64,000 nucleotides of DNA from Escherichia phage LinBro. How positions within the stretch are numbered: the first letter of the stretch is position 1; each line of letters opens with the position of its first letter. Positions 1 to 64,000 of this stretch are shown here, in pieces. The stretch is from sequence record OR896830.1; one strand, written 5' to 3'. The notes under the pieces are model-generated. The model saw nothing but the letters and a program-made list of their open reading frames with translations. It did not search any database and was not told where the DNA came from. The translations under genes were made by a program, and so were the position numbers.

Positions 1-2
1 CT

Positions 3-875
3 AAGACAGGGCTGTATAATGTCAAGACTGGAGCTACATCATCAAATCTTTTACTTCAGTTATATCAGGGGTCTGAGTCATCTACACCGTCTGCGCAGCT
101 AAGATTTAAATGGGCGAATGGTGGTATGTGGTATAGGACATCAAGAGATGGTAATGGCTTTGAGAAAAGTTGGGCTATGGTGTACACAACTGCACAGAAG
201 CCAACCCCTTCAGATATTGGTGCATACACTAAAGCAGAAACTGACCAGAAGATTGCACAGGCAGTAAGTGATTCAACAGACCTTAATAAAATCTACCCTG
301 TTGGTATTGTAACGTGGTTTAACAGTAACGTTAACCCTAATACAGCACTGCCTGGTCTAACTTGGACGTACCTTAACAATGGTGTAGGTAGAACAATCAG
401 GATTGCAGCAGCTAACGGTTCAGATGTTGCTACAACTGGTGGTTCAGATTCTGTAACGTTATCTGTTGGTAACTTACCTTCACACACACACAGTTTTTCT
501 GCTACTACTTCGTCTTTTGACTACGGAACAAAAAACACTAACACGACTGGTGCTCACACCCACTCTGTAAGTGGTTCTACTTCATCTGCTGGTAACCACA
601 GCCACTCTATTTCGTGGATTGGTCAGAACTCACAGCACTATTCCGGTGGTGGTGGTGGTTACATTGGTACAGGGCCGGGTTACACCGATGCTAACGGTGC
701 TCACACCCACTCTGTAAGTGGTACTGCCGCTTCTGCTGGTAACCATGCTCACAGTGTTGGTATTGGTGCTCACAGTCATACAGTTAGTGGTAACACTGGT
801 GGTACAGGTTCTGGTTCAGCATTTAGTGTTACTAACCAGTTCTATAAGTTAATGGCTTGGGTGAGGACTGCTTAA
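3..875 (+). CDS. tail fibre protein, C-terminal part (5' end outside window)
   Basis: Frame is open from window start with no stop before 126; Gly/His-rich repeats (GAHTHSVSG...SAGNHSHS, three copies) typical of fibre tips. Confidence 0.5.
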
Positions 876-954
876 TCCCTTATTGACTGATTGTTAAGAT
901 GGTGTTAATATTCTTTATAGGTATTCTCACCATCTTGGCTGATGAGGTGATTAA

Positions 955-1149
955 ATGCCTACAATCCTAGCAATTCTCCTAAAAAATCTAGGTAGTTTCT
1001 TCTGGAAACTCATTTTATCTCTTCTAAGTGAATACATGATTGAGAAAGTGTTCTTTAAGCTTGCAAGATACCTTGCGGGTAAGACAGACACCCCTATTGA
1101 TGATGAATTCGTAGATAACTTAGAAAAAGCTTTTAAGGGGGAGAAATAA
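955..1149 (+). CDS. hypothetical small protein
   Basis: 64-aa ORF immediately after fibre gene, same strand. Confidence 0.35.
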   Translation: MPTILAILLKNLGSFFWKLILSLLSEYMIEKVFFKLARYLAGKTDTPIDDEFVDNLEKAFKGEK

Positions 1150-1521
1150 ATGAAGTGGATAGAGGAAGCTTTTAAAAATAATATTGGTGCAATTGTTGTT
1201 GGTATTTTTAGTGTTATTGGGATGTATACCACGATGCAAGTTTCAAGTGGTAAGCAAGAGGTGTCTGTCACAACAAAATTACAGCAGCTAGATAATTATA
1301 GCAAATCTAATTACTCAGCTATTCGTGATTTACAGTCTGACATAAGACTTATTCAGTTAGGGATGGAGAACCAGAAAGTTCAGTTAGAGAATGTTAAGGG
1401 TGAGAATGCAAAACTTACCAAAACTCTTGATAAATTCTCTGACAGTGTGAATAATCTGGCTCAATCAGTATCAGCCCTCCAAGCTATTACTGAAAAGAAC
1501 ACAAAGAATACTGAAAAATAA
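1150..1521 (+). CDS. hypothetical membrane-anchored coiled-coil protein
   Basis: N-terminal hydrophobic segment (IGAIVVGIFSVIGMY) then coiled-coil-like region; followed by terminator. Confidence 0.4.
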   Translation: MKWIEEAFKNNIGAIVVGIFSVIGMYTTMQVSSGKQEVSVTTKLQQLDNYSKSNYSAIRDLQSDIRLIQLGMENQKVQLENVKGENAKLTKTLDKFSDSVNNLAQSVSALQAITEKNTKNTEK

Positions 1522-1527
1522 AATTTA

Positions 1528-1560
1528 AGGCTCCTTTTTACGGGAGCCTTTTTTTTTTTT
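1528..1560. terminator. rho-independent terminator between convergent genes
   Basis: GGCTCC...GGGAGCC hairpin followed by a T12 run; flanked by A-run so could act in both directions. Confidence 0.7.
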
Positions 1561-1563
1561 GTT

Positions 1564-2463
1564 TTACTTACCTACTGACAGAGGTGCTTCAATCTTTCCT
1601 GCATGTTGGTAGTTGCTAATACCACCAATAAAATCACTTGCGGTAAGGTGTTTTAGGTCACTTAGCGTGTTAAGCTGCACACCAATCTCAAAAGTAGGCG
1701 CATGGAACTCTTTATTGTTCATCAGTTCATAAACCTGCTTCATATGGTTCTGATAAATCTGAGTATCCCCAAAGACACCTATCAAGTACCGTGGAGTATA
1801 TCCAGTCATCTTGCAAAGTACTTCCAGAATAAAACCATAAGATGCAATGTTAAATGGAAGACCTAAAAAGGTGTCTACAGAACGTTGATACCATTGTAAG
1901 TCAACCTCACCTTCGTTAGTGATATAAATCTGAAACAGAACATGACAAGGTGCTAAAGCCATTGAGTTAGCTGCAATATCTGCTGCATTCCAAGCATTAA
2001 CAAGCATGTAACGGTCTGTGATATCACCTTTCATCTTCGTTACTAAGGTCTCTAACTGGTCTACAACACAACCGTTATGACCTTCAAAGTTTCTCCACTG
2101 AACCCCGTAGATTCTCCCACCTGCATCTTCTAACCAGTCTTGCTCAGAAGAATAGTTAGAGCTTAACCAGCGTTTAAAATCATCTGACCAGATAGTCCAA
2201 CGTTCCCCATCATTTTCACCCCAAGTACGGTAACGGAGTTCACCAAGTTTATTCTCACCATTCAGGAACCATAAAGCTTCCCCAATAACTTGCCGTGTAA
2301 ACACCTGTTTAGATGTTAAGAGTGGGAAACCAGTACGCATATCAAAACGAAATTTTGGTGGAGCAAATGCAGAGATAACATCTCCAGTTCGTGTAGTACG
2401 CAGTTCACCAACGGATAAAACATGGTTCAGGATATTTTTGTAACTCAAATCAGCTTGTGACAT
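1564..2463 (-). CDS. thyA: thymidylate synthase
   Basis: 299 aa; active-site region MALAPCHVLFQ and conserved GVQWRNF, DQL..L motifs. Confidence 0.9.
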   Translation of the reverse strand: MSQADLSYKNILNHVLSVGELRTTRTGDVISAFAPPKFRFDMRTGFPLLTSKQVFTRQVIGEALWFLNGENKLGELRYRTWGENDGERWTIWSDDFKRWLSSNYSSEQDWLEDAGGRIYGVQWRNFEGHNGCVVDQLETLVTKMKGDITDRYMLVNAWNAADIAANSMALAPCHVLFQIYITNEGEVDLQWYQRSVDTFLGLPFNIASYGFILEVLCKMTGYTPRYLIGVFGDTQIYQNHMKQVYELMNNKEFHAPTFEIGVQLNTLSDLKHLTASDFIGGISNYQHAGKIEAPLSVGK

Positions 2464-2464
2464 A

Positions 2465-3010
2465 TCAAAAGTGTCCTTTTACTTGTGGAACATAGATTTC
2501 AAAGGTTGCTTTACCATCATCTGAAGGTCTCGACTGCACCTTTGCAAATACACGGTTATCATACAGCTTATCAAAGAAGTTTTCAAAAGGTAAATACACA
2601 GTGGCCTCTTCAGTAACTTTATGGAAAACTGTATGGAAAACTACACCAGCATATGGTAAAGCATCGACAAGAACACCTGCACCACCAATTACAAAGACAT
2701 CTTCATCAATAGAGCTATCAAGATACTTCAAAAATGCTCCAAAGGACTCTTTGCTGGCCTTAGCATACATTACATCTTCTTTACCAAAGTCTATACCATA
2801 ATAAGGTACAGAGTTTGTTAAGATAAGGTTTTCACGTTCTGGTAAAGGCTTACTACCCAGAGTCTTGAAAGTCTCGTTACCCATAACTACTAAGTTATCT
2901 TTAGTAAGTCTCTTAAACTCTTGCATATCCTGTTTATGTCGAGGCCACGGCATACCAGTTGGAGTGCCAAATTCACCGTTTTCACCACTTGCAAATATTA
3001 GTTTAATCAT
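2465..3010 (-). CDS. frd: dihydrofolate reductase
   Basis: 181 aa; N-terminal MIKLIFA..GENG..PW and central VMG..TF motifs of DHFR; adjacent to thyA. Confidence 0.85.
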   Translation of the reverse strand: MIKLIFASGENGEFGTPTGMPWPRHKQDMQEFKRLTKDNLVVMGNETFKTLGSKPLPERENLILTNSVPYYGIDFGKEDVMYAKASKESFGAFLKYLDSSIDEDVFVIGGAGVLVDALPYAGVVFHTVFHKVTEEATVYLPFENFFDKLYDNRVFAKVQSRPSDDGKATFEIYVPQVKGHF

Positions 3011-3267
3011 TTTGTAAACCCTTTCTTAATGAACCAGTTGATGACACTCTTCACAACTTTACTACGATGGTAGATAAAATGTGGAGAGGGTTGGTATGAA
3101 CCATAAGCCCAGAAAGCGATAATTTCATTACACCCTGTACATCGGGTACTTTCTTCAGCAATATGACCGTTGACTATTTCACTTACCTCACCTTGTAAGT
3201 CTGTACACCCACAATGTGGACATCGGATAGGTGTTCCATCAGACTCATAGCAGTGTTCAATTTTCAT
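3007..3267 (-). CDS. zinc-ribbon protein, function unknown
   Basis: CPHCGC...CTGC cysteine pairs. Confidence 0.45.
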   Translation of the reverse strand: MKIEHCYESDGTPIRCPHCGCTDLQGEVSEIVNGHIAEESTRCTGCNEIIAFWAYGSYQPSPHFIYHRSKVVKSVINWFIKKGFTK

Positions 3268-3783
3268 TTACTTAACCTCAAAAACTGGCTCAAGAACCAA
3301 TATAAAGTCTACACAGTCATCTTCTTCATCCAGAATACCATCAAAGTTCTTAGGAACGAAGTCGAAGAGGCTCATAACAAAACAGTCAGAAGTGACCCTG
3401 ATAGTTCCTCCCATGTTCTCTACAGTTAACACTGTACGACTTTCTTTTACCTCCCTCAGAAGATTACTCACAAAGTCATCTAAGAAGTACTTCATCAGTG
3501 ACTTGAAACCTTTAGGATAATCTGTACCAGAGTATGTTTCAATCTGTGGTACAAGCTTAACATTTATACTAGTCTTTGTTAAGAACGTTTTAGAGAACAT
3601 ACTATCAGGTAACTTACAAACAGTCTTTCCAGTACCTTCATGCTCAATCTCAACAAAACCAGCTTCATCGCCACATGTAACTATTTTAAAAGATGCTTCA
3701 TTCTCATACTGTGAAGCCATAAACTTTTTAAGCATTTCTTTAAGGAAATCTGCATGAGCATCCTGTAAGAAGATATCAATCAT
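3268..3783 (-). CDS. hypothetical protein
   Basis: 171-aa ORF in co-directional gene block. Confidence 0.45.
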   Translation of the reverse strand: MIDIFLQDAHADFLKEMLKKFMASQYENEASFKIVTCGDEAGFVEIEHEGTGKTVCKLPDSMFSKTFLTKTSINVKLVPQIETYSGTDYPKGFKSLMKYFLDDFVSNLLREVKESRTVLTVENMGGTIRVTSDCFVMSLFDFVPKNFDGILDEEDDCVDFILVLEPVFEVK

Positions 3784-3796
3784 AGTTAATCACCTA

Positions 3797-4156
3797 TTAT
3801 GGGAACAGACACTTAATGTCATCGTTTTTGAAAACAAAACTTGTGTAGTTATGACCATCAACATCCAACCAAACAGCCTGAACATCTACACCATCAAGAT
3901 TCTGGTAAAGCTCTTTGATGAAGTGGTCTTTTACAATCTGACTGCTAGTTGTTTCCAGCTTAATGTTCGAGATTGCTGAACCTACAGCCATATAGCCCAT
4001 GACACGTTTCTTCTCAGTATGCTTAATCTTACCATCTTTGTAAGCCATAATGAGATTGGAAAGAATCTTTACACCATAATACTTTTCAAGGTGAGTAGGC
4101 ACACCATAAAAGCCTAATGCGAAGTTTTCAGAGTGGATAATGTTTTCACGTTTCAT
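3797..4156 (-). CDS. hypothetical protein
   Basis: 119-aa ORF in co-directional gene block. Confidence 0.45.
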   Translation of the reverse strand: MKRENIIHSENFALGFYGVPTHLEKYYGVKILSNLIMAYKDGKIKHTEKKRVMGYMAVGSAISNIKLETTSSQIVKDHFIKELYQNLDGVDVQAVWLDVDGHNYTSFVFKNDDIKCLFP

Positions 4157-4157
4157 A

Positions 4158-4457
4158 TTAATCTGCCAACCTTAAATTGAAATTAACACCAAATTTTTCG
4201 CATACTTCCAACATATACTCAAGGGAGACGTTACCAGTGAGGTGGATTATGTTGGATACACGAGCCTGAGAGATACCACAAATTTTAGCGACTTGCTCTT
4301 GAGAAAGACCTCTGGATTTAATCTCTCTCTTAAAACGATGTGCAACGAAGTCTCTCATTTCGTCTACATCCATTGGACAAATATAACTCTCCATTTCAGC
4401 CTCTCTATCAGCCTCCCAATCATCTTGTGGAGCATAAGGGTCAAAAACCTCATTCAT
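4158..4457 (-). CDS. helix-turn-helix DNA-binding protein (XRE-like)
   Basis: C-terminal LSQEQVAKICGISQARVSNI HTH-like segment; start placed at internal Met (MNEVF) to avoid overlap, uncertain. Confidence 0.5.
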   Translation of the reverse strand: MNEVFDPYAPQDDWEADREAEMESYICPMDVDEMRDFVAHRFKREIKSRGLSQEQVAKICGISQARVSNIIHLTGNVSLEYMLEVCEKFGVNFNLRLAD

Positions 4458-4662
4458 CTTTCTTCTTCCGTTTGCGTGAAGTGTCAATCAATGAATCTAT
4501 GTTTGTAGCCCTAACCTTTTCACGTTCATCGTTAAGATAATCATCAAGAGCCTTTTCAATCTGTGAATCATCTTGACAGATAACTGTAAAGACTGTAAAG
4601 CCGTCTGTATCGTCAATTATCTTACCATAACCGCTTCTGGGATGTAACTTTTTAAGAGCCAT
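4450..4662 (-). CDS. hypothetical protein
   Basis: 70-aa ORF, short overlap with downstream gene. Confidence 0.35.
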   Translation of the reverse strand: MALKKLHPRSGYGKIIDDTDGFTVFTVICQDDSQIEKALDDYLNDEREKVRATNIDSLIDTSRKRKKKDE

Positions 4663-4663
4663 A

Positions 4664-5047
4664 TCAAATACCTGTGCAGCTTCTGTTTTCTAAGAAATAC
4701 TCAACACCGTACATAGCTTTTTGCATCAAATCTTCTTTAAACTGGATACGGTGGTTGAGCATAGACTGTACATCAATATCATCACGGTGTTTCTCTTTAA
4801 TGTTTGCAGATTGCAGGAAATACTCTGCAAGAACACGATACTGGTAGTCAGTCACCTTATCAGTCATCTCTGTTAAAGACTCTTCAGAGATTGGTTTAAG
4901 TAGCTCACCATTCGCTAGAGCAACACCCTTTACAATCTGACAAGTATCCTCTTGGACGCCTGATAAGTTCACATTTGGTAGTTCTGTTGAATGAACTGGT
5001 AAACTCATTGTCATAACCATTGCAGCAGCTAATAAAATCTTTTTCAT
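4664..5047 (-). CDS. secreted or periplasmic protein
   Basis: Signal-peptide-like N-terminus MKKILLAAAMVMTMSLPVHS. Confidence 0.5.
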   Translation of the reverse strand: MKKILLAAAMVMTMSLPVHSTELPNVNLSGVQEDTCQIVKGVALANGELLKPISEESLTEMTDKVTDYQYRVLAEYFLQSANIKEKHRDDIDVQSMLNHRIQFKEDLMQKAMYGVEYFLENRSCTGI

Positions 5048-5319
5048 AATGACCTCAAAGTTATATTAAATTTTGTATTACGTTGAGTATAAAAATAAGC
5101 TATAACACCTGACTTGTCAACAGATTTTATAGCTTATTTGGCAGATTTTTTATAAGGCTACTGCCATCCTTCCATGCTAGACTACGCCATGCCAAACCAG
5201 ACTTCACATCACCTTACCGTGCAATACATCACTTAAAAACCCTCTTAGAAGACTCTTAAGTGATACTGGTGAGTACCCGTTGGTTTATGCTGCTCAGTAT
5301 ACTCACCAAATTTTCTATG

Positions 5320-5508
5320 TCAACAACTTTCTAATAAAGTTTTATGAAGATTTTGCTTAACGACCCGCCTCACATGCCTATGCTCTTTCTTGATAAAGAG
5401 TGACCTCTTCTTAACAGAGCGCCTATTCTTGTAAGTATTACTAGGATACTTATCATGAACCGGACAACAACTCCCCGGATTTGTAAACTTGATAATCTCT
5501 CTTTTCAC
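5320..5508 (-). CDS. small basic protein
   Basis: 62-aa Lys/Arg-rich ORF abutting ligase gene. Confidence 0.3.
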   Translation of the reverse strand: MKREIIKFTNPGSCCPVHDKYPSNTYKNRRSVKKRSLFIKKEHRHVRRVVKQNLHKTLLESC

Positions 5509-6647
5509 TATTCATAATCCCTAATAACTAACCCAACAGGGAACAGCAGAGACCCCTTACGAGTCATCTTCTGGAACTGAACCGTTAAAGGCTTTCCGAT
5601 AAACTCATCAGGGTGCTCAGCAAGATACTGTTTTTTCTCATGAGTAGTCTTCCATGAGACATCTACAAAGACGTTAGGAAGAGTCTCTACAACGAACTTA
5701 CCATGACCACGTTTATCGGTCTTGACACCAGTAACTTTAAACTCTTCAGTGTGCATCTTCTTGTGCTTAATCAAGAAGTATGAACGGTGACCACACTCAT
5801 AGAAGGAGTCTTCAGAGATTGAACGGTACATTGCACCTTCAAACTTAGCTTCAACCCACTTATCATGAGCTTCATCAAACTCTTCCCAAGAATTTACACG
5901 ACGAGATTTAACAGGAACAACTTTACAGCCGTCTCTAAAATCATTCAATGGTGAAGTCTCAATAATATCTCTACGCTCAGGCCACGTCTTAGTACTGTCA
6001 CAGATATCGTACCAGTAAAACTTGAGTAGATGTCGGTCAGGATTGTCTTCATTTTTAATCATAGAGACAATATCTTCTAAGTCCCACCCATGAGCATAAA
6101 TCTCACCATCAAATTCATCAACATCTTTATGAATCCTCAACATTGCCATAATGTCAGGTATTAGCTCAGTAGGAATTTTATAAACAGTATTCTCACGAGA
6201 GTATGCTGTAAATACACTACCAATACTCAAGCGTCTTGAAATTCTACAACGAACACCATCAAACTTCGGTTGAGCATCAGCAGGGAATTTCAAATACTTT
6301 GCATGACTAACCTTTGAAGCATCATGAGCAAGCTGTACACCTACCTTCTCAGTATTCTGTGCAGACTCTTTTGTGTAAGCATAACCTTTACGGTCAACTT
6401 GCTTTTTATACTTAGCAGCAACTTCAAAGAGAGCTTGCTGTTCAGCGTTACGCTCATTCTTTTTACCGATGTTTTTAGGTTCTGCTGTATACTCTTCAAA
6501 CATCATCTTGCCATTTTCTTTACCATAGGTTGTAATAACTTTGTCACCTACAGCAACGCATGACCAGACGTTGAAAGAGCCATCTTTATTTTGTTTGTAT
6601 AGGATTGTCATTTTATTCCTCTGAGTGATACCAAGTGTTGCAAGCAT
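5508..6647 (-). CDS. ATP-dependent DNA ligase
   Basis: Motif I KFDGVR, motif III EFDGEIY, motif IV EGAMYR, motif V LIKHKK in correct order; 379 aa. Confidence 0.8.
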   Translation of the reverse strand: MLATLGITQRNKMTILYKQNKDGSFNVWSCVAVGDKVITTYGKENGKMMFEEYTAEPKNIGKKNERNAEQQALFEVAAKYKKQVDRKGYAYTKESAQNTEKVGVQLAHDASKVSHAKYLKFPADAQPKFDGVRCRISRRLSIGSVFTAYSRENTVYKIPTELIPDIMAMLRIHKDVDEFDGEIYAHGWDLEDIVSMIKNEDNPDRHLLKFYWYDICDSTKTWPERRDIIETSPLNDFRDGCKVVPVKSRRVNSWEEFDEAHDKWVEAKFEGAMYRSISEDSFYECGHRSYFLIKHKKMHTEEFKVTGVKTDKRGHGKFVVETLPNVFVDVSWKTTHEKKQYLAEHPDEFIGKPLTVQFQKMTRKGSLLFPVGLVIRDYE

Positions 6648-6804
6648 TACATGCGTAAAGCTCTAAGTCATTTTTATCCGGTTTATGAAAACAGTTTGCT
6701 CCGCAGTGGCAACGAAATGGCTTTCCACCAACTGTCAGGACGAAGGACTGAATCTTTCCATCAGGAGTTCGTACAGCATTTTTATGCTTATCTTCTTTGT
6801 TCAT
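6613..6804 (-). CDS. small Cys-rich protein
   Basis: CHC...CNACN cysteine cluster; overlaps ligase start. Confidence 0.35.
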   Translation of the reverse strand: MNKEDKHKNAVRTPDGKIQSFVLTVGGKPFRCHCGANCFHKPDKNDLELYACNACNTWYHSEE

Positions 6805-7007
6805 TTCCTCTTGCCACCAATTTCTACGTCAATAACTTGAACATCACCAGCAACATCAAACTTATGAATGATGCTTTCCACAGTGTAAGTCCAACCATCA
6901 ATGCGAACCAACTCACCTTCTCGTGGGACGATTGGGTTACGTTGAGCTACCGTTGTAGTAGAGTGAACAACATCATAACAATAGATATAGTTTACTAGGA
7001 CTTCCAT
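6801..7007 (-). CDS. hypothetical protein
   Basis: ORF 6801..7106 trimmed to internal Met with GAGGG RBS so it does not overlap upstream lipoprotein gene. Confidence 0.35.
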   Translation of the reverse strand: MEVLVNYIYCYDVVHSTTTVAQRNPIVPREGELVRIDGWTYTVESIIHKFDVAGDVQVIDVEIGGKRK

Positions 7008-7017
7008 CGTGAAACCC

Positions 7018-7278
7018 TCACTCAATAACCGTAGTGTGTGATTGACCATTTTTGCCATAGCTATAAGATGTTGTTGTTTGGGAGTTTGGACATCTGACAA
7101 CAACAATATCTCTGCTTATAGCATCACCATGTAACTTGTATACTCTGCAATCTTGCATCTCTGGTGGGAGGCTGTAAGAAGCATTTTTATCTTCATAAGA
7201 AGGGTTGCAGCCAGATAGAAAAATAACACCAAGCGCAATTACTGATTTCCACATAATACACCCCTGTTTACTGTTCAC
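7018..7278 (-). CDS. putative lipoprotein
   Basis: Lipobox-like LSGC after hydrophobic N-terminus. Confidence 0.45.
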   Translation of the reverse strand: MNSKQGCIMWKSVIALGVIFLSGCNPSYEDKNASYSLPPEMQDCRVYKLHGDAISRDIVVVRCPNSQTTTSYSYGKNGQSHTTVIE

Positions 7279-7441
7279 GATGCTCTACTTCTCTGTATGT
7301 ACGTCGATAATGAATGATAAGTGGTGCTAATTCATTGCTTTTAACATTTGAGCGTAACAGTTGCCAGTCAAAACCTTTACCAACTCTTCCATATAAATTA
7401 AAAAACTTAACTTTGCGTTTCATTTTCGGTATCTCCAATAT

Positions 7442-7669
7442 TCAGAGGTTAATATTAATACGTTCGCCCTTAAGGACTCCAGTACGGTCCCTTGCAATCT
7501 TACCATCAACAATAAGGATATGCACAGACCTTAAAGAGTCATTATTAAAACCTTTTACGAACTTACTAGGCATCACTACAATAAGCATCTCCTGAATCAA
7601 CTCTGGAGTATAGCAGTTATCATGAAGTTGTTGGATAACGTCTGCAAGTGTCATTTTTGATGTCTCCAA
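7442..7669 (-). CDS. hypothetical protein
   Basis: 75-aa ORF. Confidence 0.3.
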   Translation of the reverse strand: METSKMTLADVIQQLHDNCYTPELIQEMLIVVMPSKFVKGFNNDSLRSVHILIVDGKIARDRTGVLKGERININL

Positions 7670-7860
7670 TACTCAATGTCAATAAGTTCTTGTGCAATGC
7701 TTTTCAGATTACCTTTCAAGAAAACCTTCTCAGAACCTGAAAGAGATGAATTGTCAATTAACCTGTTCATTCTCTCAAACAACTTCTGCTTACGGTTCTT
7801 GATAGTTTCCTTTGAAGCGCCTTTCATCATCGCTGCATGGGTTCTTCCACGATGGCTCAT
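7651..7860 (-). CDS. hypothetical protein
   Basis: 69-aa ORF. Confidence 0.3.
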   Translation of the reverse strand: MSHRGRTHAAMMKGASKETIKNRKQKLFERMNRLIDNSSLSGSEKVFLKGNLKSIAQELIDIEYWRHQK

Positions 7861-7921
7861 AAGTCCTCCTATACAAGATATTGTATAAGGTACTCTTCCC
7901 TGAGCACCTTGTCAATACTAA

Positions 7922-8485
7922 TTAGTGTACTTCAAGCCAATTCTTACCAACTTTACCAGTACCAGTTACAAGCGTTTCCTCCTTAAGTCCTAAGTTTCTT
8001 GATGCCTGACCATACATCCAGTCAATCACTGCTTTAACATCTTGTGTCATCTCTTCTGGGCACTCCCAACTGTTCTCATCGTGGTATGCTAGAAGCAATC
8101 TAGCACCAATAGCTGGTTTTCGACCATTCAGCTTTGTAAGACCCTCTTCACAAGTTCTTCTACAAGCGAGGTTGATGGCTTCATTCTGAACCTGACTTTC
8201 CGAACCCATGAGCAGATAATTCAATAGTTTGTGTGGAGATTTACACCACAACCATGCACCAGCAACCTTTACAAAACCACCTTTAGAGATTGCAGCAGTC
8301 TTACCAAATACCTCTTCAAGAGCCTTCTTAGTGGCTTTGAAGTCAGCTTCCAAATTATCTATCAACTTTTTAATCTTAGGGAGGCGTACAAAGTAAGTTT
8401 GCTTAGTTAAAGCACCTTCTTCGGTTGTTGATGCTTTAATCGTCTTGGCAAACTTCTCATCACCTGCCCCAAACAATACATCTGG
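7922..8485 (-). CDS. DNA polymerase (family A), C-terminal segment
   Basis: Begins FGAGDEKFAKT (second half of motif B, cf. T7 YGAGDEK) and contains motif C LLAYHDE; frame opens just after a stop at 8486-8488. Confidence 0.8.
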   Translation of the reverse strand, partial: PDVLFGAGDEKFAKTIKASTTEEGALTKQTYFVRLPKIKKLIDNLEADFKATKKALEEVFGKTAAISKGGFVKVAGAWLWCKSPHKLLNYLLMGSESQVQNEAINLACRRTCEEGLTKLNGRKPAIGARLLLAYHDENSWECPEEMTQDVKAVIDWMYGQASRNLGLKEETLVTGTGKVGKNWLEVH

Positions 8486-9270
8486 TCAATACACTCGCAA
8501 GGTGTACCAGTTCTCTTATGAACTTCTCCGCATTTCTACGGAGTGTCGGACTATATCACGTAGTAGTAATACTACCGTTGCACTTGGGAATGGTCATTAG
8601 CTTACCACCCTACTCTACTCAGTTCATACATTAAGTATGCTTTTCGATAGTCTCTGAACGTTTCTCTGTTAGGAACTCTAAAATACTATTGTTTACTAAG
8701 GTATGCAATTGCTCTCTGCATATTATCAACGCTATCTGCAAGCAACCCCAAAGCCCTATTGCAATTGTGGCACAACATACCTCTTACTTTTCCGGTTTTG
8801 TGGTCATGGTCAACGACAAGTTTAGCCTTATGCCGTGAACTATTCATGATAAAACCTTCACCGCCACAAATTTGACATTTGTAATCACAGTTACGAAGTA
8901 GGGTTTCAACCTCTTCTCTTTCTAAACCATATGTTCTCAGGTAGTAATTCTTAACTCTACCTTTCTCTCCGCAATGCGAAGAACAATAAACTTGCCTTGC
9001 TGTTCTAGGCATGAACACCTTCTCACAGCTAGGACATTTCTTAGTAAGAACCCTATGTTCTGCTCTTCTGTCAAATTTTAATACGCAACTTCTGCACCGT
9101 TTTTGATTGTATTGGTATGGTTTAAACTCTGCACCACACTCAGTACACAATCTCTCTTTGTAACCTGCCATTGTCTCTCTCCTTTGCTTTAGGAGTCCTA
9201 ACAGAGACTTCGCTGCTGATTACCATATCTTTACAGACTTAGGCTTCCAGCAATTCACAACGTTTTACAT
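8477..9270 (-). mobile_element. intervening sequence in DNA polymerase gene (group I intron-like) carrying HNH endonuclease
   Basis: Polymerase motif B is split: upstream ORF ends RKKAKNGIYA...stop, downstream ORF resumes FGAGDEK; HNH ORF lies between; boundaries approximate. Confidence 0.55.
8686..9171 (-). CDS. HNH homing endonuclease
   Basis: CxxC pairs plus VVDHDHKTGKVRGMLCHNCNRALG HNH motif. Confidence 0.8.
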   Translation of the reverse strand: MAGYKERLCTECGAEFKPYQYNQKRCRSCVLKFDRRAEHRVLTKKCPSCEKVFMPRTARQVYCSSHCGEKGRVKNYYLRTYGLEREEVETLLRNCDYKCQICGGEGFIMNSSRHKAKLVVDHDHKTGKVRGMLCHNCNRALGLLADSVDNMQRAIAYLSKQ

Positions 9271-11452
9271 GCGCCACTGACGCATAAATGCCATTCTTGG
9301 CTTTCTTACGACCCTTACTAATTTCTTGAAGAAGGTTTGTATCCTGAGTAGCTCGACAAGTCAAGATATCTTCCTCTTTATTAAGGCTGAAGTAGATGCT
9401 ATTTAAAGTATGCGCATCAGTTCCTGAGTACACCACGTACAAGTCATTTTCAGAATCATAATGCAAATACTTGTCAATCTCTGGGTTTAGATACTGGTCA
9501 AAATGTTTGCAATAGTATCTGCCATCCTCTTGTTTGACAAACTCAACTTCTTCTTTACCCTCTGTCACTGCTTTGGTGAACTCTTTATCACCCATAAAGT
9601 TACACAGCAGTACAAGTTGCGCGCTATTCATATCTGCTGAAACAATATTAGTTCCTTCTTCACAAGTCCACACCTCCCTCATAGGTGCTCCATAGACAGC
9701 AGCACCAGACGGTACGTTTACAATACCATATTGTGTCATACGTCCAGTTGAAGTACCAAACACCATTGCACCAGCACTAAGGCGACCATCAGGACGAATC
9801 TGGTTCAACCAACCTTTTTCATCATCTTTTGAGTTCTCAATAGTTCTGCGTCGGTGCATTAAAGTATAGTACTTAGCAATCTTCTGTCCAAGCTCACCTT
9901 CAATCGTATCATAAGATGATTCAGTAAGTTTTGGTGAAGTACGGATTAAGCAAGGCTCAAGCAAATCTGTGTACTTCTTCACAGACCAGTTATGCTCAAT
10001 GTACTGTACACCTTCATGTTCAACATAACTCAAACCACACCGCTCAACCATTTCCTGCCACTTAGGATGCTTTGTAATCATCTTTTTATTGTCTTTGAAA
10101 CGACAAACTTTAACAGGGCGACCATCTGAGTCTTTCTTGTAGTTCCAGTCATCTGGAATCCAACCAACTGATTTCAAGTAGTCTTTAACAACTGCTACCT
10201 GAGTCATACGAGAAACTTCGAACTCAATTGGTGTATATGGTGCATCAATCAAACCTGTGTAGCGACTTGACTCAAGTTCAAAGTGATTGACAACGTGACT
10301 GTTATAGTACTTCACAGTCTTGACTGTTTTTACTGGTTTCCAGTCTTTGCATTTTTTGCCAATCTTTGCATTCAACTCGTTGCAGATTGCACGAGCATCC
10401 TTCATCGCTACAAAACCCTCTTTGTACTCTTCACCAGTTACAGAGTTGGTTGGTGTATAGCAATTTCTCTTTTCAATGTTAAAAATCTTTGTAGTTGGCT
10501 TACCAAATGGTTTGATTTCATAAGTCTGCATCTCACCATTACGTACCTGCTGACGGTACTTTGTCTTAGGGTACTTGGTAATTCTCTTCAGTCCATCTGC
10601 ATGACCAAATGTTTCAACATACTCATTCCAAGCTTTTGCAAACTCTTCTCCAGTCACTTTACCTTTGGTCTTAATAGTTGGAGGTAGATGTGGTTCAACC
10701 TCTGAAGCAAGCTCATTAGTCAACTTGTCAAGTTCCTTTACATGGAACTCCATAAGCTCCTTATCAGCTTTCCAACCATTGATAGCTTGTTGACTCATCC
10801 AGAAAGATGTTTCTTTAGCTCGCATATAGGTTTCATAAGTATCTATGCCACACTTCTTAAGCTTGAGATACTCATTATCAAGTGCCCGTTTAGTTTTGGC
10901 GTTAATACGGATATCTTCTACAACACGAGTGAAGATTTCTGCATTCCACACACCCCAATGTTCAATCTCTGGTTTACGGACACCAACACGAGCACCCCAT
11001 GCAGCCAAACCATGAGCACCTTTATAACCCTTTGGGGTTGGCCTATCCATCCACTGAACACGAGACTGGATAAGAGAATCCTGAAAGAAATTACTCCACG
11101 GCTTACATTTTGGATTATCAAAGTTCCATAAATCAGGCGCAATGTGATTGAAAACCCACCAGTCATAGCCGAGACCATTATGGATGCAAAGACGTTTTGC
11201 CTTTAACGCAAATTCAACACCTTCACGTAAGCCGCCCTTGATGTACTTAGTGTACTTGTGACCGAGGATAGGTTCATCTGTAAAGACCCATACAGGTGGC
11301 TCTTCATCATCAGATTTATAGTCTGCGAAAGCCATTACGTGCACTTTAGTGAACTCAAGGAGTAAACCATCAGTTTCTGTATCACCAACCAAATGTAAGT
11401 TTTTAAAATCTACGTTTTCCATTTTTACTCCCTCTAAAATCATTAACCTCAT
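9239..11452 (-). CDS. DNA polymerase (family A), N-terminal segment with 3'-5' exonuclease domain
   Basis: Exo I motif DTETDG near N-terminus, motif A-like ADMNSAQL, motif B start RKKAKNGIYA; last ~10 codons probably intron-encoded. Confidence 0.9.
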   Translation of the reverse strand: MRLMILEGVKMENVDFKNLHLVGDTETDGLLLEFTKVHVMAFADYKSDDEEPPVWVFTDEPILGHKYTKYIKGGLREGVEFALKAKRLCIHNGLGYDWWVFNHIAPDLWNFDNPKCKPWSNFFQDSLIQSRVQWMDRPTPKGYKGAHGLAAWGARVGVRKPEIEHWGVWNAEIFTRVVEDIRINAKTKRALDNEYLKLKKCGIDTYETYMRAKETSFWMSQQAINGWKADKELMEFHVKELDKLTNELASEVEPHLPPTIKTKGKVTGEEFAKAWNEYVETFGHADGLKRITKYPKTKYRQQVRNGEMQTYEIKPFGKPTTKIFNIEKRNCYTPTNSVTGEEYKEGFVAMKDARAICNELNAKIGKKCKDWKPVKTVKTVKYYNSHVVNHFELESSRYTGLIDAPYTPIEFEVSRMTQVAVVKDYLKSVGWIPDDWNYKKDSDGRPVKVCRFKDNKKMITKHPKWQEMVERCGLSYVEHEGVQYIEHNWSVKKYTDLLEPCLIRTSPKLTESSYDTIEGELGQKIAKYYTLMHRRRTIENSKDDEKGWLNQIRPDGRLSAGAMVFGTSTGRMTQYGIVNVPSGAAVYGAPMREVWTCEEGTNIVSADMNSAQLVLLCNFMGDKEFTKAVTEGKEEVEFVKQEDGRYYCKHFDQYLNPEIDKYLHYDSENDLYVVYSGTDAHTLNSIYFSLNKEEDILTCRATQDTNLLQEISKGRKKAKNGIYASVAHVKRCELLEA

Positions 11453-11679
11453 ACATTACTGCAAAAAATTATAAAAAGCAAGTTGACAATGCACTTGACA
11501 AGGTGTTAATCTTTGCGAAGTGGGTTTTTACTTAAAAGGTTACTTAACAGTTTAACTATACAGATACTTTAAAACTCTTAAAAGATTATTTAATAGCTTT
11601 TAAAAAGCTTTAAAGTATAACGTATAGAATACGTTAAGATAAAAGATTAAAACTTAATAGCTACTTAAAAGAGGCTTAC

Positions 11680-12102
11680 ATGCAGAAAATGTTTGTTCAC
11701 CCAGACATAGCTGACTTTGTTAGAGCTTTGCAGAAGTTGGAAGAACTTGACATTGCTGCTCAACGGGAATATGCTCACCATCACAGGAGAATGGTTGATA
11801 TACAACATGAAATAGAGTTGTCTGAAGACTATGAAGATGACTTAAAATGCTCTGTATTTGAGCATATGAAAGATGTTGCTACAGCGAGACGTAAAGCTAA
11901 AGACACAGTTGCTTTACTAGATTCTCTTAAAAAGAGGTTGCAAAGTGGTACAGACCTGTGTAATCTAGCATCACTGATTAACGATGTTGAAACTTCTTGG
12001 GATAGGCACTATTATCCACGTTCTGAAAAGACACTTGACTTTTCTTCATCCGAAAACTTAAAATGTTCTAGAAAGAAACTTAACCAACTGAGAGAGAAAT
12101 AA
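11680..12102 (+). CDS. hypothetical protein
   Basis: 140-aa ORF, first gene of plus-strand block. Confidence 0.45.
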   Translation: MQKMFVHPDIADFVRALQKLEELDIAAQREYAHHHRRMVDIQHEIELSEDYEDDLKCSVFEHMKDVATARRKAKDTVALLDSLKKRLQSGTDLCNLASLINDVETSWDRHYYPRSEKTLDFSSSENLKCSRKKLNQLREK

Positions 12103-12103
12103 T

Positions 12104-12904
12104 ATGAATATCGATGTAGAAAAGATGCTTGAAGAGAAAGGTGTTGATGAAGCATTCTTAATCAATGCCGTAGAAAGCATGGCTATGATTCTTCGTGGCA
12201 ACAACTACACAGAACAGTTTATGCCTGCAAGCTATAACTTGCCTGAAGACAAGTCTGATAACGGTGCTTTTGCAGAACAGGTTAATATGATGTTGACAGA
12301 CACTACACTTGCTCTGGCATCTATTGCGGTTGGTGTTGATGCACTTGCTGAGTTCATTTTTTATGAAATGCAAAAGAATGACTATATCAGGATGTCAGAC
12401 GAAGATAAGGAACTGTTGCTGACTAAGGACACTGATTTCATTATTGATACGCTTATCTCATCAACGAGTGCTGTTATGGCTGTTCTTGAGAAGCGTATGG
12501 AAGAGAAACTTTCACGATATGAAAAACTTGATTGGGGCGTAGAAGAATTAAACCCACGAATCAAAGAGATTATCCAGCAAACTAAAGAGTCTTTGGAAGA
12601 AGCTGTTGAAAATGACTCTGTAGCTGACATTGAACCACTTCAGGTGAAAGTTGCACTGATGATTCCAGCTATATCTACGATGATGAATATCGTTGCACTA
12701 ATCCAACTGTCACAGATGATGGGTGTGAGTATTGAGTTCATTGAGGAAATGACTGGTGGCGTTAGTATGCAAGCAATCAATGATGTTTTGGTGAACATTG
12801 GTGCTTCAATCATTGAAGAGAAACTACGCATTAACTTCGGTGATGATTTTGTGAAGCAAATCTCAGCTATGGCTGAAAAAGAGGCTGCTGAGCAACTGCA
12901 CTAA
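12104..12904 (+). CDS. hypothetical protein
   Basis: 266-aa ORF. Confidence 0.45.
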   Translation: MNIDVEKMLEEKGVDEAFLINAVESMAMILRGNNYTEQFMPASYNLPEDKSDNGAFAEQVNMMLTDTTLALASIAVGVDALAEFIFYEMQKNDYIRMSDEDKELLLTKDTDFIIDTLISSTSAVMAVLEKRMEEKLSRYEKLDWGVEELNPRIKEIIQQTKESLEEAVENDSVADIEPLQVKVALMIPAISTMMNIVALIQLSQMMGVSIEFIEEMTGGVSMQAINDVLVNIGASIIEEKLRINFGDDFVKQISAMAEKEAAEQLH

Positions 12905-12921
12905 GTCTTTATAAATCTTAC

Positions 12922-12947
12922 AAGCCTCCTTAGTTGGGGGCTTTTTA
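12922..12947 (+). terminator. rho-independent terminator
   Basis: AGCCTCC...GGGGGCT hairpin then TTTTT. Confidence 0.55.
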
Positions 12948-12965
12948 GTAATTAAGGGAGATAAA

Positions 12966-13709
12966 ATGAGTAATATTATCGCATTTACTGGAAAGGCACG
13001 TTCTGGAAAAGACACCTCATGTTCTATTGTGAAGAACATCTTAGAGGATGAGTATGGCTACAATGTTGCTGTAATGGCCTTTGCAGACAACCTTAAACTA
13101 TCTGCATCAAAGATATTTGACTTGACTTGGAATGACCTGTACGGTGAAACTAAAGAGACTCCACAGGTTTTTGACTTATCATACTCTGAACTGATGTTTA
13201 AAGTTACGGAAGCTATGGAGTTCACCTTCAGAGATGAACGTTACCATATGGACTTCAAGCTTATGTCAGAGTTAACCGGACGATTAATCATGGAGCTTAA
13301 GAAGGTTGCTAAACCGACTCTATTGACACGTCTGGGGTTTAGTAAAAAGTATAAATTCTCATCAAGACAAATTCAACAGGTTTGGGGTACTGAAGTTGTC
13401 CGTAAAGTAATGGGCGACAAGTTCTGGTCTAAAGACCTTGAAAAAAGAATGGTTAGATTCCATGAAATGTGCTCACTTAGAAACCAATATGGTTTTGTCT
13501 TAATCAGTGATTTAAGATTTGACTCTGAAGCTGAATGGCTGAGTAGATTTGCACACCAAACTATTGAAGTAAAAAGAGACAATGTGGACAAAGTTTCATC
13601 ACATGTTTCAGAAAATGGGATTTCTACAAAATATGAGCGTGACATTATTCATAATAATGGTACTCTTGCAGACCTTGAGAACAAGCTAAGAGCCATCATT
13701 AAAGTTTAA
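12966..13709 (+). CDS. deoxynucleoside monophosphate kinase
   Basis: N-terminal P-loop IIAFTGKARSGKDT, resembling T4 gp1. Confidence 0.65.
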   Translation: MSNIIAFTGKARSGKDTSCSIVKNILEDEYGYNVAVMAFADNLKLSASKIFDLTWNDLYGETKETPQVFDLSYSELMFKVTEAMEFTFRDERYHMDFKLMSELTGRLIMELKKVAKPTLLTRLGFSKKYKFSSRQIQQVWGTEVVRKVMGDKFWSKDLEKRMVRFHEMCSLRNQYGFVLISDLRFDSEAEWLSRFAHQTIEVKRDNVDKVSSHVSENGISTKYERDIIHNNGTLADLENKLRAIIKV

Positions 13710-13717
13710 AAGAGAGA

Positions 13718-13918
13718 ATGAAGATGAGAGTAAAAGACAATTTTAAAGTTATTGACCACCGTTTAGTGGAACTCTCATCTCTTTCCAATGAGGTAATGAT
13801 TGAACGTCTTAAGAGGGTTGAATCACGAAGGAAAGAGATTGCAGATGAAATTCATGAACTGGACAAGATTGAAAATGGATTGAAGGAAGAACTACAACGA
13901 AGAGGTGCTAATGTCTAA
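13718..13918 (+). CDS. hypothetical protein
   Basis: 66-aa ORF. Confidence 0.35.
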   Translation: MKMRVKDNFKVIDHRLVELSSLSNEVMIERLKRVESRRKEIADEIHELDKIENGLKEELQRRGANV

Positions 13919-15896
13919 AGGTCGTAAATTGAAAGAGGCTGGTCAGTTTGTTGGTCATTGCGCATGTCCACGTTGTGGTTCATCAGATGCTGGTTCAATC
14001 TATCATCATGACGATGGTTCTTATTCAATGACTTGCTTTAGTTGTAACAAAGGTTTCCCAGAGTGGGATTTTGATAAAGGACAAATCGTGAGCACTTATT
14101 CTACTGGTTCAGACAATAAAAACCGTACTTTCCGTGGAATGGATTTAGACGATGTGAAAGAAAACCTTGAAGCAATGGACTTAAAGGATAGGAAGATTCC
14201 TGCAAAAGTCCTTGAACGCTTAGGTATCAAGGTTGACATTGACAGTGACGGTGAAATTGATGCGCACTTCTATCCAACTTACAAACGTAATGAAGATGGT
14301 AAGCTGGAACATGTTGGCTACCGTGTTCGTCACCGTTACCCAGAAGACCATCCAAAAGAGCACCTACGTGGTAAGCTAAAAGACTTTTCTGGTGGTGTTG
14401 GAGACATTAAAGGTGAACTAGCAATGTTCGGTTCATGGATTGCTCCAGAAGGTGGTAACCGTCTATTCATCTGGGAAGGTGAGATGGAATGTGCGACAGC
14501 AATCTATATGACTTCTCTTGCGATTAAGGACAAGTCTCGTCGTAAGAATTACTGTCACGTATCTGTTCCATCAGGTGCAAACATTAAGTCTATCAAAGAC
14601 AACTATCAGTACATCACATCATTTGATGAGATTTACTTGTGCTTTGATAACGATGAAGCAGGTGCTAAAGCCACTAAAGAGGCTGCTGGCATTCTCCCTA
14701 TCGAGAAGGTTCGTTTATTCCAGTATCCAGAAGGTGTAAAAGACCTTAACGAATGGTGGACAAAGTTCTATAAAGAGAAAGATACAGTTCTTGAAGGGTT
14801 TAAGCAGCGTATATACAATGCACCCCGTTACTGCCCTGCTGGTATCAAGAACTTCGCAGATGGTTTTGAGGCAATGAAGAATCGTGGTCAGATTCCATTG
14901 ATTCCTTTCCCAGAATCATTCGGAGATTTGAACAGACTGACTTATGGCGGTTATGGTTTAGGTGAGATTACAACTCTGGCAGCACCCTCTTCAGTGGGTA
15001 AATCTGCATACACTCGTGAAATGATTTACACAGCTTGGAAAGAAACCGATTACAATATTGGTGTAATTCCTGTAGAAGATACCTATGAAGAGTTGATGGA
15101 GATGCTTTGTGCAATCCACCTTAGCAAGCAGATTTCTGAGATTCCTTATGACGAACGCGATTGGGATGAATTGAAGGAAGCACACGCAGAACTGTCTAAA
15201 GGTCGTCGTATCCACATCGTAGACCATCAAGGGGCAATTGACCAAGATAACTTGCTGGAGTTTGTTGACTATCTTGTTAATAGCTTAGACTGTAAGATTA
15301 TTATTCTTGACCCTATTACGTTGGCTCTGTCACGTTCAGATACGGATGAAGAGGAAGTTTTGTCTGAGCTATTGCGTCGTTGCAAACGCTACCAGTATGC
15401 ACAAGTGAACGTCTGTCACGTTCGTAAGAGTGCAGGTGGTCAGAAGGCTAACTCTGAAGGTGGGGATATCTCTGAAGAGGATATTAAAGGCTCTGGTGCG
15501 TATTTCCAGATTTCTATGAACAACATTCTGTTAATGCGTAACAAGGTTGACCCAGACCCTGTTAAGAAAAACTTGACAAAAATCAAGCTAACTAAATGTC
15601 GTCGTCACGGTAAGTCAACGGGTATTGCTGGTCATACTTGGTACAATCCAGATACAGGACGCCTCATCAAAGCATCTGGTTGCGGAGTTGACATTGATGG
15701 TGCAGCAGAAAATATTCGCCAACAGTTTGGTATTGGTGAAGCTGAAGACCATTACGATGACTCTTTGCCACATTATGAGGATGAAGTGTTTGACCGTGAG
15801 ACTGGTGAAGTCTATGCTGAAGAGCAGCGCCAAAGCTCAACGATTCCACCTGTATTAAGTGAGGATGCAGATGACTGCCCATTCGAAACTGAGTGA
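13905..15896 (+). CDS. DNA primase/helicase (T7 gp4-like)
   Basis: N-terminal Zn ribbon CACPRCG...CFSCNKG, TOPRIM-like EGEMECATA / FDNDEAG, helicase Walker A APSSVGKSA and Walker B IIILD. Confidence 0.85.
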   Translation: MLMSKGRKLKEAGQFVGHCACPRCGSSDAGSIYHHDDGSYSMTCFSCNKGFPEWDFDKGQIVSTYSTGSDNKNRTFRGMDLDDVKENLEAMDLKDRKIPAKVLERLGIKVDIDSDGEIDAHFYPTYKRNEDGKLEHVGYRVRHRYPEDHPKEHLRGKLKDFSGGVGDIKGELAMFGSWIAPEGGNRLFIWEGEMECATAIYMTSLAIKDKSRRKNYCHVSVPSGANIKSIKDNYQYITSFDEIYLCFDNDEAGAKATKEAAGILPIEKVRLFQYPEGVKDLNEWWTKFYKEKDTVLEGFKQRIYNAPRYCPAGIKNFADGFEAMKNRGQIPLIPFPESFGDLNRLTYGGYGLGEITTLAAPSSVGKSAYTREMIYTAWKETDYNIGVIPVEDTYEELMEMLCAIHLSKQISEIPYDERDWDELKEAHAELSKGRRIHIVDHQGAIDQDNLLEFVDYLVNSLDCKIIILDPITLALSRSDTDEEEVLSELLRRCKRYQYAQVNVCHVRKSAGGQKANSEGGDISEEDIKGSGAYFQISMNNILLMRNKVDPDPVKKNLTKIKLTKCRRHGKSTGIAGHTWYNPDTGRLIKASGCGVDIDGAAENIRQQFGIGEAEDHYDDSLPHYEDEVFDRETGEVYAEEQRQSSTIPPVLSEDADDCPFETE

Positions 15897-16148
15897 TAGT
15901 TATAAAAGAGAGGGGTTCACACCCTTCTTTGAAGAAAAAAGTTTAAATAAATTTCAGGAAGAGTGTTTGACAAAGATTGATAGACTCTATAGAATGCTCC
16001 TCATGAAATGCGATGGAGAGGTTGAGATAAAAGAAGATTTTCACCAGAGCATGATTACAGTCATCATTGCGCTGCCTCAGCATAATATTAGTTGGCTGTT
16101 TATAATTAAAGAAAATGTGTTTGAATATCAAGTATATCGGAGAATATC

Positions 16149-16298
16149 ATGAAACACTCTAAAGCATTTGAAAAAGTTTTTGGGGATTCCTTAAAAGCCA
16201 CTGCTGGAAAACCAGCAAAATACTATGAAGAAAAACGTGTAAGAACTGGAAAAACTGCACGTAAAGCAGCTTCTAAAGATAAGCACAACTTCCAGTAA
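16149..16298 (+). CDS. small basic protein
   Basis: 49-aa ORF below the track cutoff, found by reading the intergenic gap. Confidence 0.25.
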   Translation: MKHSKAFEKVFGDSLKATAGKPAKYYEEKRVRTGKTARKAASKDKHNFQ

Positions 16299-16370
16299 TT
16301 AGTATTTGACAATAGAGTATCAACAAACTAGAATTGGTACTCTTCATAAATTGAGATAGAGGTTTAAATA

Positions 16371-17228
16371 ATGTCTAAAGTTGTTAAAATGAAAGCTCCG
16401 GTAGAGAAATACAATGGTACTGAACGCCAAACTCTGCGATACCTGCTGAAAGATGTCTGGTTTTATTACCTGAACACTTCACCACGTCCGGGAAAAGGTA
16501 AGTCTATTGATAAGAAATTCCCAGGCAAAGACTGTAACTACAGCGTATCAATTCTGGCAGAAGACGGTAACAAACTGTTTAAAGAGTTTACTAAGTCTAA
16601 GAAAAATCCAGAAGGCTGGGATAAAGTCACTACTGAAGCAGTTGATGCAGATGACTTCGAAGAGAAGTTTGGTTGTAAACCACCTTTTGAAGCAGACACT
16701 TACTACATCTTGAAAGTAAGTCGTGCAGCAGCTTATAAAGATGGTGCTGTGTGGACAGCTAAACAGTCATTCCCTGTAATGCTGATTGAAGAAGTAAATG
16801 GTAAGCGTGTAGCTGTTAAACAGCCGATGAAGAAAATCAAAGCTCAAGCATCTGACAAACATGAAGATGATAAGAACTATGATGTAATTCATCCAGATAT
16901 TGCAGTTGGTAACGGTTCTTTTGGTAGTGTGATTCTTTCTACTCACTTCTACACTTTTGAGAACAATGTCCTGACAAAACCTATTCAGGAACAGTTTATC
17001 ATTGACACTCTTGTACCTTACACTGGTGGTAACGGTACTAATGGTGAACCTGAACTGGATGAAGATGAACTGGCTATGCTTGGTCTTGATGGTGTCGAAG
17101 ATAACGGTGAAATCACTGAAGAAGACGCAACAGACCATAAATCTTCGAATGATTCTGATGATGGTGACGATGAAGACTTGCCAGACCCAGATGACGAAGA
17201 AGATGAAGACTTCGATACAGAAGACTAA
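16371..17228 (+). CDS. single-stranded DNA-binding protein
   Basis: Long acidic C-terminal tail (DDGDDEDLPDPDDEEDEDFDTED) as in phage SSBs; position in replication module. Confidence 0.5.
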   Translation: MSKVVKMKAPVEKYNGTERQTLRYLLKDVWFYYLNTSPRPGKGKSIDKKFPGKDCNYSVSILAEDGNKLFKEFTKSKKNPEGWDKVTTEAVDADDFEEKFGCKPPFEADTYYILKVSRAAAYKDGAVWTAKQSFPVMLIEEVNGKRVAVKQPMKKIKAQASDKHEDDKNYDVIHPDIAVGNGSFGSVILSTHFYTFENNVLTKPIQEQFIIDTLVPYTGGNGTNGEPELDEDELAMLGLDGVEDNGEITEEDATDHKSSNDSDDGDDEDLPDPDDEEDEDFDTED

Positions 17229-17247
17229 TCTCTAAAAGTTACTTTAA

Positions 17248-17276
17248 AGCCCTGTACTTAGTATGGGGCTTTTTCA
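17248..17276 (+). terminator. rho-independent terminator
   Basis: AGCCCTGTAC...GTATGGGGCT hairpin then TTTTT. Confidence 0.5.
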
Positions 17277-17290
17277 TATGGAGAGCCATA

Positions 17291-18331
17291 ATGGAGAAGT
17301 ACACATTAACAAAGCTTCCCGATTCAGTTACACATGTCTTTATTGACTCTGACAGCATTGCCTATAAAGGTGCTTGTGTAGTTGAGAAAGCAAAGTATAA
17401 ATACGTTAATAAACTCACCGCAGAAGAATCTGAGCCATTTGATAATGCAAAAGATGCTGCAAGATGGTTAGCAGACCAGAGAATCCTTGTAGAAGAGCTT
17501 GGCCTAGCATTTGATGAAGATGAATGGGAAAGACAGACTTGGAAAGAAGCTAAGAGTGAAAAAGAAGCTATCATGGCTACTCAGCAGGTTCTTCAGGAAT
17601 GGCTTAAGGTTGTTGGTAAAGAAAGAACTTGGGTAGGTTATTTAACAGAGAAGGGCGTGCATAAACATAAAGACATTAAAGGTCTTGAGCACCAATATCA
17701 AGGTAACCGTAAAGATGCTGTCACACCAACACACTTAGTTGCTTGTCGTGAATACCTTCTGTCAAGACCAGAGTTCAAACTGATTCTTGATGGATTTGAA
17801 GCCGACTCTATCGTTATTGCTAAAGCTGAAAAGATGGGTAAAAAGGCTGCCTTGATGAGTATTGATAAAGACCTTCGCCAAGCTGAAGGGACTTACTGCA
17901 TTGATATGACCTATGAGAAGTCACCTTTGATTTTCATTGCTGACAACAACGTAGGTGAAATTTGGGATTGCCCAATAAAATCAACACCAAAAGCTAAGAA
18001 GACAGTTGGTGTAGGTTTTAAATTCCTTTGTTATCAAGCTGTGGCTGGTGACAATGCTGATAATTATTTTGGTTTAAAGGGCGTTGGTAAGGCTACTGTA
18101 ATGAAAGCCCTTGAAGGTAAAACCACTTACAAAGAGTGTCTTGATGCAATTTATGAGCTTTATGCTAAGAAAGAGTCATACACTTATGTCTCGTGGGATG
18201 GTCAAACAATTACCAGAACACCTTTAGAGTTAATGCAGCAACACTTTTTCTTAGCTTATCAGGAAAGAAACAAGAAAGACGATTTCACTTTTAAGAAATA
18301 TAATTGGGAGCCGTGTATGAATGAAGATTAA
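17291..18331 (+). CDS. 5'-3' exonuclease / flap endonuclease
   Basis: H3TH-like GDNADNYFGLKGVGKAT and N-terminal acidic DSDSIAYK cluster. Confidence 0.65.
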   Translation: MEKYTLTKLPDSVTHVFIDSDSIAYKGACVVEKAKYKYVNKLTAEESEPFDNAKDAARWLADQRILVEELGLAFDEDEWERQTWKEAKSEKEAIMATQQVLQEWLKVVGKERTWVGYLTEKGVHKHKDIKGLEHQYQGNRKDAVTPTHLVACREYLLSRPEFKLILDGFEADSIVIAKAEKMGKKAALMSIDKDLRQAEGTYCIDMTYEKSPLIFIADNNVGEIWDCPIKSTPKAKKTVGVGFKFLCYQAVAGDNADNYFGLKGVGKATVMKALEGKTTYKECLDAIYELYAKKESYTYVSWDGQTITRTPLELMQQHFFLAYQERNKKDDFTFKKYNWEPCMNED

Positions 18332-18818
18332 AGGATTTGGCAATTGCCCCACCTACGGTCATTGGGTATCTTTATGTGGGGAAGTTGACCCCACTAAACA
18401 TTTTGGCTTTGTCTACCTAGTGTACTGCAAAAAGACTGGACAGTATTATTTGGGTAAAAAACAGCTTAACAGTGTGACCAAAAGAAAAGTTGCTGGGAAG
18501 ACTCGGAAGAAGGTAGTCACTAAGGAGAGTGATTGGATGACTTACGAGACTTCTTCTGAGTATATTAAAAAAGATATTGAGAGTTTTGGAAAAGAATTTT
18601 TTGACTTTTACATTATTCAGACCTACTACACAAAAGGTGGCCTAGTCTATGGTGAAGCAAACCTTCAACATAAATTCGATGTAATGACAAAAAGGATTGA
18701 CTCTAAGCTCAGACTCTTCTACAATGCCAATATTGCAGCAATTAAGTTTATCACTAAAGAAACTTATGAAGATGCTGAAAAAAGAATCCATAAGGTCATG
18801 AAAGCAAATTGTGCTTGA
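18321..18818 (+). CDS. GIY-YIG-like nuclease
   Basis: FVYLVYC...QYYLGKK resembles GIY-(10)-YIG spacing, with downstream Arg. Confidence 0.35.
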   Translation: MKIKGFGNCPTYGHWVSLCGEVDPTKHFGFVYLVYCKKTGQYYLGKKQLNSVTKRKVAGKTRKKVVTKESDWMTYETSSEYIKKDIESFGKEFFDFYIIQTYYTKGGLVYGEANLQHKFDVMTKRIDSKLRLFYNANIAAIKFITKETYEDAEKRIHKVMKANCA

Positions 18819-18824
18819 TAACTA

Positions 18825-19088
18825 TTGAGAGAGAATAAAATGTTTAACAAAAGTAAAGCTGTGAGTCATGTAGCAAAAGTTGACAGCAAGATTGAAGAAC
18901 TTGAGCGCATTCTTGCAAATGCTAGAGAATCAATAATTAAAGAAGTTGAAGCTGTTGAATCACAAATGCAGCACCTAATGCTTAAACGCCAAGAGCTACG
19001 TGAGCATCTAGAATATATTGAAACACGAGAGCTAAAGGTTAACAGATATTTTAAGGAGTCCAAATGTTTAACTCAAGAGAATCAGTAA
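18825..19088 (+). CDS. hypothetical coiled-coil protein
   Basis: 87-aa ORF. Confidence 0.4.
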   Translation: MRENKMFNKSKAVSHVAKVDSKIEELERILANARESIIKEVEAVESQMQHLMLKRQELREHLEYIETRELKVNRYFKESKCLTQENQ

Positions 19089-19819
19089 AAAACTGGAATC
19101 TTCGTTGTGGAAACACTCAAAAACAACCTTACAGTAATGAGTATTGGGAATCTTTGAAATCTCAATCTCTGTGTATGCTTGAAGAAGCAAAAGAGCTTGT
19201 AAAAGCAATTGAAGAGAAAGACCCCATTGAGACACTGGATGCTCAGGCAGATTTGCAATATGTTCTTGACGGTTTGATTTACCTGTCACAACATGACCAT
19301 AACGGTGCTATGAAAGCTGTTTGCCATAATAATGACCTGAAATACACAGATGACTATGAAGAGGCTTTAAAACGTCTTGCAGACATTGAAAAGCGTACTG
19401 GTCAAGAGTGTATTATCAGAATGTCAGTAGTTGATGGTAAAGAGTGGTATGTGATTGTTCGTGCAGCCGATGGGAAGATTATGAAGCAATCAAATCTCCC
19501 TAAAGTACAGCTTGGTGAATACATTGTAGAACTTGAAAGCCAAGAACTTTTTGTGGTAGTATCTGAGACATGCGTTATCTGCAAAGGTATTGTAGGTAGC
19601 TTAAAGGATTTGGGTGTAGATGGTTTTGTAGAAGTTAATCCAATTACCTCTAAAGCAGATAAAGACTTCTGTAAAGAGAATGGACTATGGATTGCAGATA
19701 TTGTCTATTATGATGGTGAGCAGTTCCATGTAACCTCATACCCGAAACTGAATTATGATGCTAATAACCTGAAGTGCTGGTTAAAAGGGGTTGGTTATAA
19801 TGGATTCACAGAACATTAA
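19064..19819 (+). CDS. hypothetical protein
   Basis: 251-aa ORF. Confidence 0.45.
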   Translation: MFNSRESVKNWNLRCGNTQKQPYSNEYWESLKSQSLCMLEEAKELVKAIEEKDPIETLDAQADLQYVLDGLIYLSQHDHNGAMKAVCHNNDLKYTDDYEEALKRLADIEKRTGQECIIRMSVVDGKEWYVIVRAADGKIMKQSNLPKVQLGEYIVELESQELFVVVSETCVICKGIVGSLKDLGVDGFVEVNPITSKADKDFCKENGLWIADIVYYDGEQFHVTSYPKLNYDANNLKCWLKGVGYNGFTEH

Positions 19820-20123
19820 TAAAGAGGGTGTGGCTCAGAAGAGCCACTTCTCAAACTACAATATTTCTATGACGGTGTTTATGAATGACCCGTTACTAGA
19901 AAAATATGGTGAGACTCCAGATACACTTCTGGACAATGAACAAGTTTTAAAAGCAGTCCTGTACAAATATGGGATTGATATTGAGAAAGAGTATTCCTTT
20001 GAAATCTGCCAACACAGAAATACTTTCGGTAAAGTTGTGATGGCTCCGCTCTTTATGGGTGTAGAAAGGACTGACTATGGTTGGTTGTATCTGAAAAGAA
20101 ACTTGGAGAAATACCGTGTCTAA
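19800..20123 (+). CDS. hypothetical protein
   Basis: ORF 19791..20123 with start moved to first ATG. Confidence 0.4.
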   Translation: MDSQNINKEGVAQKSHFSNYNISMTVFMNDPLLEKYGETPDTLLDNEQVLKAVLYKYGIDIEKEYSFEICQHRNTFGKVVMAPLFMGVERTDYGWLYLKRNLEKYRV

Positions 20124-20451
20124 AGCAAAAAAGCTATCTTATGATGACATTATCTCAGGTGCTAAGTTAGGTGTTGATAGTATCGGACAAGATGTTAAGC
20201 ACGGAGACACAGTCATGTACTGTGATGACCGAAGAGGTAGAAGTGCAATCTTGTTTGGAAGAATTGTTTGCAAGATGAGAGGTAATTACGTTGTTGCAGA
20301 CATGGATGTGAACGTTACACAAAAACTTGAAACAATTATGGATGCTATCGCACCATCATGGTTCCTAAATTGTATGCACACCTCGTCAGTCACAAAAGTA
20401 AGTGATAAGTTTTACGATATGTGGCAGAATGAGCAAATTTTCAAGATTTAA
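20116..20451 (+). CDS. hypothetical protein
   Basis: 111-aa ORF. Confidence 0.4.
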   Translation: MSKAKKLSYDDIISGAKLGVDSIGQDVKHGDTVMYCDDRRGRSAILFGRIVCKMRGNYVVADMDVNVTQKLETIMDAIAPSWFLNCMHTSSVTKVSDKFYDMWQNEQIFKI

Positions 20452-20455
20452 ACTA

Positions 20456-20480
20456 TGGAGCCTCTTCGGAGGCTCTTTTC
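20456..20480 (+). terminator. rho-independent terminator
   Basis: GAGCCTCTTCGGAGGCTC hairpin (TTCG loop) then TTTT. Confidence 0.7.
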
Positions 20481-20497
20481 ATCTGTAGGATTCAAAA

Positions 20498-22732
20498 ATG
20501 ATTAAGACAATTAAAAAATCAAACGGTACAGTAGTAAGCTTTGACCCAGAAAGACTGAATAAGTGGGCATCATGGGCAGATAAACGTGGGATTATCTGGT
20601 CAGAAGTCACTATGGAAGCCATGAAACGTGTTTATGAGGGTTGCACTACAAAAGAGATGCACCAAGCCATGATTGATGTTTGTGTTGATAAACAAACTCA
20701 AGAGTACTCAGATATGGCTGGACGACTGCTTTTGGGTATTATCTACAAAGAAGCCTTTGGAGGCTTTACTAAGGTTCCTACGCTGGTTACCTTCGTTAAA
20801 AATATGGAGAGAGCAGGACTTTGGGAGAAGATGGATTATTCACAGGAAGAGCTTGAATACCTGCAAGGTTACATCGTACACTCAAAAGATATCTCTTACG
20901 GTTATGCAGTCTTGAAACAGTTCAGAGACAAGTATGGTATCCGTGATATTAAAACGGGAAGACTTTTTGAGTCACCACAATTTATGTTTATGGGTATGGC
21001 TATGAAAGCTTTTGAGAAGCAACCAAAGCACCGTAGACTGCAAGATGTTATCAAGCTGTACACTTATCTATCTGACCTGAAGATTAATGCTCCCACACCT
21101 TATTTAAACGGTTTAAGAGCTACTAAATCAGGTTATGCGTCATGCTGTTTGATTAAGGCGAATGATACTGCTGAATCTCTAGGTATTGCTGCAAAGGTTG
21201 CCTATGACATGACCACAAAGCAAGCTGGTATTGGGATGCTGATGGAGACTCGCACTATTGGTGATGGCATCCGTCAAAATACTATTGAACACATGGGTAA
21301 GCTGCCTTATTATAAGCTTGTACGTTCATCTGTAGAGGCAAACAAACAGAAGAGTCGTGGTGGTTCAGCTAATAACTTCTACACTGCTCTAGACCCGCAG
21401 ATTGAAGATTTACTGCGTTTGAAGCACCCTACAACGGTTCCTTCTAAACGTATTAATGAGATGGACTACTCATTCGGCACAAACGATTATTTCTGGCAGT
21501 GTGTTCAGTATGATACAGATTGGTTGCTATTCTCTTACAAAGATGCACCAAAACTCTATGACATGTTCTACACAGCATCTGCTGATGAGTTTGCTATGGC
21601 AGTTGGTCACGCAGTACATACAGGAGTTAAGCACAGACGAGTAAAGGCTCGTGAAATTGCTAAGCTGTTTATTCAACAGCGTTATGCTACAGGTCGTGTG
21701 TATCCATTCTTCACTAACAATGCAAACACACATACACCATTTAAAGAACCATTGAAGATGTCAAATCTTTGTATGGAAATTGTATTGCCAGTGTATGGTT
21801 TTGAGAAAGAGACAGACCTTTACAGAGACGATGCTGTGAAAGAGGATGGTGAGGTGGCTCTTTGCTTCCTAGCTAGTTTGGTTGCAGGGAGAATTTCAGA
21901 AGATGAATACGCTGACGTTGCTTATTATGCTCTTGCAATGGTTGACTCCGTTATTGACCTTATGGATTATCCGTATCCGTCGATGCGTAACCATGTTCAG
22001 AAGCGTCGTTCTGTTGGGATTGGCCTTACAAATGTGGCTCATTACCTTGCGAAGAACTACGTGAACTACTCTTCACGAGCAGGTAAAACGAAACTTCATG
22101 AACTTGCAGAGATGCACTCTTACTATCTGCATGAAGCCTCTCTGAGACTTGCTAAAGAGCGTGGCGTTCCAGAGTACATGAAGTTCACTAAGTATCCTGA
22201 AGGCTGGGTTCCTCCAAAGACAGCTAACAAGAAGATTGATGAAAAGCATGATGCAAAACTACGATATGATTGGGATGACTTAGCACAACGTATCAAAGAA
22301 AATGGTGGAATCCGAAACTCTGTATTAGAAGCTTACATGCCTAATGAGAGTTCTTCACTAGCAACTAATACGACAAACGGCTTGTACCCAATTCGTGACT
22401 TTATTTTAACTAAAAAGTCTGCAACCGGTAACGTACTGTTTATTGTTCCAGATTATGAAGAACTGAAGTATGTCTATGAAATTGCTTGGGATATTGACAC
22501 CTTTGATATGATTGATTGTTATGCAATTGTTCAAAAGTTCACTGGTCAGGCTATCTCTTCAGACTTCTATGTTGACTATGCAAAGTCTAAGAAGGTATCA
22601 TTGGCTCAAGCTTTGAAGTACATGATTTATGCCAACTCGGTAGGTATGAAAACCATGTACTACCTTAACAGTCGCATTGGTGTAGGTAAATCTGCACTGC
22701 AAGATGCTTATTGCGAGGGTTGTGGTGTTTAG
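20498..22732 (+). CDS. nrdA: ribonucleotide reductase class I alpha subunit
   Basis: N-terminal ATP-cone, active-site NLCMEI, C-terminal YCEGCGV. Confidence 0.9.
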   Translation: MIKTIKKSNGTVVSFDPERLNKWASWADKRGIIWSEVTMEAMKRVYEGCTTKEMHQAMIDVCVDKQTQEYSDMAGRLLLGIIYKEAFGGFTKVPTLVTFVKNMERAGLWEKMDYSQEELEYLQGYIVHSKDISYGYAVLKQFRDKYGIRDIKTGRLFESPQFMFMGMAMKAFEKQPKHRRLQDVIKLYTYLSDLKINAPTPYLNGLRATKSGYASCCLIKANDTAESLGIAAKVAYDMTTKQAGIGMLMETRTIGDGIRQNTIEHMGKLPYYKLVRSSVEANKQKSRGGSANNFYTALDPQIEDLLRLKHPTTVPSKRINEMDYSFGTNDYFWQCVQYDTDWLLFSYKDAPKLYDMFYTASADEFAMAVGHAVHTGVKHRRVKAREIAKLFIQQRYATGRVYPFFTNNANTHTPFKEPLKMSNLCMEIVLPVYGFEKETDLYRDDAVKEDGEVALCFLASLVAGRISEDEYADVAYYALAMVDSVIDLMDYPYPSMRNHVQKRRSVGIGLTNVAHYLAKNYVNYSSRAGKTKLHELAEMHSYYLHEASLRLAKERGVPEYMKFTKYPEGWVPPKTANKKIDEKHDAKLRYDWDDLAQRIKENGGIRNSVLEAYMPNESSSLATNTTNGLYPIRDFILTKKSATGNVLFIVPDYEELKYVYEIAWDIDTFDMIDCYAIVQKFTGQAISSDFYVDYAKSKKVSLAQALKYMIYANSVGMKTMYYLNSRIGVGKSALQDAYCEGCGV

Positions 22733-22787
22733 TTTTAATAACTATGAGGGTCGTAAAAGACCCTCTAAAAATAACTTTGGAGAGACC

Positions 22788-23045
22788 ATGAAAGATTTAA
22801 TAGAAAAACATGAGCGGCCTATATACTTGCTCCACAAGCCTCGGAAAACGATGTACTATGTTAGTAGCACAGATATGATGATAAAACAAAATGATGACTC
22901 ATGGGTTGCTGGTATCTCTTACATCTCTACAGCAGATGGTAAAATATACGCAAGACCTTATGAGATGTTCAATGAAGAAAATTGGGAAGTTTTAGACAGA
23001 AAACAAGCCTTAGAAATGATAAAGAAAGGAGAAATCACACTATGA
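22788..23045 (+). CDS. hypothetical protein
   Basis: ORF 22704..23045 trimmed to ATG with GGAGAG RBS. Confidence 0.4.
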   Translation: MKDLIEKHERPIYLLHKPRKTMYYVSSTDMMIKQNDDSWVAGISYISTADGKIYARPYEMFNEENWEVLDRKQALEMIKKGEITL

Positions 23046-24115
23046 TTAACCAGCACCCAATCTTTTTAGGTGGTGAGAGAAAAACTTTTGACTCACTTAA
23101 TAAACACTACCCAAAAATCTTTGAGCTTTATAAGCAACAAAAAGCACAAGACTGGTCAGAAGATGAGTTCCCTTTTGAACAATCACGTCTTGATTTTGAG
23201 AGTGTCCCAGCATCAATGTCAGGTGTAATGCTTGAGATTCTTAAGTGGCAGTGGGAAGCAGATACCCAAGTTGCTAAGAGCTTGGCATTTGCCTTCGCAC
23301 CATTTATCTCTGATGACATCTATGCAACTGCAATTATGAAGCAGTCTGAGATTGAAAACCTACATGCTCTTACTTACTCAGAGATTGTAAGGCAATGTAT
23401 TAAAAACCCTGAAACAATCTTAGATGAGATTAACCAGAATGTTGCTGTGCAAGACCGATTAAAAACTGTGAATCGTGTTCTTGAAGAATTACTGGATGAA
23501 GGTATAAACTATCGTCTGAATTATGTTCGTGATTCACTTCTGGACAAAGACCCTTTACACTTCCATAAAGTGATTCTGAAAGGGCTGTTTGCAGTGACTG
23601 CACTTGAAGGTATATCTTTTATGGCATCATTTGCATGTACTTTTGCACTTGATGCTCAAGATAAATTTCAGGGTATTGCTCAAGCTGTCCAGAAAATTAT
23701 GCTTGATGAAATCCTTCACACTAAAATTGATATTGAAGTTTTAAAAGAAACTTTAAGAGATGATGAGTGGCAGAAAGCTTTTCAACAGATTCTTCCAGAG
23801 ATTAAAGTAATCTTAGATGAAGTAGTTGAAAGCGAAGAAAAATGGTCGTATTATATCTTCTCTGAAGGACGTGCTGTAGTTGGTTTAAATACAAAGCTTC
23901 TTCATGAGTGGGTTTACTATAATGCCGCCCCACTGTACGATATGTTTGGCATTCCCAGAGATTTTGTAGCTCCTAAAGAACCACCTTTGAAATATATGAT
24001 TAAAAAGATGGAAATTGATAAAGAGCAGAATGCTAATCAGGAGCAACAGAACGGTGCGTATTTATTGAATACTGTTGTAGATGACTTAAATAGTGGATTT
24101 TTAGAGGTTCCTTAA
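23042..24115 (+). CDS. nrdB: ribonucleotide reductase class I beta subunit
   Basis: Start taken at ATG with AAGGAG RBS (MINQHPIF); ferritin-like helices; directly downstream of nrdA. Confidence 0.85.
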   Translation: MINQHPIFLGGERKTFDSLNKHYPKIFELYKQQKAQDWSEDEFPFEQSRLDFESVPASMSGVMLEILKWQWEADTQVAKSLAFAFAPFISDDIYATAIMKQSEIENLHALTYSEIVRQCIKNPETILDEINQNVAVQDRLKTVNRVLEELLDEGINYRLNYVRDSLLDKDPLHFHKVILKGLFAVTALEGISFMASFACTFALDAQDKFQGIAQAVQKIMLDEILHTKIDIEVLKETLRDDEWQKAFQQILPEIKVILDEVVESEEKWSYYIFSEGRAVVGLNTKLLHEWVYYNAAPLYDMFGIPRDFVAPKEPPLKYMIKKMEIDKEQNANQEQQNGAYLLNTVVDDLNSGFLEVP

Positions 24116-24357
24116 TGACTTATGTAATTTACTCCAAAACTGGATGCCCTCAGTGTGAGACTGCAAAGAATTTTGCAAAAGCTCGTGGTATTGACCATGT
24201 TGTGAGAATGTTAGGGCAGGATTATGAACTATCAGACCTGATAGATATTGCACAGATGCCAGTTCGCCAGATGCCATTCATCATGAAAACGGATGGTCAA
24301 AATCTAAAACCTGTTGGAACGCTACAGAATTTTATGACAGAGGTGAATAATGCTTAA
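24115..24357 (+). CDS. nrdH: glutaredoxin-like protein
   Basis: 80 aa with CPQC redox motif near N-terminus. Confidence 0.7.
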   Translation: MTYVIYSKTGCPQCETAKNFAKARGIDHVVRMLGQDYELSDLIDIAQMPVRQMPFIMKTDGQNLKPVGTLQNFMTEVNNA

Positions 24358-24556
24358 ACGCATTTGGGAAGGTTTGGTTATTGATGCACCAGCCATTGTG
24401 ATTGGTATGCTTGTTGTTAACCTATTTACTGATTTTGAACAAGGTTCATTGTTTGGAGCCATGTTACTATGGGTTATCTTTGAAATATTAGAGATACAAC
24501 TAGGCATCACTGAAAAACTAAGAAAACTCGTTTCAAAGTTTTCTAAAAAGATTTAA
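24350..24556 (+). CDS. small membrane protein
   Basis: 68 aa, hydrophobic core. Confidence 0.35.
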   Translation: MLKRIWEGLVIDAPAIVIGMLVVNLFTDFEQGSLFGAMLLWVIFEILEIQLGITEKLRKLVSKFSKKI

Positions 24557-24562
24557 AATGAA

Positions 24563-24586
24563 AGGGTCTCTTCGGAGACCTTTTTA
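24563..24586 (+). terminator. rho-independent terminator
   Basis: GGTCTCTTCGGAGACC hairpin then TTTTT. Confidence 0.7.
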
Positions 24587-24604
24587 GCATGTAAAGGGGT
24601 AATA

Positions 24605-25804
24605 ATGAACAAAGTACAGATTATTAAAAAGAATGGCTCACTTGAAGAACCCGATATCAAAAAAGTTTTAGCAGCAGTAACTAAGTCAGCTAACAGGGTT
24701 GGATATAAAGAACTTCCACCAGATGTTACCCAAGCTCTTGAGTCAGCATTTATGAGGATTCTGGTAAAGTCCACTAAGCAGAATAATTTGCTCATCTCGG
24801 TAAATGATATTCACAGTATTGTTGAGGGTGCTTTGGCAGAAGTCAATCACGAGATTTATGAGTCTTACTCAACATATAGAAATTACCGTAAAGAGGTTGC
24901 TCAAAATTGGGACGAGCTTTACCAAAAGACTAGGGATACACTCTTCTTAGGTGACCGTGAAAATGCTAACTTTGACAGTAGTTTAATTTCTACAAAAGGC
25001 TCAATTATTCGTGGTTACTTGACTAAAGAAATCTTTAAACAGTACCATTTAACACCAGAGGAACTTGAAGCCATTGAAAAAGGGTTTATCTACATCCATG
25101 ACTTAAGAGACCTAATTTTTGGTGGTATCAACTGTTGCCTGTTTGACATCGGCAAAGTACTGAAAGGTGGCTTTGAAATGTCTGGTATCGAATACTGTGA
25201 ACCAAAGTCTGTGCTGTCAGCCTTACAGGTTATTGGTGATGTAGTTCTTTCAGCAACTGCACAGCAATTTGGTGGCTTTACTTTAGCAGAGATTGATAAG
25301 GTACTTGTGCCGTATGCTAAAAAATCTTTAGTGTACCACTCAGAGAAAGCTGAAGAGTACGGAATCCCTAAAGAGCAACACTATAATTACGTAATGGAGC
25401 AATTACAGAATGAGTTAACACAAGGTTTCCAATCTCTTGAAATGAAACTCAACACTGTTCCTTGCAGTCGCGGTGATTTTGCATTTACTACTCTGACATT
25501 TGGCCTGTTGGAACCAGATATGCACAATGAAGATAACCGTCTTCAGTTTATGATTGCTAATACAATCCTTAATGTAAGGATGAACGGGCAAGGGAAAAGC
25601 AAAAAACCTGTTGTTTTTCCTAAACTTGTGTATATCTATGAAGAGACAAGACATAAACTTGATGTATGCCAAGCAAGGTTGTTTGAAAAAGCTATTGAGT
25701 GTTGCTCTAAAGCGATGTATCCAGATTTCTTAAGTGTATCTGGTCATGGTGCTGTAGCAGATGCTTTTGAGCGTTCTGGTAAGGTGATTTCACCGATGGG
25801 TTAA
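24605..25804 (+). CDS. nrdD: anaerobic ribonucleotide reductase, N-terminal segment
   Basis: ATP-cone-like N-terminus; ORF terminates without the Zn ribbon and glycyl-radical region, which resume downstream. Confidence 0.8.
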   Translation: MNKVQIIKKNGSLEEPDIKKVLAAVTKSANRVGYKELPPDVTQALESAFMRILVKSTKQNNLLISVNDIHSIVEGALAEVNHEIYESYSTYRNYRKEVAQNWDELYQKTRDTLFLGDRENANFDSSLISTKGSIIRGYLTKEIFKQYHLTPEELEAIEKGFIYIHDLRDLIFGGINCCLFDIGKVLKGGFEMSGIEYCEPKSVLSALQVIGDVVLSATAQQFGGFTLAEIDKVLVPYAKKSLVYHSEKAEEYGIPKEQHYNYVMEQLQNELTQGFQSLEMKLNTVPCSRGDFAFTTLTFGLLEPDMHNEDNRLQFMIANTILNVRMNGQGKSKKPVVFPKLVYIYEETRHKLDVCQARLFEKAIECCSKAMYPDFLSVSGHGAVADAFERSGKVISPMG

Positions 25805-26522
25805 CAAGCTCTATAGCTCATCTAAAACGTGCCTAAACAGGGAAACTCTACAGATGTAGACAATCCTGTGCTAAATGATGTACGATGTAAGAAACTATAC
25901 AACATAGGAGTCTTACATGCCAAACTATCACGTCACTGAAGATGGAAAAGTCTTTAGGGAAAATGGTGTAGAGCTTACGCAGTGGAAATCCAACACTGGG
26001 TATATGAAAGTGAGGTTTTACGGTAAGAAGAATCGTGACATGTATGTCCACAGGTTAGTTGCTGAGAAATATGTACCTAACCCGAACAATCTTCCAATTG
26101 TAAAACATAAGGACGATAACAAACTAAATAACCACGTATCTAACTTAGAATGGGGTACTCATTCTGATAATGCTAAAGAAGGTTATGAGAATGGATGTTA
26201 CAAGTTCCACAAGCGTTCATATGCCGTGAAAGCCACACACAAAGTGACAAAGGAAGTTATTGTTACTAAGTCAATACGAGAGTTATCCAATATACTTGGA
26301 TACAATCGCAAGACCATCTCTTCAATATTGAAGGGTGTAAAAGAGCATAATAACTTCGAATATGAGTTTGAATACATCTAAATGCCGAACGACTAACCGT
26401 GATGAATGTAGCGGTGTAGGGTCAAGCGACTCGAAATGGTACGCTACTTAGAAATAAGTAGAAGATATAGTCTGGACTTACTGGCGACAGTAAGCAGCTT
26501 GAATAAAGCGGGGTAAGCTTAG
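25790..26522 (+). mobile_element. intervening sequence in nrdD (group I intron-like) carrying HNH endonuclease
   Basis: Splits nrdD between two ORFs; downstream frame open from 26523; HNH ORF inside; boundaries approximate. Confidence 0.55.
25917..26381 (+). CDS. HNH homing endonuclease
   Basis: VHRLVAE...VKHKDDNKLNNHVSNLEWGTHSDN HNH_3-type motif. Confidence 0.75.
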   Translation: MPNYHVTEDGKVFRENGVELTQWKSNTGYMKVRFYGKKNRDMYVHRLVAEKYVPNPNNLPIVKHKDDNKLNNHVSNLEWGTHSDNAKEGYENGCYKFHKRSYAVKATHKVTKEVIVTKSIRELSNILGYNRKTISSILKGVKEHNNFEYEFEYI

Positions 26523-27491
26523 CGAACTTACCTGAACAATAAGTGTAGAGCATTTTTATCACCATACCATAACGAATATGGTGAAGAGTTTTATGTAGGT
26601 CGTGCTAACATTGGTGCTGTATCTTTGAACTTACCAATGATTTACCAGTATTCTAAAGAGAATGGTTTAGATTTCTGGAAAGAGCTTGATAAGTACCTAG
26701 AGATGATTCGCAGCTTCCACAAGAAACGCTACGAAATGATTGCTAATATGCCAGCAAGCTCTAACCCTCTTGCATTCACACAAGGTGGCCTGTACAAAGG
26801 GACTAAGAAATCTACCGACAAGGTTGGCTGGGATATCGTGAAGTCCTTCACAGCTTCTTTTGGAGTTACTGCGCTTGATGAGCTATCTGTTCTTGCTGAA
26901 GGTAAACGACTTCATGAAGTTGGGAGCTATAGTTTTGCATACGATGTTCTGGCATACATCAACATGAAAACTGAAGAGTTTAAAAATGAAGATGGCTTCT
27001 TATATGCTGTCTATGGTACTCCAGCAGAATCACTTTGTGGAACTCAACTAAAACAGTTCAGAGAAATGTTTGGTGTTATCAAAGGTGTTTCTGACAAGGA
27101 ATACTTTACAAACAGTTTCCATATGAATGTTGCAGCAGACATCTCACCATTTGAGAAGCAGGACTTAGAAGAGCCATTCTTCCATATCTGTAGAGGTGGC
27201 AGAATCCAGTATGTCAGGGTAGCTAACCCAGAAAACTTAACAGCACTTAAGAGTTGTATTACAAGAGGGATGTTGAAAGGTTTTTATCAGGGACTTAACT
27301 TTGACCTAGCAATTTGTGAGCATTGTGGTAGCAGACCAAAGGCTGATGTTGAAGAATGTGAGGTTTGCCATTCACATGACATCTCTGTGATTAACAGGGT
27401 GTGCGGATATCTGGGATGGACTAAGATTAAAGGTGAATCCCGAATGAATGATGCAAAAATCGCTGAGATTCGTGACAGGATTTCTATGTAA
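26523..27491 (+). CDS. nrdD: anaerobic ribonucleotide reductase, C-terminal segment
   Basis: Zn ribbon CEHCGS...CEVCHS and glycyl-radical-like RVCGYLG near C-terminus; no canonical start, frame open from 26523. Confidence 0.8.
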   Translation, partial: RTYLNNKCRAFLSPYHNEYGEEFYVGRANIGAVSLNLPMIYQYSKENGLDFWKELDKYLEMIRSFHKKRYEMIANMPASSNPLAFTQGGLYKGTKKSTDKVGWDIVKSFTASFGVTALDELSVLAEGKRLHEVGSYSFAYDVLAYINMKTEEFKNEDGFLYAVYGTPAESLCGTQLKQFREMFGVIKGVSDKEYFTNSFHMNVAADISPFEKQDLEEPFFHICRGGRIQYVRVANPENLTALKSCITRGMLKGFYQGLNFDLAICEHCGSRPKADVEECEVCHSHDISVINRVCGYLGWTKIKGESRMNDAKIAEIRDRISM

Positions 27492-27499
27492 AACTTGAC

Positions 27500-27540
27500 A
27501 AGGTGATGTGGGTCTTGATAGGCTTACATCACCTTTTTTA
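27500..27540 (+). terminator. rho-independent terminator
   Basis: AGGTGATGT...ACATCACCT hairpin then TTTTTT. Confidence 0.6.
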
Positions 27541-27645
27541 TTGGATGTCAGACATGGCAGAGAGTATTATCGGTTTGTTCATAGGTTCTGTCTTACTAGG
27601 ATTCTTTTTAGGACTTTCTTATTGTGAATTGAGAGATAAGTTAAA

Positions 27646-27846
27646 ATGTTTAAAATATCAAAAACGTTGATATACATACTCCACATTCTAATCTTCTTCT
27701 TTGGGGTTAGTGTTATGGTATGGGGTTTTTCAGACCCACAATGGAGTTTATCATATCACGGACAAATGGATTTATGGTCATGCTTCAAACCATTTTTAGG
27801 GTTAGCTATAGCATTCAGTGCATTACCAACTAGGGTGAAATTATGA
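27646..27846 (+). CDS. small membrane protein
   Basis: 66 aa with two hydrophobic stretches. Confidence 0.35.
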   Translation: MFKISKTLIYILHILIFFFGVSVMVWGFSDPQWSLSYHGQMDLWSCFKPFLGLAIAFSALPTRVKL

Positions 27847-28238
27847 TTAAGTTGAACCAAAAACAGTTAGAGTGGGTTAAAGACTACACCTCAGAGTGTG
27901 GCTCTTGCGAAAAGAATCACGTAAAATACTCAACATTCCATACAGTCTTCACATTGTACATCAGCGACAATGTTCTAAGCGACTCCGTAGAAGACGGTGT
28001 AGCGTTGCCTAATGAGTTACTTGATAAATTAGCTGTAGTCACTGGAACTTGGTCTGAAGAAGATGGTCATGAATTATCTGATGATGTTGTCTTCTACACC
28101 CTTGAAAACATCATGAATCCAGAGTACATTATGCTAATGACTTGCGCGCAAGACTGTGTTCCATTACAAGACTTTATTAAAGAACACTGTGAAGAGTTTA
28201 TTACTAAACAGGTTCCTTGTGAGGTGGTGTTTGAATGA
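27843..28238 (+). CDS. hypothetical protein
   Basis: 131-aa ORF. Confidence 0.4.
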   Translation: MIKLNQKQLEWVKDYTSECGSCEKNHVKYSTFHTVFTLYISDNVLSDSVEDGVALPNELLDKLAVVTGTWSEEDGHELSDDVVFYTLENIMNPEYIMLMTCAQDCVPLQDFIKEHCEEFITKQVPCEVVFE

Positions 28239-28297
28239 GTAAAACAATTCGAAGAAAAGGTTTAAAGAACATTTATATTTATTGGTGAGGTAACTAG

Positions 28298-28783
28298 ATG
28301 AATTACATGGAGATTAGACCATTTGACACAGCTAATGGTGAAGGGGTTCGTGTAAGCCTCTTCGTAGCTGGCTGTAAACATCACTGTGAAGGCTGCTTTA
28401 ACAGGGAGTCTTGGAAGTTTAATGCTGGTAAAGTATTTACTTATGCAAACCTCTACGGCATCATTAAGTTAATGGATGATGAGGCCATCAGTGGGTTGTC
28501 AATACTTGGTGGGGAGCCTCTGGATGATAGAAACATTCAAGAGGTCACCAACATATGCAAACGTATTAAAACTGTTTATCCAGAAAAGTCTATATGGCTT
28601 TGGACAGGTTTTCAGTTACACGAAAAAATTCACTTAGATGTGATGAAATATGTTGACGTAGTGATTGATGGTAAGTATGATTCATCTAAACCAACAGTTA
28701 AACCTTATCGTGGTTCTGATAACCAAAACCTCTGGAGAAAAGAGTATGGGTGGCAAGGTGATTGTCAATGGCGAGCAGAATGA
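28298..28783 (+). CDS. nrdG: anaerobic ribonucleotide reductase activating protein
   Basis: Radical-SAM cluster CKHHCEGCFN near N-terminus; 161 aa. Confidence 0.8.
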   Translation: MNYMEIRPFDTANGEGVRVSLFVAGCKHHCEGCFNRESWKFNAGKVFTYANLYGIIKLMDDEAISGLSILGGEPLDDRNIQEVTNICKRIKTVYPEKSIWLWTGFQLHEKIHLDVMKYVDVVIDGKYDSSKPTVKPYRGSDNQNLWRKEYGWQGDCQWRAE

Positions 28784-29021
28784 TTATTCTGGCAAGTGGA
28801 CTTACGACATCAACAAGTTAGATGCTTGGATGATTTATACAAGAGAAAAATTTGGCGAACGTTCATTATGTGCTCTTGCAACAATGGTGAAGAACGTTGC
28901 CTTTGTCATTCATGAATCAGATAAGTTTGGAGACTTCTACAGGATTCAAAACATTAGAGAAGGTATAACTCCAATCGGTATCACTGAAGAAGAACTCCAT
29001 AAGTTCTGTATTAAACTTTAA
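28745..29021 (+). CDS. hypothetical protein
   Basis: ORF 28665..29021 trimmed to ATG with GGAG RBS; overlaps nrdG 3' end. Confidence 0.3.
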
Positions 29022-29036
29022 TGAGAGAGACTAAAA

Positions 29037-29303
29037 ATGGGAATTTTAGGTAATATGAAAGCTGGCTTCTTGAAGGCACTGGCAAAAGCAGCAGCAATCA
29101 TTTCTATGACTGGAAAGCAGGTTGGTGTAGATGCTTCAGCAATTGCACAGGTTCTTGCAAGCCAAATTGAACAGCAGCCTTACATCCACGTTGGACGTGG
29201 CAAAGGTGGTAAGAAACAAGCACATCGACCAACTGGTGCAGCAGCAATTAAACGTGCAGCTAAAAAAGCTCGTAACCGTAAACGTAATAAGAAGGCTAAA
29301 TAA
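29037..29303 (+). CDS. hypothetical protein with basic C-terminal tail
   Basis: 88 aa ending KKARNRKRNKKAK. Confidence 0.4.
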   Translation: MGILGNMKAGFLKALAKAAAIISMTGKQVGVDASAIAQVLASQIEQQPYIHVGRGKGGKKQAHRPTGAAAIKRAAKKARNRKRNKKAK

Positions 29304-29305
29304 TC

Positions 29306-29626
29306 ATGAGCAAAGTTTATAACACTCGTAAATTACAGATTTTCGTACTGTGCCAGTTTATGGCTAAAGAGTATAACTACTACTACTGTGGTACAGGGTT
29401 CATCAGCGATGATGACGGTTCATACCTACCATTTAAAGAAGCTGTGAAGCTCTTTAATGAAGAGAAAAACTCTAAGAAAGATATTGAAAAGGTTAAGCTA
29501 ACCTACAGCAAGAAAGATAAGAAGATTATCTGCCTAGATAACTTTGTAAAAGTTACTGGAGAAGCAAAAGAGTTTATGGATGAGAGTGAGATTTCATTCA
29601 CAAGCATCTTGAAAGTAGCTCAGTAA
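29306..29626 (+). CDS. hypothetical protein
   Basis: 106-aa ORF. Confidence 0.4.
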   Translation: MSKVYNTRKLQIFVLCQFMAKEYNYYYCGTGFISDDDGSYLPFKEAVKLFNEEKNSKKDIEKVKLTYSKKDKKIICLDNFVKVTGEAKEFMDESEISFTSILKVAQ

Positions 29627-29638
29627 ACAGATACTATA

Positions 29639-29668
29639 AGGGAACTGTAAAGGTTCCCTTTTTATTTT
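29639..29668 (+). terminator. rho-independent terminator
   Basis: GGGAAC...GGTTCCC hairpin then TTTTTATTTT. Confidence 0.65.
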
Positions 29669-29677
29669 GGAGATAAT

Positions 29678-30193
29678 ATGTACCTGTCAAATCTGAAACG
29701 TTCTGCTGCAATGTCAGTGTTAAGACTCAGTTTTGAGGAACGTCAAGAGTTCATTGACTCCCACCAATACGACCCTTCTAACTCCAATCACATGATTCTC
29801 TGGAATCGTGACAGTACTCGTGAAAGAGCACTATTCCGTTACTACCCACATTACACCATAGACAACTTGTATGAATGTTTTGTTGTGAAGAACACCATTA
29901 CAGTACTCAATAAACTTTGCAGATACACAGGTAGTCAATCCTTCACATTAGGCCACCACAAACCCGTTACAAAGGGTGGTGAGCATCACTGTGCAAACTG
30001 GTTTATCCAGACTAAACTTGATAACCAGAAGCAAGGGGATAACCTCCTAAGCACACCTAAGATGACCTATGAAGAGCAAGAGAAATATATCAAAAATAAT
30101 ATGCCAGATGTGCTTGACAACAACTATACAGATTTGGCAATATCTCTCCTGTTGAAGTTCGAGACAGTTTATAGGGCAACTTACAATGGCTAA
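29678..30193 (+). CDS. HNH-like nuclease
   Basis: GHHKPVTKGGEHHCANW...NQKQGDN resembles HNH core. Confidence 0.4.
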   Translation: MYLSNLKRSAAMSVLRLSFEERQEFIDSHQYDPSNSNHMILWNRDSTRERALFRYYPHYTIDNLYECFVVKNTITVLNKLCRYTGSQSFTLGHHKPVTKGGEHHCANWFIQTKLDNQKQGDNLLSTPKMTYEEQEKYIKNNMPDVLDNNYTDLAISLLLKFETVYRATYNG

Positions 30194-30464
30194 AGAGAAG
30201 TGGGAGATTTTACCATTAGTCAGTGAAGGCGGTAATGGTTGTGAAATGTACATGATACGTGGGCATGTTCCAGAACCAATTGCACTTGAGATGGTAAACA
30301 ACTTTACAGATGGCTCTTACAAAGACTTAGGGGAGCCAAATATAAAGCAGCAATGGGTAAAGCCTGTACCAGACAGCACAGGTAACTGTAGTGTACTTTA
30401 TCACGTTGTAGACCCTGCAAAATGCAAATCTGCAATGGCAGTAACAAACGTAACTTTTGATTGA
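30186..30464 (+). CDS. hypothetical protein
   Basis: 92-aa ORF. Confidence 0.4.
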   Translation: MAKEKWEILPLVSEGGNGCEMYMIRGHVPEPIALEMVNNFTDGSYKDLGEPNIKQQWVKPVPDSTGNCSVLYHVVDPAKCKSAMAVTNVTFD

Positions 30465-30475
30465 GAGAGAAAACT

Positions 30476-31357
30476 ATGAAAACTGTTATTGAAGCCGTCG
30501 TCACCGCTCAAGAGAAATTCTTCCACACAGAAAAATTTAATATCATTCAATTCCCATCTGGAGAAATTGGTGGAAACTTCTCTGAAGATTTTGTTAAGTT
30601 TACTGAGCGTAATGCTGGTAAGATTGATAATGTTATAATTACTGTACAGGGATATGACAAAGATACACTGTTTGCATTAGCTTTGGCTAAGGATGCCGTT
30701 GACAGTCTTGTTCCCCAGAAATCAGCGATGAAAACCGTTGTTTTCGGGTTCTTACCAAATGCTCGATATGACCGCCACATGTTCAAAGGTGATGCAGCAG
30801 CACTGAAAGCCTTTGCCAACCTAGTTAATGCAATGGGTTTTGATGCAGTATGTGCTCTTGACCCTCACAGTAATGTTGCAGAAAACTTATTTAAGTGCTT
30901 TCAAAGCATGAAGCAAAAAGATGTGGCAGTACACTTTGCAAGTGACCCACGCATTGATTTCTTGGTAGCCCCAGATGCAGGTGCAGCTAAGAAGACTGAA
31001 GATACCGCTAAAGAGGTGGATAAGCCGTATATCACAATGTCTAAGGTGCGCAATCTTAAGACTGGAGAAATCACTGGTATGCGAATCCTTGACGATGTTG
31101 ATTTGACCGATAAAACTGTCATGATTCTTGATGATATCTGTGATGGTGGTCGAACATTCGTAGAGGCAGCTAAACACCTACGTGAAGCAGGTGCAAAACG
31201 TGTGGAACTCTATGTAACTCATGGTATTTTCTCTAAAGGTGTTGAAAACTTACTTGACAACGGTATTGACCATATCTACACTACAAACACTTTAGGCGAA
31301 GCTAAAGACCGTGGCTTAACACATTATGGTCAAGTTACTGTAGCAAACATTGATTAG
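30476..31357 (+). CDS. ribose-phosphate pyrophosphokinase-like protein (Prs family)
   Basis: PRPP-binding type motif MILDDICDGGRTF; start moved from TTG to first ATG. Confidence 0.65.
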   Translation: MKTVIEAVVTAQEKFFHTEKFNIIQFPSGEIGGNFSEDFVKFTERNAGKIDNVIITVQGYDKDTLFALALAKDAVDSLVPQKSAMKTVVFGFLPNARYDRHMFKGDAAALKAFANLVNAMGFDAVCALDPHSNVAENLFKCFQSMKQKDVAVHFASDPRIDFLVAPDAGAAKKTEDTAKEVDKPYITMSKVRNLKTGEITGMRILDDVDLTDKTVMILDDICDGGRTFVEAAKHLREAGAKRVELYVTHGIFSKGVENLLDNGIDHIYTTNTLGEAKDRGLTHYGQVTVANID

Positions 31358-31365
31358 GTAACAGT

Positions 31366-31857
31366 ATGAATAAGGGTTATTTTGAAAGATACCTAATATA
31401 TGAACCAGATACAGGTTTATTAATTTGGAGAGTAACCCTTTGCAGTACCGCTATTGCTGGTAATGTGGCTGGCACAAGGTCTAAGAAGGGTTATATCCAA
31501 GTCCAGATAAATAAGAAGAGGTACTATGCACATAATATTGCATGGATTATGTCTGGAGGTGAGATACCAAGTGGATATGAGATAGACCACATAGACCTTG
31601 ATAAATCTAATAATAAGTTGGAGAATTTAAGACTTAGCACAAAGTCACAAAATCAGAGGAATAGGGGTATATACAAGAATAATAAAACTGGTGTGAAGGG
31701 TGTAAGTTTTTGTAAACAAACAGGTCTTTACAAAGCAAGAGTCATGCTTTACCATAAAGAATACTTTTGTGGAAGATTTAAAACGGTAGAAGAAGCAAAA
31801 GAAGCTGTAATTAAAAAGCGAATAGAACTTCATGGTGAGTTTGCAAGACATAACTAA
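31366..31857 (+). CDS. HNH homing endonuclease with AP2-like DNA-binding domain
   Basis: YAHNIAW...EIDHIDLDKSNNKLENLRL HNH core then GVKGVSF...GLYKARV AP2-like segment. Confidence 0.8.
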   Translation: MNKGYFERYLIYEPDTGLLIWRVTLCSTAIAGNVAGTRSKKGYIQVQINKKRYYAHNIAWIMSGGEIPSGYEIDHIDLDKSNNKLENLRLSTKSQNQRNRGIYKNNKTGVKGVSFCKQTGLYKARVMLYHKEYFCGRFKTVEEAKEAVIKKRIELHGEFARHN

Positions 31858-31871
31858 GAGAGAGGTAAAAT

Positions 31872-33653
31872 ATGAGTAAGTCACTTTACGCAGTACCAGC
31901 AGGTCTTAATGCAGATGCTTACAAGGCATCACATATATATCAGTATCCAGATGCTACGCAATATCTTATGTTGAACCTGACACCACGTAGTGATAAATGG
32001 TTTAACAGCCCCTTAGCAATTGACGGTGTAGTAGCTTTTGGTATTCAACGTTTCGTTAAAGATTACTTGATAGACCATTGGAATGCTACGTTCTTTGAAC
32101 GTGACAAAAAAGAAGCAATTGACGAAATCTTAGAAGTCATGAATGGTGTTCTGGGCAAAGATGCTATCGGTCGAGAGCATTGGGAGGCACTTCACGACTT
32201 AGGTTATCTACCAGTTGAAGTATACGCTGTAGAAGAAGGCACAGTTGTCCCTATGCGTGTTCCGATGATTGTTTTCCAGAACACTGTTTCAGGTTTCCAT
32301 TGGGTAGCAGGTTATCTGGAAGATGCTTTCTCTGCTGAGATTTGGAAGGCTTGTACCATTGCAACTATTGCATTGCACTACAAACGTATCTGTAAGAAGT
32401 GGGCTGACCTTACTTGTGACAACGACTTGCATTTGCCTTATCAGTGCCATGACTTTGCTATGCGTGGTATGTCCGGCTTTACTGATGACGCATTTAACGC
32501 TGTAGGCCACTTAACCAGCTTTAAAGGAACTGATAGCTTCCCTGCTGTGTATACGGCTAAACGAATCTATGGACAGTCCTACCCAATCTCTGATATTGGT
32601 AGCTCTGTACCAGCCACTGAGCACTCTGTAATGTGTGCAAACATTGCTTGGGAAGGTGGTAATGAGTTGATTGAAGAAGAAAGACGCTTTAAAGGTGAGT
32701 TACAGACCTTCCGTCGTTTCTTAACAGAAACTTACCCAACTGGTATTGCAAGTATTGTTTCAGACACTTATAACTTCTGGAGAACTGTGTCAGAAATCTT
32801 ACCAGCACTTCGTAAAGAAATTATGGAACGTGATGGTAAGCTGGTAATTCGCCCTGACTCTGGAGACCCTGTACATATTGTCACAGGCTATAAAGCAATC
32901 CACTTAGAGTGTGCTAAGAAGGCTTATTATGAGCACCTAAGCAAGCTGGAAGCTAGTGACACAATGTTGAATGCTGTTCTGAACATGAAGCTTGAAAACA
33001 TCAACTATGGTATTGCTGGATGGCTACTGTCAGAAGGCTACGAAATGGTTGTTGACAGAGAAGACTTTGAAGTTGCTGATACAGTGATGTTGAAAAATGC
33101 TTATATGGTTGGCTCTGCAAACGTTGTAACACGTCCTGTAGCAGAGATTGATGGAGCTATTAAGACCCTGTACAACATCTTCGGAGGGACTATTAACTCT
33201 AAAGGGTTTAAGGTACTGGATGAGCACATCGGCCTTATCTATGGTGACTCTATCACGCTGGAACGTGCAAACGAAATCCTGAAGCGTCTGTATGAAATGG
33301 GTTTTGCAAGCTCTAACGTAGTGTTTGGTGTAGGCTCTTACACTTACCAGTACATGACTCGCGACACCTTTGCATTTGCTGTCAAAGCAACTCTTGCAAG
33401 CATTGGTGGTAAAGAGATTATGCTTGCAAAAGACCCTAAAACAGATAGTGGTGTTAAGAAATCTGCCTTTGGTGGTGTAGCACCTATGTGGGATGGTGAT
33501 AAGCTGAAAGCTGTAGATGGCTATGGATTCCAGAGTTTTGCAGATGTACTTGACCACCAAGCTTGTGCTTTACGTTTAGTCTTTAGCGACTCTGAGCAGT
33601 TCGGTTATACAACTCTTGGAGATATTCGAAATAATATTGACAAGCAGCTTTAA
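31872..33653 (+). CDS. nicotinamide phosphoribosyltransferase family protein
   Basis: 593 aa; judged Nampt/NadV-like from overall resemblance, no single diagnostic motif verified. Confidence 0.6.
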   Translation: MSKSLYAVPAGLNADAYKASHIYQYPDATQYLMLNLTPRSDKWFNSPLAIDGVVAFGIQRFVKDYLIDHWNATFFERDKKEAIDEILEVMNGVLGKDAIGREHWEALHDLGYLPVEVYAVEEGTVVPMRVPMIVFQNTVSGFHWVAGYLEDAFSAEIWKACTIATIALHYKRICKKWADLTCDNDLHLPYQCHDFAMRGMSGFTDDAFNAVGHLTSFKGTDSFPAVYTAKRIYGQSYPISDIGSSVPATEHSVMCANIAWEGGNELIEEERRFKGELQTFRRFLTETYPTGIASIVSDTYNFWRTVSEILPALRKEIMERDGKLVIRPDSGDPVHIVTGYKAIHLECAKKAYYEHLSKLEASDTMLNAVLNMKLENINYGIAGWLLSEGYEMVVDREDFEVADTVMLKNAYMVGSANVVTRPVAEIDGAIKTLYNIFGGTINSKGFKVLDEHIGLIYGDSITLERANEILKRLYEMGFASSNVVFGVGSYTYQYMTRDTFAFAVKATLASIGGKEIMLAKDPKTDSGVKKSAFGGVAPMWDGDKLKAVDGYGFQSFADVLDHQACALRLVFSDSEQFGYTTLGDIRNNIDKQL

Positions 33654-33666
33654 AAGTATATGATAA

Positions 33667-33694
33667 GAGGCTCCTACGGGAGCCTTTTTAATTT
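33667..33694 (+). terminator. rho-independent terminator
   Basis: AGGCTCC..GGGAGCCT hairpin then TTTTTAATTT. Confidence 0.65.
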
Positions 33695-33706
33695 CTGGAG
33701 AAGATT

Positions 33707-34042
33707 ATGAAAATCAAAGAAATGAACATTAACGTTGTCCTAGAAGAACGTTGGGAGAACATTAAGAAACCTGAAGATGGTAAAAAGTTCCTTAACAAAA
33801 TTTTAGTAGCAGCTAAAGAAGAACTGACTGGCAAGATTGCAGCAGCAATCACAATAAAAATCTGTGTAAAAGGTCTTCCACAACATCACCAATTTGCACT
33901 TGACGAGTTTAAAGAAAGCTTCTACAATCCAAACAAACAGATGCTTGAAAGTAACTTTGCAGTGTCTACAAGTATCGTCCATGACAGAAGCTTTATCCTT
34001 TACAAGAATATGAGAGGTGAGTCATGCAAGCATATTGGATAG
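33707..34042 (+). CDS. hypothetical protein
   Basis: 111-aa ORF. Confidence 0.4.
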   Translation: MKIKEMNINVVLEERWENIKKPEDGKKFLNKILVAAKEELTGKIAAAITIKICVKGLPQHHQFALDEFKESFYNPNKQMLESNFAVSTSIVHDRSFILYKNMRGESCKHIG

Positions 34043-34200
34043 AAATTTTACTGTCACTTGGTAGTGTAGCAGTATTTGTTTACCTTCTTTGCAAGTACTA
34101 TGCAGAGCACAAGAAGTGTGATTACTGCAACGGGGAAGGGTACACAAGAGCAGGTTGTTGCCCTATTTGTGGTGGTTCTGGTAAAATGTTTAATAAGTAA
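34024..34200 (+). CDS. small membrane protein with Zn-ribbon
   Basis: 58-aa ORF below track cutoff; hydrophobic N-terminus and CDYC...CPICG. Confidence 0.3.
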   Translation: MQAYWIEILLSLGSVAVFVYLLCKYYAEHKKCDYCNGEGYTRAGCCPICGGSGKMFNK

Positions 34201-34228
34201 TTTAACAGTAAACTAAGAGGAAAGTATT

Positions 34229-36595
34229 ATGCGCATGGTAAATGACCACGCAGAAGTGATTAAGAGTTCAACTTCTTTGGAGACATCTCAAGCACAGATT
34301 ACAATGACACCTGAAATGTTCAGCCTTCTGAGTTCTGGTGTATACACATTCAAAGAAAGGGCAGTGATTCGTGAACTGTCATGTAATGCAGTAGATGCTC
34401 AGAAAGAAGCTGGAAAAGAGAACATCCCATTCCATGTGCATTTACCTACTCGATTTGAGCCTTACTTTGAAGTCCGTGACTTTGGAACTGGTTTAACCCA
34501 TGACAAAGTAATGAGTTTGTACCTGAACTATGGGGCTTCTACGAAGAATGACTCTAATGATTACATTGGTGCAATGGGTATCGGCTCAAAATCACCATTT
34601 GCAATTGCTCAGTCATTCACAGTGTCTAGCTATGTTGATGGTGTTGTTAATAAGTACTCTGTTTACCTTGAGAATGGTATACCTCAAGTAACTAAGCTTA
34701 CTACTAACCCAACAAATGAACCCAATGGTTTAGCTGTACGTGTGGCAGTTGCTGACCACCGTATTTCAAAGTTCTTTGAAGAGGCTGGTCATGTATACTC
34801 ATACTTTGCTGTAAAACCAGAAAGTAACATTGTATATGATGATGTGTTAGCAGATATGAACGTCATTGCTCGTGAAGAAGGTGTTTATGATGCCATGATT
34901 CATAAGCAAAGCTGGCGTTCTAGTGGTAACAGGACGGAGTTTAATGTGGTGATGGGTAATATTGCCTATCCAGTGAACATGGAAGCATTACTTGGTGATG
35001 ATTTCTTCAAAGTCTTGCCAGAGTTTTTCCGTAGGAGCGTAGACCTTGTAAACATTTACATGCCTATTGGTTCAGTCGCTATTGCAGCTTCTCGTGAAGC
35101 ATTGCAGATGAATGATACGACAAAAAATGTTATCATTGAGGCTACTAAAAAGATAACTGAAGCAATTACAAAGGATGTTATCAAGAAAGTTAATAGCCAA
35201 CCTACACTCATGGATGCTGCACAGGCTTATGCTGAGTTACGTTTGAACTCACGAGAGATGTTTAATGCTGTGTGTCCAAAGTTAGAGTGGGGAGGCGTTA
35301 AGCTTGATTCTTTGGAAGAAGAATTACTAAACATTCGTCGTGGGATTATCTACGCAGAAGACGGCTCAGTCATTTATGAACGTGACGGCAAAGGTAATAT
35401 TAAGGTTGACAGTAAAGGAAACAACATTCCTAAAGTGGACTACCTATACAATCCAGTTGCTTATGTTAAGTTCAACTCTTTAGAGAGTAAGATTCGTGCA
35501 ACAGCACTTTCCTACACTCAAGAGGCGAGCATGTTCAATATCTTTGGTGCAATGCGTAAAAGCCAAATTGAACAGTTTTTGTTCGTGATTAATGACCGTC
35601 GCAATAAAAACGGTACTGAAAAGACTGTAGGCCGCAATCAGATTCTGCGTGGTGCATGTCGAGACTACGCCAGTGAGTCAAGTCTGTTTCACAGATATAA
35701 TGGTATTGTGTTTGTATTCTCGACTGAAAAAGAGTTAGACGACCTAATCAATCTACACAAACTTGATAAAAGCTTGTTAAAGATTGTGAAAATGTCTGAT
35801 AAGGAGCACCATTACCAGCGCAAAGAAGCTGTAAGGGGTGTTGTAAAACTCTGGAAAGCTGTTCCAGCAGAAGGTGTAGCTTCCTATAAAGAGGTTTCAG
35901 AGGACTTTGATACAATTGAAGAACCTCAGCTTTACATTAAGGCAGTTGGTGACACAGTTGATGGCGAATGTTTTTGCTCATCTCCAGAAGATGTAGCTAA
36001 GTCAGTCGCTAATGTTCTAGGGAAGACAGTCTATGTTTTCCGAAAAGCAAATTGGAAAAAGATACCAGAAGACTGGATTGAAGTAGATGAGAAGCTCTTG
36101 AACGACAGCTTAACTGATGTTCACTGGATTAATCATAACAGGTATATGACACGTATCTATATGAATGGTGTTCTTGACCTTACAAGCAGTTGGATTATCA
36201 CCAGAAACTTTACATTCAATAACAGGAAGATTTCTCGTGGTTATTGCTATTCACGAGATACTAACAAAACTATCTTCCTAGAAGGCAATGAAGATGCTGT
36301 AGAGGCAATGTTCGGTAAAATCCAATACGTTGCTGCACCATTTGCATACACTTATACTGTTAGTGTATTGAAAACTTTGAAAGACTGTCTTGACAATGAT
36401 ACAAAGCTTTACAAGAAAATTAAGAAAGCTGGTGACCGCATGGTCATTAAGGTGACAAACTACCTTTCAAAAAGAAAACAAGAAAACTTCTTGCTTTCTC
36501 ATTTAGATTGGAATAAAGTGTCGCCTATCGAAGTGAGTAAGTTCTTAGGCTTTGATGTGAAGTGTGTTCCAGAAGGGACTACAATTTACGATTAA
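34229..36595 (+). CDS. rIIA: rIIA-like protein (GHKL ATPase fold)
   Basis: N-terminal GHKL N-box RELSCNAVDA and G-rich IGAMGIGSKSPF; 788 aa. Confidence 0.6.
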   Translation: MRMVNDHAEVIKSSTSLETSQAQITMTPEMFSLLSSGVYTFKERAVIRELSCNAVDAQKEAGKENIPFHVHLPTRFEPYFEVRDFGTGLTHDKVMSLYLNYGASTKNDSNDYIGAMGIGSKSPFAIAQSFTVSSYVDGVVNKYSVYLENGIPQVTKLTTNPTNEPNGLAVRVAVADHRISKFFEEAGHVYSYFAVKPESNIVYDDVLADMNVIAREEGVYDAMIHKQSWRSSGNRTEFNVVMGNIAYPVNMEALLGDDFFKVLPEFFRRSVDLVNIYMPIGSVAIAASREALQMNDTTKNVIIEATKKITEAITKDVIKKVNSQPTLMDAAQAYAELRLNSREMFNAVCPKLEWGGVKLDSLEEELLNIRRGIIYAEDGSVIYERDGKGNIKVDSKGNNIPKVDYLYNPVAYVKFNSLESKIRATALSYTQEASMFNIFGAMRKSQIEQFLFVINDRRNKNGTEKTVGRNQILRGACRDYASESSLFHRYNGIVFVFSTEKELDDLINLHKLDKSLLKIVKMSDKEHHYQRKEAVRGVVKLWKAVPAEGVASYKEVSEDFDTIEEPQLYIKAVGDTVDGECFCSSPEDVAKSVANVLGKTVYVFRKANWKKIPEDWIEVDEKLLNDSLTDVHWINHNRYMTRIYMNGVLDLTSSWIITRNFTFNNRKISRGYCYSRDTNKTIFLEGNEDAVEAMFGKIQYVAAPFAYTYTVSVLKTLKDCLDNDTKLYKKIKKAGDRMVIKVTNYLSKRKQENFLLSHLDWNKVSPIEVSKFLGFDVKCVPEGTTIYD

Positions 36596-36600
36596 AGTGT

Positions 36601-36630
36601 TTGACAAGGGGCTTTGAAGCCCCTTAGAAT
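36601..36630 (+). promoter_or_regulatory. sigma70-like promoter with hairpin in spacer
   Basis: TTGACA, 18-bp spacer containing GGGGCTTTGAAGCCCC palindrome, then TAGAAT. Confidence 0.4.
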
Positions 36631-36674
36631 AGCATCACAAAATGATTTATTAACTAACAAGAGAGAGTAATAAG

Positions 36675-37784
36675 ATGACTACTAAAACTAAAGCACAGAT
36701 TGACGCAGAAATTTACAAACTGGTTAAAGAAGGTAAGCTGACTAAAACAGCTATTGCACAGAAATTTAATACTTCAACCCGTTCAGTTGGTCGTGCTGTA
36801 GAGCGTCATGAAGCAACTTTAAAAGGGGATAAGAAGGCAACTTCTACACCAGCTACGAAGACTTTGAAGCAAGTTGCTAAGACATTTAAAAAGAAAGCTG
36901 ACAAACCAGTTGAAAAGGTCGTTAAAGATGCTGTACAGAAAGCTCCGGTAAATAAACTGCATGAAGCTATGCAGAAAGATGACAAGATTGAGTACATGAT
37001 TACTGGTGACTCTGTAATTATGACTTATGGTTCAGAATCTGAAATTGTTGAGTCTACTCATCCGAACTATCAAGAGATTGTAGTTCATGTTGTGAAAGGT
37101 GAGTTCAAAAAAGCCTTTGAATTGATGAACATTCGTAAGTCTATCGAAAACTTCACTCAGGGCGCTATCACAATCAAAGGTGACAAGTTATTCTACGGTG
37201 CTGTTGAGATGCGTTCTACTCTGGTTGACCGTATTCTTCACATGATGAAGACTGGAGATAAAGGTTTCGAACGCCTTGTGATGTTCTTCGAAAAACTGAT
37301 GGAAAACCCATCTAAAGACTCTGTAGAACAACTTTGGGGCTTCGTATCTCACCTTGATGTTGAAATTGATGAAGAAGGCTACATCATTGGTTGGAAGAAA
37401 GTATCTACTCGTGAAGGCAAGCTGGTTGACTCCCACACCTACAGAGTACCTAATGATTTGGGTAACATTGTAGAAATGCCACGTTGGATGGTTGATAATA
37501 ACCGTAACGTGACTTGCTCTCAAGGTCTTCATGTTGGTGCTTGGGATTATGTTCGTTGCTTCTCAGGTGATACAATTCTGAAGGTTCGTGTCCATCCACG
37601 AGACGTTGTATCCGTACCAACTGATTACAACGATATGAAGATGCGCTCGTCTCGTTATGAAGTTGCAGCAATCGTTGATAATCAACGTAAAGTACTGAAA
37701 GCATGGGATGGCAAGACTGAAGCTTTGCATGTCATCGTTGGCACTGCTGGGGAACTTATCTCTCAGCGTAAACGTGAAATCTAA
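36675..37784 (+). CDS. rIIB: rIIB-like protein
   Basis: Directly downstream of rIIA-like gene; LFYGAVEMRSTLVDRIL and VHPRDVVSVPTDYNDMKMR recalled as rIIB-conserved, from memory only. Confidence 0.55.
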   Translation: MTTKTKAQIDAEIYKLVKEGKLTKTAIAQKFNTSTRSVGRAVERHEATLKGDKKATSTPATKTLKQVAKTFKKKADKPVEKVVKDAVQKAPVNKLHEAMQKDDKIEYMITGDSVIMTYGSESEIVESTHPNYQEIVVHVVKGEFKKAFELMNIRKSIENFTQGAITIKGDKLFYGAVEMRSTLVDRILHMMKTGDKGFERLVMFFEKLMENPSKDSVEQLWGFVSHLDVEIDEEGYIIGWKKVSTREGKLVDSHTYRVPNDLGNIVEMPRWMVDNNRNVTCSQGLHVGAWDYVRCFSGDTILKVRVHPRDVVSVPTDYNDMKMRSSRYEVAAIVDNQRKVLKAWDGKTEALHVIVGTAGELISQRKREI

Positions 37785-37797
37785 TAAGTAATTTCTT

Positions 37798-37826
37798 AAA
37801 AGGCTGCTTCGGCGGCCTTTTTTATT
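37798..37826 (+). terminator. rho-independent terminator
   Basis: GGCTGCTTCGGCGGCC hairpin then TTTTTT. Confidence 0.7.
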
Positions 37827-37884
37827 TGTATTTTGTGCAGAGTGCTGTATAATTGTTTTCACGATAAACTAAACAGGAGAACCA

Positions 37885-38433
37885 ATGAAGAAATTGATTC
37901 TAGGTTTGTGCTTAATGTTTACAGCACACTTATCTTATGCAGTTGACTGCCCAGAGCTATCAATTAGCCAAAAAGTAAACATGTTAAAAGCTTACCAGTA
38001 TGGTGAGAATAACATGGGTAAAGGTTGGGGTATCACTCTAGCTGCTATAGCCTTACAAGAGTCAGAGTTAGGTCTGAAGGTAGAGAATAAAAAGACCCAT
38101 GACTATGGTATCTTCCAGAATCACTTGAAGACTGTTGTAAAGCGTAACAAAATTAGTCCTAATGTGGCTAAAAAGAAACTCTTAAAAGACTTTGACTATG
38201 CTGCGAAGGAAACTCACAAAGAGCTTGAGTTTTGGACAAAGGTGCATGGTCAGCCAAAGTCAAAGAAGACTTTACAAAAAGTTTTAGCATCATATAATGC
38301 TGGGTATTCGTACAGAATCCCTAAAGCTAAGAAATATTCTCAAGATGTCTATAACAACATGAAAGTTATTGCTCAATGTGAATTTGCAACAAACATTTCT
38401 AAGGTAAACCATGAAAAAATTAAAAAAGTCTGA
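37885..38433 (+). CDS. secreted protein, possible lytic transglycosylase
   Basis: Signal peptide MKKLILGLCLMFTAHLSYA; ALQESELG...GIFQ resembles SLT-domain ES..G.MQ motif. Confidence 0.4.
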   Translation: MKKLILGLCLMFTAHLSYAVDCPELSISQKVNMLKAYQYGENNMGKGWGITLAAIALQESELGLKVENKKTHDYGIFQNHLKTVVKRNKISPNVAKKKLLKDFDYAAKETHKELEFWTKVHGQPKSKKTLQKVLASYNAGYSYRIPKAKKYSQDVYNNMKVIAQCEFATNISKVNHEKIKKV

Positions 38434-39106
38434 TGAAGTACTGTGTCATGCTTACGACTTACATCCTCATGAGTTAGGTCTTGATTCCTGTGTATGGACT
38501 CCAGAACAGTGTAGGGATTTTGAAGACACTGCAAGAGAAGTTGTATGTTCACTCGAAGAGTTCCACACATCAGAACCAATTGTGAATGTTGTAGATAAAG
38601 AGACTGGACAAACTATAGGTGTAAGTCGTGATAGCTTAGTCATAGTCAATAAAGACCTTGTAGAAAAAGGGAATCTCATCTTAGCAGATATTGATGGTGT
38701 TCTTACAAATTTTAATCACGAAGATTGTTCAACGGAATTGACTGACGGTTCATTCTCGCAGTACACTAATCTTCTTGACTCTGTAAGAGCAAAACCAACG
38801 TATGTTTTCAATATCATTGATGCAATTGCTAATCATGCTGCTGTTGGACTCTTGACAGCGAGAGGTGAATCTCAGAGAATACCTACTGAGATGTTTTTAA
38901 GGCATAACACAGAGCATGACTACATGCTTTTTATGCGTGGTTTTGGGACTAACTCTATAAGCGCAGAAAGTTTGAAAGTGAGGATGATTCAGTCTTGCAT
39001 TCTGCCTTACTTTAATATAGTATGTTTTATAGAAGACACAGAGAAGAATGTGCAGAAGGTGAACAGAATCCTTCCACACATTAAAACCATGTTAGTTAAA
39101 CATTGA
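38411..39106 (+). CDS. hypothetical protein
   Basis: 231-aa ORF. Confidence 0.4.
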   Translation: MKKLKKSDEVLCHAYDLHPHELGLDSCVWTPEQCRDFEDTAREVVCSLEEFHTSEPIVNVVDKETGQTIGVSRDSLVIVNKDLVEKGNLILADIDGVLTNFNHEDCSTELTDGSFSQYTNLLDSVRAKPTYVFNIIDAIANHAAVGLLTARGESQRIPTEMFLRHNTEHDYMLFMRGFGTNSISAESLKVRMIQSCILPYFNIVCFIEDTEKNVQKVNRILPHIKTMLVKH

Positions 39107-39116
39107 GAGAAAACTT

Positions 39117-39581
39117 ATGAACAATATCATTACGGTAGCACTGGACGATACGGTAAACAAATCTGCAATAGTTCGTAAAATGATTCAAGGTAACTTTGAA
39201 GGTAAAATTTTTCGTGCTGTTAATGTAAAAGCTGATGGCAGCATTCGTGAATATCGTGCATTATTGAATGTTAAAAAACACGTAAAAGGTGCTGGTTCAA
39301 CGACTGCACACAAAGAAAACCTGATGACTATCTATGATATGGGTAAGGCTTCAGAGTTAGGTGCTGAAGGTATCGTTAAAGAAGGTGCTCCGTATCGCTC
39401 TTTCAATCTGGAAACTACTCTTATGCTTTCCTTTACAAGTGGTTCTAAAACAATCACTTACCTCTTTACTGATGCTGCAACGGTATCTGCTATTAAGGAT
39501 AGCACTGTCAAAGCTGGCGTAGTTGCTGCTGCAAAAGCTTCTTCGATGGCTGCGAATATCCTTGCTAAAGTCCTCGGTTAA
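39117..39581 (+). CDS. hypothetical protein
   Basis: 154-aa ORF. Confidence 0.4.
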   Translation: MNNIITVALDDTVNKSAIVRKMIQGNFEGKIFRAVNVKADGSIREYRALLNVKKHVKGAGSTTAHKENLMTIYDMGKASELGAEGIVKEGAPYRSFNLETTLMLSFTSGSKTITYLFTDAATVSAIKDSTVKAGVVAAAKASSMAANILAKVLG

Positions 39582-39591
39582 GGTTAAGATA

Positions 39592-39620
39592 CAGGCTCCT
39601 TCGGGAGCCTTTTTCATTTT
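39592..39620 (+). terminator. rho-independent terminator
   Basis: GGCTCCTTCGGGAGCC hairpin then TTTTT. Confidence 0.7.
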
Positions 39621-39633
39621 AGGAGATTGTTAA

Positions 39634-39981
39634 ATGACATTTAAAGAGTTCTGTCAAGCTACTTTCATAATTGTTTTCTTAGTTGGGGCAGGTGTCTGGG
39701 GAGGATACTCTTACAGAGACTACCAAGTTGCTGAAACTGAGCTAAACAATCAAAAGCTCATAAGTGTTGCTAAAGATGCTTATCAGGAAGGATTAGTCAC
39801 ACTGAGCACCAATTACAAAAATGATTTGAAAGACGTGCTTGCTAAGAATAAGCACACAAAAGAGGTACTAACATATGAAAAGACTAAGCCAGAGTTTTAT
39901 AATGTTTGTGTTACTGATAATTATGTCAGGGTGTTCAACGAACAAAGTGAGCAGTACATTCAAAAACTCCCAAGTAAGTGA
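39634..39981 (+). CDS. putative inner-membrane spanin (Rz-like)
   Basis: Single N-terminal TM helix then periplasmic region; second ORF embedded in +1 frame. Confidence 0.45.
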   Translation: MTFKEFCQATFIIVFLVGAGVWGGYSYRDYQVAETELNNQKLISVAKDAYQEGLVTLSTNYKNDLKDVLAKNKHTKEVLTYEKTKPEFYNVCVTDNYVRVFNEQSEQYIQKLPSK

Positions 39982-40144
39982 GAGTGATAAGTACACCCAA
40001 GAAGAATCACGGTATATCATCAAAGGCAACACAGGCAGCGATGTAGCAGCAGCCCTTGAGTTCTATCGTGACGGCTTTTACCAGTGCACAATCAAAGCTA
40101 ACAACCTTATTGACATGATTTTATTAGGGAATAAGCAGCAATGA
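39875..40144 (+). CDS. putative outer-membrane lipoprotein spanin (Rz1-like)
   Basis: Lipobox LIIMSGC; overlaps 3' end of preceding ORF in another frame. Confidence 0.45.
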   Translation: MKRLSQSFIMFVLLIIMSGCSTNKVSSTFKNSQVSESDKYTQEESRYIIKGNTGSDVAAALEFYRDGFYQCTIKANNLIDMILLGNKQQ

Positions 40145-40410
40145 CAGAGAATCAAGATACTTTTTACGTAGAAGGGTACTTACTGTTACCACGACCAAAA
40201 GAGACTTATATGCGAATTGATTTCTCACCAACCATTATGGATAATGTGATGTGCCATATCTTTATGCAAGGTGTCACAGCACAGCTTAAACATGTTGGTA
40301 AAGAGTGCAAAATAAAGGTTGACACTCATCCAGAAATCAAAGAGAATCACTACACATGGTTCTTACCAGATTCTAAAGAAATCTTAGCAGTTCTTAAAAC
40401 GAGGAAGTAA
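40141..40410 (+). CDS. hypothetical protein
   Basis: 89-aa ORF. Confidence 0.4.
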   Translation: MTENQDTFYVEGYLLLPRPKETYMRIDFSPTIMDNVMCHIFMQGVTAQLKHVGKECKIKVDTHPEIKENHYTWFLPDSKEILAVLKTRK

Positions 40411-40412
40411 CT

Positions 40413-40739
40413 ATGCAGATTAATGGAAGAGACTTTGTAGCCGTTTACTATGAGAAAGGTAAAGAAGTTGGCGTAGCACAAGTATCTTATGGCAATGGTA
40501 AGTGGCTATATGGAACAATCGCAGTAGTTGGAACAAGAAGTGATACAAAAACTTTTAAAGACTGTGTTGACCTTCTTGAAGAATCCATCCATAATCATTG
40601 GTGTCTGATATGGATGACTGACAACGAAGTGATAGAACGCTTCAAAAAGATTGGTATCAACATTGATAGTATTGAGCATGTTGATTTATATGAACTAACT
40701 GAGAAGGTAAACTATGAAAGTAATACTAGCCAGAGATAA
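40413..40739 (+). CDS. hypothetical protein
   Basis: 108-aa ORF. Confidence 0.4.
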   Translation: MQINGRDFVAVYYEKGKEVGVAQVSYGNGKWLYGTIAVVGTRSDTKTFKDCVDLLEESIHNHWCLIWMTDNEVIERFKKIGINIDSIEHVDLYELTEKVNYESNTSQR

Positions 40740-40941
40740 AAAGACACGGAAAATTATCCGGTCAGCAGTATTTATTGGAAGAAATGAAGTGATTCCTTTT
40801 ACAGCAAATGATGTGATAGTCTACAGGAAAAAATTAGCATTCAGTTATTGCTTACGTGGCTTTATCTCCCAGCCATTAGAAGATTTTAAAAATCGTTGTG
40901 GTAAAGGCATCATCATTCAAGAGGCAATTATTCATGGCTGA
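40714..40941 (+). CDS. hypothetical protein
   Basis: 75-aa ORF. Confidence 0.35.
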   Translation: MKVILARDKKTRKIIRSAVFIGRNEVIPFTANDVIVYRKKLAFSYCLRGFISQPLEDFKNRCGKGIIIQEAIIHG

Positions 40942-41134
40942 CTTCTGCAAAGACTGTGCTATCGAGATGTTTGGGCGTGATACAGGTGATTTAAAAGGTC
41001 TTATCACTGAAGATGACTTTAAAGCTGGCTACGCAATGCCAGTAATCTGTGAAGGTTGTGGGTGCATCTGGGTAGACCACGAAGGACAGCGTGTAAAACC
41101 TTCAGAAGATAAAGAGTCTTGGGAGAGATGTTAA
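40934..41134 (+). CDS. hypothetical Cys-rich protein
   Basis: ORF 40898..41134 trimmed to ATG (MADFCKDC); CxxC...CEGCGC. Confidence 0.35.
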   Translation: MADFCKDCAIEMFGRDTGDLKGLITEDDFKAGYAMPVICEGCGCIWVDHEGQRVKPSEDKESWERC

Positions 41135-41920
41135 ATGGGTATTGTAAAAATAATCAATGGTGATATCTTTGCCGCATTTGATAAAGGTAAGTTTGACATC
41201 ATCGGTCACGGTTGCAACTGTATGAATTTAATGGGTGCAGGTATCGCTGACAAGATTTCTAAACTTTACCCAAAAGCATATGAGACCGATACAGAAGTTT
41301 ATCTATATGCAGGTGGTATAGGACACAAGCCCTGTGAAAATTTACTAGGCAATTTCTCTGTAGCACGTTTAGAACAAGGCCGTATAGCTAACCTTTACAC
41401 TCAGCTTAAGACTGGTAAAGATGCCCGATACAGTGCTTTAGAATCATCTTTGAAACAGCTTAACAGATACTGTGAAGTTAACCAGTTGAAGAAAGTTGGT
41501 CTACCTATGATTGGTGCAGGTATCGGTGGGCTAGACCCTCAAGCCGTCACAGTTATCATTAATCAGGTGATGAAGAGTGTAGATGTGTATCTGTATGTCT
41601 ATGAAGGAGAGATGTACCACAAGTTACGCTCAGGTTGGAAGAACTACTGTGAACCAGAATACTTTGCAGGTGTAGTAACGTTCACAGACAATACAGTTAC
41701 CCTCTTCAGACGAAGAAAAGGTAAGATACATCAAAGTAACCCTCCGGTTGAAAAGATGTCTCTGAGTAACGCTCTAGTTACCCACCTGTCGAAGAGCAAT
41801 CACAGAATTGCAGTAACATTTGGCAGTGATGCAGATACTTATATCTATGCAAGGACTGATGAGGGTATTGAGTTAATCTTCTCTTCACCAGAGCTTACCT
41901 TCTTAGACGCAAAGAACTAA
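41135..41920 (+). CDS. Macro-domain protein (ADP-ribose binding or hydrolysing)
   Basis: N-terminal IINGDIF...DIIGHGCNC...MGAGIA matches macro-domain GDIT..D.IVNAAN..GGG pattern. Confidence 0.55.
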   Translation: MGIVKIINGDIFAAFDKGKFDIIGHGCNCMNLMGAGIADKISKLYPKAYETDTEVYLYAGGIGHKPCENLLGNFSVARLEQGRIANLYTQLKTGKDARYSALESSLKQLNRYCEVNQLKKVGLPMIGAGIGGLDPQAVTVIINQVMKSVDVYLYVYEGEMYHKLRSGWKNYCEPEYFAGVVTFTDNTVTLFRRRKGKIHQSNPPVEKMSLSNALVTHLSKSNHRIAVTFGSDADTYIYARTDEGIELIFSSPELTFLDAKN

Positions 41921-41990
41921 GAAATTTCGTAGTATATTCACAATAGACTAAGCCTTTCTTATCTGGTAAATTTTTCAGGTAAGGAGGGCT

Positions 41991-42172
41991 TTTTCATTTC
42001 AGATTTGTGCAGGTAGAGTTCTGTAGAGAAATCTGTAGAGAGAATTTTAAACTCCAAAGAGAAAATTCATTTTCAAACTGTGCAGGTAATCTCCAAAGAG
42101 CTTTTTCATTTTCAAAACGTGCAGACCCCGCTCAGGTCGGGCAAGAAAAATCATTTTAGAATTGTGCAGGTA
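41991..42172 (+). repeat. four direct repeats TCATTTT(N3-6)GTGCAGGTA
   Basis: Copies near 41991, 42066, 42104 and 42149; a related TTTTGTGCAGAG follows the rIIB terminator at about 37830. Confidence 0.5.
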
Positions 42173-42348
42173 GGTGGGTGTAGGTGGGGCTGTCGCCATT
42201 TCTCACAAGGCTACCACATCTGAAAATAAAAGTCAACAGAAAAATTTGTAGCGGATTGAAAAATAATTCTTGATTGTAGTTCTGTTTTGTGGTAGTCGCG
42301 CGCACCCGTTTCATTACAATTTTTGCAAAAATATTTTTAAAATTCCTA

Positions 42349-42377
42349 TTGACTCTTTGAGTATGGTTATCTAATAT
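42349..42377 (+). promoter_or_regulatory. sigma70-like promoter for the small-gene array
   Basis: TTGACT, 17-bp spacer, TAATAT; about 50 bp upstream of first array gene. Confidence 0.6.
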
Positions 42378-42427
42378 TTGCATCAGACGGGCAATCAAGC
42401 CCACTTCCTAAACTGGAGAATCTAAAA

Positions 42428-42634
42428 ATGCTTTACAGTCGCGAATTGATGGTTACAACTAACATTAACACAAAGGCAAAACGTTTTTACATGCAAATCT
42501 GTGGCGTATGGTCCAGAATATCAGAAGCTGACTATTGCAACTATGTAGAAACGGCTATTAATTCGAATTGCTACCTTACAAGAAACACTAAGAAGTTTAC
42601 AAGACAGACAGCAATTTACTACTACGATAAATAA
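42428..42634 (+). CDS. array gene 1, hypothetical
   Basis: 68 aa, GGAG RBS, first ORF after promoter. Confidence 0.4.
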   Translation: MLYSRELMVTTNINTKAKRFYMQICGVWSRISEADYCNYVETAINSNCYLTRNTKKFTRQTAIYYYDK

Positions 42635-42720
42635 AGTACTTTACAAGGGGCTTATAGTTCGATAAAGTAAGCCCCAGATAAAGAGCTTTACTAACTAACC
42701 TTAAACTAGGAGATTCAAAA
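42631..42720 (+). repeat. type-A leader element, copy 1
   Basis: ATAAAGTACTTTACAAGGGGCTTA..TAAGCCCCAGATAAAGAGCTTTAC with 8-bp stem, then AGGAG-type RBS and ATG. Confidence 0.6.
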
Positions 42721-43104
42721 ATGGCTTATCGTGCACCGAAATTCATCAACAAAGACAACTTTCGCAAAGTACTGGAGAAGTCACTTGATGAGAATTTTAA
42801 AGGCAATATTATTGTTGTTCACGCATTCAATTTTAAGTATGATGTAAACGGGAATAGAATCAACCATTACACGGCAACCATGTTAGATGGTACACTATCA
42901 AGTGAAAAAGCCGTACTGAATGCACTAGCAGGACGCGGAAAAGTATTAGTAAGATGCGATAAGCGACGTTATCAGGGTGGCGCATATGGTCATGATGATG
43001 CTGTTTATCATCTTGAAAATATGGGCTATAAAGTAGAAAAAGCTGGGGTATCGCAAATCATCGGGAGCGATGGTTATGTAACAATCTTCAAAATTAACGA
43101 ATAA
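42721..43104 (+). CDS. array gene 2, hypothetical
   Basis: 127 aa behind type-A leader. Confidence 0.45.
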   Translation: MAYRAPKFINKDNFRKVLEKSLDENFKGNIIVVHAFNFKYDVNGNRINHYTATMLDGTLSSEKAVLNALAGRGKVLVRCDKRRYQGGAYGHDDAVYHLENMGYKVEKAGVSQIIGSDGYVTIFKINE

Positions 43105-43190
43105 AGTACTTTACAAGGGGCTTATAGTTCGATAAAGTAAGCCCCAGATAAAGAGCTTTACCACTAAATCCTAAATTGGAGAACTTAAAA
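43101..43190 (+). repeat. type-A leader element, copy 2
   Basis: Near-identical to copy 1. Confidence 0.6.
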
Positions 43191-43484
43191 ATGGCTATTA
43201 TCAAAAACGTTGTAATTCCTGCAAAAACTCGTGATGACGCTCGTATTATGGCTAAAAAGTTATGCGGGAAAGTGGTTGACAACGGAAAACAAGCTGCTGT
43301 AAGGTGGGGCGTGAAGGCTGATAAACAGTTGAAGTTAAAAAATTCACCGATAAACCTTTTTACATGTGTAAACACTATCGGGAAGACAAATGTATACACG
43401 AAAAAGGCATACATTAGACGCGTAGCATTAACATCCCCCATTCGTACAATGAGAAGTTATGCAAAGCTGAAAAATAACCGATAA
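43191..43484 (+). CDS. array gene 3, hypothetical
   Basis: Start moved to ATG after leader (MAIIKNVV); track start 43176 is a TTG inside the repeat. Confidence 0.45.
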   Translation: MAIIKNVVIPAKTRDDARIMAKKLCGKVVDNGKQAAVRWGVKADKQLKLKNSPINLFTCVNTIGKTNVYTKKAYIRRVALTSPIRTMRSYAKLKNNR

Positions 43485-43571
43485 AGTACTTTACAAGGGG
43501 CTTAAAAGTTGATATCTTAAGCCCCAGATAAAGAGCTTTACCACTCAATCCTTAAACTAGGAGACTCAAAA
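43481..43571 (+). repeat. type-A leader element, copy 3 (variant loop)
   Basis: Same flanks; stem loop changed to GGGGCTTAAAAGTTGATATCTTAAGCCCC. Confidence 0.55.
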
Positions 43572-43868
43572 ATGAAATTATCGAATAAAGTTCGTGAAAA
43601 TCTAAGCAAGTTACTCAACAAAATTGATTTTATCGAGACATCAAGAAATAATCATGATGTTATGGAATGGTTGCACGGCAAAATAAAAGGCCGTCGCGTA
43701 GTGATTTGCTTATGGAATAGTTGCAGGGAGTATAAAAAACCTGTATTGCAAGTAAATATTTATGATGATACTTTTAAAAGTCCAGTAAAGTCTAAAAGTG
43801 ACTTATTAGAATCCTATGAGATAACTGTAAATGGCAAAGTATCACGTAAAGAGGAAACACCATGTTAA
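43572..43868 (+). CDS. array gene 4, hypothetical
   Basis: 98 aa behind type-A leader. Confidence 0.45.
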   Translation: MKLSNKVRENLSKLLNKIDFIETSRNNHDVMEWLHGKIKGRRVVICLWNSCREYKKPVLQVNIYDDTFKSPVKSKSDLLESYEITVNGKVSRKEETPC

Positions 43869-44194
43869 TGACTGGCATCACCGCAATCCTTGCCATTTTC
43901 GCGCTATATAAGGCATATAAAGCCTATAATCTAGCAAATAAGGCAATCACGCAACAGGTCAATAATAGCCTTGTAATGAGCTTTCTGGAGCGTTTAAGTG
44001 ATGAACAAATAAAACGGTTAGAAATGAGCTTCAGATTTCAATCAAAAACTTATCAAATCAGCGACATTTTCAAAGATGATTTTCAGTTAGTCGATGATTA
44101 TAATTCTCTGATAAATGCTTTAAATGTCAGTGACTTAAAAGACTACTACGCTGTAATTGTTCAAGAATTGAGCAAACGAAAAAATTTCTCTTGA
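43862..44194 (+). CDS. array gene 5, hypothetical
   Basis: 110 aa; overlaps gene 4 stop, GAGGAA RBS, no leader of its own. Confidence 0.4.
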   Translation: MLMTGITAILAIFALYKAYKAYNLANKAITQQVNNSLVMSFLERLSDEQIKRLEMSFRFQSKTYQISDIFKDDFQLVDDYNSLINALNVSDLKDYYAVIVQELSKRKNFS

Positions 44195-44281
44195 TTTTGG
44201 TTTTTAAAACAAGTAAATTACTAATCAACGGGAGGTAATAACCTCCCCACTAAGTAAAGTCCTTAAACTAGGAGATTCAAA
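44189..44281 (+). repeat. type-B leader element, copy 1
   Basis: TTGATTTTGGTTTTTAAAACAAGTAAATTACTAATCAACGGGAGGTAATAACCTCCCC...AGGAG; stem GGGAGG/CCTCCC. Confidence 0.6.
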
Positions 44282-44554
44282 ATGTACACTACTAACAACG
44301 GTCGCACCTTAAACGTAACCATTCGTCACTATGTGAACGGTGTAATGCACTTCGAAGATTTACAAGCCGAACAACATATCTTAGATTGGCAACTTGCAGG
44401 ACTACAAAAAACTGCTACAGGATACGGGAAAAAGATTCCAACCAGTTGGAAAGTATACTACGAAGGCCGTTTGCGCAGAATTTATCAAGATGTATACAGC
44501 AATAGCGCAACAAGTTACATCATAGTAAAAGGTAAAAAGCTGCATTTAGTATAA
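44282..44554 (+). CDS. array gene 6, hypothetical
   Basis: 90 aa behind type-B leader. Confidence 0.45.
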   Translation: MYTTNNGRTLNVTIRHYVNGVMHFEDLQAEQHILDWQLAGLQKTATGYGKKIPTSWKVYYEGRLRRIYQDVYSNSATSYIIVKGKKLHLV

Positions 44555-44640
44555 AGTACTTTACAAGGGGCTTATAGTTCGATAAAGTAAGCCCCAGATA
44601 AAGAGCTTTACCACTAAATCCTAAATTGGAGAACTTAAAA
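44551..44640 (+). repeat. type-A leader element, copy 4
   Basis: Near-identical to copy 2. Confidence 0.6.
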
Positions 44641-45045
44641 ATGGCTATTAATAATCGCGAGTTATCAATCTTAAAAGCACGTTTGACCGTTAACCGGATT
44701 AATGTTATTACGTCATCAGCACCGGACGAAACATTGCACAACATTATTGGGAAGATTCAAAGCGTTATCTTAGACGTTGAAAACGTAAAAAACTCATTGG
44801 CTGACGTTGCAGCAGGTATCACGCTAGACGGTGCACAATATGAAATGACCGACATGTTAGGCAAATCTAAGGTAATGAATAAAGAGCTTGATTTGAAAAT
44901 GTTTCGGTTTGCTGTTAAAGTGTGGCTATCTGTCGAGTATGACGCTAACTTTGCAATCGCTGACTTTTTCGCCACTTGGTTACAACGTAATTTGACAAAT
45001 CATGATTTTCGTGGTATCTGTGATGCAATTTACACAGAACTCTAA
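44641..45045 (+). CDS. array gene 7, hypothetical
   Basis: Start moved to ATG after leader (MAINNREL). Confidence 0.45.
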   Translation: MAINNRELSILKARLTVNRINVITSSAPDETLHNIIGKIQSVILDVENVKNSLADVAAGITLDGAQYEMTDMLGKSKVMNKELDLKMFRFAVKVWLSVEYDANFAIADFFATWLQRNLTNHDFRGICDAIYTEL

Positions 45046-45053
45046 AAATTTAT

Positions 45054-45146
45054 CTTGATTTTGGTTTTTAAAACAAGTAAATTACTAATCAACGGGAGGT
45101 AATAGCCTCCCCACTAAACAAAGTCCTTAAACTAGGAGATTCAAAA
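45054..45146 (+). repeat. type-B leader element, copy 2
   Basis: Near-identical to type-B copy 1. Confidence 0.6.
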
Positions 45147-45350
45147 ATGGCTATTATTAACGGTTTAACCATTGAAACTACACACATCAAAGATATTAAA
45201 GTCGGTGATGTAGTTCTCTTTCACGGTGTAGAAAAAACCGTCACGGCGAAAGATATTACAGAGGACTCCTTCATGGGTAGGTCACTCTTCGGTGATTCTT
45301 ATTGCTTAGGTTACCGTGCAGTTTTAAAAGTTGTAAAAAATAACCGATAA
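45147..45350 (+). CDS. array gene 8, hypothetical
   Basis: 67 aa behind type-B leader. Confidence 0.4.
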   Translation: MAIINGLTIETTHIKDIKVGDVVLFHGVEKTVTAKDITEDSFMGRSLFGDSYCLGYRAVLKVVKNNR

Positions 45351-45435
45351 AGTACTTTACAAGGGGCTTATAGTTCGATAAAGTAAGCCCCAGATAAAGA
45401 GCTTTACCACTAAATCCTAAACTGGAGATTCTAAA
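45347..45435 (+). repeat. type-A leader element, copy 5
   Basis: Near-identical to copy 1. Confidence 0.6.
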
Positions 45436-45978
45436 ATGAAATGCTTTCACGGTACTACCCAAGAAAATTTCCTCAACCTGATTAATAACGGTGACAAGCC
45501 ATCAGGTGCATGGAATTGTTCGGATATGGACGGCAATTTTTACGTGTACCCAGAAAATAAAATCTATGGCGACGATGAGGAAGAGATAATCTCTGAAGGT
45601 ATCCAGCAAGCGTTAGGTAATGCCACTATTACGGCCGCTTTCCAGATGAAAACCCAAAATATTGTTATCTTAGAACTTGATATCCCAGAGGATGACCTAA
45701 ATGACGATTATTCTTGTGATAATATGTCTGGCGTAGCAAGTTTTACAGAATACTTCGATTTAAATTGGATTAAAAAGGTTTACGTAACCGAGTTTAATGC
45801 GATGTTTTCGCCTTTTTGTCTTCCTTCATTGGATAACCCAAATTTAAAGTATCTTGATGAGTCTCTGGAGCTTCTTGCTAAAAGTATTCAACAGTCGGAT
45901 AGTATTCAGGTTTTTTGTGACATCATGGATACACTAGCGGGAAACATCACAGAGAGAGATTTAAAGAGCTTTTTCTAA
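45436..45978 (+). CDS. array gene 9, hypothetical
   Basis: 180 aa behind type-A leader. Confidence 0.45.
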   Translation: MKCFHGTTQENFLNLINNGDKPSGAWNCSDMDGNFYVYPENKIYGDDEEEIISEGIQQALGNATITAAFQMKTQNIVILELDIPEDDLNDDYSCDNMSGVASFTEYFDLNWIKKVYVTEFNAMFSPFCLPSLDNPNLKYLDESLELLAKSIQQSDSIQVFCDIMDTLAGNITERDLKSFF

Positions 45979-46009
45979 AAACCTATGCAATCACCTTATA
46001 AACACTGAT

Positions 46010-46030
46010 TAGCCCCTCACAGGGGCTTTT
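46010..46030 (+). terminator. rho-independent terminator
   Basis: AGCCCCTCACAGGGGCT hairpin then TTTT. Confidence 0.55.
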
Positions 46031-46044
46031 AAGAGGCTTAAATC

Positions 46045-46278
46045 ATGCTTACAACCGTTTATCTTATCCTTTCTATTTGTAATGGTCATTCATGTGATTT
46101 TAAAGGGCTTGAGGAGTTTACAGGAAGTAAAGAAAATGCTGTTCAGGTCTGTCAGATAGCAAGACAAGACTATCCCGCTAGTGATGATATACAATGTTAC
46201 TTTAAGACAGAAGATGAAGACGGTATCTATTTTGACAGCGTAGATGGTCAGTATGAAATTATCATTGAAAAAGACTAG
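46045..46278 (+). CDS. array gene 10, hypothetical
   Basis: 77 aa; no conserved leader. Confidence 0.4.
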   Translation: MLTTVYLILSICNGHSCDFKGLEEFTGSKENAVQVCQIARQDYPASDDIQCYFKTEDEDGIYFDSVDGQYEIIIEKD

Positions 46279-46296
46279 ACAAGCCTGATAAAAGTA

Positions 46297-46366
46297 TGTA
46301 AATTGTCAATCAACGGGAGGGATAACCTCCCTACTAAGTAAAGTCCTTAAACTAGGAGATTCAAAA
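46297..46366 (+). repeat. type-B leader element, copy 3 (5'-shortened)
   Basis: GTAAATTGTCAATCAACGGGAGGGATAACCTCCC...AGGAG. Confidence 0.55.
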
Positions 46367-46708
46367 ATGGCTTATGTAACCGTAATTACCGATAAAGATG
46401 GCTCATCTTGGTCAACTCAAGTAAGCGATAAGATGTCACCTATGCAGTGCCTAAAATACTTTGAGCAATGGAACAAAGGCGAGGACACAAGCCCCTTTCA
46501 AGTGATGCAGATTATCCATGTAGATAACGAAGGGAATAAAACGGTTTTAAATAGTGAGTACTACGCAAGCCGTTTTGAAACGAGAAGTAAAACAATGAAG
46601 CTTTTACGTGAATCCGGTTATGCCCATATCGCCGCGTTAATCTGGGATGACCTGCTAAAAAGTCAGCGTATCAGCTATGTAAAACCTGAAAAAATATTCA
46701 TCAGTTAA
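46367..46708 (+). CDS. array gene 11, hypothetical
   Basis: 113 aa behind type-B leader. Confidence 0.45.
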   Translation: MAYVTVITDKDGSSWSTQVSDKMSPMQCLKYFEQWNKGEDTSPFQVMQIIHVDNEGNKTVLNSEYYASRFETRSKTMKLLRESGYAHIAALIWDDLLKSQRISYVKPEKIFIS

Positions 46709-46740
46709 TCAATAACTTACAAAAAACTTTCAAAAAAGTA

Positions 46741-46769
46741 TTGACAACGCCCCTTGACATTGGTAGATT
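46741..46769 (+). promoter_or_regulatory. sigma70-like promoter inside the array
   Basis: TTGACA, 17-bp spacer, TAGATT. Confidence 0.4.
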
Positions 46770-46852
46770 TGTTCGAGGGGGTTTATCTAAAAGGGATTAA
46801 CTTAAAAGATTCTTTATAGATAAACTTAAAAAATTGCTTGCAATCAGATATC

Positions 46853-46929
46853 AAAACAAGTAAATTACTAATCAACGGGAGGTAATGACCTCCCCACTAA
46901 ATAAAGTCCTTAAACTAGGAGATTCAAAA
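46853..46929 (+). repeat. type-B leader element, copy 4
   Basis: Near-identical to type-B copy 1. Confidence 0.6.
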
Positions 46930-47460
46930 ATGAACAAATTTCAAGCTATCAACTACATTCGTTCAAATGCTGTAATGGCTAAGCCTGTTAAAGATACCTA
47001 CGAATTTCGCTGCAATGGGGTACACTTTGCAACCATCACTAAATCAGAAAATGGGGCTTATTATGTACATCGTCGTAATGTTGCAACCGTTGTAGTCTCT
47101 CACTTTATGCAAGCTGTAGCAGAGTTATTACCGCTATTCTTAGGGATTTACTTAGATGAGTGTAAAAACGTTCGCAACCACGTTAAAGACCTTTTAAACG
47201 GTTATAAAATGGCTTATGAGCGTTCTATCAAGTCCTTAAACAAGTTCTATAAAGCCCCTGTAAATACTGTTTCAATGGCTTACAGTGTAAGCGGTGAGTT
47301 GGTTAGTCTCTTCGAAGTGGAAGAAATCGAACTGCATGACTTGCGCCCTAGTGGTTACAGCAAAACATTGGGAGAGGGTTTATCTTTCAATATCAAGAAC
47401 TTAGAAAAAACTTTAAAAGATATTGAAAAAGACATTGACGAGACAATCAAAAATCTGTAA
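46930..47460 (+). CDS. array gene 12, hypothetical
   Basis: Start moved to ATG after leader (MNKFQAINY); track start 46885 lies inside the repeat. Confidence 0.45.
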   Translation: MNKFQAINYIRSNAVMAKPVKDTYEFRCNGVHFATITKSENGAYYVHRRNVATVVVSHFMQAVAELLPLFLGIYLDECKNVRNHVKDLLNGYKMAYERSIKSLNKFYKAPVNTVSMAYSVSGELVSLFEVEEIELHDLRPSGYSKTLGEGLSFNIKNLEKTLKDIEKDIDETIKNL

Positions 47461-47528
47461 ATTGTCAATCAACGGGGAGGGAATGACCTTCCCCACTAAA
47501 TAAAGTCCTTAAACTAGGAGACTCTAAA
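47456..47528 (+). repeat. type-B leader element, copy 5
   Basis: Near-identical to type-B copy 3. Confidence 0.55.
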
Positions 47529-47777
47529 ATGGCAACTATCCGCGCAACTGTTAACGAATTTGGCTTCTACTCTCTGGATGTTAAATTCGACCTTGTGGGT
47601 ACTGATAACGCCTTTGAAATGGTGAAAGTTCTTATCAGTCAGACCATCAAAGACTATAATCCTTCAGATGAGTTCTGGAAAGAAACAAAACAGGAAGTTC
47701 TCAAAGAGGGCTATTCATATCACTATTGGGGTGAAAAAATCGTCTCCCTGTACTACGACAAAGAAGGCACTAACTAA
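47529..47777 (+). CDS. array gene 13, hypothetical
   Basis: 82 aa behind type-B leader. Confidence 0.45.
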   Translation: MATIRATVNEFGFYSLDVKFDLVGTDNAFEMVKVLISQTIKDYNPSDEFWKETKQEVLKEGYSYHYWGEKIVSLYYDKEGTN

Positions 47778-47815
47778 TCGACGCAACGGGGCTAAATAGC
47801 CCCAGATACCTTTAC

Positions 47816-47842
47816 AGCCCCTCTGAATAGGGGCTTTTTTAC
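47816..47842 (+). terminator. rho-independent terminator closing the array
   Basis: AGCCCCTCTGAATAGGGGCT hairpin then TTTTTT. Confidence 0.65.
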
Positions 47843-47843
47843 G

Positions 47844-49424
47844 TCTTATGAAATGCCTATACAATCCTTTCCCTTTCCTTTCCAGAATCTTATCAGACCT
47901 TAAAAAGCAATAACTTTACAGCCTTTTACTAAGTCAATTAATTGGCCTTATTAATAAGCCCTTAAACATAAGCCAATAACCCCAGAAAGGGGGCAACCCA
48001 TTTAAACGCCATATAAAGCCCTATAACGGCCTTTTTAACCTAACTTAAGGGATTGCATTACCTCACCCTTAAAAGCCCTTTATAAAGCTTCACAGAGCCT
48101 TAAAAGAATCTTATAAGGGTGTAAGCTTTATTATCTCGTTAGCTATCTTGTGAACTACTAAACAACCCCCTTGATAGTAACTGAAAAGTATGTTATAGGG
48201 GCTTTAAAGTTACTTTGAAGTAGCTTAAAAGTTACGTAAATGCTAGCCCCCTTAACATTTTCTTAACATTTTCTTAACAATCCCTACATAGTTATGCTTG
48301 TTAGAGACTTGTTAGCCCCTTGTTAAATCTCTGTTAAGACCACGTAAAAGCCTTGTAAGAGTCTTTGACATAGCCTTAAAAGCTCCTGTAAAGCCCTATA
48401 AAGAGGTGTCTGTATAGTTGGGGGATAGATACTAGGAAGAGACTTAAAAGGGCTTATAAAGAGCTATAGAGAGCTTCTAAGAGGTATGTTTAAGGAATCA
48501 CTAAGAAAGAGAGGGAACGATAAGAAAGAAGTAGTGACCATGTTAATAGCTTGTTAAAAAGATTAAACACTTGTTAGAGACTTGTTAATTATCTTAATAA
48601 AATAACTCTTTAAAATTAACTTGTTAGCTCTTGTTAGTCATCTGTTAAGATTCTGTAAAGCCTATTCAGCACTTGTTAGAAAACTGTTAAGCCCTTGTTA
48701 GTTCTGTTAAGAATCTGTTAAGACCTTTGAAGAGTTGTTAAGAAGATGTGAGAACTGTTAAGAGATTGTTAAGGATATTTTAAAATTTTGCAAAGTACTT
48801 GTAAGGGAGCTGTTAAGGGCTACCAAGCAGATATACATCTTCTACAGATATTTTTCAGTTCCTTCAAAGACCCTAAAAAATGACTTGATAGTCCTATTTT
48901 ATAAAAATTTTAAGATTCTGAATAATTACCTAGACAGTCTTTTAAAAATACAGGTAATAACAGGCTTATAAGATACCTTGTTAGTACCGTGTTAGACCTT
49001 GTGAGATAAGGTCTGTAAAGATATTCCTGTTAAGTTTGTTAAAACAGTCTATATAGAGGCTTAGTAGTACCTAGTGAACACCTATAGAGAGTGTCATAGC
49101 TGACATAGAGATTAAGAGGTGTATAGGAGCTTCTAAGAGGGTATAGAGAGATGGTTAAGGTGATTGTATAGGTTGTTAAGAAGGATTGTTAGAAGAGTGT
49201 TTAGAAGGGCTATTTAGAAGGGCTATACAGAGAGCTATTAAGACCACTAGATAGTTACTAAGACACTATATAGTACTATATAACTATATAGAGAGTAAGA
49301 TTAAGAAGGTTGTTAAGAAGGGTAGATATTTTGTTCACATATGATGGTGACCCAGAGGTTGGGACAACCGATAAAATTTTATAAAAATTAAAAAGCCCCC
49401 AATTAAGGAGGCTCTTAAGATATT
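47844..49424. repeat. ORF-free region dense in short direct repeats
   Basis: No ORF of 60 aa or more on either strand; more than 20 copies of (C/T)TGTTA(A/G) at helical-turn spacing, CCTTAAAAG repeats, tandem TTAGAAGGGCTAT. Confidence 0.5.
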
Positions 49425-50030
49425 TTAAATGAGTGTTTCCAGAACTGTCTTCAGTGATGACTTGGTTGTCTGATAAAAATGAGTGAAGCCGTTGTTGTTA
49501 TCAAACACCTGCATCATGATATCATCTCCCTTGATTGGGTACACTCGGATATCATAGTGAAGCCCATTAAAGACAGCAGAACCACTACAGAATGAACTAA
49601 AATCATCTACTGAGATGTACTCTTCATGACCTGTGATTTTTATACAAACACCTTTACTCGGTCTCTTAGGGTTGATATCTTCCATCACAGACATATTCTG
49701 TCCACCAAGAGATATCATAGTGACCACTTTACGGTTCTTCTGTCTGAAGTACATTTTAACCTTCTGCAAGGTATCTTCATAGAACGGATAAGACTTCTCT
49801 ACAAAGATTCCTTCAAGTGGCTCTTTACCGTTTACAATACCTCTGGTATGGCGTACTGAGAAGATAAGTTGCTCTAGCAGGTCAAGGCTTTCTTCGGATA
49901 GTGCTTCCCGAATATCATTCCAATCAAGTACTAGGTAGTTACCTTCAACATCTTTTAAGTTATCTTTTTCCATATCTATCACACCATTATCGTAAAACTT
50001 GGTAAGCTGGGACTGCAAACTTGTTGCCAT
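49425..50030 (-). CDS. hypothetical protein
   Basis: 201-aa ORF. Confidence 0.45.
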   Translation of the reverse strand: MATSLQSQLTKFYDNGVIDMEKDNLKDVEGNYLVLDWNDIREALSEESLDLLEQLIFSVRHTRGIVNGKEPLEGIFVEKSYPFYEDTLQKVKMYFRQKNRKVVTMISLGGQNMSVMEDINPKRPSKGVCIKITGHEEYISVDDFSSFCSGSAVFNGLHYDIRVYPIKGDDIMMQVFDNNNGFTHFYQTTKSSLKTVLETLI

Positions 50031-50451
50031 TGTTCTTAATGAGGTCTTCTTCTGTTACTAAGAATGTAATCCCACATAAGTGTGTGTAGTGGCTATCATA
50101 CTCAAATATTTTAAGTAAGTATTTACCATCGTGATAAACAGATTCTACTACACCTTTTGCAACAATCTTTCCAGTCTTGAAATCTTTAAGAGGGTATACA
50201 TTACCAACTTTAGGAACTGTTTTCATCTCAGGTTCTTTTAGCTTCTCACCAGCTTCTACATCACCTAGTAAGTGAGAACTTTCAAACGCTACATATTGCA
50301 TATAAGCCTCTGAGCATTCCCAGATAAAACAATGTACAAGAACCTTAGCAGCATGTCTTGAACAATTCAACTTATCACAAATCTCTTTGTACATTTCGTC
50401 TTTAGTTGAGTTATCAAGCATTGCTTTTTGAACGACTTCTTTAATTTTCAT
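49987..50451 (-). CDS. hypothetical protein
   Basis: 154-aa ORF. Confidence 0.4.
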   Translation of the reverse strand: MKIKEVVQKAMLDNSTKDEMYKEICDKLNCSRHAAKVLVHCFIWECSEAYMQYVAFESSHLLGDVEAGEKLKEPEMKTVPKVGNVYPLKDFKTGKIVAKGVVESVYHDGKYLLKIFEYDSHYTHLCGITFLVTEEDLIKNNGNKFAVPAYQVLR

Positions 50452-50504
50452 TTCGCTACCTTCTAAGTTTCTACAAAGGGGCTATCAAGTAACCCCTCAA
50501 GTTA

Positions 50505-50729
50505 TTACTCAGACTTCTCAGTCTTCTTATCAGATTTCTTACTAGTCTTCTTCTCAGCTTTCTGTTCAGGTTCCTTCTCAGAAGTTGCCTTGATAACCAT
50601 ATCAAGAAGCTCTGATAGGTCACTCTTCAGCAAAGTAACAGGCTGCTCATTGTAGAAGTTTTTGTCAAGATAAACTTTGAACTCTTCTATAGAAGGAAAT
50701 CCAAAAATTGGTACAGGTGTCTTAATCAT
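50505..50729 (-). CDS. hypothetical protein
   Basis: 74 aa with Lys/Glu-rich tail. Confidence 0.35.
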   Translation of the reverse strand: MIKTPVPIFGFPSIEEFKVYLDKNFYNEQPVTLLKSDLSELLDMVIKATSEKEPEQKAEKKTSKKSDKKTEKSE

Positions 50730-50805
50730 TACTTAGTCTCTCCATAGGCATCTTTTAAGATTGCCTTGTTAATCATTTCAGCGATTGCAAAACGAACACA
50801 TACAG

Positions 50806-51339
50806 CTATAATTGTAGGTTGCATTCTTTACTTACCTCTTCAAGTTTAACCTCAGAATCCTTAAGTCGTTTCTTATGAACTCTGAACCTCATTAGTGAGA
50901 TGATGATACCAGCTAAAGGAACAACATACAAGTACCAGACATCATGCAACTTTGCAGTAATCTGTGTAATGGTCAAGTCTTGAGCTATGTAGCTGATTGC
51001 TGATACAGCTAGTAATGTTGCTAAGAAGAAAACCAGTATCATAACAATATTCAGACAACCTCTGGCATGGTATTCATGCTTAATGCACTTATTCTTCTCT
51101 TCAACAACCCTGTTGTAGTCATTTGTAAAGTCTCTGTAGAAAGCTTTTAAGTATTCTTGAGTGTAGCCTTCAAAGCAACCTGTACCATACCAATAATCAC
51201 CACCAAAATGTGCTATGATACCAACCTCTCCATTTGGTTTCGTCACTCTTAAAGAAGTATGATGGCAAGTATCCTGAAAATCTATCTTGTATCTTTCTTC
51301 GTAAATCATTTTCCAACCCCTCTCAATCGTTTGTTCCAC
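50806..51339 (-). CDS. membrane protein
   Basis: Two hydrophobic helices in C-terminal half. Confidence 0.45.
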   Translation of the reverse strand: MEQTIERGWKMIYEERYKIDFQDTCHHTSLRVTKPNGEVGIIAHFGGDYWYGTGCFEGYTQEYLKAFYRDFTNDYNRVVEEKNKCIKHEYHARGCLNIVMILVFFLATLLAVSAISYIAQDLTITQITAKLHDVWYLYVVPLAGIIISLMRFRVHKKRLKDSEVKLEEVSKECNLQL

Positions 51340-51524
51340 TCAAGGTCAACAAGTCTTTGCAGGACTTTCCCTCTAGGTGTTACGCCTTTTAAATCTGCAT
51401 CATAGCAACGGTAAAAGTCACCTTCAGCGTGCTTACCATAGCATTTTCTGATATTCTGGCTTCTACGATACTGTTCTAACAGGGAAAGTTTGTAGTAATC
51501 TTCAACTGTAGTTAACTTTTTCAT
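51306..51524 (-). CDS. hypothetical protein
   Basis: 72-aa ORF. Confidence 0.35.
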   Translation of the reverse strand: MKKLTTVEDYYKLSLLEQYRRSQNIRKCYGKHAEGDFYRCYDADLKGVTPRGKVLQRLVDLEWNKRLRGVGK

Positions 51525-51607
51525 TCTTTTACCATGTCTCTTATCTAGAAACTAAAAAGGGAACTACCTCTCGATAGCTCCCATCATAATCAGTTTTGTA
51601 TACTCGG

Positions 51608-52189
51608 TCAAGAGTATTTTTTAGGCAGTAATGCACTGCGCTTGTTACTCTCTTCACTCAATAGTGCGATAAAATCATCACTTTTACCTTTCCACGGGCT
51701 GAATGAAGGGATATGTTCACGGATAGCCTCGATAACCGTCTTAAGTGCTGTGTTCTTCATCCACCAATCAGGGTCTGCTGATGCTACCACGTAGTACCCA
51801 CCGTCATCAGTTAAAATCGGCTCTGAAATACATGGTGAAATCAAAGTGGTGATGATTGAGCCATTGTTCATGTAATATGTACGCTTAATAACCTTTTCAA
51901 GAAGCTTGTGAAGGTCACCAAACAGTGTTACAAGTTCTTTGTGGTCAATGTCTTTTTCGAGGCTTGCTCGATACTTCAATAGTGCAGCATCAACCTCTCT
52001 GTCATTAAACTTGAAATATTGAACTTCATCAACAAGGCAAACACTGATGTTGTTAACATTCATAGTCAGCTTGCAAACTTTTGCAGGAGAGTTGATGCTT
52101 GGTTGAAAAAGTGCAACACACCCTTCAATATTCCCAAAGTGTTGTACAAGTGTTACTTGTGGAATGATATCCTGTTGCTCTTCGGACAT
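51608..52189 (-). CDS. hypothetical protein
   Basis: 193-aa ORF. Confidence 0.45.
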   Translation of the reverse strand: MSEEQQDIIPQVTLVQHFGNIEGCVALFQPSINSPAKVCKLTMNVNNISVCLVDEVQYFKFNDREVDAALLKYRASLEKDIDHKELVTLFGDLHKLLEKVIKRTYYMNNGSIITTLISPCISEPILTDDGGYYVVASADPDWWMKNTALKTVIEAIREHIPSFSPWKGKSDDFIALLSEESNKRSALLPKKYS

Positions 52190-52533
52190 TACAGTTTCCT
52201 CATTAAATACTTTTTAAGTTGTGTGTTAGGTTTCTCAAAAACTTCTATAGAAGATATCTTAACAGATTCACCACGCATACCAGTATGTTTGAATATGTAA
52301 TACTCTAACATCCCTATGTACTTTGCTGGTAAGTCATGCTTGACATACACCGTCACAGAATCTTCAAATTCGACAACCTTTGTACCATCTTTGTAGTTAA
52401 ACTCTTTAGGATGGTTGTAGTTGTCTATGTCGTACATTAAAAAGAGTCTTTTACGTTGTAAGTCAAGCTTATTTGTTAAAGACTCTTTGATATCTGAGAA
52501 GTTTTTGTACACTGTGACATGGAGCTTACTCAT
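52189..52533 (-). CDS. hypothetical protein
   Basis: 114-aa ORF. Confidence 0.45.
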   Translation of the reverse strand: MSKLHVTVYKNFSDIKESLTNKLDLQRKRLFLMYDIDNYNHPKEFNYKDGTKVVEFEDSVTVYVKHDLPAKYIGMLEYYIFKHTGMRGESVKISSIEVFEKPNTQLKKYLMRKL

Positions 52534-52819
52534 CGTTAAACTCTCTGACGAAGAAATAGTTGACTTTGTTATTACCTACCATAAGGTCAAAGCAGGTATT
52601 CTCAAAAGGTTTGTTGTAGGCATCATATGAAACATATGGGTCAGCTACTTGCTTAGTGCTTAACTTCTTACTTGATGGGTTTAAGAGGCCACCATACAGC
52701 TTCTTGATAGACTCTTCTACAACAGACCAGATGATTTCGTCAGTAATTTCTTCGTACAGGTCAAGTTCACGCTCTAGTGAGAAGTCACAAATAGGGAAAA
52801 TAACCTGTACTTTACTCAT
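52526..52819 (-). CDS. hypothetical protein
   Basis: 97-aa ORF. Confidence 0.4.
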   Translation of the reverse strand: MSKVQVIFPICDFSLERELDLYEEITDEIIWSVVEESIKKLYGGLLNPSSKKLSTKQVADPYVSYDAYNKPFENTCFDLMVGNNKVNYFFVREFNDE

Positions 52820-53214
52820 TAGCGAATGACCTGTGTTACCTGAATAGCTTCAGTTACTGACAAATCACCAACCGTTTCTTCTTTGACGAAGGTGAAGGTA
52901 AGTTCAACAGGCTCTTGTTCTTCCTGCTCAACCGGAATACCGTTAAGCTCATCAAAGATTGATTGAGTTGTCCAGTCTTCTCCACCATCTGGGTAGTGGA
53001 TTGCGTAAAGTGGAAACTCTAAATTATACCAAGCAAAAACAGGGCAACCATCTGCATCATCTCGACATCTGTGGAGATATGTGTTTGTACCTTCAAAATG
53101 CAAATGGAGATTACCATTCTTCTCAAATAGAAGAGCATCTTGCAGGTCTAGTTCCTCATTTTCGCTGTAACGGCTGACATCAACCTTAACATGGATATGA
53201 CTGTTATTATTCAT
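52819..53214 (-). CDS. hypothetical protein
   Basis: 131-aa ORF. Confidence 0.45.
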   Translation of the reverse strand: MNNNSHIHVKVDVSRYSENEELDLQDALLFEKNGNLHLHFEGTNTYLHRCRDDADGCPVFAWYNLEFPLYAIHYPDGGEDWTTQSIFDELNGIPVEQEEQEPVELTFTFVKEETVGDLSVTEAIQVTQVIR

Positions 53215-53605
53215 AAAAACCTCTCTCTGCTTGTTCGATTTTTGCTCTTAAAATTTCGCAATGTTGTAAATGGTAGTTAGCTTCTTGTTCATGTGTTGCT
53301 AACTGCCTTTCAAGAACAGTTTTATAATAACCTGCAAGTTGCTCTTTTGTCAACGGGTGTTCTGAAATAATATCGAGTCCACTTTCGCCAAGAGGGTTGA
53401 ATTGTCCATGCTCATTGACATTGTAAGTCTCAAACTTGAACAGGCCATTGTTCACAGACTCAATAGGTGACAGTTCAACAAGCTCTACAGTAAACCGTGT
53501 ATACACCTTGTCGCCTCTTGAAACCACATTGTTTCCGACAATGCGTACAAGCGAGCCATTGCGAGTGTACTTAAAAGTCCCAAAGTCACTAGCCCAAAGC
53601 TTCAT
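53207..53605 (-). CDS. hypothetical protein
   Basis: 132-aa ORF. Confidence 0.45.
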   Translation of the reverse strand: MKLWASDFGTFKYTRNGSLVRIVGNNVVSRGDKVYTRFTVELVELSPIESVNNGLFKFETYNVNEHGQFNPLGESGLDIISEHPLTKEQLAGYYKTVLERQLATHEQEANYHLQHCEILRAKIEQAERGFYE

Positions 53606-53611
53606 AGTTTT

Positions 53612-53650
53612 CTCCTTAGAAAATAAAAAAGGCTCCCGAAGGAGCCTATG
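53612..53650 (-). terminator. rho-independent terminator
   Basis: Minus strand reads GGCTCCTTCGGGAGCC hairpin then TTTTTTATTTT. Confidence 0.65.
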
Positions 53651-53656
53651 AAGATA

Positions 53657-54121
53657 TTACTTTGGATATACACTGTCAAGATAAATGTCAGCTTCCATTC
53701 TACGTCTGTTTTTCAGACCGTTTGAGGTGACCTTCTTACCTTTGACTGTAACCTTGTTCCACCACTGCATAGCTTCTGCGCAACCTACCTTATTACCAGC
53801 ATTGTGGCGCTTGATAAATGTAGAATCCTGCATAGCTGTGATGCCGATGTTGTATGTTTCACTTACAAGTGCATCAAACTCGTTCTGAGAAGTTGGAACC
53901 TTGATAGCTTTGTTCACTGCTGCAACGAACTTTTCAACATCTGCGAGAAGATACTGTTCAGCTTGTTCAGCGGTAATCTTCATACCCATCTTAACAGGCT
54001 TCCCACCAATACGAATTGTCCCATACCCAATTGTTGGGATTCCGGCAGAGTCTTCGTAAGCCTCTAACTTCAGACCTTCGAAGAACTTAATAGCATCTAA
54101 ACCTTTTCTTGAGAGTTGCAT
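53657..54121 (-). CDS. endolysin, T4-type lysozyme
   Basis: EGLKLEAYEDSAGIPTIGYGT with catalytic Glu/Asp/Thr spacing; 154 aa. Confidence 0.85.
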   Translation of the reverse strand: MQLSRKGLDAIKFFEGLKLEAYEDSAGIPTIGYGTIRIGGKPVKMGMKITAEQAEQYLLADVEKFVAAVNKAIKVPTSQNEFDALVSETYNIGITAMQDSTFIKRHNAGNKVGCAEAMQWWNKVTVKGKKVTSNGLKNRRRMEADIYLDSVYPK

Positions 54122-55005
54122 TATGCCTCCCCTGCTGGATTAACTGTAACTGTTGCTGCATTAGATGTTACAGAGCCACCTGCGCCAGTAACTACACAGG
54201 TGTAGCTTCCTGAATCAGCAGCGGTTGCACCTTCTTTGGTGTAAGTTGCAGTAGTTGCATCGAGGATGTCTTCCTCACCTTTCTTCCACTGGTAACTTGT
54301 TGCACCTGTTGCCACAACATTCAGCGTTAAGGTATCACCTTCAGTGATTTCTTGATTGGTTGGCTGTTGAGTGATTACCGGAAGTGCATTCACAGTCACT
54401 GTTGCTGCATCTGAGGTAACACTTGTTCCACCCTCTCCAGATACAACACAAGTGTATGAACCAGCGTCAGAAGGTGCTACTGACTGTTTTGTGTAAGTTG
54501 CAGAATTGGCACTAGGGATGTCCTCACCATCCTTCTTCCACTGATATCCAGTGGCGTTAGTTGCTAGAATGCTTAGAGTAAGTGTGCCACCCTCATTGAC
54601 TGTTTGACCTGTCGGTTGCTGAGTAATTGCTGGTGGCTTAATAGCATCCTTCAACTTAGCATTCAACATTGAGAACGGCTTAACTCTTGCCAACCATTCA
54701 CAGTAAATTGTGTCAACATCTTTACCATTGATGATTGCATACTGCAAATCCATGAAGAAATCAGCAGTTCTCATCTGTGCACCAACACTGTAAAGCAATT
54801 CGTCACTAAATGGAACTTTGTAGTCTGGTTTGTAGTCAAACTTCTCAACTTCTGCAATATCAGCTTCAGGCCAATATGAACTATAGGTAAGTGGTAAAAT
54901 AGCCTCTTGATATGTTCTAAAATCATATCTCTTACCAGCCTTTACATTTGCAATGAAACCCTTCACAAACTCTTTGAAGTCTGGGTAAGTCTTTGCTTTA
55001 ATCAT
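54121..55005 (-). CDS. protein with two tandem Ig-like domains
   Basis: Two ~80-aa repeats (ITQQPT.Q...G.TLTL...ATGYQWKK...YT...GSYTCVV.G.GG.VTS.AATVTV); N-terminal domain paralogous to next gene. Confidence 0.5.
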   Translation of the reverse strand: MIKAKTYPDFKEFVKGFIANVKAGKRYDFRTYQEAILPLTYSSYWPEADIAEVEKFDYKPDYKVPFSDELLYSVGAQMRTADFFMDLQYAIINGKDVDTIYCEWLARVKPFSMLNAKLKDAIKPPAITQQPTGQTVNEGGTLTLSILATNATGYQWKKDGEDIPSANSATYTKQSVAPSDAGSYTCVVSGEGGTSVTSDAATVTVNALPVITQQPTNQEITEGDTLTLNVVATGATSYQWKKGEEDILDATTATYTKEGATAADSGSYTCVVTGAGGSVTSNAATVTVNPAGEA

Positions 55006-55373
55006 TTCTTTTTAGCCTCTAAATGTGCGTTTAGTCTAAAATAACCTTTGTGATGCGGAGATACATCACCAACAACAATACCTTTAACCTTATAACCTTT
55101 ACCAATTACATACTGGATATCCATAAGGAATCTTCCAAGACCAACAATATGGAACATTGGATATAATAGATTCTCAGAATCTGGAATATTGATTTCAGGT
55201 TTGTAGGTACGCTGTTCGCTTGTTGGTGTAATATCTTCTTCAGGCCACTTACTGAGTCTCCATGTCAAAGGTGTTGGGATAACATCATTAAGGTTGTACC
55301 TTTCACCATTTTGCACGGAATTGATATAGGATTGTAGGAAGCAATAAAAGTCTTTTGCACTCTTAGCTTTCAT
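55002..55373 (-). CDS. paralog of N-terminal domain of Ig-like protein
   Basis: Shares MDLQY.I..GK, YKP and LLY motifs with 54121..55005 product. Confidence 0.45.
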   Translation of the reverse strand: MKAKSAKDFYCFLQSYINSVQNGERYNLNDVIPTPLTWRLSKWPEEDITPTSEQRTYKPEINIPDSENLLYPMFHIVGLGRFLMDIQYVIGKGYKVKGIVVGDVSPHHKGYFRLNAHLEAKKK

Positions 55374-55420
55374 TAAATATCCTTATAAATAGTTAAAGGG
55401 GCATCAGCCCCTATTCACAC

Positions 55421-56011
55421 TTAAGCTTTGGTCTTAAGTAGGTTCTTAAGTTTTTTAAGATTCATACTCTCATCAAACTTAAAACCAAATCCATTGACAT
55501 AATCAATGAACTCGGATTTCTTACTAAGTGACAATGCGTAACTCATATCAAAGTTCTTACTTGTTTCTGCGTCTGGACTAGAGTTCACATCAAATGAAAT
55601 TTCTGTAGGCTCTTGCTTACTTTTTCTCATATTATCAACCAACAAACATGTATAGTTTGCTGGATAGAAGTTTACACTACCATCAACGTAGCTGTACTTA
55701 TTATTATGGATAAGGTTGGAAAATACCTTAAGAAATGTTTCTGAGTCGTGGCAAACAAGTTTGAATTGGCTGCTCTCTCCAAGCGCAACTAATGAGTACG
55801 GACTTTCACTATCAAAGTCATAATTTGGATTCGATGCCGTCACTGTTACACGCATCAAGTTATTAGCAATAGTCTTCTGTTTAAAAGAATTTTGAACATA
55901 GTGAAGACCTCTATCACACTGATTGACTAGCTCTTTAAGTAGGTCATTTGCATATGGTGAATTAATTGATACAGAGCCATCACTATTGTAATTAAAACTT
56001 ACTGTTAACAT
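55421..56011 (-). CDS. hypothetical protein
   Basis: 196-aa ORF. Confidence 0.45.
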   Translation of the reverse strand: MLTVSFNYNSDGSVSINSPYANDLLKELVNQCDRGLHYVQNSFKQKTIANNLMRVTVTASNPNYDFDSESPYSLVALGESSQFKLVCHDSETFLKVFSNLIHNNKYSYVDGSVNFYPANYTCLLVDNMRKSKQEPTEISFDVNSSPDAETSKNFDMSYALSLSKKSEFIDYVNGFGFKFDESMNLKKLKNLLKTKA

Positions 56012-56238
56012 TTTTCAGTTCTCCTGCGATTTATAATTTTGCTGCAATAGAGAAACGAAGTAAACTCACTGGAAGAAACCATTAAGTGTTGTTCACTAGA
56101 TTGAGCCATTGCCCTGAAATACATTCCAGTCAAAGCATCATAGTGACTATTCTTTCCAATTGAGGTTATATAGCCATGACTCTTTGCAGTTTGATATAAA
56201 TCTATAATATCTGCGATTTCTAATTGGGAACTACACAT
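56005..56238 (-). CDS. hypothetical protein
   Basis: 77-aa ORF. Confidence 0.35.
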   Translation of the reverse strand: MCSSQLEIADIIDLYQTAKSHGYITSIGKNSHYDALTGMYFRAMAQSSEQHLMVSSSEFTSFLYCSKIINRRRTEKC

Positions 56239-56402
56239 AGATAATCCTCTTGTCTTCTGTAATTTTGAAAGAACAGGTACAGACCAATTTCAGAGGATGA
56301 ATAGTAGATTAACTCTACCCTTTTTGATTCCTTACAGTGATTGGTATTCTTACCTTTCTTCGGTTTATTTGATTTTCTCATTAAGTCTCCTTTGTAGAAC
56401 AA
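56220..56402 (-). CDS. hypothetical protein
   Basis: 60-aa ORF. Confidence 0.3.
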   Translation of the reverse strand: MFYKGDLMRKSNKPKKGKNTNHCKESKRVELIYYSSSEIGLYLFFQNYRRQEDYLCVVPN

Positions 56403-56630
56403 GGCAGACCTACAGCTTTAAGTAAGATGGTACAGTAATCCATACAACAAGTCAAGAACTATTGCAAGTTAAAAAAGTTGTTGACAAAGTACTTGACAAG
56501 GTGTAGGCTTATAAATACTTAGAAGATAACTTAAAAGGTTCCTCTAAAAAGGCTATTTAAACAGATATCTTTCTGGATATCTATCTTTTATCTTAAAAGC
56601 CTTTTAAGAGGTCTTATAAGAGGCATACCA

Positions 56631-57002
56631 ATGAAAAACAGAACAAACAAAGGCCAGTTTAAAAAAGGCCAATCTGGAAACCCATCTGGAAGACCAAAAG
56701 GCTCTCGCAACAAAAGCTCACTTGTAAAAGCTCAACTGACCATTGACAATTCTGCTGAGTTTGCTGCAAAGTTATTTGAAGCGATTGTTACAAGGGATGC
56801 TGCTAAGCTTGCAGAGTTCGGGTTAAACACAGATGACGTAACCATCAAGAGTATGATTGAGGTCGGTAAAACTATCTTTACTCACTCAGCAGGCGAGATG
56901 AAAGCACTTGCAGCAGACACTAAGAAGACTCCTGATAGTGGTGGTCAACAACAGACAGATAACAAACCAACGTTCTCTGCTGTAGCGACTCTCAAAAAAT
57001 AA
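56631..57002 (+). CDS. hypothetical protein
   Basis: N-terminal basic KGQSGNPSGRPKGSRNK motif. Confidence 0.4.
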   Translation: MKNRTNKGQFKKGQSGNPSGRPKGSRNKSSLVKAQLTIDNSAEFAAKLFEAIVTRDAAKLAEFGLNTDDVTIKSMIEVGKTIFTHSAGEMKALAADTKKTPDSGGQQQTDNKPTFSAVATLKK

Positions 57003-57014
57003 TTTTAAAAGGTG

Positions 57015-57044
57015 TTGACAGACTCTACAAAGTTGCTCTAAAGT
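57015..57044 (+). promoter_or_regulatory. sigma70-like promoter upstream of Ro60-like gene
   Basis: TTGACA, 18-bp spacer, TAAAGT; GACAGACT / AGTCTGTC inverted repeat overlaps it. Confidence 0.35.
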
Positions 57045-57083
57045 CTGTCACATCAAACAACAAATGAGAGAAGAGAGTAAAAT

Positions 57084-63398: not shown

Positions 63399-63491
63399 GG
63401 AAGATTAACCCTAAAAGGTAAGGGAGCAGTTTGCTAAACTGCCAGTAGCTGAGAAATCGGTGTACCAGTTCAAGTCTGGTATCTTCCTCCA
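63399..63491 (+). tRNA. tRNA-Ser (anticodon GCT), long variable arm
   Basis: Acceptor GGAAGAT/ATCTTCC perfect, anticodon stem GCAGT/ACTGC, loop TTGCTAA, long arm, T-arm ACCAG-TTCAAGT-CTGGT. Confidence 0.75.
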
Positions 63492-63495
63492 ATTT

Positions 63496-63571
63496 GAATC
63501 CGTGACAGAAATGGATATGTGCCTGTCTGCAAAACAGGTTTATAAGGGTTCGAGTCCCTTCGGATTCTCCA
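63496..63571 (+). tRNA. tRNA-Cys (anticodon GCA)
   Basis: Acceptor GAATCCG/CGGATTC perfect, anticodon stem CCTGT/ACAGG, loop CTGCAAA, T-arm AAGGG-TTCGAGT-CCCTT. Confidence 0.75.
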
Positions 63572-63608
63572 AGTTATTTTACTCTCTCTCAATTAAAATA
63601 ATAATAAT

Positions 63609-63668
63609 GCCCTGCTATAGGTATTCTTCCTTTCGCTACCGAAGAGTATTTTTAGACAGGGCTTTTTT
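63609..63668 (+). terminator. terminator-like long hairpin after tRNA cluster
   Basis: GCCCTG ... CAGGGC outer stem then TTTTTT. Confidence 0.45.
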
Positions 63669-63793
63669 ACAGAGTTATACTTTATAAGAAGGCTTATACA
63701 GTATGTCTCTGACGTACATTGTGGTTTCTCCTTGACGGTCTCTGTGCCGTCTTTTTTAAGGAGAAACATGGTTAATTATTTGGAGAAAACATA

Positions 63794-63994
63794 ATGAGTG
63801 AGACCGTTTATAAAGAACTTTATGAAGCTAACAAAAAGCTAGAATTTATGCAGAACACTATCATGGCAATTGCAGATAGATTATCTGTAGCAACAGGTAT
63901 TGATATCAAAGAAGCCTCTATGGATGCACTTCTTGATGCTGTTGATGCAAAGTTCGAAGTTAAGAAAGAAGAGACTGCTACAGACTCTGAATAA
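63794..63994 (+). CDS. hypothetical protein
   Basis: 66-aa ORF with stop just before window end. Confidence 0.35.
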   Translation: MSETVYKELYEANKKLEFMQNTIMAIADRLSVATGIDIKEASMDALLDAVDAKFEVKKEETATDSE

Positions 63995-64000
63995 TTCTAT

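Follow-up and report, generated by a model that had tools for sequence, protein, structure and literature searches.

The window analysed here, which is the whole stretch of 64,000 nt, opens within a gene. On the plus strand, frame 3 runs uninterrupted from the window's left end as far as a TAA stop codon at 873–875, and the ORF, its translation and homology identify this sequence as the last 290 codons and stop codon of a Felixounavirus long tail fibre (LTF) gene (3–875, +). The 5' part of the gene lies outside the window. The first 3000 nt of the window share 99.5% DNA identity with Escherichia phage vB_Eco_Tribble (OX016465) and 97% with phages Alf5 and pinkbiff, and approximately 200 Felixounavirus genomes match at 90–95%. 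The counterpart in Tribble is TRIB_053, a gene encoding 777 aa that is annotated 'putative tail fiber protein' and with which the baseplate/tail module ends; the 290 aa fragment differs from it by a single amino acid (N51D). In the PHROGs database the fragment matches tail fibre families, the best being phrog_4277, tail fiber (E=1e-142). ORFs of 44–49 aa in the other frames or on the opposite strand within 480–800 were dismissed, given the strong conservation of the frame 3 protein.

The fragment begins with a gp37_C-type domain (residues 8–92; 24–278, +), identified by Pfam PF12604 (E=4.9e-15) and by similarity to the Mu tail fibre S (8JU3, E=5e-17), which matched residues 2–84 in a search of PDB sequences. 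The tail fibres S of Mu and H of P2 share this type of domain, which here lies upstream of a series of HxH repeats. It is followed by a collar domain (residues 95–160; 285–482, +), equivalent to D10 of phage T4 gp37, which was recognized by Pfam Gp10_C (PF21939) and by alignment with T4 gp37 805–882. The Gp10_C match, covering residues 95–206, scored 27.9 bits and is barely above the cut-off of 27; the support from the alignment is strong. A further Pfam family, PF03335 (Phage_fiber), was matched in five stretches with a score of 43.2 bits (cut-off 20). The collar is nearly invariant among close relatives. Downstream of it, the remainder of the gene can be read as a predicted ascending needle arm with HxH motifs 1–3 (483–605, +; motifs at 483–491, 555–563 and 597–605), a head domain of 32 residues at the putative turn of the chain (residues 202–233; 606–701, +), a descending needle arm with HxH motifs 4–6 (702–779, +; motifs at 702–710, 744–752 and 771–779) and a C-terminal segment that would return to the collar (residues 260–290; 780–872, +). 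This reading follows the architecture of T4 gp37 and of the fibres of the Felixounavirus Bas63.

The six HxH motifs begin at residues 161, 185, 199, 234, 248 and 257 (nt 483, 555, 597, 702, 744 and 771), three before and three after a Gly-rich loop. A 20-residue unit, GAHTHSVSG(S/T)xxSAGNHxHS, is present in two full copies, at residues 183–202 and 232–251 (nt 549–608 and 696–755), and its first half recurs once more as GAHSHTVSG (nt 765–791). This half-copy and an upstream PSHTHSFS (nt 477–500) account for two of the six motifs. An earlier note on this DNA had counted three copies of the unit; the motifs it described are indeed in place, but only two of the units are complete and the third is a half. 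At the DNA level, a repeat search found a 50 nt direct repeat, with copy 1 at 549–598 (+) and copy 2 at 696–745 (+), which encode the two arms on either side of the head. The copies are 90% identical, with 27 nt of exact identity, and lie 147 nt apart. A Gly-rich run of ten residues (nt 645–674) is situated between motifs 3 and 4, and includes (GGT)5 at 645–659, which was the only tandem repeat found by TRF.

Residues 155–270 are rich in Gly, Ser, Thr and His (23, 22, 16 and 13, respectively, of 116), and the number of HxH motifs was compared with that in shuffled sequences. Shuffling of the 290 aa gave an expectation of 0.53 motifs, as against the six observed, and none of 20,000 shuffles reached six; when only the His-rich 116 aa were shuffled, six were reached in 11 of 20,000. 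These counts, together with the retention of the motifs in homologues, demonstrate that the HxH pattern is not due to chance.

Comparison with T4 reveals the relationship of this region to a tail fibre tip of determined structure. Residues 155–269 match the T4 gp37 tip (2XGF) with E=3.2e-14 in a phmmer search against PDB, and a profile of 88 homologues matches the same entry at E=1e-16. In a pairwise alignment, for which the T4 gp37 sequence was extracted from the T4 genome, residues 95–290 are colinear with gp37 805–1026, with 83 identities in 181 positions (46%). All six HxH motifs fall one-to-one on iron-site motifs of T4: motifs 1–3 on H883/885, H915/917 and H929/931, and motifs 4–6 on H966/968, H980/982 and H989/991. 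T4 has seven such motifs; the seventh, H998/H1000, is replaced by GGTGS in this fibre. The head aligns with the T4 tip at 932–965 and is hypervariable, while the C-terminal segment, which is highly conserved, aligns with T4 992–1026, its end (..MAWVRTA) being aligned with the native C-terminus of gp37 (..NYIVRLA). Both the homology and this motif-by-motif correspondence are direct observations. The placing of the repeats at the tail fibre tip in the earlier note is correct.

[quoted passage not shown] T4-like phages have been reported with seven to nine motifs (PMC6563267). In a cryo-EM study of Felixounavirus Bas63 (2025), the LTF and the short tail fibre (STF) were both described as having a tip of collar, needle and head like that of gp37; a reversal of the chain at the head makes the needle six-stranded, and there are six di-His motifs in the LTF and seven in the STF (PMC12609058). 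The motif counts in Tribble are the same, six in the LTF and seven in the STF. By its published description, the Bas63 LTF (gp27) resembles the present fibre in belonging to the same genus, in being encoded by the last gene of the tail module and in its six di-His tip. It differs in having one more histidine in the motif nearest the head (HHxH), where this window encodes GNHSH; the relatives dune, SSBS18 and LNA1 carry GHHNH at this position. The features that mark an LTF, namely a length of about 780 aa, a position after the short fibre gene and six di-His motifs, were all found through TRIB_053 of Tribble. The gene directly before it, TRIB_052 (Tribble 3347–4495, outside the window), is annotated 'Putative protein'; its product of 382 aa contains seven HxH motifs, FDYGTK repeats and a C-terminal ..QRTA, and is the short tail fibre, which has a gp37-type tip of its own.

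The region is thus very probably a gp37-type, metal-stapled needle with a receptor-contacting head at the tip of the LTF. By analogy with T4 and Bas63, on which the trimer topology, the metal binding, the identity of the metal and the receptor are all modelled here, three chains would form the collar, from which each chain would run outward along the fibre axis as the ascending arm, carrying three HxH motifs. The chain would then turn in the small head domain and return as the descending arm, with the other three motifs, to end in the collar, so that six intertwined beta strands would make up the needle. At each HxH motif, both histidines of all three chains would face the threefold axis and octahedrally hold one metal ion, which is Fe2+ in T4; six axial ions are predicted per trimer of this fibre. 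These ions would staple the thin needle and be required for its folding. A Gly-rich loop of 14 residues would form the head at the apex and contact the host receptor. The earlier note had suggested metal binding for the His-rich tip, and the position of all six HxH motifs on iron-coordinating motifs of T4 supports this by homology.

The likeness to T4 gp37 extends to the order of collar, ascending arm, head, descending arm and C-terminal return, with the Gly-rich head at the turn. There are also differences: there are seven motifs in T4 and six here, this fibre has eight residues fewer between motifs 1 and 2, and the head is unrelated in sequence and two residues shorter. The context is also distinct, as the tip here is preceded by a gp37_C domain of the Mu S/P2 H type and belongs to one protein of 777 aa, in contrast to the four-protein gp34–37 fibre of T4, and there is no adjacent gp38-like chaperone gene. 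T4 itself requires gp38 and gp57A.

The Gly/Ser/Thr/His-rich composition of residues 155–270 might instead denote a disordered, low-complexity tail, or a surface metal-chelating tag without a defined fold. In an AlphaFold2 monomer model, built from an alignment of 88 sequences, confidence was indeed low (pLDDT 62.8, pTM 0.30), with head residues 207–220 below a pLDDT of 50, and a Foldseek search of this model against PDB gave no match at E<=0.001. However, a poor monomer model is to be expected for an obligate intertwined trimer, which is the expected native state. The colinear and significant similarity to a crystallized, ordered domain, and a motif spacing (24/14/x/14/9) that is strictly kept across relatives, make a disordered tail very unlikely. 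Given the poor monomer model and the lack of a Foldseek match, the assignment of the fold as a gp37-type needle rests on sequence homology and on the literature. Comparison with homologues, which the earlier note had proposed as a check, showed repeats that are conserved and that match a crystallized, ordered beta-needle.

The earlier note had also raised the possibility of maturation of the tip. A C-terminal intramolecular chaperone or autoproteolytic segment that is lost after trimerization, of the kind found in endosialidase and in the L-shaped fibre tips of T5, would be compatible with the fact that a dedicated fibre chaperone is not evident immediately downstream of the fibre gene. However, no Peptidase_S74 or chaperone domain was matched in Pfam at E<=1, and the highly conserved C-terminal 31 residues are aligned with a C-terminus that, in T4 gp37, is native, uncleaved and part of the collar. 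Maturation of this kind is accordingly a most improbable explanation, and this suggestion was not upheld.

A protein search identified 1076 homologues at E<=1e-5. Beyond Felixounavirus fibres, the matches listed with a source name are mostly Enterobacterales prophage fibre or 'baseplate' proteins. Proteins with the PF03335 Phage_fiber family, which include lambdoid side tail fibres, P2-like prophage fibres and proteins annotated 'phage baseplate protein', have the same Gp10_C collar and HxH needle, a module that recurs in hundreds of prophage fibre proteins, but differ in their N-terminal shafts (PF12571/PF03406), in having four to seven motifs and in their unrelated heads. In the alignment of 88 sequences, all 88 have motifs 1, 5 and 6 and 87/88 have motif 3, while motif 2 is found in 31/88 and motif 4 in 65/88. 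This distribution, with the T4 site that is missing here, points to individual metal sites being evidently dispensable. From the conservation, motifs 1, 3, 5 and 6 would be expected to be essential to the assembly of the trimer, with greater tolerance of changes at motifs 2 and 4. In the 88 homologues, the length of the head that separates motifs 3 and 4 ranges from 23 to 70 aa and its sequence is unrelated between groups, with conserved flanks. The fibre tips were found to be the most variable part across the genus in the Bas63 study (PMC12609058).

Ten isolates that share this head type, two of them Suspvirus phages, always have six motifs with a spacing of 24/14/35/14/9 and no indels, and all 13 histidines are invariant. 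Substitutions among these isolates occur in the head and at non-histidine positions of the arms, with 7/17 variable positions in the ascending arm, 9/32 in the head and 9/26 in the descending arm. Variation is greatest at residue 220 (Y/K/S/R/A), which directly follows the Gly run, and is also seen at the nearby residues 221 and 223. This pattern of conservation is, again, observed directly. Other Felixounavirus head types differ in the number of motifs, with four in PHB11 and five in vB_SflM_004, and the wider family has four to seven. It had been proposed that repeat number may vary between isolates; this does not apply to the ten isolates of one head type, all with six motifs, but does apply across head types, some of which have four or five. 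Motif number therefore differs between head types, but close isolates show no polymorphism in copy number. No tandem repeat array with varying copy number was found, as TRF detected only (GGT)5, the 50 nt repeats are 147 nt apart and the ten isolates are of constant length; a tandem contingency locus was excluded on the basis of the TRF result and this constant length.

Felixounaviruses depend on the LPS core (PMC8594841), and the host receptor of this fibre would most probably be the LPS core, as in other members of the genus. The head type was found in 42 phage records, nearly all from phages whose isolation host was a rough-LPS strain (K-12, C or DH5a). A rough-LPS core as receptor fits these isolation hosts, a pattern that is itself biased by the choice of isolation host. 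Residues 202–233 of the head are the predicted receptor-contact apex. For HxH-bearing marine phage fibres, a 'Ferrojan horse' hypothesis has been discussed (PMC11705849), in which bound iron would serve as bait that engages a siderophore receptor of the host. As the ions of T4 are buried on the needle axis, and Felixounaviruses depend on LPS core rather than on protein receptors, there is hardly any likelihood that this operates here.

The similarity of the two arms in DNA raises the question of whether the HxH arms could primarily be recombination handles, that is, homology by which the head cassette is swapped, duplicated or converted, with switching of host range. The arms that flank the head are identical at 49/60 nt, including the 27 nt exact repeat, and 14/16 codons are identical where the amino acid is the same; they are more alike than in the other relatives tested, and in Felix O1 FO1a only 35/60 nt of the arms are identical. 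Nine consecutive identical codons would be expected by chance with a probability of about 1.6e-4, given the codon usage of the phage, and this improbability suggests that the likeness of the arms arose from intragenic conversion or recent duplication. In addition, the Felixounavirus REP7 (P0004) has a needle/head cassette that is 67/77 (87%) identical to T4 gp37 914–990, flanked by a Felixounavirus collar and C-terminus. On this evidence, needle/head cassettes apparently move between Tequatrovirus and Felixounavirus, seemingly via conserved arm sequences.

Against a primary role in recombination, no duplication or deletion variants were found among the ten isolates of this head type, and the histidines are invariant in the protein, which indicates selection on the protein and not on the DNA. 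Recombination is also compatible with a structural role, being a by-product of conserved structural motifs. Recombination as the primary function is therefore possible but rather doubtful. That the arms are kept alike in DNA as homology for intragenic conversion and for the exchange of cassettes between Felixounavirus and T4-like phages, of which REP7 would be an example, is more tentative still; if true, the HxH repeats would double as a device for the shuffling of host range. Duplications of the adhesin domain in T4 were reportedly described by Tetart et al. in 1996, with duplication end-points in 'His boxes'. Recombination is a plausible secondary role of the repeats that would fit these T4 duplications and involve no new principle.

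The feature is therefore real, and the metal binding proposed in the earlier note is largely correct, but it is already known: it is the gp37-type HxH needle and head of a Felixounavirus LTF. The fold, the iron sites and their occurrence in Felixounavirus fibres have all been published, and nothing here is new in principle. The value lies in annotation, since the 'putative tail fiber protein' of this phage group can be refined to an LTF that comprises a collar of gp37 type, a metal needle with six sites and a head. Determinants of host range are to be sought or engineered in residues 202–233 (nt 606–701), and especially in 219–223.

Upstream of the needle, megablast matches to many Felixounavirus genomes start at nt 84, 116–117 or 197 (window positions of approximately 84–200, residues ~28–65), and many tblastn matches start at residue 58 of the fragment. 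These recurring start points suggest a mosaic junction in or beside the gp37_C domain, near a stretch of 18 residues. The shaft upstream of the candidate junction is divergent.

Directly after the fibre gene there are two small ORFs on the plus strand, at 955–1149 (64 aa) and 1150–1521 (123 aa), the second of which has a hydrophobic segment at its N-terminus and a tail that resembles a coiled coil. Their matches in PHROGs are families of unknown function (phrog_402 and phrog_4038), and several relatives carry the annotation 'holin' for one ORF of this stretch. They were considered as fibre chaperones, and this was rejected on the basis of the unknown-function PHROGs, the only ones matched, and the 'holin' label in some records. 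A bidirectional, terminator-like hairpin at 1527–1550 closes the unit before a convergent thymidylate synthase gene. The genes for thymidylate synthase (1564–2463, –) and dihydrofolate reductase (2465–3010, –), named according to the annotation in Tribble and relatives, run from the opposite direction towards the end of the tail fibre operon. Felix O1-like phages carry large sets of tRNA genes, and in the window 26 tRNA genes, including tRNA-His(GTG) and tRNA-Gly(TCC), are clustered at 58665–63571 (+).

Follow-up and report, generated by a model that had tools for sequence, protein, structure and literature searches.

The window analysed here, a stretch of 64,000 nucleotides from Escherichia phage LinBro (OR896830.1), belongs to a Felixounavirus with 97.9% identity to Escherichia phage LNA6 and contains two open reading frames (ORFs) that each hold part of a family A DNA polymerase, with an HNH endonuclease ORF between them. 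Does this locus specify two polymerase subunits, a broken gene, or a single gene interrupted by an element that is removed from its RNA? We consider it highly probable that a mobile group I intron splits the polymerase gene within motif B (the O-helix).

The split gene and its predicted product

The upstream ORF (11452..9239, minus strand; 737 aa) contains VGDTETDG (Exo I), the motif A-like ADMNSAQLVLL and, in GRKKAKNGIYA, the start of motif B, while the downstream ORF (8476..7922, minus strand; 184 aa, listed from a TTG) starts with (M/L)FGAGDEKFAKT and has motif C in AYHDE. A sequence-only reading had described both ORFs in these terms, with an HNH ORF in the gap, and all three were found as it claimed. 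It had also placed the stop of the upstream ORF about 10 codons beyond the motif B segment RKKAKNGIYA and the gap at ~790 bp; the stop comes after 13 codons, and the gap measures 762 nt from ORF to ORF, the intron proper being 801 nt. The parts of the locus are as follows:

9280..11452, minus strand: exon 1 of the family A DNA polymerase (ORF list, junction mapping and the annotation 'DNA polymerase' in GenBank relatives)
9239..9241, minus strand: in-frame TAA that stops read-through of exon 1 in the unspliced intron, 13 codons past the splice site and inside P5
8479..9279, minus strand: predicted group I intron, 801 nt, from its first base C at 9279 to its terminal G at 8479
8686..9171, minus strand: putative homing-endonuclease gene, 161 aa (Pfam PF02945), entirely within the terminal loop of P6a
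7922..8478, minus strand: exon 2 of the polymerase (ORF list and in-silico splicing; T7 gp5 alignment unbroken across the junction to the C-terminus)

Exon 1, for which an ATG at 11452 and another at 11422 are both possible starts, includes Exo I and motif A together with the first half of motif B, its last bases being ...AAT GGC ATT TAT GCG T; exon 2 begins TA TTG TTT GGG GCA GGT..., completes motif B and adds motif C (HDE). This layout is repeated in ~97 GenBank phage records, and the interruption lies exactly where intron-less relatives are contiguous; hence it is far beyond chance.

Alignment with the intron-less phage wV8 and 23 intron-less alleles fixes the intron boundaries and predicts the ligated DNA junction ...TATGCGT|TATTGTTT... 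The intron-less alleles are contiguous at the site in 23 of 23 cases, with 21 encoding KNGIYALLFGAGDEK and two KNGIYCLLFGGGDEK. Types of intron-less allele include that of wV8 (GCACTGCTGTTC), GCCCTGTTATTT and, rarely, GCGTTACTG. Splicing in silico yields ...KNGIYALLFGAGDEK..., identical to the 21 A-type intron-less relatives examined, so that the comparison with intron-less homologs proposed in the sequence-only reading exactly reproduces the predicted junction. The reading frame is restored in a joined ORF of 909 aa, in which the motif B helix RKKAKNGIYALLFGAGDEK is intact and the junction peptide is predicted to be NGIYALLFGAGDEK. This protein scores 59.1 bits against Pfam DNA_pol_A (PF00476; cut-off 34.3) in one stretch that covers the junction, whereas the separate halves reach 18.7 and 27.3 bits, both under the cut-off; T7 gp5 residues 511-695 likewise align with it across the junction.

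These observations bear directly on the alternative that the polymerase is truly split, such that the 737-aa N-terminal and 184-aa C-terminal products are translated separately and assemble without any splicing. Split gp43 is known in some T4-related phages, and a study of 'fractured genes' reportedly offers a precedent for split phage genes. In the same direction, the GenBank records carry two 'DNA polymerase' CDSs, the Mushroom record annotates a ribosome-binding site at the second, and the C-terminal ORF can formally begin at TTG. However, neither an in-frame ATG nor a Shine-Dalgarno sequence was found upstream of exon 2, as the sequence-only reading had noted, the break falls in the middle of the O-helix, and the N-terminal product would bear 13 intron-encoded residues (SVAHVKRCELLEA). 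We regard a truly split polymerase as very improbable, and its further difficulties emerge below from the conservation of the insert. Within the intron, the minus strand was also free of promoter-like and terminator-like sites.

Architecture of the intron RNA

In the group I intron that we favour, the ribozyme core lies in two halves on either side of the endonuclease ORF, each delineated by a partial RF00028 match together with comparative structure:

9268..9286, minus strand: P1 helix (hairpin folding; invariant in 12/12 intron-bearing alleles)
9196..9262, minus strand: 5' half of the ribozyme core, comprising the next five elements
9262..9256, minus strand: P3, 5' strand
9252..9247 with 9219..9214, minus strand: P4
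9243..9223, minus strand: P5/P5a, with a GUAA loop
9212..9211, minus strand: P6, 5' strand
9207..9196, minus strand: P6a, 5' strand
8479..8674, minus strand: 3' half of the ribozyme, comprising the elements below
8674..8659, minus strand: P6a and P6, 3' strands
8652..8648, minus strand: P7, 5' strand (GACUA)
8647..8619, minus strand: P7.1
8610..8586, minus strand: P7.2
8582..8576, minus strand: P3, 3' strand
8575..8560, minus strand: P8
8553..8549, minus strand: P7, 3' strand (UAGUC)
8543..8526, minus strand: P9, with a GAAA loop
8523..8510, minus strand: P9.1
8509..8483, minus strand: P9.2
8479, minus strand: terminal G

The window contains the classic group I core strings GUUCAGAGACUA and GAUAUAGUCC. 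Rfam run on the whole window at the gathering threshold returned tRNAs only, while the search of the gap that the sequence-only reading had suggested bore fruit at a permissive threshold, with partial local matches to RF00028 at 9256..9120 (P3-P6; 28.1 bits, E = 6.7e-5) and 8855..8526 (15.4 bits). The window's own score of 28.1 bits is below the gathering score of 50 bits because the ~500-nt ORF in P6a splits the core. Natural alleles without the ORF match the full model (1-253) above that threshold, at 63.8 bits for BPS17L1 and 62.9 bits for GEC_vB_BS. Since the cores of such alleles are 95-100% identical to that of the window (100% and 99.5% in the two core halves for GEC_vB_BS), they establish the family membership of the insert.

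We aligned 26 related cores with MAFFT and assessed the structure with RNAalifold and by counting pairs explicitly. RNAalifold arrives independently at P3, P4, P5, P6 and P8. Our manual model pairs 82% of cells, a share that falls to 35-41% with slid partners, and its covariation score is 0.415, against ~0.10 in the slid controls. The helices P3, P5, P6 and P8 are 92-100% paired with many compensatory changes, which occur in 6/7 pairs of P3 (95.6% paired) and 6/6 pairs of P8 (91.6% paired); P4 and P7 are invariant among the related cores and are hence uninformative on covariation. Comparative support is weaker for P7.1 and P7.2, which can be drawn with GUAGAGUAGG between them: they are 52-85% paired in the wide alignment, in part owing to its poor quality in this region, and their changes within the genus are confined to loops and bulges. 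P2 is absent, the spacer from P1 to P3 being UAAAA alone. Introns of the IA2 subgroup carry two additional helices, P7.1 and P7.2, which are joined by GUA and lie between P7 and the 3' strand of P3, and they usually possess P2. The architecture, with P1, P3 to P9.2 and both P7.1 and P7.2 but without P2, thus appears IA2-like.

The predicted splice sites are canonical for a group I intron. In the 8-bp P1, the internal guide GGCGCAUG (9275..9268) binds the last seven exon bases UAUGCGU together with the first intron base C (9286..9279), so placing the exonic splice-site U at 9280 in a U.G wobble; folded alone, the P1 hairpin has an energy of -8.7 kcal/mol (z = -2.7). At the other end the intron closes as ...CCAGAUG|UAUUG, its last base being a G (omega-G), and the combination GCGT|CAGTGG...CCAGATG|TATTG is present in 12/12 intron-bearing alleles. 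A search by eye revealed no P10 of at least 3 bp. The preference for a group I intron over separately translated halves, voiced in the sequence-only reading, thus gains support from the U.G pair in P1, the terminal G, the RF00028 matches, the covariation, the predicted ligation peptide and the gain in the Pfam score.

We envisage that the polymerase gene would be transcribed as a single pre-mRNA, in which the ribozyme would fold and an exogenous guanosine attack after U9280, positioned in P1 by the guide. The released exon 1 would then attack after the terminal G at 8479, and the ligated mRNA would encode a single 909-aa polymerase with its complete motif B helix, while ribosomes entering unspliced RNA would halt at the TAA 13 codons inside the intron.

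A different type of intervening element, namely an intein, a group II intron or a free-standing HNH gene between two genes, is the least credible of the explanations considered. An HNH gene between two polymerase ORFs does resemble many free-standing endonuclease insertions; against this stand RF00028, the only Rfam family that matches the insert (at the permissive threshold), and the alleles lacking the ORF, which retain a structured RNA of 267-311 nt at the same site. An intein is further contradicted by an insert that is out of frame and contains stops, and the Felix O1 paper argues likewise for the Felix O1 genome.

Conservation, the endonuclease and allele states

The group I intron reading also accommodates a contrast in conservation. 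When divergent alleles are compared, the 294-nt ribozyme differs by 0-2 mismatches, apart from a single 6-nt duplication in P8 of FSL SP-107, and its 3' half has 0-1 substitutions, whereas 21-27% of sites differ in the flanking exons and the intron ORF. In the comparison with JLBYU32, for instance, mismatches number 47/171 nt in exon 1, 120/507 nt in the loop and ORF and ~40/179 nt in exon 2, as against 2/294 nt in the ribozyme. The limits of the conserved sequence fall at P1, at the P6a stem and at the 3' splice site. The divergent sequence forms a patch of ~1.7 kb in polymerase genes that are otherwise ~97% identical, reaching from ~123 codons before the end of exon 1 through the intron ORF to the end of exon 2, with the ribozyme as a conserved island inside it:

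7922..9650, minus strand: hypervariable mosaic patch of the genus (sliding identity profiles and codon-position analysis)

The rare changes of the ribozyme within the genus are in loops or bulges or are compensatory (e.g., P8 U-A > U.G > C-G). This pattern of substitution indicates very strong purifying selection on the RNA, though its near-perfect identity could in part stem from recent spread or gene conversion, and not from constraint alone. For a truly split polymerase, a non-coding block of 294 nt that is ~99% identical beside coding DNA diverging by 21-27% has no explanation, and neither do the Rfam-positive alleles without the ORF or the exact U...G boundaries.

The same data speak to the possibility that the intron is decayed and non-functional, or the polymerase pseudogenised, with another polymerase replicating the phage. 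In some alleles the endonuclease ORF is indeed broken (e.g., VpaE1, with two fragments), and in others it is wholly lost. Nevertheless, the decaying part is this ORF, while the ribozyme is extremely conserved. Further, four-fold degenerate sites in the flanks have ~52% identity, and the exons maintain 81-85% amino-acid identity although their synonymous sites are saturated, a sign that purifying selection acts on each polymerase half. These phages were isolated as viable viruses; in the region examined we came across no second polymerase, and a single DNA polymerase is listed in the Felix O1 paper (PMC3185647). We accordingly give decay even less credence than a split polymerase.

Returning to the intron and its ORF, the 161-aa product is, by its profile match and motifs, identifiable as an Endonuclease VII-type HNH protein: the catalytic beta-beta-alpha-metal domain is present, with residues 79-159 scoring 69.3 bits against Pfam Endonuclease_7 (PF02945; cut-off 23.6), it has two N-terminal CxxC...CxxxC modules, and its motif DHDH...N...HNCN is intact. 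Weak PDB matches are to Hpy99I (2.5e-5) and T4 endonuclease VII (6e-3), and the protein is 96% identical to the JH2 protein named intron-encoded in PMC6083498. The ORF is led by the Shine-Dalgarno sequence AAGGAG (9184..9179, minus strand). A hairpin that might sequester it (CUCCU/AGGAG) is present and kept in a divergent allele, but is not better than shuffled sequences (z = -0.5 and -1.2) and was rejected.

Three allele states exist in Felixounavirus: no intron, an intron of 267-311 nt without the ORF, and an intron of 780-811 nt with it. The ORF-bearing form of the window shares its site with those of JH2, EC6, FSL SP-010/012/107, Si3, VpaE1 and LNA6, and the ORF-less form occupies the same site in Meda, BPS17L1 and the REP phages. 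Across the other Felixounavirus genomes the ribozyme is 92-100% and the endonuclease 80-100% identical to the window, from which these introns do not differ in essence.

From these features we infer intron catalysis, endonuclease activity and homing: the HNH endonuclease, made from a free-standing, Shine-Dalgarno-led gene in the P6a loop, presumably makes a cut or nick close to the insertion site of intron-less alleles in mixed infections, and repair would copy the intron with some flanking exon sequence into them. Indirect support for cleavage and homing comes from the coexistence of alleles with and without the intron in one genus and from the divergent patch of exon sequence around the site. 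We also considered collaborative homing, with the ORF-less introns kept by a free-standing HNH_3-AP2 gene that follows the polymerase stop in some relatives. This gene is found 3' of the polymerase in 4/4 good ORF-less alleles, 8/20 intron-less loci and 1/5 ORF-containing IMG/VR loci; as intron-less and ORF-containing loci carry it too, there is no clean association, which speaks neither for nor against the idea.

Brief remarks on this polymerase intron have already appeared for close relatives, and elements of this type are well known in phages. The published mentions are a single sentence apiece: the proteins of JH2, EC6 and FSL SP-010 are given as intron-encoded (PMC6083498), and the Meda polymerase gene is said to have an intron without an HNH gene (PMC6486253). 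In the searchable literature we found no published structure, boundaries or splicing test for this intron, nor experimental evidence for splicing or homing in Felixounavirus.

Relatives among phage introns

Other introns interrupt phage polymerase genes close to this site. Introns of phages phiI and W31 are also on record (Bonocora and Shub 2004, as cited in PMC3428280). In Yersinia phage Berlin, a podovirus, the family A polymerase is also broken in motif B by an intron with an Endonuclease VII-type HNH ORF, which is 50% identical to that of LinBro in amino acids (77% over 95 nt in DNA), and P1 with a U.G pair and the P9.1 hairpin GUUCAUAAGAGAAC are shared. However, its core is only marginally similar (nhmmer, 12 bits), and its insertion, KTF|IYGF, is after nucleotide 2 of codon 7, whereas that of LinBro is after nucleotide 1 of codon 11 (codons numbered from the motif B arginine); since the Berlin site is thus 11 nt upstream, a common site with this T7-like intron is ruled out. 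The LUZ24-type intron of Pseudomonas Bruynoghevirus polymerase genes (Ceyssens et al. 2008, as cited in PMC6083498), represented here by phage vB_Pae_WS1160, similarly sits in motif B of a related polymerase and has an Endonuclease VII-type ORF that is 51% identical. This intron scores 45.7 bits on RF00028, with an inferred junction TFI-Y-AFIYGAG and a P1 of UCAUCU/GGAUGA, but differs in its site (codon 9, after nucleotide 1; 6 nt upstream of the Felixounavirus site), in having one hairpin only between P7 and the 3' strand of P3, and in a core without detectable similarity.

The cyanophage Pf-WMP3 polymerase intron with I-PfoP3I, for which splicing and nicking have been demonstrated, offers a parallel in design, as a group IA2 intron of a phage polymerase gene without P2, with P7.1 and P7.2 and with a Shine-Dalgarno-led 161-aa HNH ORF starting in P6a (PMC3428280). 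In contrast to the LinBro intron, it lies at E. coli position 674 (a site common to SPO1, SP82 and Bastille), and its ORF is of another HNH subfamily and runs into P7. The nearest ribozyme cores found are those in the RNAP2-like gene of Erwinia phage MIF8 (Schitoviridae) and in an IMG/VR contig (nhmmer, 69 and 74 bits), which share the J6/7-P7-P7.1-P7.2 signature UCAGAGACUAUCGAAA...GAGUAGAGUAGG. These cores lack an ORF and reside in another host gene, and P2 is present in MIF8; therefore, the Felixounavirus ribozyme and its endonuclease gene have different nearest relatives.

Endonucleases of ~50% identity thus occur in three different group I cores at three motif B sites within 11 nt (Berlin-type nt 20, LUZ24-type nt 25, Felixounavirus nt 31), while the introns closest to the Felixounavirus ribozyme carry no ORF and interrupt RNA-polymerase genes in other phages. 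In Felixounavirus, moreover, the element lies within the ~1.7-kb hypervariable patch, taken here as one of recombination. These comparisons lead us to a tentative proposal, which we put at somewhat below even chances: phage family A polymerases may have in motif B a hot-spot at which one Endonuclease VII-type lineage has repeatedly joined unrelated ribozymes, with the endonuclease, and not the intron, picking the site and driving the turnover of alleles of the catalytic domain.

In practical terms, ~100 deposited Felix O1-like genomes that now list two 'DNA polymerase' CDSs and an 'endonuclease VII' gene should instead have one joined CDS, an intron and a homing-endonuclease gene, and the polymerase of the LinBro window should be one 909-aa protein. 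The finding leaves current understanding unchanged and adds one more clean case in which a mobile group I intron occupies an essential phage gene at its most conserved part. The empty site, the intron with the endonuclease and the intron without it coexist in one genus as three evolutionary stages, which makes Felixounavirus a convenient natural system for the homing cycle.

The interrupted polymerase gene and its boundaries

Over 7800..11600 the window shares 97.9% identity with Escherichia phage vB_EcoM_LNA6, and this region matches 261 phage records, nearly all from Felixounavirus, a genus of Felix O1-like myophages; they are usually annotated with two 'DNA polymerase' CDSs flanking an 'endonuclease VII' or 'HNH' gene. 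The sequence-only reading, that a family A DNA polymerase is split within motif B by an HNH-bearing intervening sequence, is borne out for all three ORFs:

11452..9239, minus strand: upstream polymerase ORF, 737 aa, with DTETDG and GRKKAKNGIYA, then 13 more codons and TAA
9171..8686, minus strand: inner ORF, 161 aa, a Pfam Endonuclease_7 (HNH-type) protein
8476..7922, minus strand: downstream polymerase ORF, 184 aa, with a TTG start, (M/L)FGAGDEKFAKT and HDE

Its measurements need adjustment, the read-through to the stop having been put at about 10 codons and the gap at ~790 bp; the latter is 762 nt from ORF to ORF and the intron itself 801 nt. As it had also stated, neither an SD nor an ATG stands ahead of exon 2, and we found no promoter-like or terminator-like site on the minus strand within the intron.

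The intron-less relative wV8 reads TAT GCA CTG CTG TTC GGT (Y A L L F G), unbroken at the point of interruption, while in the window the last bases of exon 1 are ...TAT GCG T (T at 9280) and the first of exon 2 are TA TTG TTT GGG (from 8478). As only one cut regains the wV8-type peptide, the intron is 9279..8479, preceded by U and with a terminal G. The sequence GCGT/CAGTGG...CCAGATG/TATTG (slashes at the splice sites) is common to all 12 intron-bearing alleles examined. The intron-less homologs, a comparison proposed earlier, are contiguous at the site in 23 of 23 alleles, 21 encoding KNGIYALLFGAGDEK and two KNGIYCLLFGGGDEK. The joined 909-aa protein matches PF00476 with 59.1 bits (cut-off 34.3) in one stretch crossing the junction, versus 18.7 and 27.3 bits for the separate halves, and its alignment with T7 gp5 (RDNAKTFIYGFLYGAGDEKIG...) likewise crosses the junction and reaches the C-terminus.

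The predicted ribozyme

With these boundaries, Rfam-positive ORF-less alleles, covariation and RNA conservation all in support of the group I reading favoured from the outset, the polymerase insert is very probably a group I intron, a well-supported prediction from sequence. The Rfam search that had been suggested gave no match at the intron at the gathering threshold (50 bits for the group I model RF00028). At a permissive threshold, RF00028 yields partial matches at 9256..9120 (28.1 bits, E = 6.7e-5; P3 to P6) and 8855..8526 (15.4 bits), the second covering the hallmark GUUCAGAGACUA, GAUAUAGUCC and a P9 with a GAAA cap. Interruption of the core by the endonuclease ORF accounts for the low score. 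ORF-less versions of the same intron (267-311 nt, ~57 related records) are a natural control: two such alleles reach 63.8 and 62.9 bits across the whole model, and one of the two, GEC_vB_BS, has core halves 100% and 99.5% identical to those of the window. The model comprises the following elements:

P1: UAUGCGU/C with GGCGCAUG, minus strand, wobble U9280.G
P2: absent
P3: 9262..9256 with 8582..8576, minus strand
P4: 9252..9247 with 9219..9214, minus strand
P5/P5a: GUAA loop
P6/P6a: 9207..9196 with 8674..8663, minus strand, a 12-bp stem whose loop contains the entire ORF
9184..9179, minus strand: endonuclease SD AAGGAG, in the P6a loop
P7: GACUA with UAGUC
P7.1, P7.2, P8, P9 (GAAA loop), P9.1 and P9.2: after P7, the intron ending at G8479

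We aligned 26 cores, namely the window (ORF removed in silico), five genus alleles, Erwinia phage MIF8 and 19 metagenomic introns, with relatives gathered from IMG/VR by P7 strings and ranked by nhmmer. Unaided, RNAalifold recovered P3, P4, P5, P6 and P8, with compensatory changes in 18 of 26 pairs. The full manual model, including the P3/P7 pseudoknot, leaves 82% of cells paired with a covariation score of 0.415, against 35-41% and ~0.10 in controls whose partners were slid by 1-3 columns. P3 is 95.6% paired (compensatory in 6/7 pairs), P8 91.6% (6/6) and P6 100%; P4 and P7 are invariant, and P1, P7.1, P7.2 and P9 have weaker support in this set, in part from poor alignment there. Pairing is possible between the endonuclease SD and a CUCCU upstream of it, and is kept in a divergent allele; this hairpin showed no statistical distinctiveness.

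Compared with the relative JLBYU32, the polymerase has 99.5% protein identity over codons 1-598; identity falls to 81-85% in the final 123 codons of exon 1, in exon 2 and in the intron ORF, and is ~52% at the four-fold degenerate sites of these parts. Mismatches number 47/171 in exon 1, 120/507 in the loop plus ORF and ~40/179 in exon 2. Inside this divergent patch the ribozyme differs at 2/294 nt, both in the P5a loop, which would be difficult to explain if the insert were just a spacer separating two genes. Conservation sets in at the P1 exon strand (last exon mismatch 9287); its first block ends with the P6a stem (first mismatch 9189), and the second runs from near the ORF end to 7 nt inside exon 2. 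Two other divergent alleles agree with this: the FSL SP-107 ribozyme has 2 and 1 substitutions and a 6-nt P8 duplication, and an EC6-like one 0 and 1. The rare core changes among the 12 alleles are either compensatory (e.g. P8 U-A to U.G to C-G) or confined to loops and bulges. This pattern is what a working ribozyme would predict, though recent conversion may have contributed to some of the identity.

Relatives of the endonuclease and ribozyme, and the hypervariable patch

Two intron ORFs, one in Yersinia phage Berlin (T7-like) and one in a LUZ24-like Pseudomonas phage, share 50-51% identity with the endonuclease. Their introns also lie in motif B but at other positions: after KT(F), 11 nt upstream of the Felixounavirus site, in Berlin, and inside the Y codon, 6 nt upstream, in the LUZ24-like phage (RF00028 45.7 bits). 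Neither ribozyme core is close to that of the window (12 bits for Berlin; no match for the LUZ24-like phage). Ribozymes that are close occur in ORF-less introns of the RNAP2 gene of the N4-like phage MIF8 (69 bits) and of contig L046 (74 bits, slightly higher), the two nearest relatives. As their nearest relatives differ, the ribozyme and the endonuclease gene seem to have evolved along separate paths.

The Berlin intron occupies ~2088..2726 of locus L006 and that of the LUZ24-like phage vB_Pae_WS1160 ~2319..3140 of L252. Three related Endonuclease VII-type intron ORFs lie at three motif B positions within 11 nt in three phage groups. The MIF8 intron (L007, PP700702.1, ~2465..2710; RF00028 94.4 bits) is unannotated and starts at the annotated stop of an 'RNAP2-like protein' CDS; this gene is probably split, the next 'hypothetical protein' being its second exon.

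Across the genus, the 3'-terminal third of the polymerase gene (~9650..7922, minus strand) is a mosaic, hypervariable and sharply bounded patch, independently of intron presence or absence, with 66-82% DNA identity and ~52% at four-fold sites, against 93-100% in the gene's first ~1,800 nt. It fits repeated endonuclease-driven recombination, a link that we infer. The intron is present in ~97 of the 261 polymerase-region records (135 intron-matching records minus 38 from Yersinia, Pectobacterium and Erwinia that match the ORF or core partially), with the ORF in ~40 of these, and at 5 of 25 loci in an IMG/VR sample. The polymerase of Felix O1 (906 aa) is encoded without interruption, and the paper on that phage's genome describes no introns (PMC3185647). 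The base before the site in most intron-less alleles is C, not U (GCA CTG or GCC CTG); two have GCG TTA/G CTG.

In many relatives, though not in the window, the polymerase stop is followed directly by a free-standing endonuclease gene with HNH_3 and AP2 domains:

L003:2025-2537 (BPS17L1): HNH_3 + AP2 gene
L001:5179-5691 (Si3): HNH_3 + AP2 gene
L132:4029-4562 (REP5): HNH_3 + AP2 gene
L257-L260, L263, L268, L269 and L273, at ~4555-5093: HNH_3 + AP2 gene

It is found with all three intron states (none, ORF-less, with ORF) and is therefore not tied to ORF-less introns. In Salmonella phage GEC_vB_BS (L004, MW006475.1), the sequence from ~1540 has the ORF-less intron and diverges ~30 nt into exon 2, most of which seems to be missing; the near-namesake assembly GE_vB_BS (MG969407.1) has the 801-nt type, a difference that suggests deletion, a mixed population or misassembly. 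Two records whose names point to unrelated hosts, MG065668.1 ('Campylobacter phage A126') and a 'Staphylococcus' one, also contain the intron at 99% identity and are probably mislabelled or contaminated.

A second candidate intron and the standing of the first

The nrdD (anaerobic ribonucleotide reductase) gene holds what is probably the second group I intron of the window:

25802..26543, plus strand: candidate intron, between ORFs 24605..25804 and 26625..27491
25917..26381, plus strand: ORF inside it, 154 aa

Exon 1 ends ...ISPMG (GGT/TAA...) and exon 2 starts CRAFLSPYH after ...AAUAAG/; GAUAUAGUCU occurs at ~26466, and RF00028 matches 26314..26494 (33.1 bits, E = 1.2e-4). The Meda announcement describes an nrdD interrupted by an HNH gene, and an ORF-less intron within the polymerase gene (PMC6486253). 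Elsewhere in the window, 24 tRNA genes cluster at 58665..63568 (plus strand), which matches expectation for a Felix O1-like phage (for Felix O1 itself, 22 were reported; PMC3185647).

HNH-bearing group I introns are a classic finding in the polymerase genes of phages (SPO1, SP82, Bastille, phiI, W31, LUZ24, Pf-WMP3; PMC3428280). Fang et al. (2018; PMC6083498) listed Endo VII-motif proteins from JH2, EC6 and FSL SP-010 as intron-encoded; the ones from Berlin, YpP-G and LUZ24 they placed inside polymerase-gene group I introns. Our literature search on the Felixounavirus intron found no published structure, boundaries or splicing test. The Felixounavirus polymerase intron belongs to a familiar class and has been recognised before; only the modular history of its endonuclease and ribozyme and the hypervariable patch may be worth more work.

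Follow-up and report, generated by a model that had tools for sequence, protein, structure and literature searches.

The intergenic region at positions 11453-11679 of Escherichia phage LinBro (OR896830.1), within the 64,000-nucleotide stretch analyzed here (the window), separates a leftward DNA polymerase gene from replication genes that run rightward. The window comes from a Felixounavirus and is 98.5% identical to genomes of that genus; the phage belongs to the Ounavirinae and is not T4-like. The region harbors the 12-mer CTTGACAAGGTG, for which a sequence-only reading had listed four regulatory positions, and these were borne out: exact copies are located on the plus strand at 11494-11505, 27494-27505 and 56492-56503, and the variant copy at 36600 reads TTTGACAAGGGG. 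A fifth site missed by that reading, ATTGACAAGGTG, occupies the minus strand at 7916-7905. The 11.5-kb and 56.5-kb copies do lie at junctions of minus- and plus-strand gene blocks, as described, in the divergent intergenic regions 11453-11679 and 56403-56630, and the longer block common to the two is real and extends further than reported, comprising an A-tract, TTGACAAnGnACTTGACAAGGTGT, about 22 nt, and ACTTAAAAGGTT...ACAGATA.

The exact 12-mer was observed three times against 0.03 expected, a count reached in none of 100 shuffles, while the 9-mer TTGACAAGG occurs five times in the window against 0.78 expected. Allowing up to two mismatches, CTTGACAAGGTG has 19 matches in the window (6.8 expected), five of which are CTTTACAAGGGG inside 57-bp repeats between 42639 and 45366. 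All five TTGACAAGG sites are intergenic, with intergenic DNA making up 9% of the genome, and all five are co-oriented with the next gene downstream. In the complete Felix O1 genome, TTGACAAGG is found only at these five sites, with no copy in the structural-gene block.

Conservation was assessed in approximately 30 Felixouna-, Moogle- and Susp-like contigs, in nearly all of which the four GGTG-type sites occupy the same, orthologous positions where the retrieved flank covers the site; the 7.9-kb and 11.5-kb sites are present in nearly all, and the 27.5-kb site in most of those whose retrieved flank covers it. All five sites have a perfect TTGACA that does not vary among orthologs. Moogle keeps the motif at three orthologous sites, Felix O1 has the 36.6-kb-type site at position 2298, and Erwinia phage Pistou carries no motif at the orthologous sites. 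The proposed check, enrichment and conservation across the genome and its relatives, thus found both, their absence having been named as the result that would count against the motif, and the view of a non-random, conserved sequence at regulatory positions stands. Repetition of a 12-mer by chance, given an AT-rich genome, draws its one favorable point from the abundance of TTGACA itself (81 copies in the window); AGGTG follows only four of those 81, however, and with the shuffling result, the intergenic location of every copy and conservation across genera, chance can practically be dismissed.

The sequence-only reading further implied a distinct motif lacking a normal sigma70 promoter, and this is not supported: at its core the motif matches the consensus -35 hexamer, and AGGTG can be explained in two ordinary ways. 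Judging from the sequences, the 12-mer is probably the -35 hexamer and five to six neighboring bases of paralogous promoter cassettes for host sigma70, of two types (A and B), rather than an independent signal; paralogy of these cassettes within a Felix O1-like phage would explain why the same bases recur. Common descent of the sites is apparent, for example, in TTGACAAGGTG, 13 nt, TAGGCTTA at 27.5 kb compared with TTGACAAGGTGTAGGCTTA at 56.5 kb. Each of the five sites has, 16-18 bp downstream of a TTGACA, a -10 hexamer whose second base is A and whose sixth is T. Measured from the TTGACA within the motif, the spacing is 18 bp at 27.5 kb (TAGGCT, within TGATAGGCT), 18 bp at 36.6 kb (TAGAAT) and 17 bp at 7.9 kb (TACCTT, minimal), while at 11.5 kb (TAATCT, 18 bp) and 56.5 kb (TAGGCT, 17 bp) the conserved TAnnnT is spaced from another TTGACA, 12 bp upstream of the motif's. 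The statement that no good -10 follows in three of four cases was therefore partly right: there is none from the motif hexamer at 11.5 kb, nor at 17-18 bp at 56.5 kb, but one is present at both 27.5 and 36.6 kb.

The likeness to E. coli-type sigma70 promoters, including the early promoters of virulent coliphages with a proximal UP subsite and extended -10 TGn, encompasses the perfect TTGACA, the 17-18 bp spacer, the retained T-12, A-11 and T-7, a TG closely preceding the -10, an AAAAAGnnn adjoining the -35 and co-oriented genes downstream. The differences are the minimal -10s, which match only three of six consensus positions at the four GGTG sites (TAATCT, TAGGCT, TAGGCT, TACCTT), and a TG at 56.5 kb without an intervening base. 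A Felix O1-type phage encodes no RNA polymerase of its own (PMC3185647). The predicted promoters are ordinary in kind, with one exception, a conserved second -35-like box in the spacer of type B. The features are listed in Table 1.

Table 1. Predicted promoter, hairpin and repeat features at the motif sites and related loci of the window.
Position	Strand	Feature	Basis or remark
7887..7916	-	ATTGACAAGGTG copy: -35 at 7915-7910, hairpin AAGGTGCTC/GAGTACCTT at 7910-7887, minimal -10 TACCTT at 7892-7887	
11463..11482	+	A-rich UP-element-like tract AAAAAATTATAAAAAGCAAG, adjoining hexamer 1 of the 11.5-kb promoter	sequence
11483..11488	+	hexamer 1, TTGACA, putative -35 of the rightward replication-operon promoter	invariant in all orthologs
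11494..11505	+	motif CTTGACAAGGTG: hexamer 2 (11495-11500), then AGGTG	hexamer 2 inside spacer, at about -24 to -19
11507..11512	+	-10 TAATCT, with preceding TGT an extended -10 TGnTAnTCT; predicted start ~11519	conservation across genera
27494..27505	+	motif as single -35 (27495-27500) and hairpin start	begins 3 nt past nrdD stop codon
27500..27535	+	16-bp stem-loop AAGGTGATGTGGGTCT/AGGCTTACATCACCTT, then T-run; encloses -10; putative intrinsic terminator for nrdD transcripts	
27516..27524	+	extended -10 TGATAGGCT, 18 bp from -35; predicted start ~27531, within 3' arm	
36600..36630	+	rIIA-rIIB intergenic promoter: -35 TTGACA (36601-36606), hairpin AAGGGGCT/AGCCCCTT (36606-36625), -10 TAGAAT (36625-36630)	
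42639..42695	+	first of five 57-bp promoter/stem-loop repeats, CTTTACAAGGGGCTTA...TAAGCCCC	
43109-43165, 43489-43545, 44559-44615, 45355-45411		other copies of the 57-bp repeat	
46741..46769	+	third paralogous double -35 promoter: TTGACA (46741-46746), N7, TTGACA (46754-46759), TTGG, TAGATT (46764-46769)	
56470..56480	+	UP-like tract TAAAAAAGTTG before hexamer 1 of the 56.5-kb promoter	sequence
56481..56486	+	hexamer 1, TTGACA, putative -35; equals P41 (PMC3185647)	invariant in 12 distinct orthologs
56492..56503	+	motif CTTGACAAGGTG: hexamer 2 (56493-56498) and AGGTG	ortholog alignment
56504..56509	+	-10 TAGGCT; predicted start ~56516	orthologs
56514-56519	+	possible second -10 AATACT, 15 bp from hexamer 2	annotated in MZ726792 with hexamer 2

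In type A, which includes the 27.5-kb, 36.6-kb and 7.9-kb sites and the five CTTTACAAGGGG repeats, the -35 lies just past the upstream stop codon and a G-rich stem-loop directly follows it, so that AAGG(T/G)G would be the 5' arm of that stem-loop, and a minimal TAnnnT -10 (with an upstream TG at 27.5 kb) is placed 17-18 bp on, in the loop or 3' arm. Transcripts arriving from upstream would fold the hairpin and be terminated or attenuated, while a polymerase initiating at the cassette would start past the 5' arm and read on. At 27.5 kb in particular, the predicted start falls within the 3' arm, and the promoter's own transcripts would therefore be unable to form the terminator. The 27.5-kb hairpin has a folding energy of -23.5 kcal/mol (z = -6.1) and is under clear constraint: 99.5% of stem cells pair in 13 distinct sequences, compared with 36-58% in slid controls, TCTTGATAGGCTT is invariant in all 13, and the last G of GGTG pairs with a C 25 nt downstream that changes to U where the G changes to A, in two sequences. 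The hairpins at 36.6 kb (-13.3 kcal/mol, z = -2.6) and 7.9 kb (centroid -12.9 kcal/mol, z = -2.3) are weaker. The 7.9-kb site begins 6 nt past the end of the DNA polymerase gene, and its cassette is conserved in 26 distinct sequences though the flanking genes differ between phages; its hairpin is without covariation. In the 57-bp repeats, which the Felix O1 paper gives only as direct repeats (PMC3185647), the -10 is TAAAGT in four of the five and TATCTT in the copy at 43489-43545, the hairpin is about -12.9 kcal/mol, and the whole 62-nt fold reaches -16.5 kcal/mol (z = -2.9). Ten promoter-plus-stem-loop elements were counted in the window.

Type A would work like the promoter-early stem-loops (PeSLs), composite promoter/terminator cassettes of T4-like phages (Arbiol et al. 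2010, PMC2839356; Comeau et al. 2014, PMC4122927). Both have an AT-rich lead-in, sigma70-like -35 and -10 boxes and a G-then-C stem-loop between the boxes or overlapping the -10; both are placed between the stop codon of one gene, which they closely follow, and the Shine-Dalgarno sequence and start codon of the next; and both are repeated between small early genes and also beside nrdD, with different genes flanking one cassette in related phages. The stem-loop is present at 27.5, 36.6 and 7.9 kb and in the five 57-bp repeats and absent from the 11.5-kb and 56.5-kb sites, which are not PeSL-like. Structural selection is evident at 27.5 kb from the pairing and the compensatory G-C to A-U change, and an association with gene insertion, deletion or replacement from the 27.5-kb and 7.9-kb cassettes, which have at least three different upstream contexts and three to four different downstream genes in the approximately 30 contigs. 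Because the genome is that of an Ounavirinae phage rather than a T4-like one, the resemblance is one of putatively working alike and not of strict membership. Felix O1-like phages probably carry promoter/terminator cassettes similar to those credited with driving gene shuffling in T4-like phages.

In type B, represented by the 11.5-kb and 56.5-kb sites and by a 46.7-kb promoter without AGGTG, a UP-like A-tract and the upstream TTGACA (hexamer 1) would provide the -35 for a TAnnnT 17-18 bp away, and the motif would be a second TTGACA (hexamer 2) 12 bp downstream in the spacer, with its trailing TG serving as the extended -10 TG. We infer the role of hexamer 1 and the polymerase start from several features of the alignments. 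At 11.5 kb, hexamer 1 is 18 bp upstream of the conserved TGnTAnTCT, whose TG is the final TG of AGGTG (11504-11505); AAAAAGCAAG of the A-tract is invariant in 21 of 21 distinct orthologs, the -10 reads TAATCT or TAGTCT, always keeping the first T, the A and the last T, and the genera share TG.TA.TCTT in the forms TGTTAATCT, TGGTAGTCT and TGTTAGTCT. Hexamer 2 is likewise invariant there, while no columns of the alignment vary more than those between the two hexamers. The 56.5-kb rightward promoter, predicted to serve the DUF5681 gene, the 471-aa gene and the tRNA cluster, has its TAnnnT 17 bp downstream of hexamer 1; in the orthologs TTGACAA and TG never change, whereas the intervening dinucleotide does (GG, CG, GA, GC), and the -10 (TAGGCT, TAGCCT, TAGTGT, TAAGTT) keeps T, A and the last T with a free middle. 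Its conserved TG directly adjoins the -10 (-14/-13), one position off a canonical extended -10. Orthologs of the 46.7-kb promoter have TAACTT or TAATGT with both hexamers invariant, and the double geometry also holds at position 81722 of an Erwinia phage (-10 TAAAGT). In the region of Pistou orthologous to the 11.5-kb site, hexamer 1 alone is present, followed by TACATT at a distance of 17 bp. In every case the UP-like AAAAAG tract adjoins hexamer 1, and an AAAAAGnnn tract also precedes other strong TTGACA promoters in the window. Neither the 11.5-kb (z = -1.3) nor the 56.5-kb site (z = +0.8) has a hairpin. Promoters had been predicted at these places before from sequence patterns: GenBank record MZ726792 annotates them in both divergent regions, and the Felix O1 paper gives P41 at the 56.5-kb site (PMC3185647).

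Each divergent junction could alternatively hold two overlapping tandem promoters, P1 from hexamer 1 and P2 from hexamer 2, with starts approximately 12 nt apart. Hexamer 2 is a perfect, conserved -35, and at 56.5 kb every ortholog has AA(T/C)ACT (AATACT or AACACT) 15-16 bp beyond it; MZ726792 gives hexamer 2, 15 bp and AATACT as a promoter. A 15-bp spacer is poor for sigma70, however, and at 11.5 kb no -10-like sequence lies 15-18 bp from hexamer 2 in any genus (CGAAGT, GAAGTG, AAGTGG, AGTGGG), nor do the 46.7-kb promoter and the Erwinia copy offer hexamer 2 a -10. A scan of the collection found TAnnnT 16-18 bp from hexamer 1 in 65 of the 89 double sites among the matches listed, and from hexamer 2 in 11 of 89. 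We therefore regard tandem promoters as unlikely.

The assignment of hexamer 1 as the -35 leaves the strict conservation of hexamer 2 outside our main explanation. The second hexamer is invariant across Ounavirinae genera at three paralogous promoters, and the double layout recurs in uncultured T4-like phages, with 27 nt identical to some Felixounaviruses. A textbook sigma70 promoter has no second -35-like hexamer in its spacer, where here one is located at about -23 to -18 (11.5, 56.5 and 46.7 kb), and the standard sigma70 model fails to account for it. We tentatively suggest, as one possibility, that the double -35 is a distinct functional promoter design and not an accident of duplication, of the form UP-like tract, TTGACA, N6-7, TTGACA, N2-3, TG, N0-1, TAnnnT, in which hexamer 2 may act as a second dock for sigma70 region 4, or for a factor imitating or competing with that region, tuning the strength or timing of key phage operons.

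The lambda promoter PR' carries a -35-like TTGACT beside a pause-inducing -10-like element that brings about sigma-dependent promoter-proximal pausing, and so resembles the type B layout in having a second -35-like hexamer that lies much closer to a -10-type element than normal promoter geometry allows. The extra lambda element is downstream of the promoter -10 and acts on the early elongation complex with Q, whereas the hexamer here is upstream of the -10, in the spacer, and no -10-like element is present in the transcribed region.

A phage regulator offers another reading of the same conservation, with the motif or the second TTGACA as operator for a DNA-binding protein that delays or shuts off a "middle" class of promoters. 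A candidate is the Xre-type helix-turn-helix (HTH) protein encoded at 4158-4487 on the minus strand, a homolog of Felix O1 gp85 that matches HTH_3 (E = 6e-10) and, below threshold, Sigma70_r4 (21.8 bits against a cutoff of 24.1), and for which a PDB search returned generic Xre-family matches only. Hexamer 2 is invariant within a spacer, where sequence is normally free, and CTTGACAAG forms a palindrome of 9 bp. The -10 is weak at all four GGTG sites, and the genes downstream peak at 25 min compared with 5-10 min behind strong -10 promoters: by semi-quantitative RT-PCR in Felix O1, ORFs 41, 42, 93, 97-99 and 120 were maximal at 25 min and the genes of strong -10 promoters at 5-10 min (PMC3185647 Table 3), a timing that leaves room for an added regulator. 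The HTH protein is present in Felix O1 and Moogle and gave no tblastn match in Pistou, which is also motif-free at the orthologous sites; this correlation of presence and absence, however, rests on one outgroup genome, and the double layout also occurs in T4-like contigs. The palindrome is inherent to TTGACAA (7 of 9 bp), its outer C/G pair varies, with any of C, A, T or G as the 5' base, and Xre dimers usually need inverted repeats of 14-20 bp, longer than the one found here. AGGTG lies at -29 to -25 in the single sites and at about -17 to -13 in the double ones, which is inconsistent for one regulator, and at 27.5 kb its final G tracks hairpin pairing and not sequence. The hexamer 2 copies of the paralogs share nothing beyond TTGACA, which points to sigma region 4 as the reader. 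An operator accordingly appears improbable.

The 11.5-kb and 56.5-kb blocks, with their double hexamers and long AT-rich, hyper-conserved leaders containing CTTAAAAG repeats, might also be viewed as replication origins in which transcription primes or activates replication, as at the T7 primary origin or T4 oriF and oriG, and of which the motif forms part. The 11.5-kb block has the DNA polymerase operon on one side and the primase/helicase operon on the other, the 160-230 bp leaders show stronger cross-genus conservation than the genes beside them, and CTTAAAAG (25 observed, 5.7 expected) clusters in the leaders and in an ORF-free stretch at 47778-49424. The turn in GC skew near 11.5 kb, however, falls where gene orientation switches and so is not independent evidence of an origin. 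The motif is also present at plain gene-to-gene junctions (27.5, 36.6 and 7.9 kb), and the origin argument bears on the leader, not on the motif, and does not conflict with the promoter explanation. We consider it very unlikely that the motif marks an origin.

Other regulatory systems fit less well than host sigma70 promoters. The T4 MotA/AsiA middle promoters share the minimal TAnnnT -10, often with TG, and serve replication and nucleotide-metabolism genes with a mid-infection peak; the intact consensus -35 here, in contrast, is unusable by AsiA-bound sigma70, no site has a TGCTT at -30 ((a/t)(a/t)(a/t)TGCTTtA), where TTGACA is intact instead, and the MotA box lies 11-13 bp from the -10, compared with 4-6 bp for hexamer 2. 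Felix O1 has no apparent MotA/AsiA-like functions or proteins modifying polymerase specificity (PMC3185647). A T4-type late promoter was rejected as well: TATAAATA follows the motif at 56.5 kb but has three copies in the whole Felix O1 genome, none before structural genes. For sigma54 (-24/-12), the hexamers are 12 bp apart but read TTGACA/TTGACA (GA), not the GG/GC doublets of TGGCAC-N5-TTGCA; sigma54, sigma32 and sigmaE were compared by eye with their consensus sequences, and spacing or key bases do not fit. As a palindromic operator, CTTGACAAG reduces to a palindrome intrinsic to TTGACAA with an unconserved outer pair. AAGGTG does not serve as a Shine-Dalgarno sequence, since the annotated start of ORF118 follows directly, without spacing, and upstream of the predicted transcription start.

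Felix O1 is a classic phage of Salmonella typing and biocontrol, the regulation of whose transcription its authors described as unknown (PMC3185647). A transcriptome or start-site map for Felix O1-like phages was not found in the literature searched, these sites are absent from the supplements of the UAB_Phi87 paper, a consensus promoter scan of positions 1-20000 did not have the 7.9-kb and 11.5-kb sites among its results, and an Rfam scan of the window and seven related loci returned tRNAs only. The analysis puts forward working candidates for the principal early/middle promoters, among them those at the two divergent junctions, for which the original paper had one promoter or none; these can inform annotation, engineering (gene insertion without breaking regulation) and the explanation of indel hot spots. 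If functional, the second hexamer would modestly extend the catalog of bacterial promoter elements, and the double -35 design, if true, would give a testable handle on the temporal program of Felix O1, which has no known regulator.

The reverse complement of the hexamers, TTGTCA, was also considered as the -35 of leftward promoters. The candidate -10 spacings are 10, 14, 22 and 23 bp, and at 56.5 kb there is one 18-bp option, TGCAATAGT, which is partly conserved.

The 12-mer CTTGACAAGGTG, a TTGACA with its adjoining bases, is present exactly at all three positions where the sequence-only reading had placed it (3 copies against 0.03 expected), with none of 100 shuffles reaching three copies, and the fourth, variant copy it had reported is also found; an additional minus-strand copy had been overlooked. 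The core TTGACAAGG occurs five times in the window against 0.78 expected, and AGGTG directly follows 4 of the window's 81 TTGACA hexamers. Equally borne out were the longer block common to the 11.5- and 56.5-kb copies (an A-tract, TTGACAAnGnACTTGACAAGGTGT, then ACTTAAAAGGTT...ACAGATA) and the location of both at strand switches, each in one of two divergent intergenic regions. Felix O1's complete genome contains no TTGACAAGG sites beyond the orthologues of the five in the window; these fall in its intergenic 9.2%, apart from one that overlaps the end of a gene by 4 nt, and the structural-gene block has none. TTGACAAGGTG is kept at the 7.9-, 11.5- and 27.5-kb positions in Citrobacter phage Moogle, which belongs to a different genus and is about 80% identical in this region. 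Across thirty 21-kb IMG/VR loci from Felixouna-, Moogle- and Susp-like phages, the 7.9- and 11.5-kb sites are kept in nearly all, and the 27.5-kb site is present in most loci whose fetched flank extends to it. Because positional enrichment and conservation, the two properties on which the motif's case had been staked, were both found, we conclude that it is real and under selection.

Coordinates and properties of the features discussed in the text
Feature	Position	Strand	Details
Motif, exact CTTGACAAGGTG	11494, 27494, 56492		11.5-, 27.5-, 56.5-kb sites
Motif, variant TTTGACAAGGGG	36600		36.6-kb site
Motif, additional ATTGACAAGGTG	7916-7905	minus	7.9-kb site
Hairpin, 27.5 kb			16-bp stem, then T-run; -23.5 kcal/mol, z = -6.1
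Hairpin, 36.6 kb			-13.3 kcal/mol, z = -2.6
Hairpin, 7.9 kb			-12.9 kcal/mol
Five CTTTACAAGGGG 57-bp repeats	42.6-45.4 kb		between small early genes
Promoter/stem-loop TTGACAATAGAGTA	16306-16350		ahead of gene at 16371
Third double -35 block	46741-46769		TTGACA, N7, TTGACA, TTGG, TAGATT
CTTAAAAG clusters	11531-11671, 46801, 48068-48450, 56530-56608	plus	
Conserved leaders	11513-11679, 56510-56630		
Leader hairpin	about 11618-11636		TAACGTAT-AGA-ATACGTTA
Leader hairpin	about 56563-56582		AGATATC-TTTCTG-GATATCT
Xre-type HTH protein	4158-4487	minus	HTH_3, E = 6e-10
DNA polymerase gene	7925-11443	minus	gp96 residues 1-721 at 11443-9281, 722-906 at 8479-7925; 161-aa ORF at 8686-9171
nrdD	24605-27488		residues 1-403 at 24605-25813, 400-714 at 26544-27488; 154-aa ORF at 25917-26381
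ORF-free region	47778-49424		about 1.6 kb, no ORF of at least 50 aa
26 tRNA genes	58.6-63.6 kb		
Thymidylate synthase to DNA polymerase		minus	order as in Felix O1
Replication, nrd, rII genes		plus	order as in Felix O1
Block including lysin		minus	order as in Felix O1
ORF41, tRNAs, late genes, after lysin block		plus	order as in Felix O1

As a regulatory sequence the motif is ordinary in nature, consisting of consensus -35 boxes of host-type promoters that lie partly in cassettes resembling the promoter-early stem-loops (PeSLs) of T4-like phages, which combine promoter and terminator, and partly in a family of double -35 promoters. At the cassette-type sites (27.5, 36.6 and 7.9 kb), a single TTGACA is positioned 3-6 nt past the stop codon of nrdD, rIIA and DNA polymerase, respectively, and is directly followed by a hairpin with AAGG(T/G)G as its 5' arm, with TAnnnT 17-18 bp from the -35 in the loop or 3' arm (TGATAGGCT, TAGAAT and TACCTT). 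Over 13 distinct sequences, 99.5% of cells in the 27.5-kb stem pair, and in two sequences the motif's last G has changed to A together with a C to U change 25 nt downstream, so pairing, and not sequence-specific recognition, constrains this G. The same cassettes occur with differing upstream contexts and downstream genes across phages, and a scan of the window identified ten elements combining a -35, an immediate hairpin and TAnnnT, including the five CTTTACAAGGGG repeats. The architecture of the three cassettes is that described for T4-like PeSLs, where an AT-rich lead-in and sigma70-like boxes accompany a G-then-C stem-loop lying between the boxes or over the -10, and which adjoin ORFans and nrdD and are associated with indels (PMC2839356, PMC4122927). 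Separately, the promoter/stem-loop at 16306-16350 has a counterpart in Moogle-/Susp-type phages (loci L082, L083, L085, L086 and L091, at about 9000) that reads TTGACA(A/G)GGGAGTA with its 3' arm changed to match; it is another cassette of the same design with a co-varying stem.

At the junction copies (11.5 and 56.5 kb) an upstream TTGACA, hexamer 1, precedes the motif's own, hexamer 2. Footprint alignments of 21 and 12 distinct sequences, respectively, show that an AAAAAG tract and hexamer 1 are invariant, that the 4-6 bases after hexamer 1 are the region's most variable columns, and that hexamer 2, the motif's TTGACA(A), is invariant too. The -10 signature, fixed solely at T, A and the final T, is TG(T/G)TA(A/G)TCT at 11.5 kb and TG followed by TAGGCT, TAGCCT, TAGTGT or TAAGTT at 56.5 kb. 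Its hexamer is separated from hexamer 1 by 18 bp at 11.5 kb and 17 bp at 56.5 kb, but from hexamer 2 by just 6 and 5 bp. A third block, at 46.7 kb, is plainly paralogous to these two, and its orthologues carry TAACTT or TAATGT as the -10. One double -35 promoter is present in Erwinia phage Pistou (Kolesnikvirus, about 60% protein identity), at position 81722 (TTGACAttctacTTGACAggggcTAAAGT); upstream of this phage's polymerase, hexamer 1 alone is kept, with TACATT at 17 bp. The footprint geometry and Pistou's lone hexamer 1 argue that hexamer 1, which also bears the UP-like tract, is the consistent -10 partner; the 12-mer at the junction copies would combine hexamer 2 with the TG of an extended -10. 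No -10-like sequence lies 15-18 bp from hexamer 2 at 11.5 kb in any genus aligned. At 56.5 kb, where an invariant AA(T/C)ACT lies at 15-16 bp, there is a low probability that hexamer 2 drives a second, overlapping promoter, and GenBank MZ726792 annotates exactly this one.

The 12 bases recur because the sites are related by descent: the 27.5-kb site reads TTGACAAGGTG[ATGTGGGTCTTGA]TAGGCTTA and the 56.5-kb site TTGACAAGGTGTAGGCTTA, the two agreeing at 19 of 19 positions on either side of a 13-nt indel. Non-coding TTGACA in Felixouna- and Moogle-type genomes is followed by A at +1 in about 60% and G at +3 in about 55-60% of cases, a preference absent in the Erwinia phage. That the motif is instead the operator of the phage's Xre-type HTH protein seems unlikely to us: the four GGTG-bearing copies (all sites but 36.6 kb) do have weak -10s, the genes downstream of them peak at 25 min by RT-PCR in Felix O1, and the protein is found in Felix O1 and Moogle and has no tblastn match in Pistou, which likewise lacks the motif, yet the palindrome is intrinsic to TTGACAA, the hexamer 2 paralogues have only TTGACA in common, and the promoter position of AGGTG differs between the two site types. 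This small protein also shows a sub-threshold similarity to Sigma70 region 4 (21.8 bits, cutoff 24.1). T4-type late, MotA, sigma54, sigma32 and sigmaE readings of the motif gave no fit.

Beyond the ordinary promoter reading, the conserved second hexamer raises a modest question, being invariant where promoters normally accept any sequence. An IMG/VR scan for AAAAAG-N2-4-TTGACA-N6-7-TTGACA returned at least 120 stretches; most of the 89 distinct contexts listed are not Felix O1-like. TAnnnT lies 16-18 bp from hexamer 1 in 65 of these 89 and from hexamer 2 in 11, counts that two lineages dominate. The largest family among the listed matches comprises uncultured T4-like contigs (L098, L100, L105, L112, L125-L129 and others) with a near-consensus double -35 promoter, AAAAAGTTGTTGACAAAGGGCTTGACAtgtgtTATAGT (e.g. 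L125 12244-12282), in a short gap; on one side of the gap is a small ORF that follows a UvsW-type helicase, and on the other a gene of about 181 aa, labelled the late sigma factor by its BLAST matches. This family is oriented antisense to its flanking genes and has up to 27 identical nucleotides (AAAAAGTTGTTGACAAAGGGCTTGACA) in common with some Felixounaviruses; smaller families among the listed matches occupy ordinary sense-oriented promoter positions. Recurrence of the layout may reflect cassette transfer or a favoured design.

Sequence features, geometry, the pattern of conservation, hairpin stability and covariation are directly observed, whereas how polymerase uses the sites, where transcripts start and what the hairpins do we infer as follows. 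Host sigma70 holoenzyme would bind the A-tract and the -35, with recognition completed by TG and a minimal -10; the cassette-type hairpin would terminate or attenuate read-through from upstream, and the cassette's own transcripts, beginning past the 5' arm, would escape it. Literature searches turned up neither start-site mapping nor RNA-seq for any Felix O1-like phage. Promoters at these places had already been marked by earlier annotators through pattern matching: the Felix O1 paper, which calls temporal regulation unknown, lists P41, the 56.5-kb hexamer 1 with TATAGG, and reports none for the 96-97 region, the window's 11.5 kb (PMC3185647). For neither the conserved second hexamer nor a PeSL-like organisation in Ounavirinae did we find an earlier description.

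The octamer CTTAAAAG (25 copies, 5.7 expected) clusters in long untranslated leaders 3' of the three double -35 promoters; possibilities include protein- or RNA-binding repeats and origin iterons. The 11.5- and 56.5-kb leaders are almost invariant across genera, exceeding the flanking proteins in conservation, and each contains a hairpin; in the first, Moogle-type phages show a compensatory change (TATGTAT/ATACATA). An origin of replication at the junction blocks, suggested only by their location and these CTTAAAAG-rich, hyper-conserved leaders, is very improbable.

Escherichia phage phiWec172 shares 98.5% identity with a 4-kb stretch around the motif, which matched 259 related records, so the window is assigned to a Felix O1-like myovirus (Ounavirinae, Felixounavirus), of which it represents most of the genome; its gene order is that of Felix O1. 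Compared with Felix O1 gp96, the DNA polymerase gene is interrupted by a 0.8-kb insertion that, as it carries a 161-aa ORF, is probably an intron or homing-endonuclease insertion, and nrdD is interrupted likewise by 0.7 kb carrying a 154-aa ORF. The ORF-free region, without an Rfam match, lies at the convergent junction between the early plus-strand genes and the minus-strand block; it corresponds to the 12306-13927 gap of Felix O1 and about 81.7-83.1 kb of Pistou, and contains promoter-like TTGACA sites and five CTTAAAAG copies.

Follow-up and report, generated by a model that had tools for sequence, protein, structure and literature searches.

Organization of the nrdD locus

The anaerobic ribonucleotide reductase gene nrdD of Escherichia phage LinBro is divided between two reading frames with a gene for an HNH endonuclease in the gap, which raises the question of whether the intervening sequence is removed from the transcript as an intron or separates two independent genes. 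The stretch analysed here (64,000 nt, record OR896830.1; the window) is from a Felix O1-like phage (Felixounavirus), which also encodes nrdA (20498-22732) and nrdB (22982-24115). A preliminary description of the window had proposed that nrdD is split by an HNH-bearing intervening sequence of about 730 bp. Reading frames, Pfam matches and the empty site of phage Felix O1 agree with the interruption, yet its exact size is 742 nt (Table 1).

The N-terminal reading frame (24605-25804, 399 amino acids) ends with TAA at 25802-25804. It matched ATP-cone and positions 1-246 of 562 of NRDD in Pfam and comprises the ATP-cone and the N-terminal half of the class III reductase barrel. As had been described, it stops ahead of the zinc ribbon (CEHC...CEVC) and the glycyl-radical loop (RVCGYLG), both of which are located in exon 2. 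The downstream frame is open from 26523, following TAG at 26520-26522, and the observation that it lacks a canonical start there was correct, the earliest start codon being TTG at 26625. Translation from 26544 yielded matches to NRDD 264-560 of 562 and to Gly_radical.

The boundaries were derived from an alignment with the uninterrupted nrdD of Felix O1, which lacks exactly these 742 nt and reads ...CCGATGGGT|TGCAGAGC... (...ATGGGT|TGC...). This fixed the insertion point at GGT|TGT. Exon 1 ends with CCG ATG GGT, coding for Pro-Met-Gly of the finger loop, and exon 2 opens with TGT for the cysteine aligned to Cys290 of T4 NrdD. Hence the element is inserted between Gly289 and Cys290 (T4 numbering) of the finger-loop motif P-M-G-C, with 290 being a count taken from the alignment of spliced NrdD and T4 NrdD. 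We take Cys290 to be the radical cysteine of T4 NrdD (Logan et al. 1999). A literature search under the T4 label "Cys290" returned nothing; the finger loop of NrdD is described as bearing the critical cysteine and a nearby Met (PMC4493059).

Removal of the insertion in silico restored an uninterrupted, in-frame nrdD of 2145 nt with no internal stop, which is also the length of nrdD in Felix O1, C600M2 and VpaE1. The predicted product of 714 amino acids aligned to T4 NrdD (1H78) without a gap over the junction (SPMG|CRAFLS versus SPMGCRSFLS; E = 3e-78). An exact-sequence look-up in a protein collection gave no entry for the spliced LinBro protein; that of Salmonella phage Meda was found.

The intron of T4 nrdD was considered as an occupant of the same site. 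This was rejected because the T4 intron lies within the codon for Tyr180, which is 109 codons further upstream. Thus the earlier proposal of a recurrent insertion target applies to nrdD as a gene rather than to this particular site. The segment 26381-26520, which had been called GC-rich, has a GC content of 45%, compared with 37% in the HNH reading frame, 38-40% in the exons and 38.8% in the window. The difference is real, but small and no larger than the variation within the exons, as parts of exon 2 reach 50%, and GC content was discarded as an intron signal.

Table 1. Features of the nrdD locus of LinBro, in positions of the window
Feature	Position	Strand	Basis and remarks
nrdD exon 1	24605-25801	+	399 codons; ORF list, Pfam, boundary from Felix O1 alignment
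P1, 5' exon strand GAUGGGU	25795-25801	+	sequence; RNAalifold; paired in 93.8% of cells, 7 introns
Predicted group I (IA2) intron, 742 nt, without P2	25802-26543	+	absence from Felix O1, RF00028 matches, structure and covariation
Internal guide sequence CUCUAUA-GCUCAUC	25809-25822	+	25816-25822 for P1, 25809-25815 for P10
Ribozyme core, 5' half	25828-25882	+	partial Rfam match 25837-25920, RNAalifold, pair counts
P3, 5' strand	25828-25833	+	5' core half
P4	25837-25842 with 25864-25869	+	5' core half
P5	25847-25851 with 25856-25860	+	5' core half
P6	5' strand 25870-25871, 3' strand 26384-26385	+	both core halves
P6a	5' strand 25877-25882, 3' strand 26373-26378	+	both core halves
Hairpin, 8-bp stem 25885-25892 with 25911-25918	25885-25918	+	MFE -9.8 kcal/mol
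Predicted HNH homing endonuclease, 154 aa, I-HmuI-like	25917-26381	+	Pfam HNH_3; full-length I-HmuI match
Ribozyme core, 3' half	26373-26543	+	Rfam match 26314-26494 containing GAAGAUAUAGUCU; RNAalifold; pair counts
P7	5' strand 26391-26395, 3' strand 26468-26472	+	written as pseudoknot; invariant in 7/7
P7.1	26396-26400 with 26411-26415	+	3' core half
P7.2	26419-26423 with 26428-26432	+	3' core half
P3, 3' strand	26438-26443	+	3' core half
P8, GAAA loop	26444-26450 with 26455-26461	+	3' core half
P9, GCGA loop	26473-26483 with 26488-26496	+	3' core half
P9.1	26497-26500 with 26506-26509	+	read by eye only
P9.2	26511-26517 with 26527-26533	+	3' core half
Terminal G	26543	+	invariant in intron alignment
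nrdD exon 2	26544-27491	+	315 codons; Pfam, T4 NrdD alignment, motifs
Exon-2 patch co-segregating with the intron, ~48 nt	26544-26591	+	six aligned alleles and record counts
Terminator-like hairpin, 16 pairs, then T-run	27500-27545	+	just past nrdD stop; consensus scan only

Structure of the intervening sequence

The suspicion of a group I intron was examined with Rfam. At the gathering threshold, which is 50 bits for RF00028, a scan of the whole window reported tRNAs only, and the intron showed only at a permissive threshold, where both core halves matched RF00028 with scores of 33.1 bits (26314-26494) and 15.6 bits (25837-25920). The low scores are due to the reading frame of 465 nt in P6a, which splits the core and with it the model. 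A natural allele from phage IME338, in which the reading frame is deleted, passed the threshold with 55.9 bits (E = 4e-12) over the full model (1-253). Trimmed for comparison, the intron of IME338 and its flanks differed from LinBro at only 5 of 274 positions.

The fold was further analysed in an alignment of seven introns (LinBro, IME338, JSE, navn, Vibrio 184E37.1, T4 td and T4 nrdD) from which the reading frames had been trimmed by hand; the T4 nrdB intron was excluded because its 5' half was too divergent for reliable alignment. RNAalifold recovered P1, P3, P4, P5, P6, P6a, P7.1, P7.2, P8, P9 and P9.2, with compensatory changes in 32 of 65 pairs. When P7 and P10 were added, 95.1% of the cells were paired compared with 34-42% in controls with the partners slid. 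Changes on both sides were seen in 36 pairs, and none of 500 shuffles reached the observed values. Since identity among the Felixounavirus introns amounts to 92-100%, the covariation stems from only five more distant relatives, i.e. JSE, navn, Vibrio 184E37.1, T4 td and T4 nrdD. The group I fold expected from the preliminary description was thus found, and with covariation in its support.

In P1 the end of exon 1 pairs with GCUCAUC (25816-25822), with the last exon base forming the wobble pair U25801·G25816, which was kept in six of the seven introns. P10 is formed by the first seven nucleotides of exon 2 (UGUAGAG, 26544-26550) and CUCUAUA (25809-25815). All seven base pairs are present in LinBro, whereas P10 is weaker in the relatives with 73% paired over the set. 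P7.1 and P7.2, paired in 97-100%, have aligned counterparts in the T4 td and nrdD introns. Subgroup IA2 is marked by these two extra helices, which follow the 5' strand of P7 and precede the 3' strand of P3. Taken together, we conclude from the sequence that 25802-26543 is very probably a mobile, self-splicing group I (IA2) intron with an HNH reading frame, residing in nrdD.

The HNH endonuclease gene

The HNH gene noticed earlier in the gap was confirmed by an HNH_3 match of 39.8 bits at a cutoff of 24.8. It is looped out of P6a such that its last two sense codons (UAC AUC) make up the 3' strand of this helix. NUMOD1 scored 17.6 bits, below the cutoff of 22.8, but the C-terminus still aligned to that of I-HmuI, the intron-encoded HNH nicking endonuclease from the DNA polymerase gene of Bacillus phage SPO1. 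LinBro residues 3-153 aligned with residues 12-170 of I-HmuI (PDB 1U3E) from end to end, covering the HNH motif and the C-terminal DNA-binding region. With 39.7 bits (E = 5e-9) the relationship is a distant one, and the two enzymes have different target genes. In the catalytic motif HKD..N..NN..NL.W.T...N, HKDDNKLNNHVSNLEWGTHSDN of LinBro aligned to HKDGNKDNNLSTNLRWVTQKIN of I-HmuI.

A hairpin at the start of the reading frame adjoins the Shine-Dalgarno sequence AGGAG (25906-25910), and its stem takes up the first two nucleotides of the start codon. Its z-score was -3.5, and none of 200 shuffles was equally stable. The wider fold of the leader (25870-25935) was not significant with z = -1.6, in contrast to the tighter hairpin alone. 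Counterpart hairpins over the Shine-Dalgarno sequence or AUG of the JSE, navn and Vibrio introns had z-scores of -2.6 to -4.0. To go by PMC2988022 and the reference list of PMC2993671, hairpins that sequester the ribosome binding site are a known theme in T4 intron and free-standing endonuclease genes. The hairpin of LinBro probably limits how much endonuclease is translated from the nrdD pre-mRNA. A scan for sigma-70 promoters in the intron returned 9 sites, compared with 9.7 expected from shuffles.

Alleles of nrdD within the genus

The genus is polymorphic for the insertion, with empty, full and ORF-deleted alleles of nrdD. The 5' core of the intron was found in about 91 related records, 60 of which carry the form with the full reading frame, the rest being a 316-nt form that arises by an in-frame deletion of 426 nt from the reading frame and leaves the ribozyme intact. 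Empty alleles were counted in approximately 180-200 further records.

The sequence directly downstream of the insertion site differs between the two kinds of alleles. Intron-less C600M2 is 97-100% identical to LinBro over nrdD, but only 85% identical in the 60 nt past the junction. Compared with alleles that lack the intron, the patch in exon 2 has about 9-11 substitutions, with two amino-acid changes among them. All three empty alleles in a set of six aligned alleles had one type of flank and all three intron-bearing alleles the other. Among the records, 92 carried the plus-type flank (at least 90% identity) and 91 the 5' core of the intron; the association thus rests on the six alleles and on matching counts, not on a record-by-record comparison. 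At least one phage, allfine, is an exception and bears the intron with a flank that is only 84% identical. The patch may represent a co-conversion or an immunity tract.

Splicing versus other readings of the locus

Might nrdD be a gene in pieces, whose unspliced message gives rise to residues 1-399 and a C-terminal fragment that assemble into the enzyme? Such an arrangement has a precedent in Aeromonas phage Aeh1, where nrdA, likewise a reductase gene interrupted by an HNH endonuclease gene (mobE), is functional as two assembling polypeptides without a ribozyme (PMC3653736), and most GenBank records do give two NrdD coding sequences and no intron, with exon 2 starting at TTG 26625 or its equivalent. 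LinBro, however, has a complete, covarying ribozyme with a guide that pairs with both exon ends, and the ribozyme stays intact in alleles that have lost the endonuclease. Moreover, no start codon for exon 2 is found at the junction, and a start at 26625 would forfeit 27 residues including the cysteine aligned to Cys290. We consider this reading very unlikely.

Just as improbable is a dead intron, i.e. an inefficient ribozyme in a decaying nrdD pseudogene that is tolerated because of the class Ia enzyme NrdAB. As nrdA and nrdB are encoded, NrdD may be dispensable in air, and the score of LinBro below the Rfam threshold would suit a degenerate core. Yet this score is accounted for by the reading frame in P6a, as seen with the ORF-less allele, and pair counts showed every core helix of the LinBro copy to be intact. 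Both exons are open, and codons differing from Felix O1 nrdD are synonymous in 138 and non-synonymous in 41 cases. Furthermore, the intron of Escherichia phage Alf5 is 100% identical to that of LinBro while the entire region 24605-27491 is 96.8% identical.

Phage ribonucleotide reductase genes are frequent hosts of inteins and of free-standing homing endonuclease genes (PMC3653736), but an element of another kind is by far the least credible reading, since the TAA directly after exon 1 and an HNH frame that differs from the one shared by both exons exclude an intein, Rfam matched the group I model and none for group II introns, and a bare endonuclease cassette would not be flanked by 277 nt of conserved, non-coding ribozyme.

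Proposed mechanism of splicing and homing

We therefore favor the view that a group I intron is spliced from the nrdD message. According to the model the transcribed RNA would fold into the P1-P10 ribozyme, whose guide would keep both exon ends in place, GAUGGGU of exon 1, with the U·G wobble at the point of cleavage, and UGUAGAG of exon 2. Exogenous guanosine docked in P7 would attack after U25801, and exon 1 would next attack after the terminal G26543. The ligated message with the junction ...CCGATGGGT-TGTAGAGCA... (AUGGGU-UGUAGAG) would code for the NrdD of 714 amino acids. In mixed infections the I-HmuI-like enzyme may nick intron-less nrdD near the insertion site, and recombinational repair would transfer the intron, along with about 48 nt of exon 2, to the empty allele. 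The hairpin at the ribosome binding region of the reading frame would keep translation of the endonuclease low. Splicing, activity and specificity of the endonuclease and its translational control are deduced here from sequence. Our literature search found neither a published ribozyme structure or splicing test nor experimental data on splicing or endonuclease activity for the Felixounavirus nrdD intron.

Discussion

The nrdD intron is already known biology, and current understanding is unchanged by it. In the GenBank record of Salmonella phage Meda (MH586731) the exons are joined at the very junction derived here for LinBro, and splicing the Meda gene there in silico yielded its protein AXY86276.1 exactly. 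The accompanying paper states that an HNH gene interrupts the reductase gene and terms an element in the DNA polymerase gene 'another intron' (PMC6486253), which implies an intron in nrdD. A split nrdD with a homing endonuclease was also noted for UAB_Phi87 (PMC4837284).

The practical consequence concerns annotation. In public databases roughly 90 genomes contain the element, and most of them present NrdD as two fragments or begin exon 2 at a false TTG, which drops the 27 residues with the Cys290-aligned cysteine, while the correct product is that of the GGT|TGT join. In addition, a single genus offers a natural series of the homing cycle with empty sites, introns with endonuclease and introns with the endonuclease deleted, plus a visible co-conversion patch. 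Insertion exactly at the codon for the catalytic cysteine is in keeping with the rule that the best conserved parts of essential genes are the targets of homing elements.

Comparison with known introns

The closest relatives are those of other Felixounavirus members. Meda, Alf5, UAB_Phi87 and FSL SP-010 carry the 742-nt element with the same HNH protein at the same site; it is 92-100% identical to that of LinBro and shows no biological difference.

Krischvirus JSE, Vequintavirus navn and Vibrio phage 184E37.1 belong to other phage lineages, yet are interrupted at the same Gly/Cys site (...ATGGGT|TGT/TGC...). Their introns have homologous cores and an HNH reading frame in P6a with 40-53% amino-acid identity (53% being the figure for JSE; PMC4837284), while P6a, P8 and the P9.x helices diverge with compensatory changes. 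We found no papers that describe these three nrdD elements as introns; PMC2993671 mentions only the gene 43 intron of JSE.

The T4 td intron with I-TevI likewise has an IA2 core with P7.1 and P7.2. Its reading frame is also looped out of P6a and provides the 3' strand of P6a with its end, and the 3' half is about 71% identical. It differs by its host gene, thymidylate synthase, by the presence of P2 and by a GIY-YIG endonuclease.

The T4 nrdD (sunY) intron shares with LinBro the host gene, the IA2 architecture without P2 and a nearly identical guide (GCUCAUG versus GCUCAUC), and T4-like variants of it, e.g. in HY03, share a core block of 42 nt at 97.6% identity. It differs by its site in the Tyr180 codon and by the GIY-YIG enzyme I-TevII, which is located after P9 in place of an HNH enzyme in P6a. 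The LinBro ribozyme seems to share its origin with that of T4 nrdD. Such a common stock would imply that the insertion site was once switched within nrdD, e.g. when the intron reverse-spliced into ...AUGGGU in place of ...AUGAGU, and that another endonuclease was acquired thereafter; the exon-2 patch would in that case be a co-conversion tract that also makes the element immune to its own nuclease. It is quite possible, though short of probable, that these events took place and that this lineage of HNH introns is specific to Gly|Cys and crossed between unrelated phage groups, namely Ounavirinae, Straboviridae (JSE), Vequintavirinae (navn) and a Vibrio myophage.

The nrdD gene and its insertion

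The 399-aa ORF at 24605-25804 comprised an ATP-cone and positions 1-246 of the Pfam NRDD model before its TAA stop (25802-25804), with the glycyl-radical match downstream, which bears out the preliminary description of an N-terminal ORF without the C-terminal domains. The C-terminal frame was likewise found to be open from 26523; from 26544 it matched NRDD positions 264-560 and the glycyl-radical domain. The HNH endonuclease gene described for the gap is present as a 154-aa ORF for an HNH_3 protein. The region 24605-27491 matched 296 phage records; Felix O1-like phages (Felixounavirus, Ounavirinae) account for nearly all of these.

The nrdD gene of Felix O1 (AF320576) is 2145 nt long and uninterrupted. 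Alignment to uninterrupted NrdD, as had been proposed, fixed the insertion point with Felix O1 and T4 NrdD (PDB 1H78): the window adds 742 bases (25802-26543) between ...CCGATGGGT and TGCAGAGC... of the Felix O1 alignment. Joining 25801 to 26544 yielded 2145 nt with no internal stops, equal to the length in Felix O1, C600M2 and VpaE1, and the spliced product aligned to T4 NrdD without gaps over the junction. By our own count on the alignment to 1H78 the junction is Gly289/Cys290 of T4 NrdD, within the P-M-G-C finger-loop motif. Cys290 is reportedly the residue that initiates catalysis (Logan et al. 1999). The catalysis-initiating cysteine and a neighbouring Met lie in the finger loop (PMC4493059). 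Because 138 synonymous and 41 non-synonymous codon differences separate the exons from those of Felix O1, the nrdD exons look functional.

Features of the nrdD locus and of other elements in the window
Feature	Position	Strand	Remarks
nrdA			first in gene order
nrdB	22982-24115
Glutaredoxin gene	24115-24357		followed by a small ORF
nrdD exon 1	24605-25801	+
nrdD exon 2	26544-27491	+	followed by 3 small ORFs
nrdG	28298-28783
HNH ORF	25917-26381		154 aa
P1	25795-25801 with 25816-25822	+	GAUGGGU with GCUCAUC, incl. U25801·G25816
P10	26544-26550 with 25809-25815	+	exon-2 UGUAGAG with CUCUAUA; adjoins P1 guide
P2			absent
P3	25828-25833 with 26438-26443	+
P4, P5, P6, P6a			present; P6a loop houses ORF
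P7	26391-26395 with 26468-26472	+	GACUA with UAGUC
P7.1, P7.2			present
P8			GAAA loop
P9			GCGA loop; then P9.1, P9.2
Terminal G	26543	+
RF00028 match 1	25837-25920	+	P4-P6 region; 15.6 bits
RF00028 match 2	26314-26494	+	33.1 bits, E = 2e-6; spans hallmark GAAGAUAUAGUCU
ORF hairpin, 8 bp	25885-25892 with 25911-25918		z = -3.5
ORF	9239-11452	-	DNA_pol_A positions 93-184
ORF	7922-8476	-	DNA_pol_A positions 219-380
ORF between DNA_pol_A pieces	8686-9171		Endonuclease_7 domain, 69 bits
RF00028 sub-threshold match between DNA_pol_A pieces	9120-9256		28.1 bits, E = 0.004
HNH_3 gene	31366-31857	+	69.6 bits; weak AP2 match
SegE-like GIY-YIG gene	18321-18818	+	94 bits

A group I intron with an HNH endonuclease

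A default Rfam scan of the window reported no intron, because both matches to RF00028, the group I intron model, fall below its gathering score of 50. The matches, obtained in a permissive scan, cover both core halves, and their low scores are due to the ORF that separates these halves. The same intron exists in an ORF-deleted form in IME338 and about 30 other records, where an in-frame deletion of 426 nt (window 25926-26351) leaves 316 nt; the IME338 allele scored 55.9 bits over the full model. The GC-rich 3' segment mentioned earlier is real (45% GC against 37-40% around it), but the signal is weak.

The intron structure was derived by reading the window sequence. P7.1 and P7.2 are marker helices for subgroup IA. 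Seven ORF-trimmed introns were aligned (window, IME338, JSE, navn, Vibrio phage 184E37.1, T4 td and T4 nrdD), of which only five are truly divergent and all of which had their ORFs trimmed by hand. Unguided, RNAalifold recovered P1, P3, P4, P5, P6, P6a, P7.1, P7.2, P8, P9 and P9.2 from them, with compensatory change in 32 of its 65 pairs. For the full structure P7 was entered as a pseudoknot and P10 was added; standard pairs then occupied 95.1% of the cells compared to 34-42% with partners slid by 1-3 columns, both partners had changed in 36 pairs, and no observed measure was attained by any of 500 shuffles. Judged by its sequence, 25802-26543 is a group I intron; with the RF00028 matches, the fold, the covariation and the empty Felix O1 site, the preliminary reading was real and correct.

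The 154-aa protein aligned end to end with I-HmuI (PDB 1U3E; E = 5e-9), HNH motif residues included; its Pfam NUMOD1 score was under the cutoff. The 3' strand of P6a is formed by the last two sense codons of the ORF (UAC AUC), whose stop codon falls within the P6/P6a internal loop. The ORF hairpin adjoins the Shine-Dalgarno sequence and covers bases 1-2 of the AUG. The introns of JSE, navn and the Vibrio phage differ in sequence there but have equivalent hairpins covering their own SD/AUG (z = -2.6 to -4.0). By analogy, the hairpin may exert translational control as in T4 homing endonuclease genes. In sum, the element is a textbook case of a mobile group I intron of subgroup IA2 that encodes an I-HmuI-like HNH endonuclease; its splicing and homing are predicted.

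Earlier annotation

No introns were described for Felix O1 (PMC3185647), correctly so for that phage. UAB_Phi87 was recorded as having nrdD split, together with a homing endonuclease, a trait ascribed to other genus members too (PMC4837284; PMC3728262), 'two introns' figure among the ncRNAs of SPJ41 (PMC9951933), and the Meda genome note describes an anaerobic reductase large subunit interrupted by an HNH endonuclease (PMC6486253). The element is already recognised in the public annotation of a sister phage: nrdD of the Meda record is a two-piece joined CDS, and splicing the Meda sequence in silico at GGT/TGT reproduced the deposited protein AXY86276.1 exactly. Our literature search found no paper with a ribozyme structure, a splicing assay or the endonuclease activity for this intron, nor on the same-site introns of JSE, navn and Vibrio phages. 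The value of the finding lies in an annotation correction and in a homing cycle neatly illustrated by natural alleles.

Distribution and the exon-2 patch

The genus shows three states: the full 742-nt element (about 60 records), the ORF-deleted form (about 30) and the empty site (most, including Felix O1). The intron was 100% identical to that of Escherichia phage vB_EcoM_Alf5, the whole region 24605-27491 only 96.8%. Compared in 60-nt blocks, nrdD of the intron-less C600M2 was 97-100% identical to the window everywhere except in the block after the junction (85%). Among six aligned alleles this block had one sequence in 3/3 empty and another in 3/3 intron-bearing alleles, with about 9-11 differences in the first 48 nt of exon 2 and two amino acids; the 5' exon of the same alleles had no comparable fixed difference. 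The intron-type flank occurred at ≥90% identity in 92 records, a number in line with the 91 that have the 5' core of the intron. The association is imperfect because Escherichia phage allfine (MN850633) pairs the intron with a flank that shares only 84% identity with the window over the first 57 nt of exon 2, possibly reflecting a shorter co-conversion tract. The patch is what one expects homing to leave behind when co-conversion is one-sided, or what selection would produce if it favoured resistance to the element's own nuclease.

Other elements in the window and records

A family A DNA polymerase gene (7922-11452, minus strand) is apparently split, and is probably the other intervening sequence meant in the preliminary description. 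For Meda, 'another intron', ORF-less, is reported in the DNA polymerase gene (PMC6486253). The free-standing HNH_3 gene is flanked by ORFs 30461-31357 and 31872-33653; it is an insertion polymorphism, since their Alf5 counterparts, the ribose-phosphate pyrophosphokinase and nicotinamide phosphoribosyltransferase genes, are only 45 nt apart. The SegE-like gene directly follows an ORF that weakly matches a 5'-3' exonuclease. The 24 tRNA genes clustered at 58665-63568 are interspersed with ORFs 61654-62211 (DUF7338) and 62600-63397 (DUF7217); the tRNA at 60553-60640 clears the threshold only narrowly and is similar to the tRNA-Sec model. 'Campylobacter phage' records MG065664 (A132), MG065662 (A142), MG065690 (A135) and others, which match Felixounavirus/Vequintavirus nrdD regions at 92-100%, look mislabelled or contaminated.

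Related introns and comparison with T4

The same Gly/Cys site is occupied by homologous introns, whose P6a likewise holds an HNH ORF, in Krischvirus JSE (HNH protein identity 53%; PMC4837284), Vequintavirus navn (49.7%) and Vibrio phage 184E37.1 (40.6%). The navn annotation divides nrdD into at least three pieces; upstream of its HNH-bearing intron, at about 1811-2120 of its own numbering, we read by eye a second group I-like sequence, this one lacking an ORF (…GGTAAACGGT / TAACAAACTGG…GAGATAGTCTGG…).

A 42-nt core block extending from the P6 3' strand through P7 and P7.1 into the start of P7.2 (window 26378-26422) was 97.6% identical to 2501-2542 of the phage HY03 sequence. It is common to nrdD introns of some T4-like phages and introns in Vequintavirus records. 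Outside the block, identity to these introns drops to about 70-80%, a pattern suggestive of recombination among intron lineages.

The view of nrdD as a recurrent insertion target holds for the gene, but T4 offers no same-site precedent, because its intron lies 109 codons upstream, inside the Tyr180 codon. The T4 intron also encodes another endonuclease, the GIY-YIG enzyme I-TevII, located after P9 and not in P6a. Yet the T4 guide GCUCAUG and core are very near those of the window intron (GCUCAUC).
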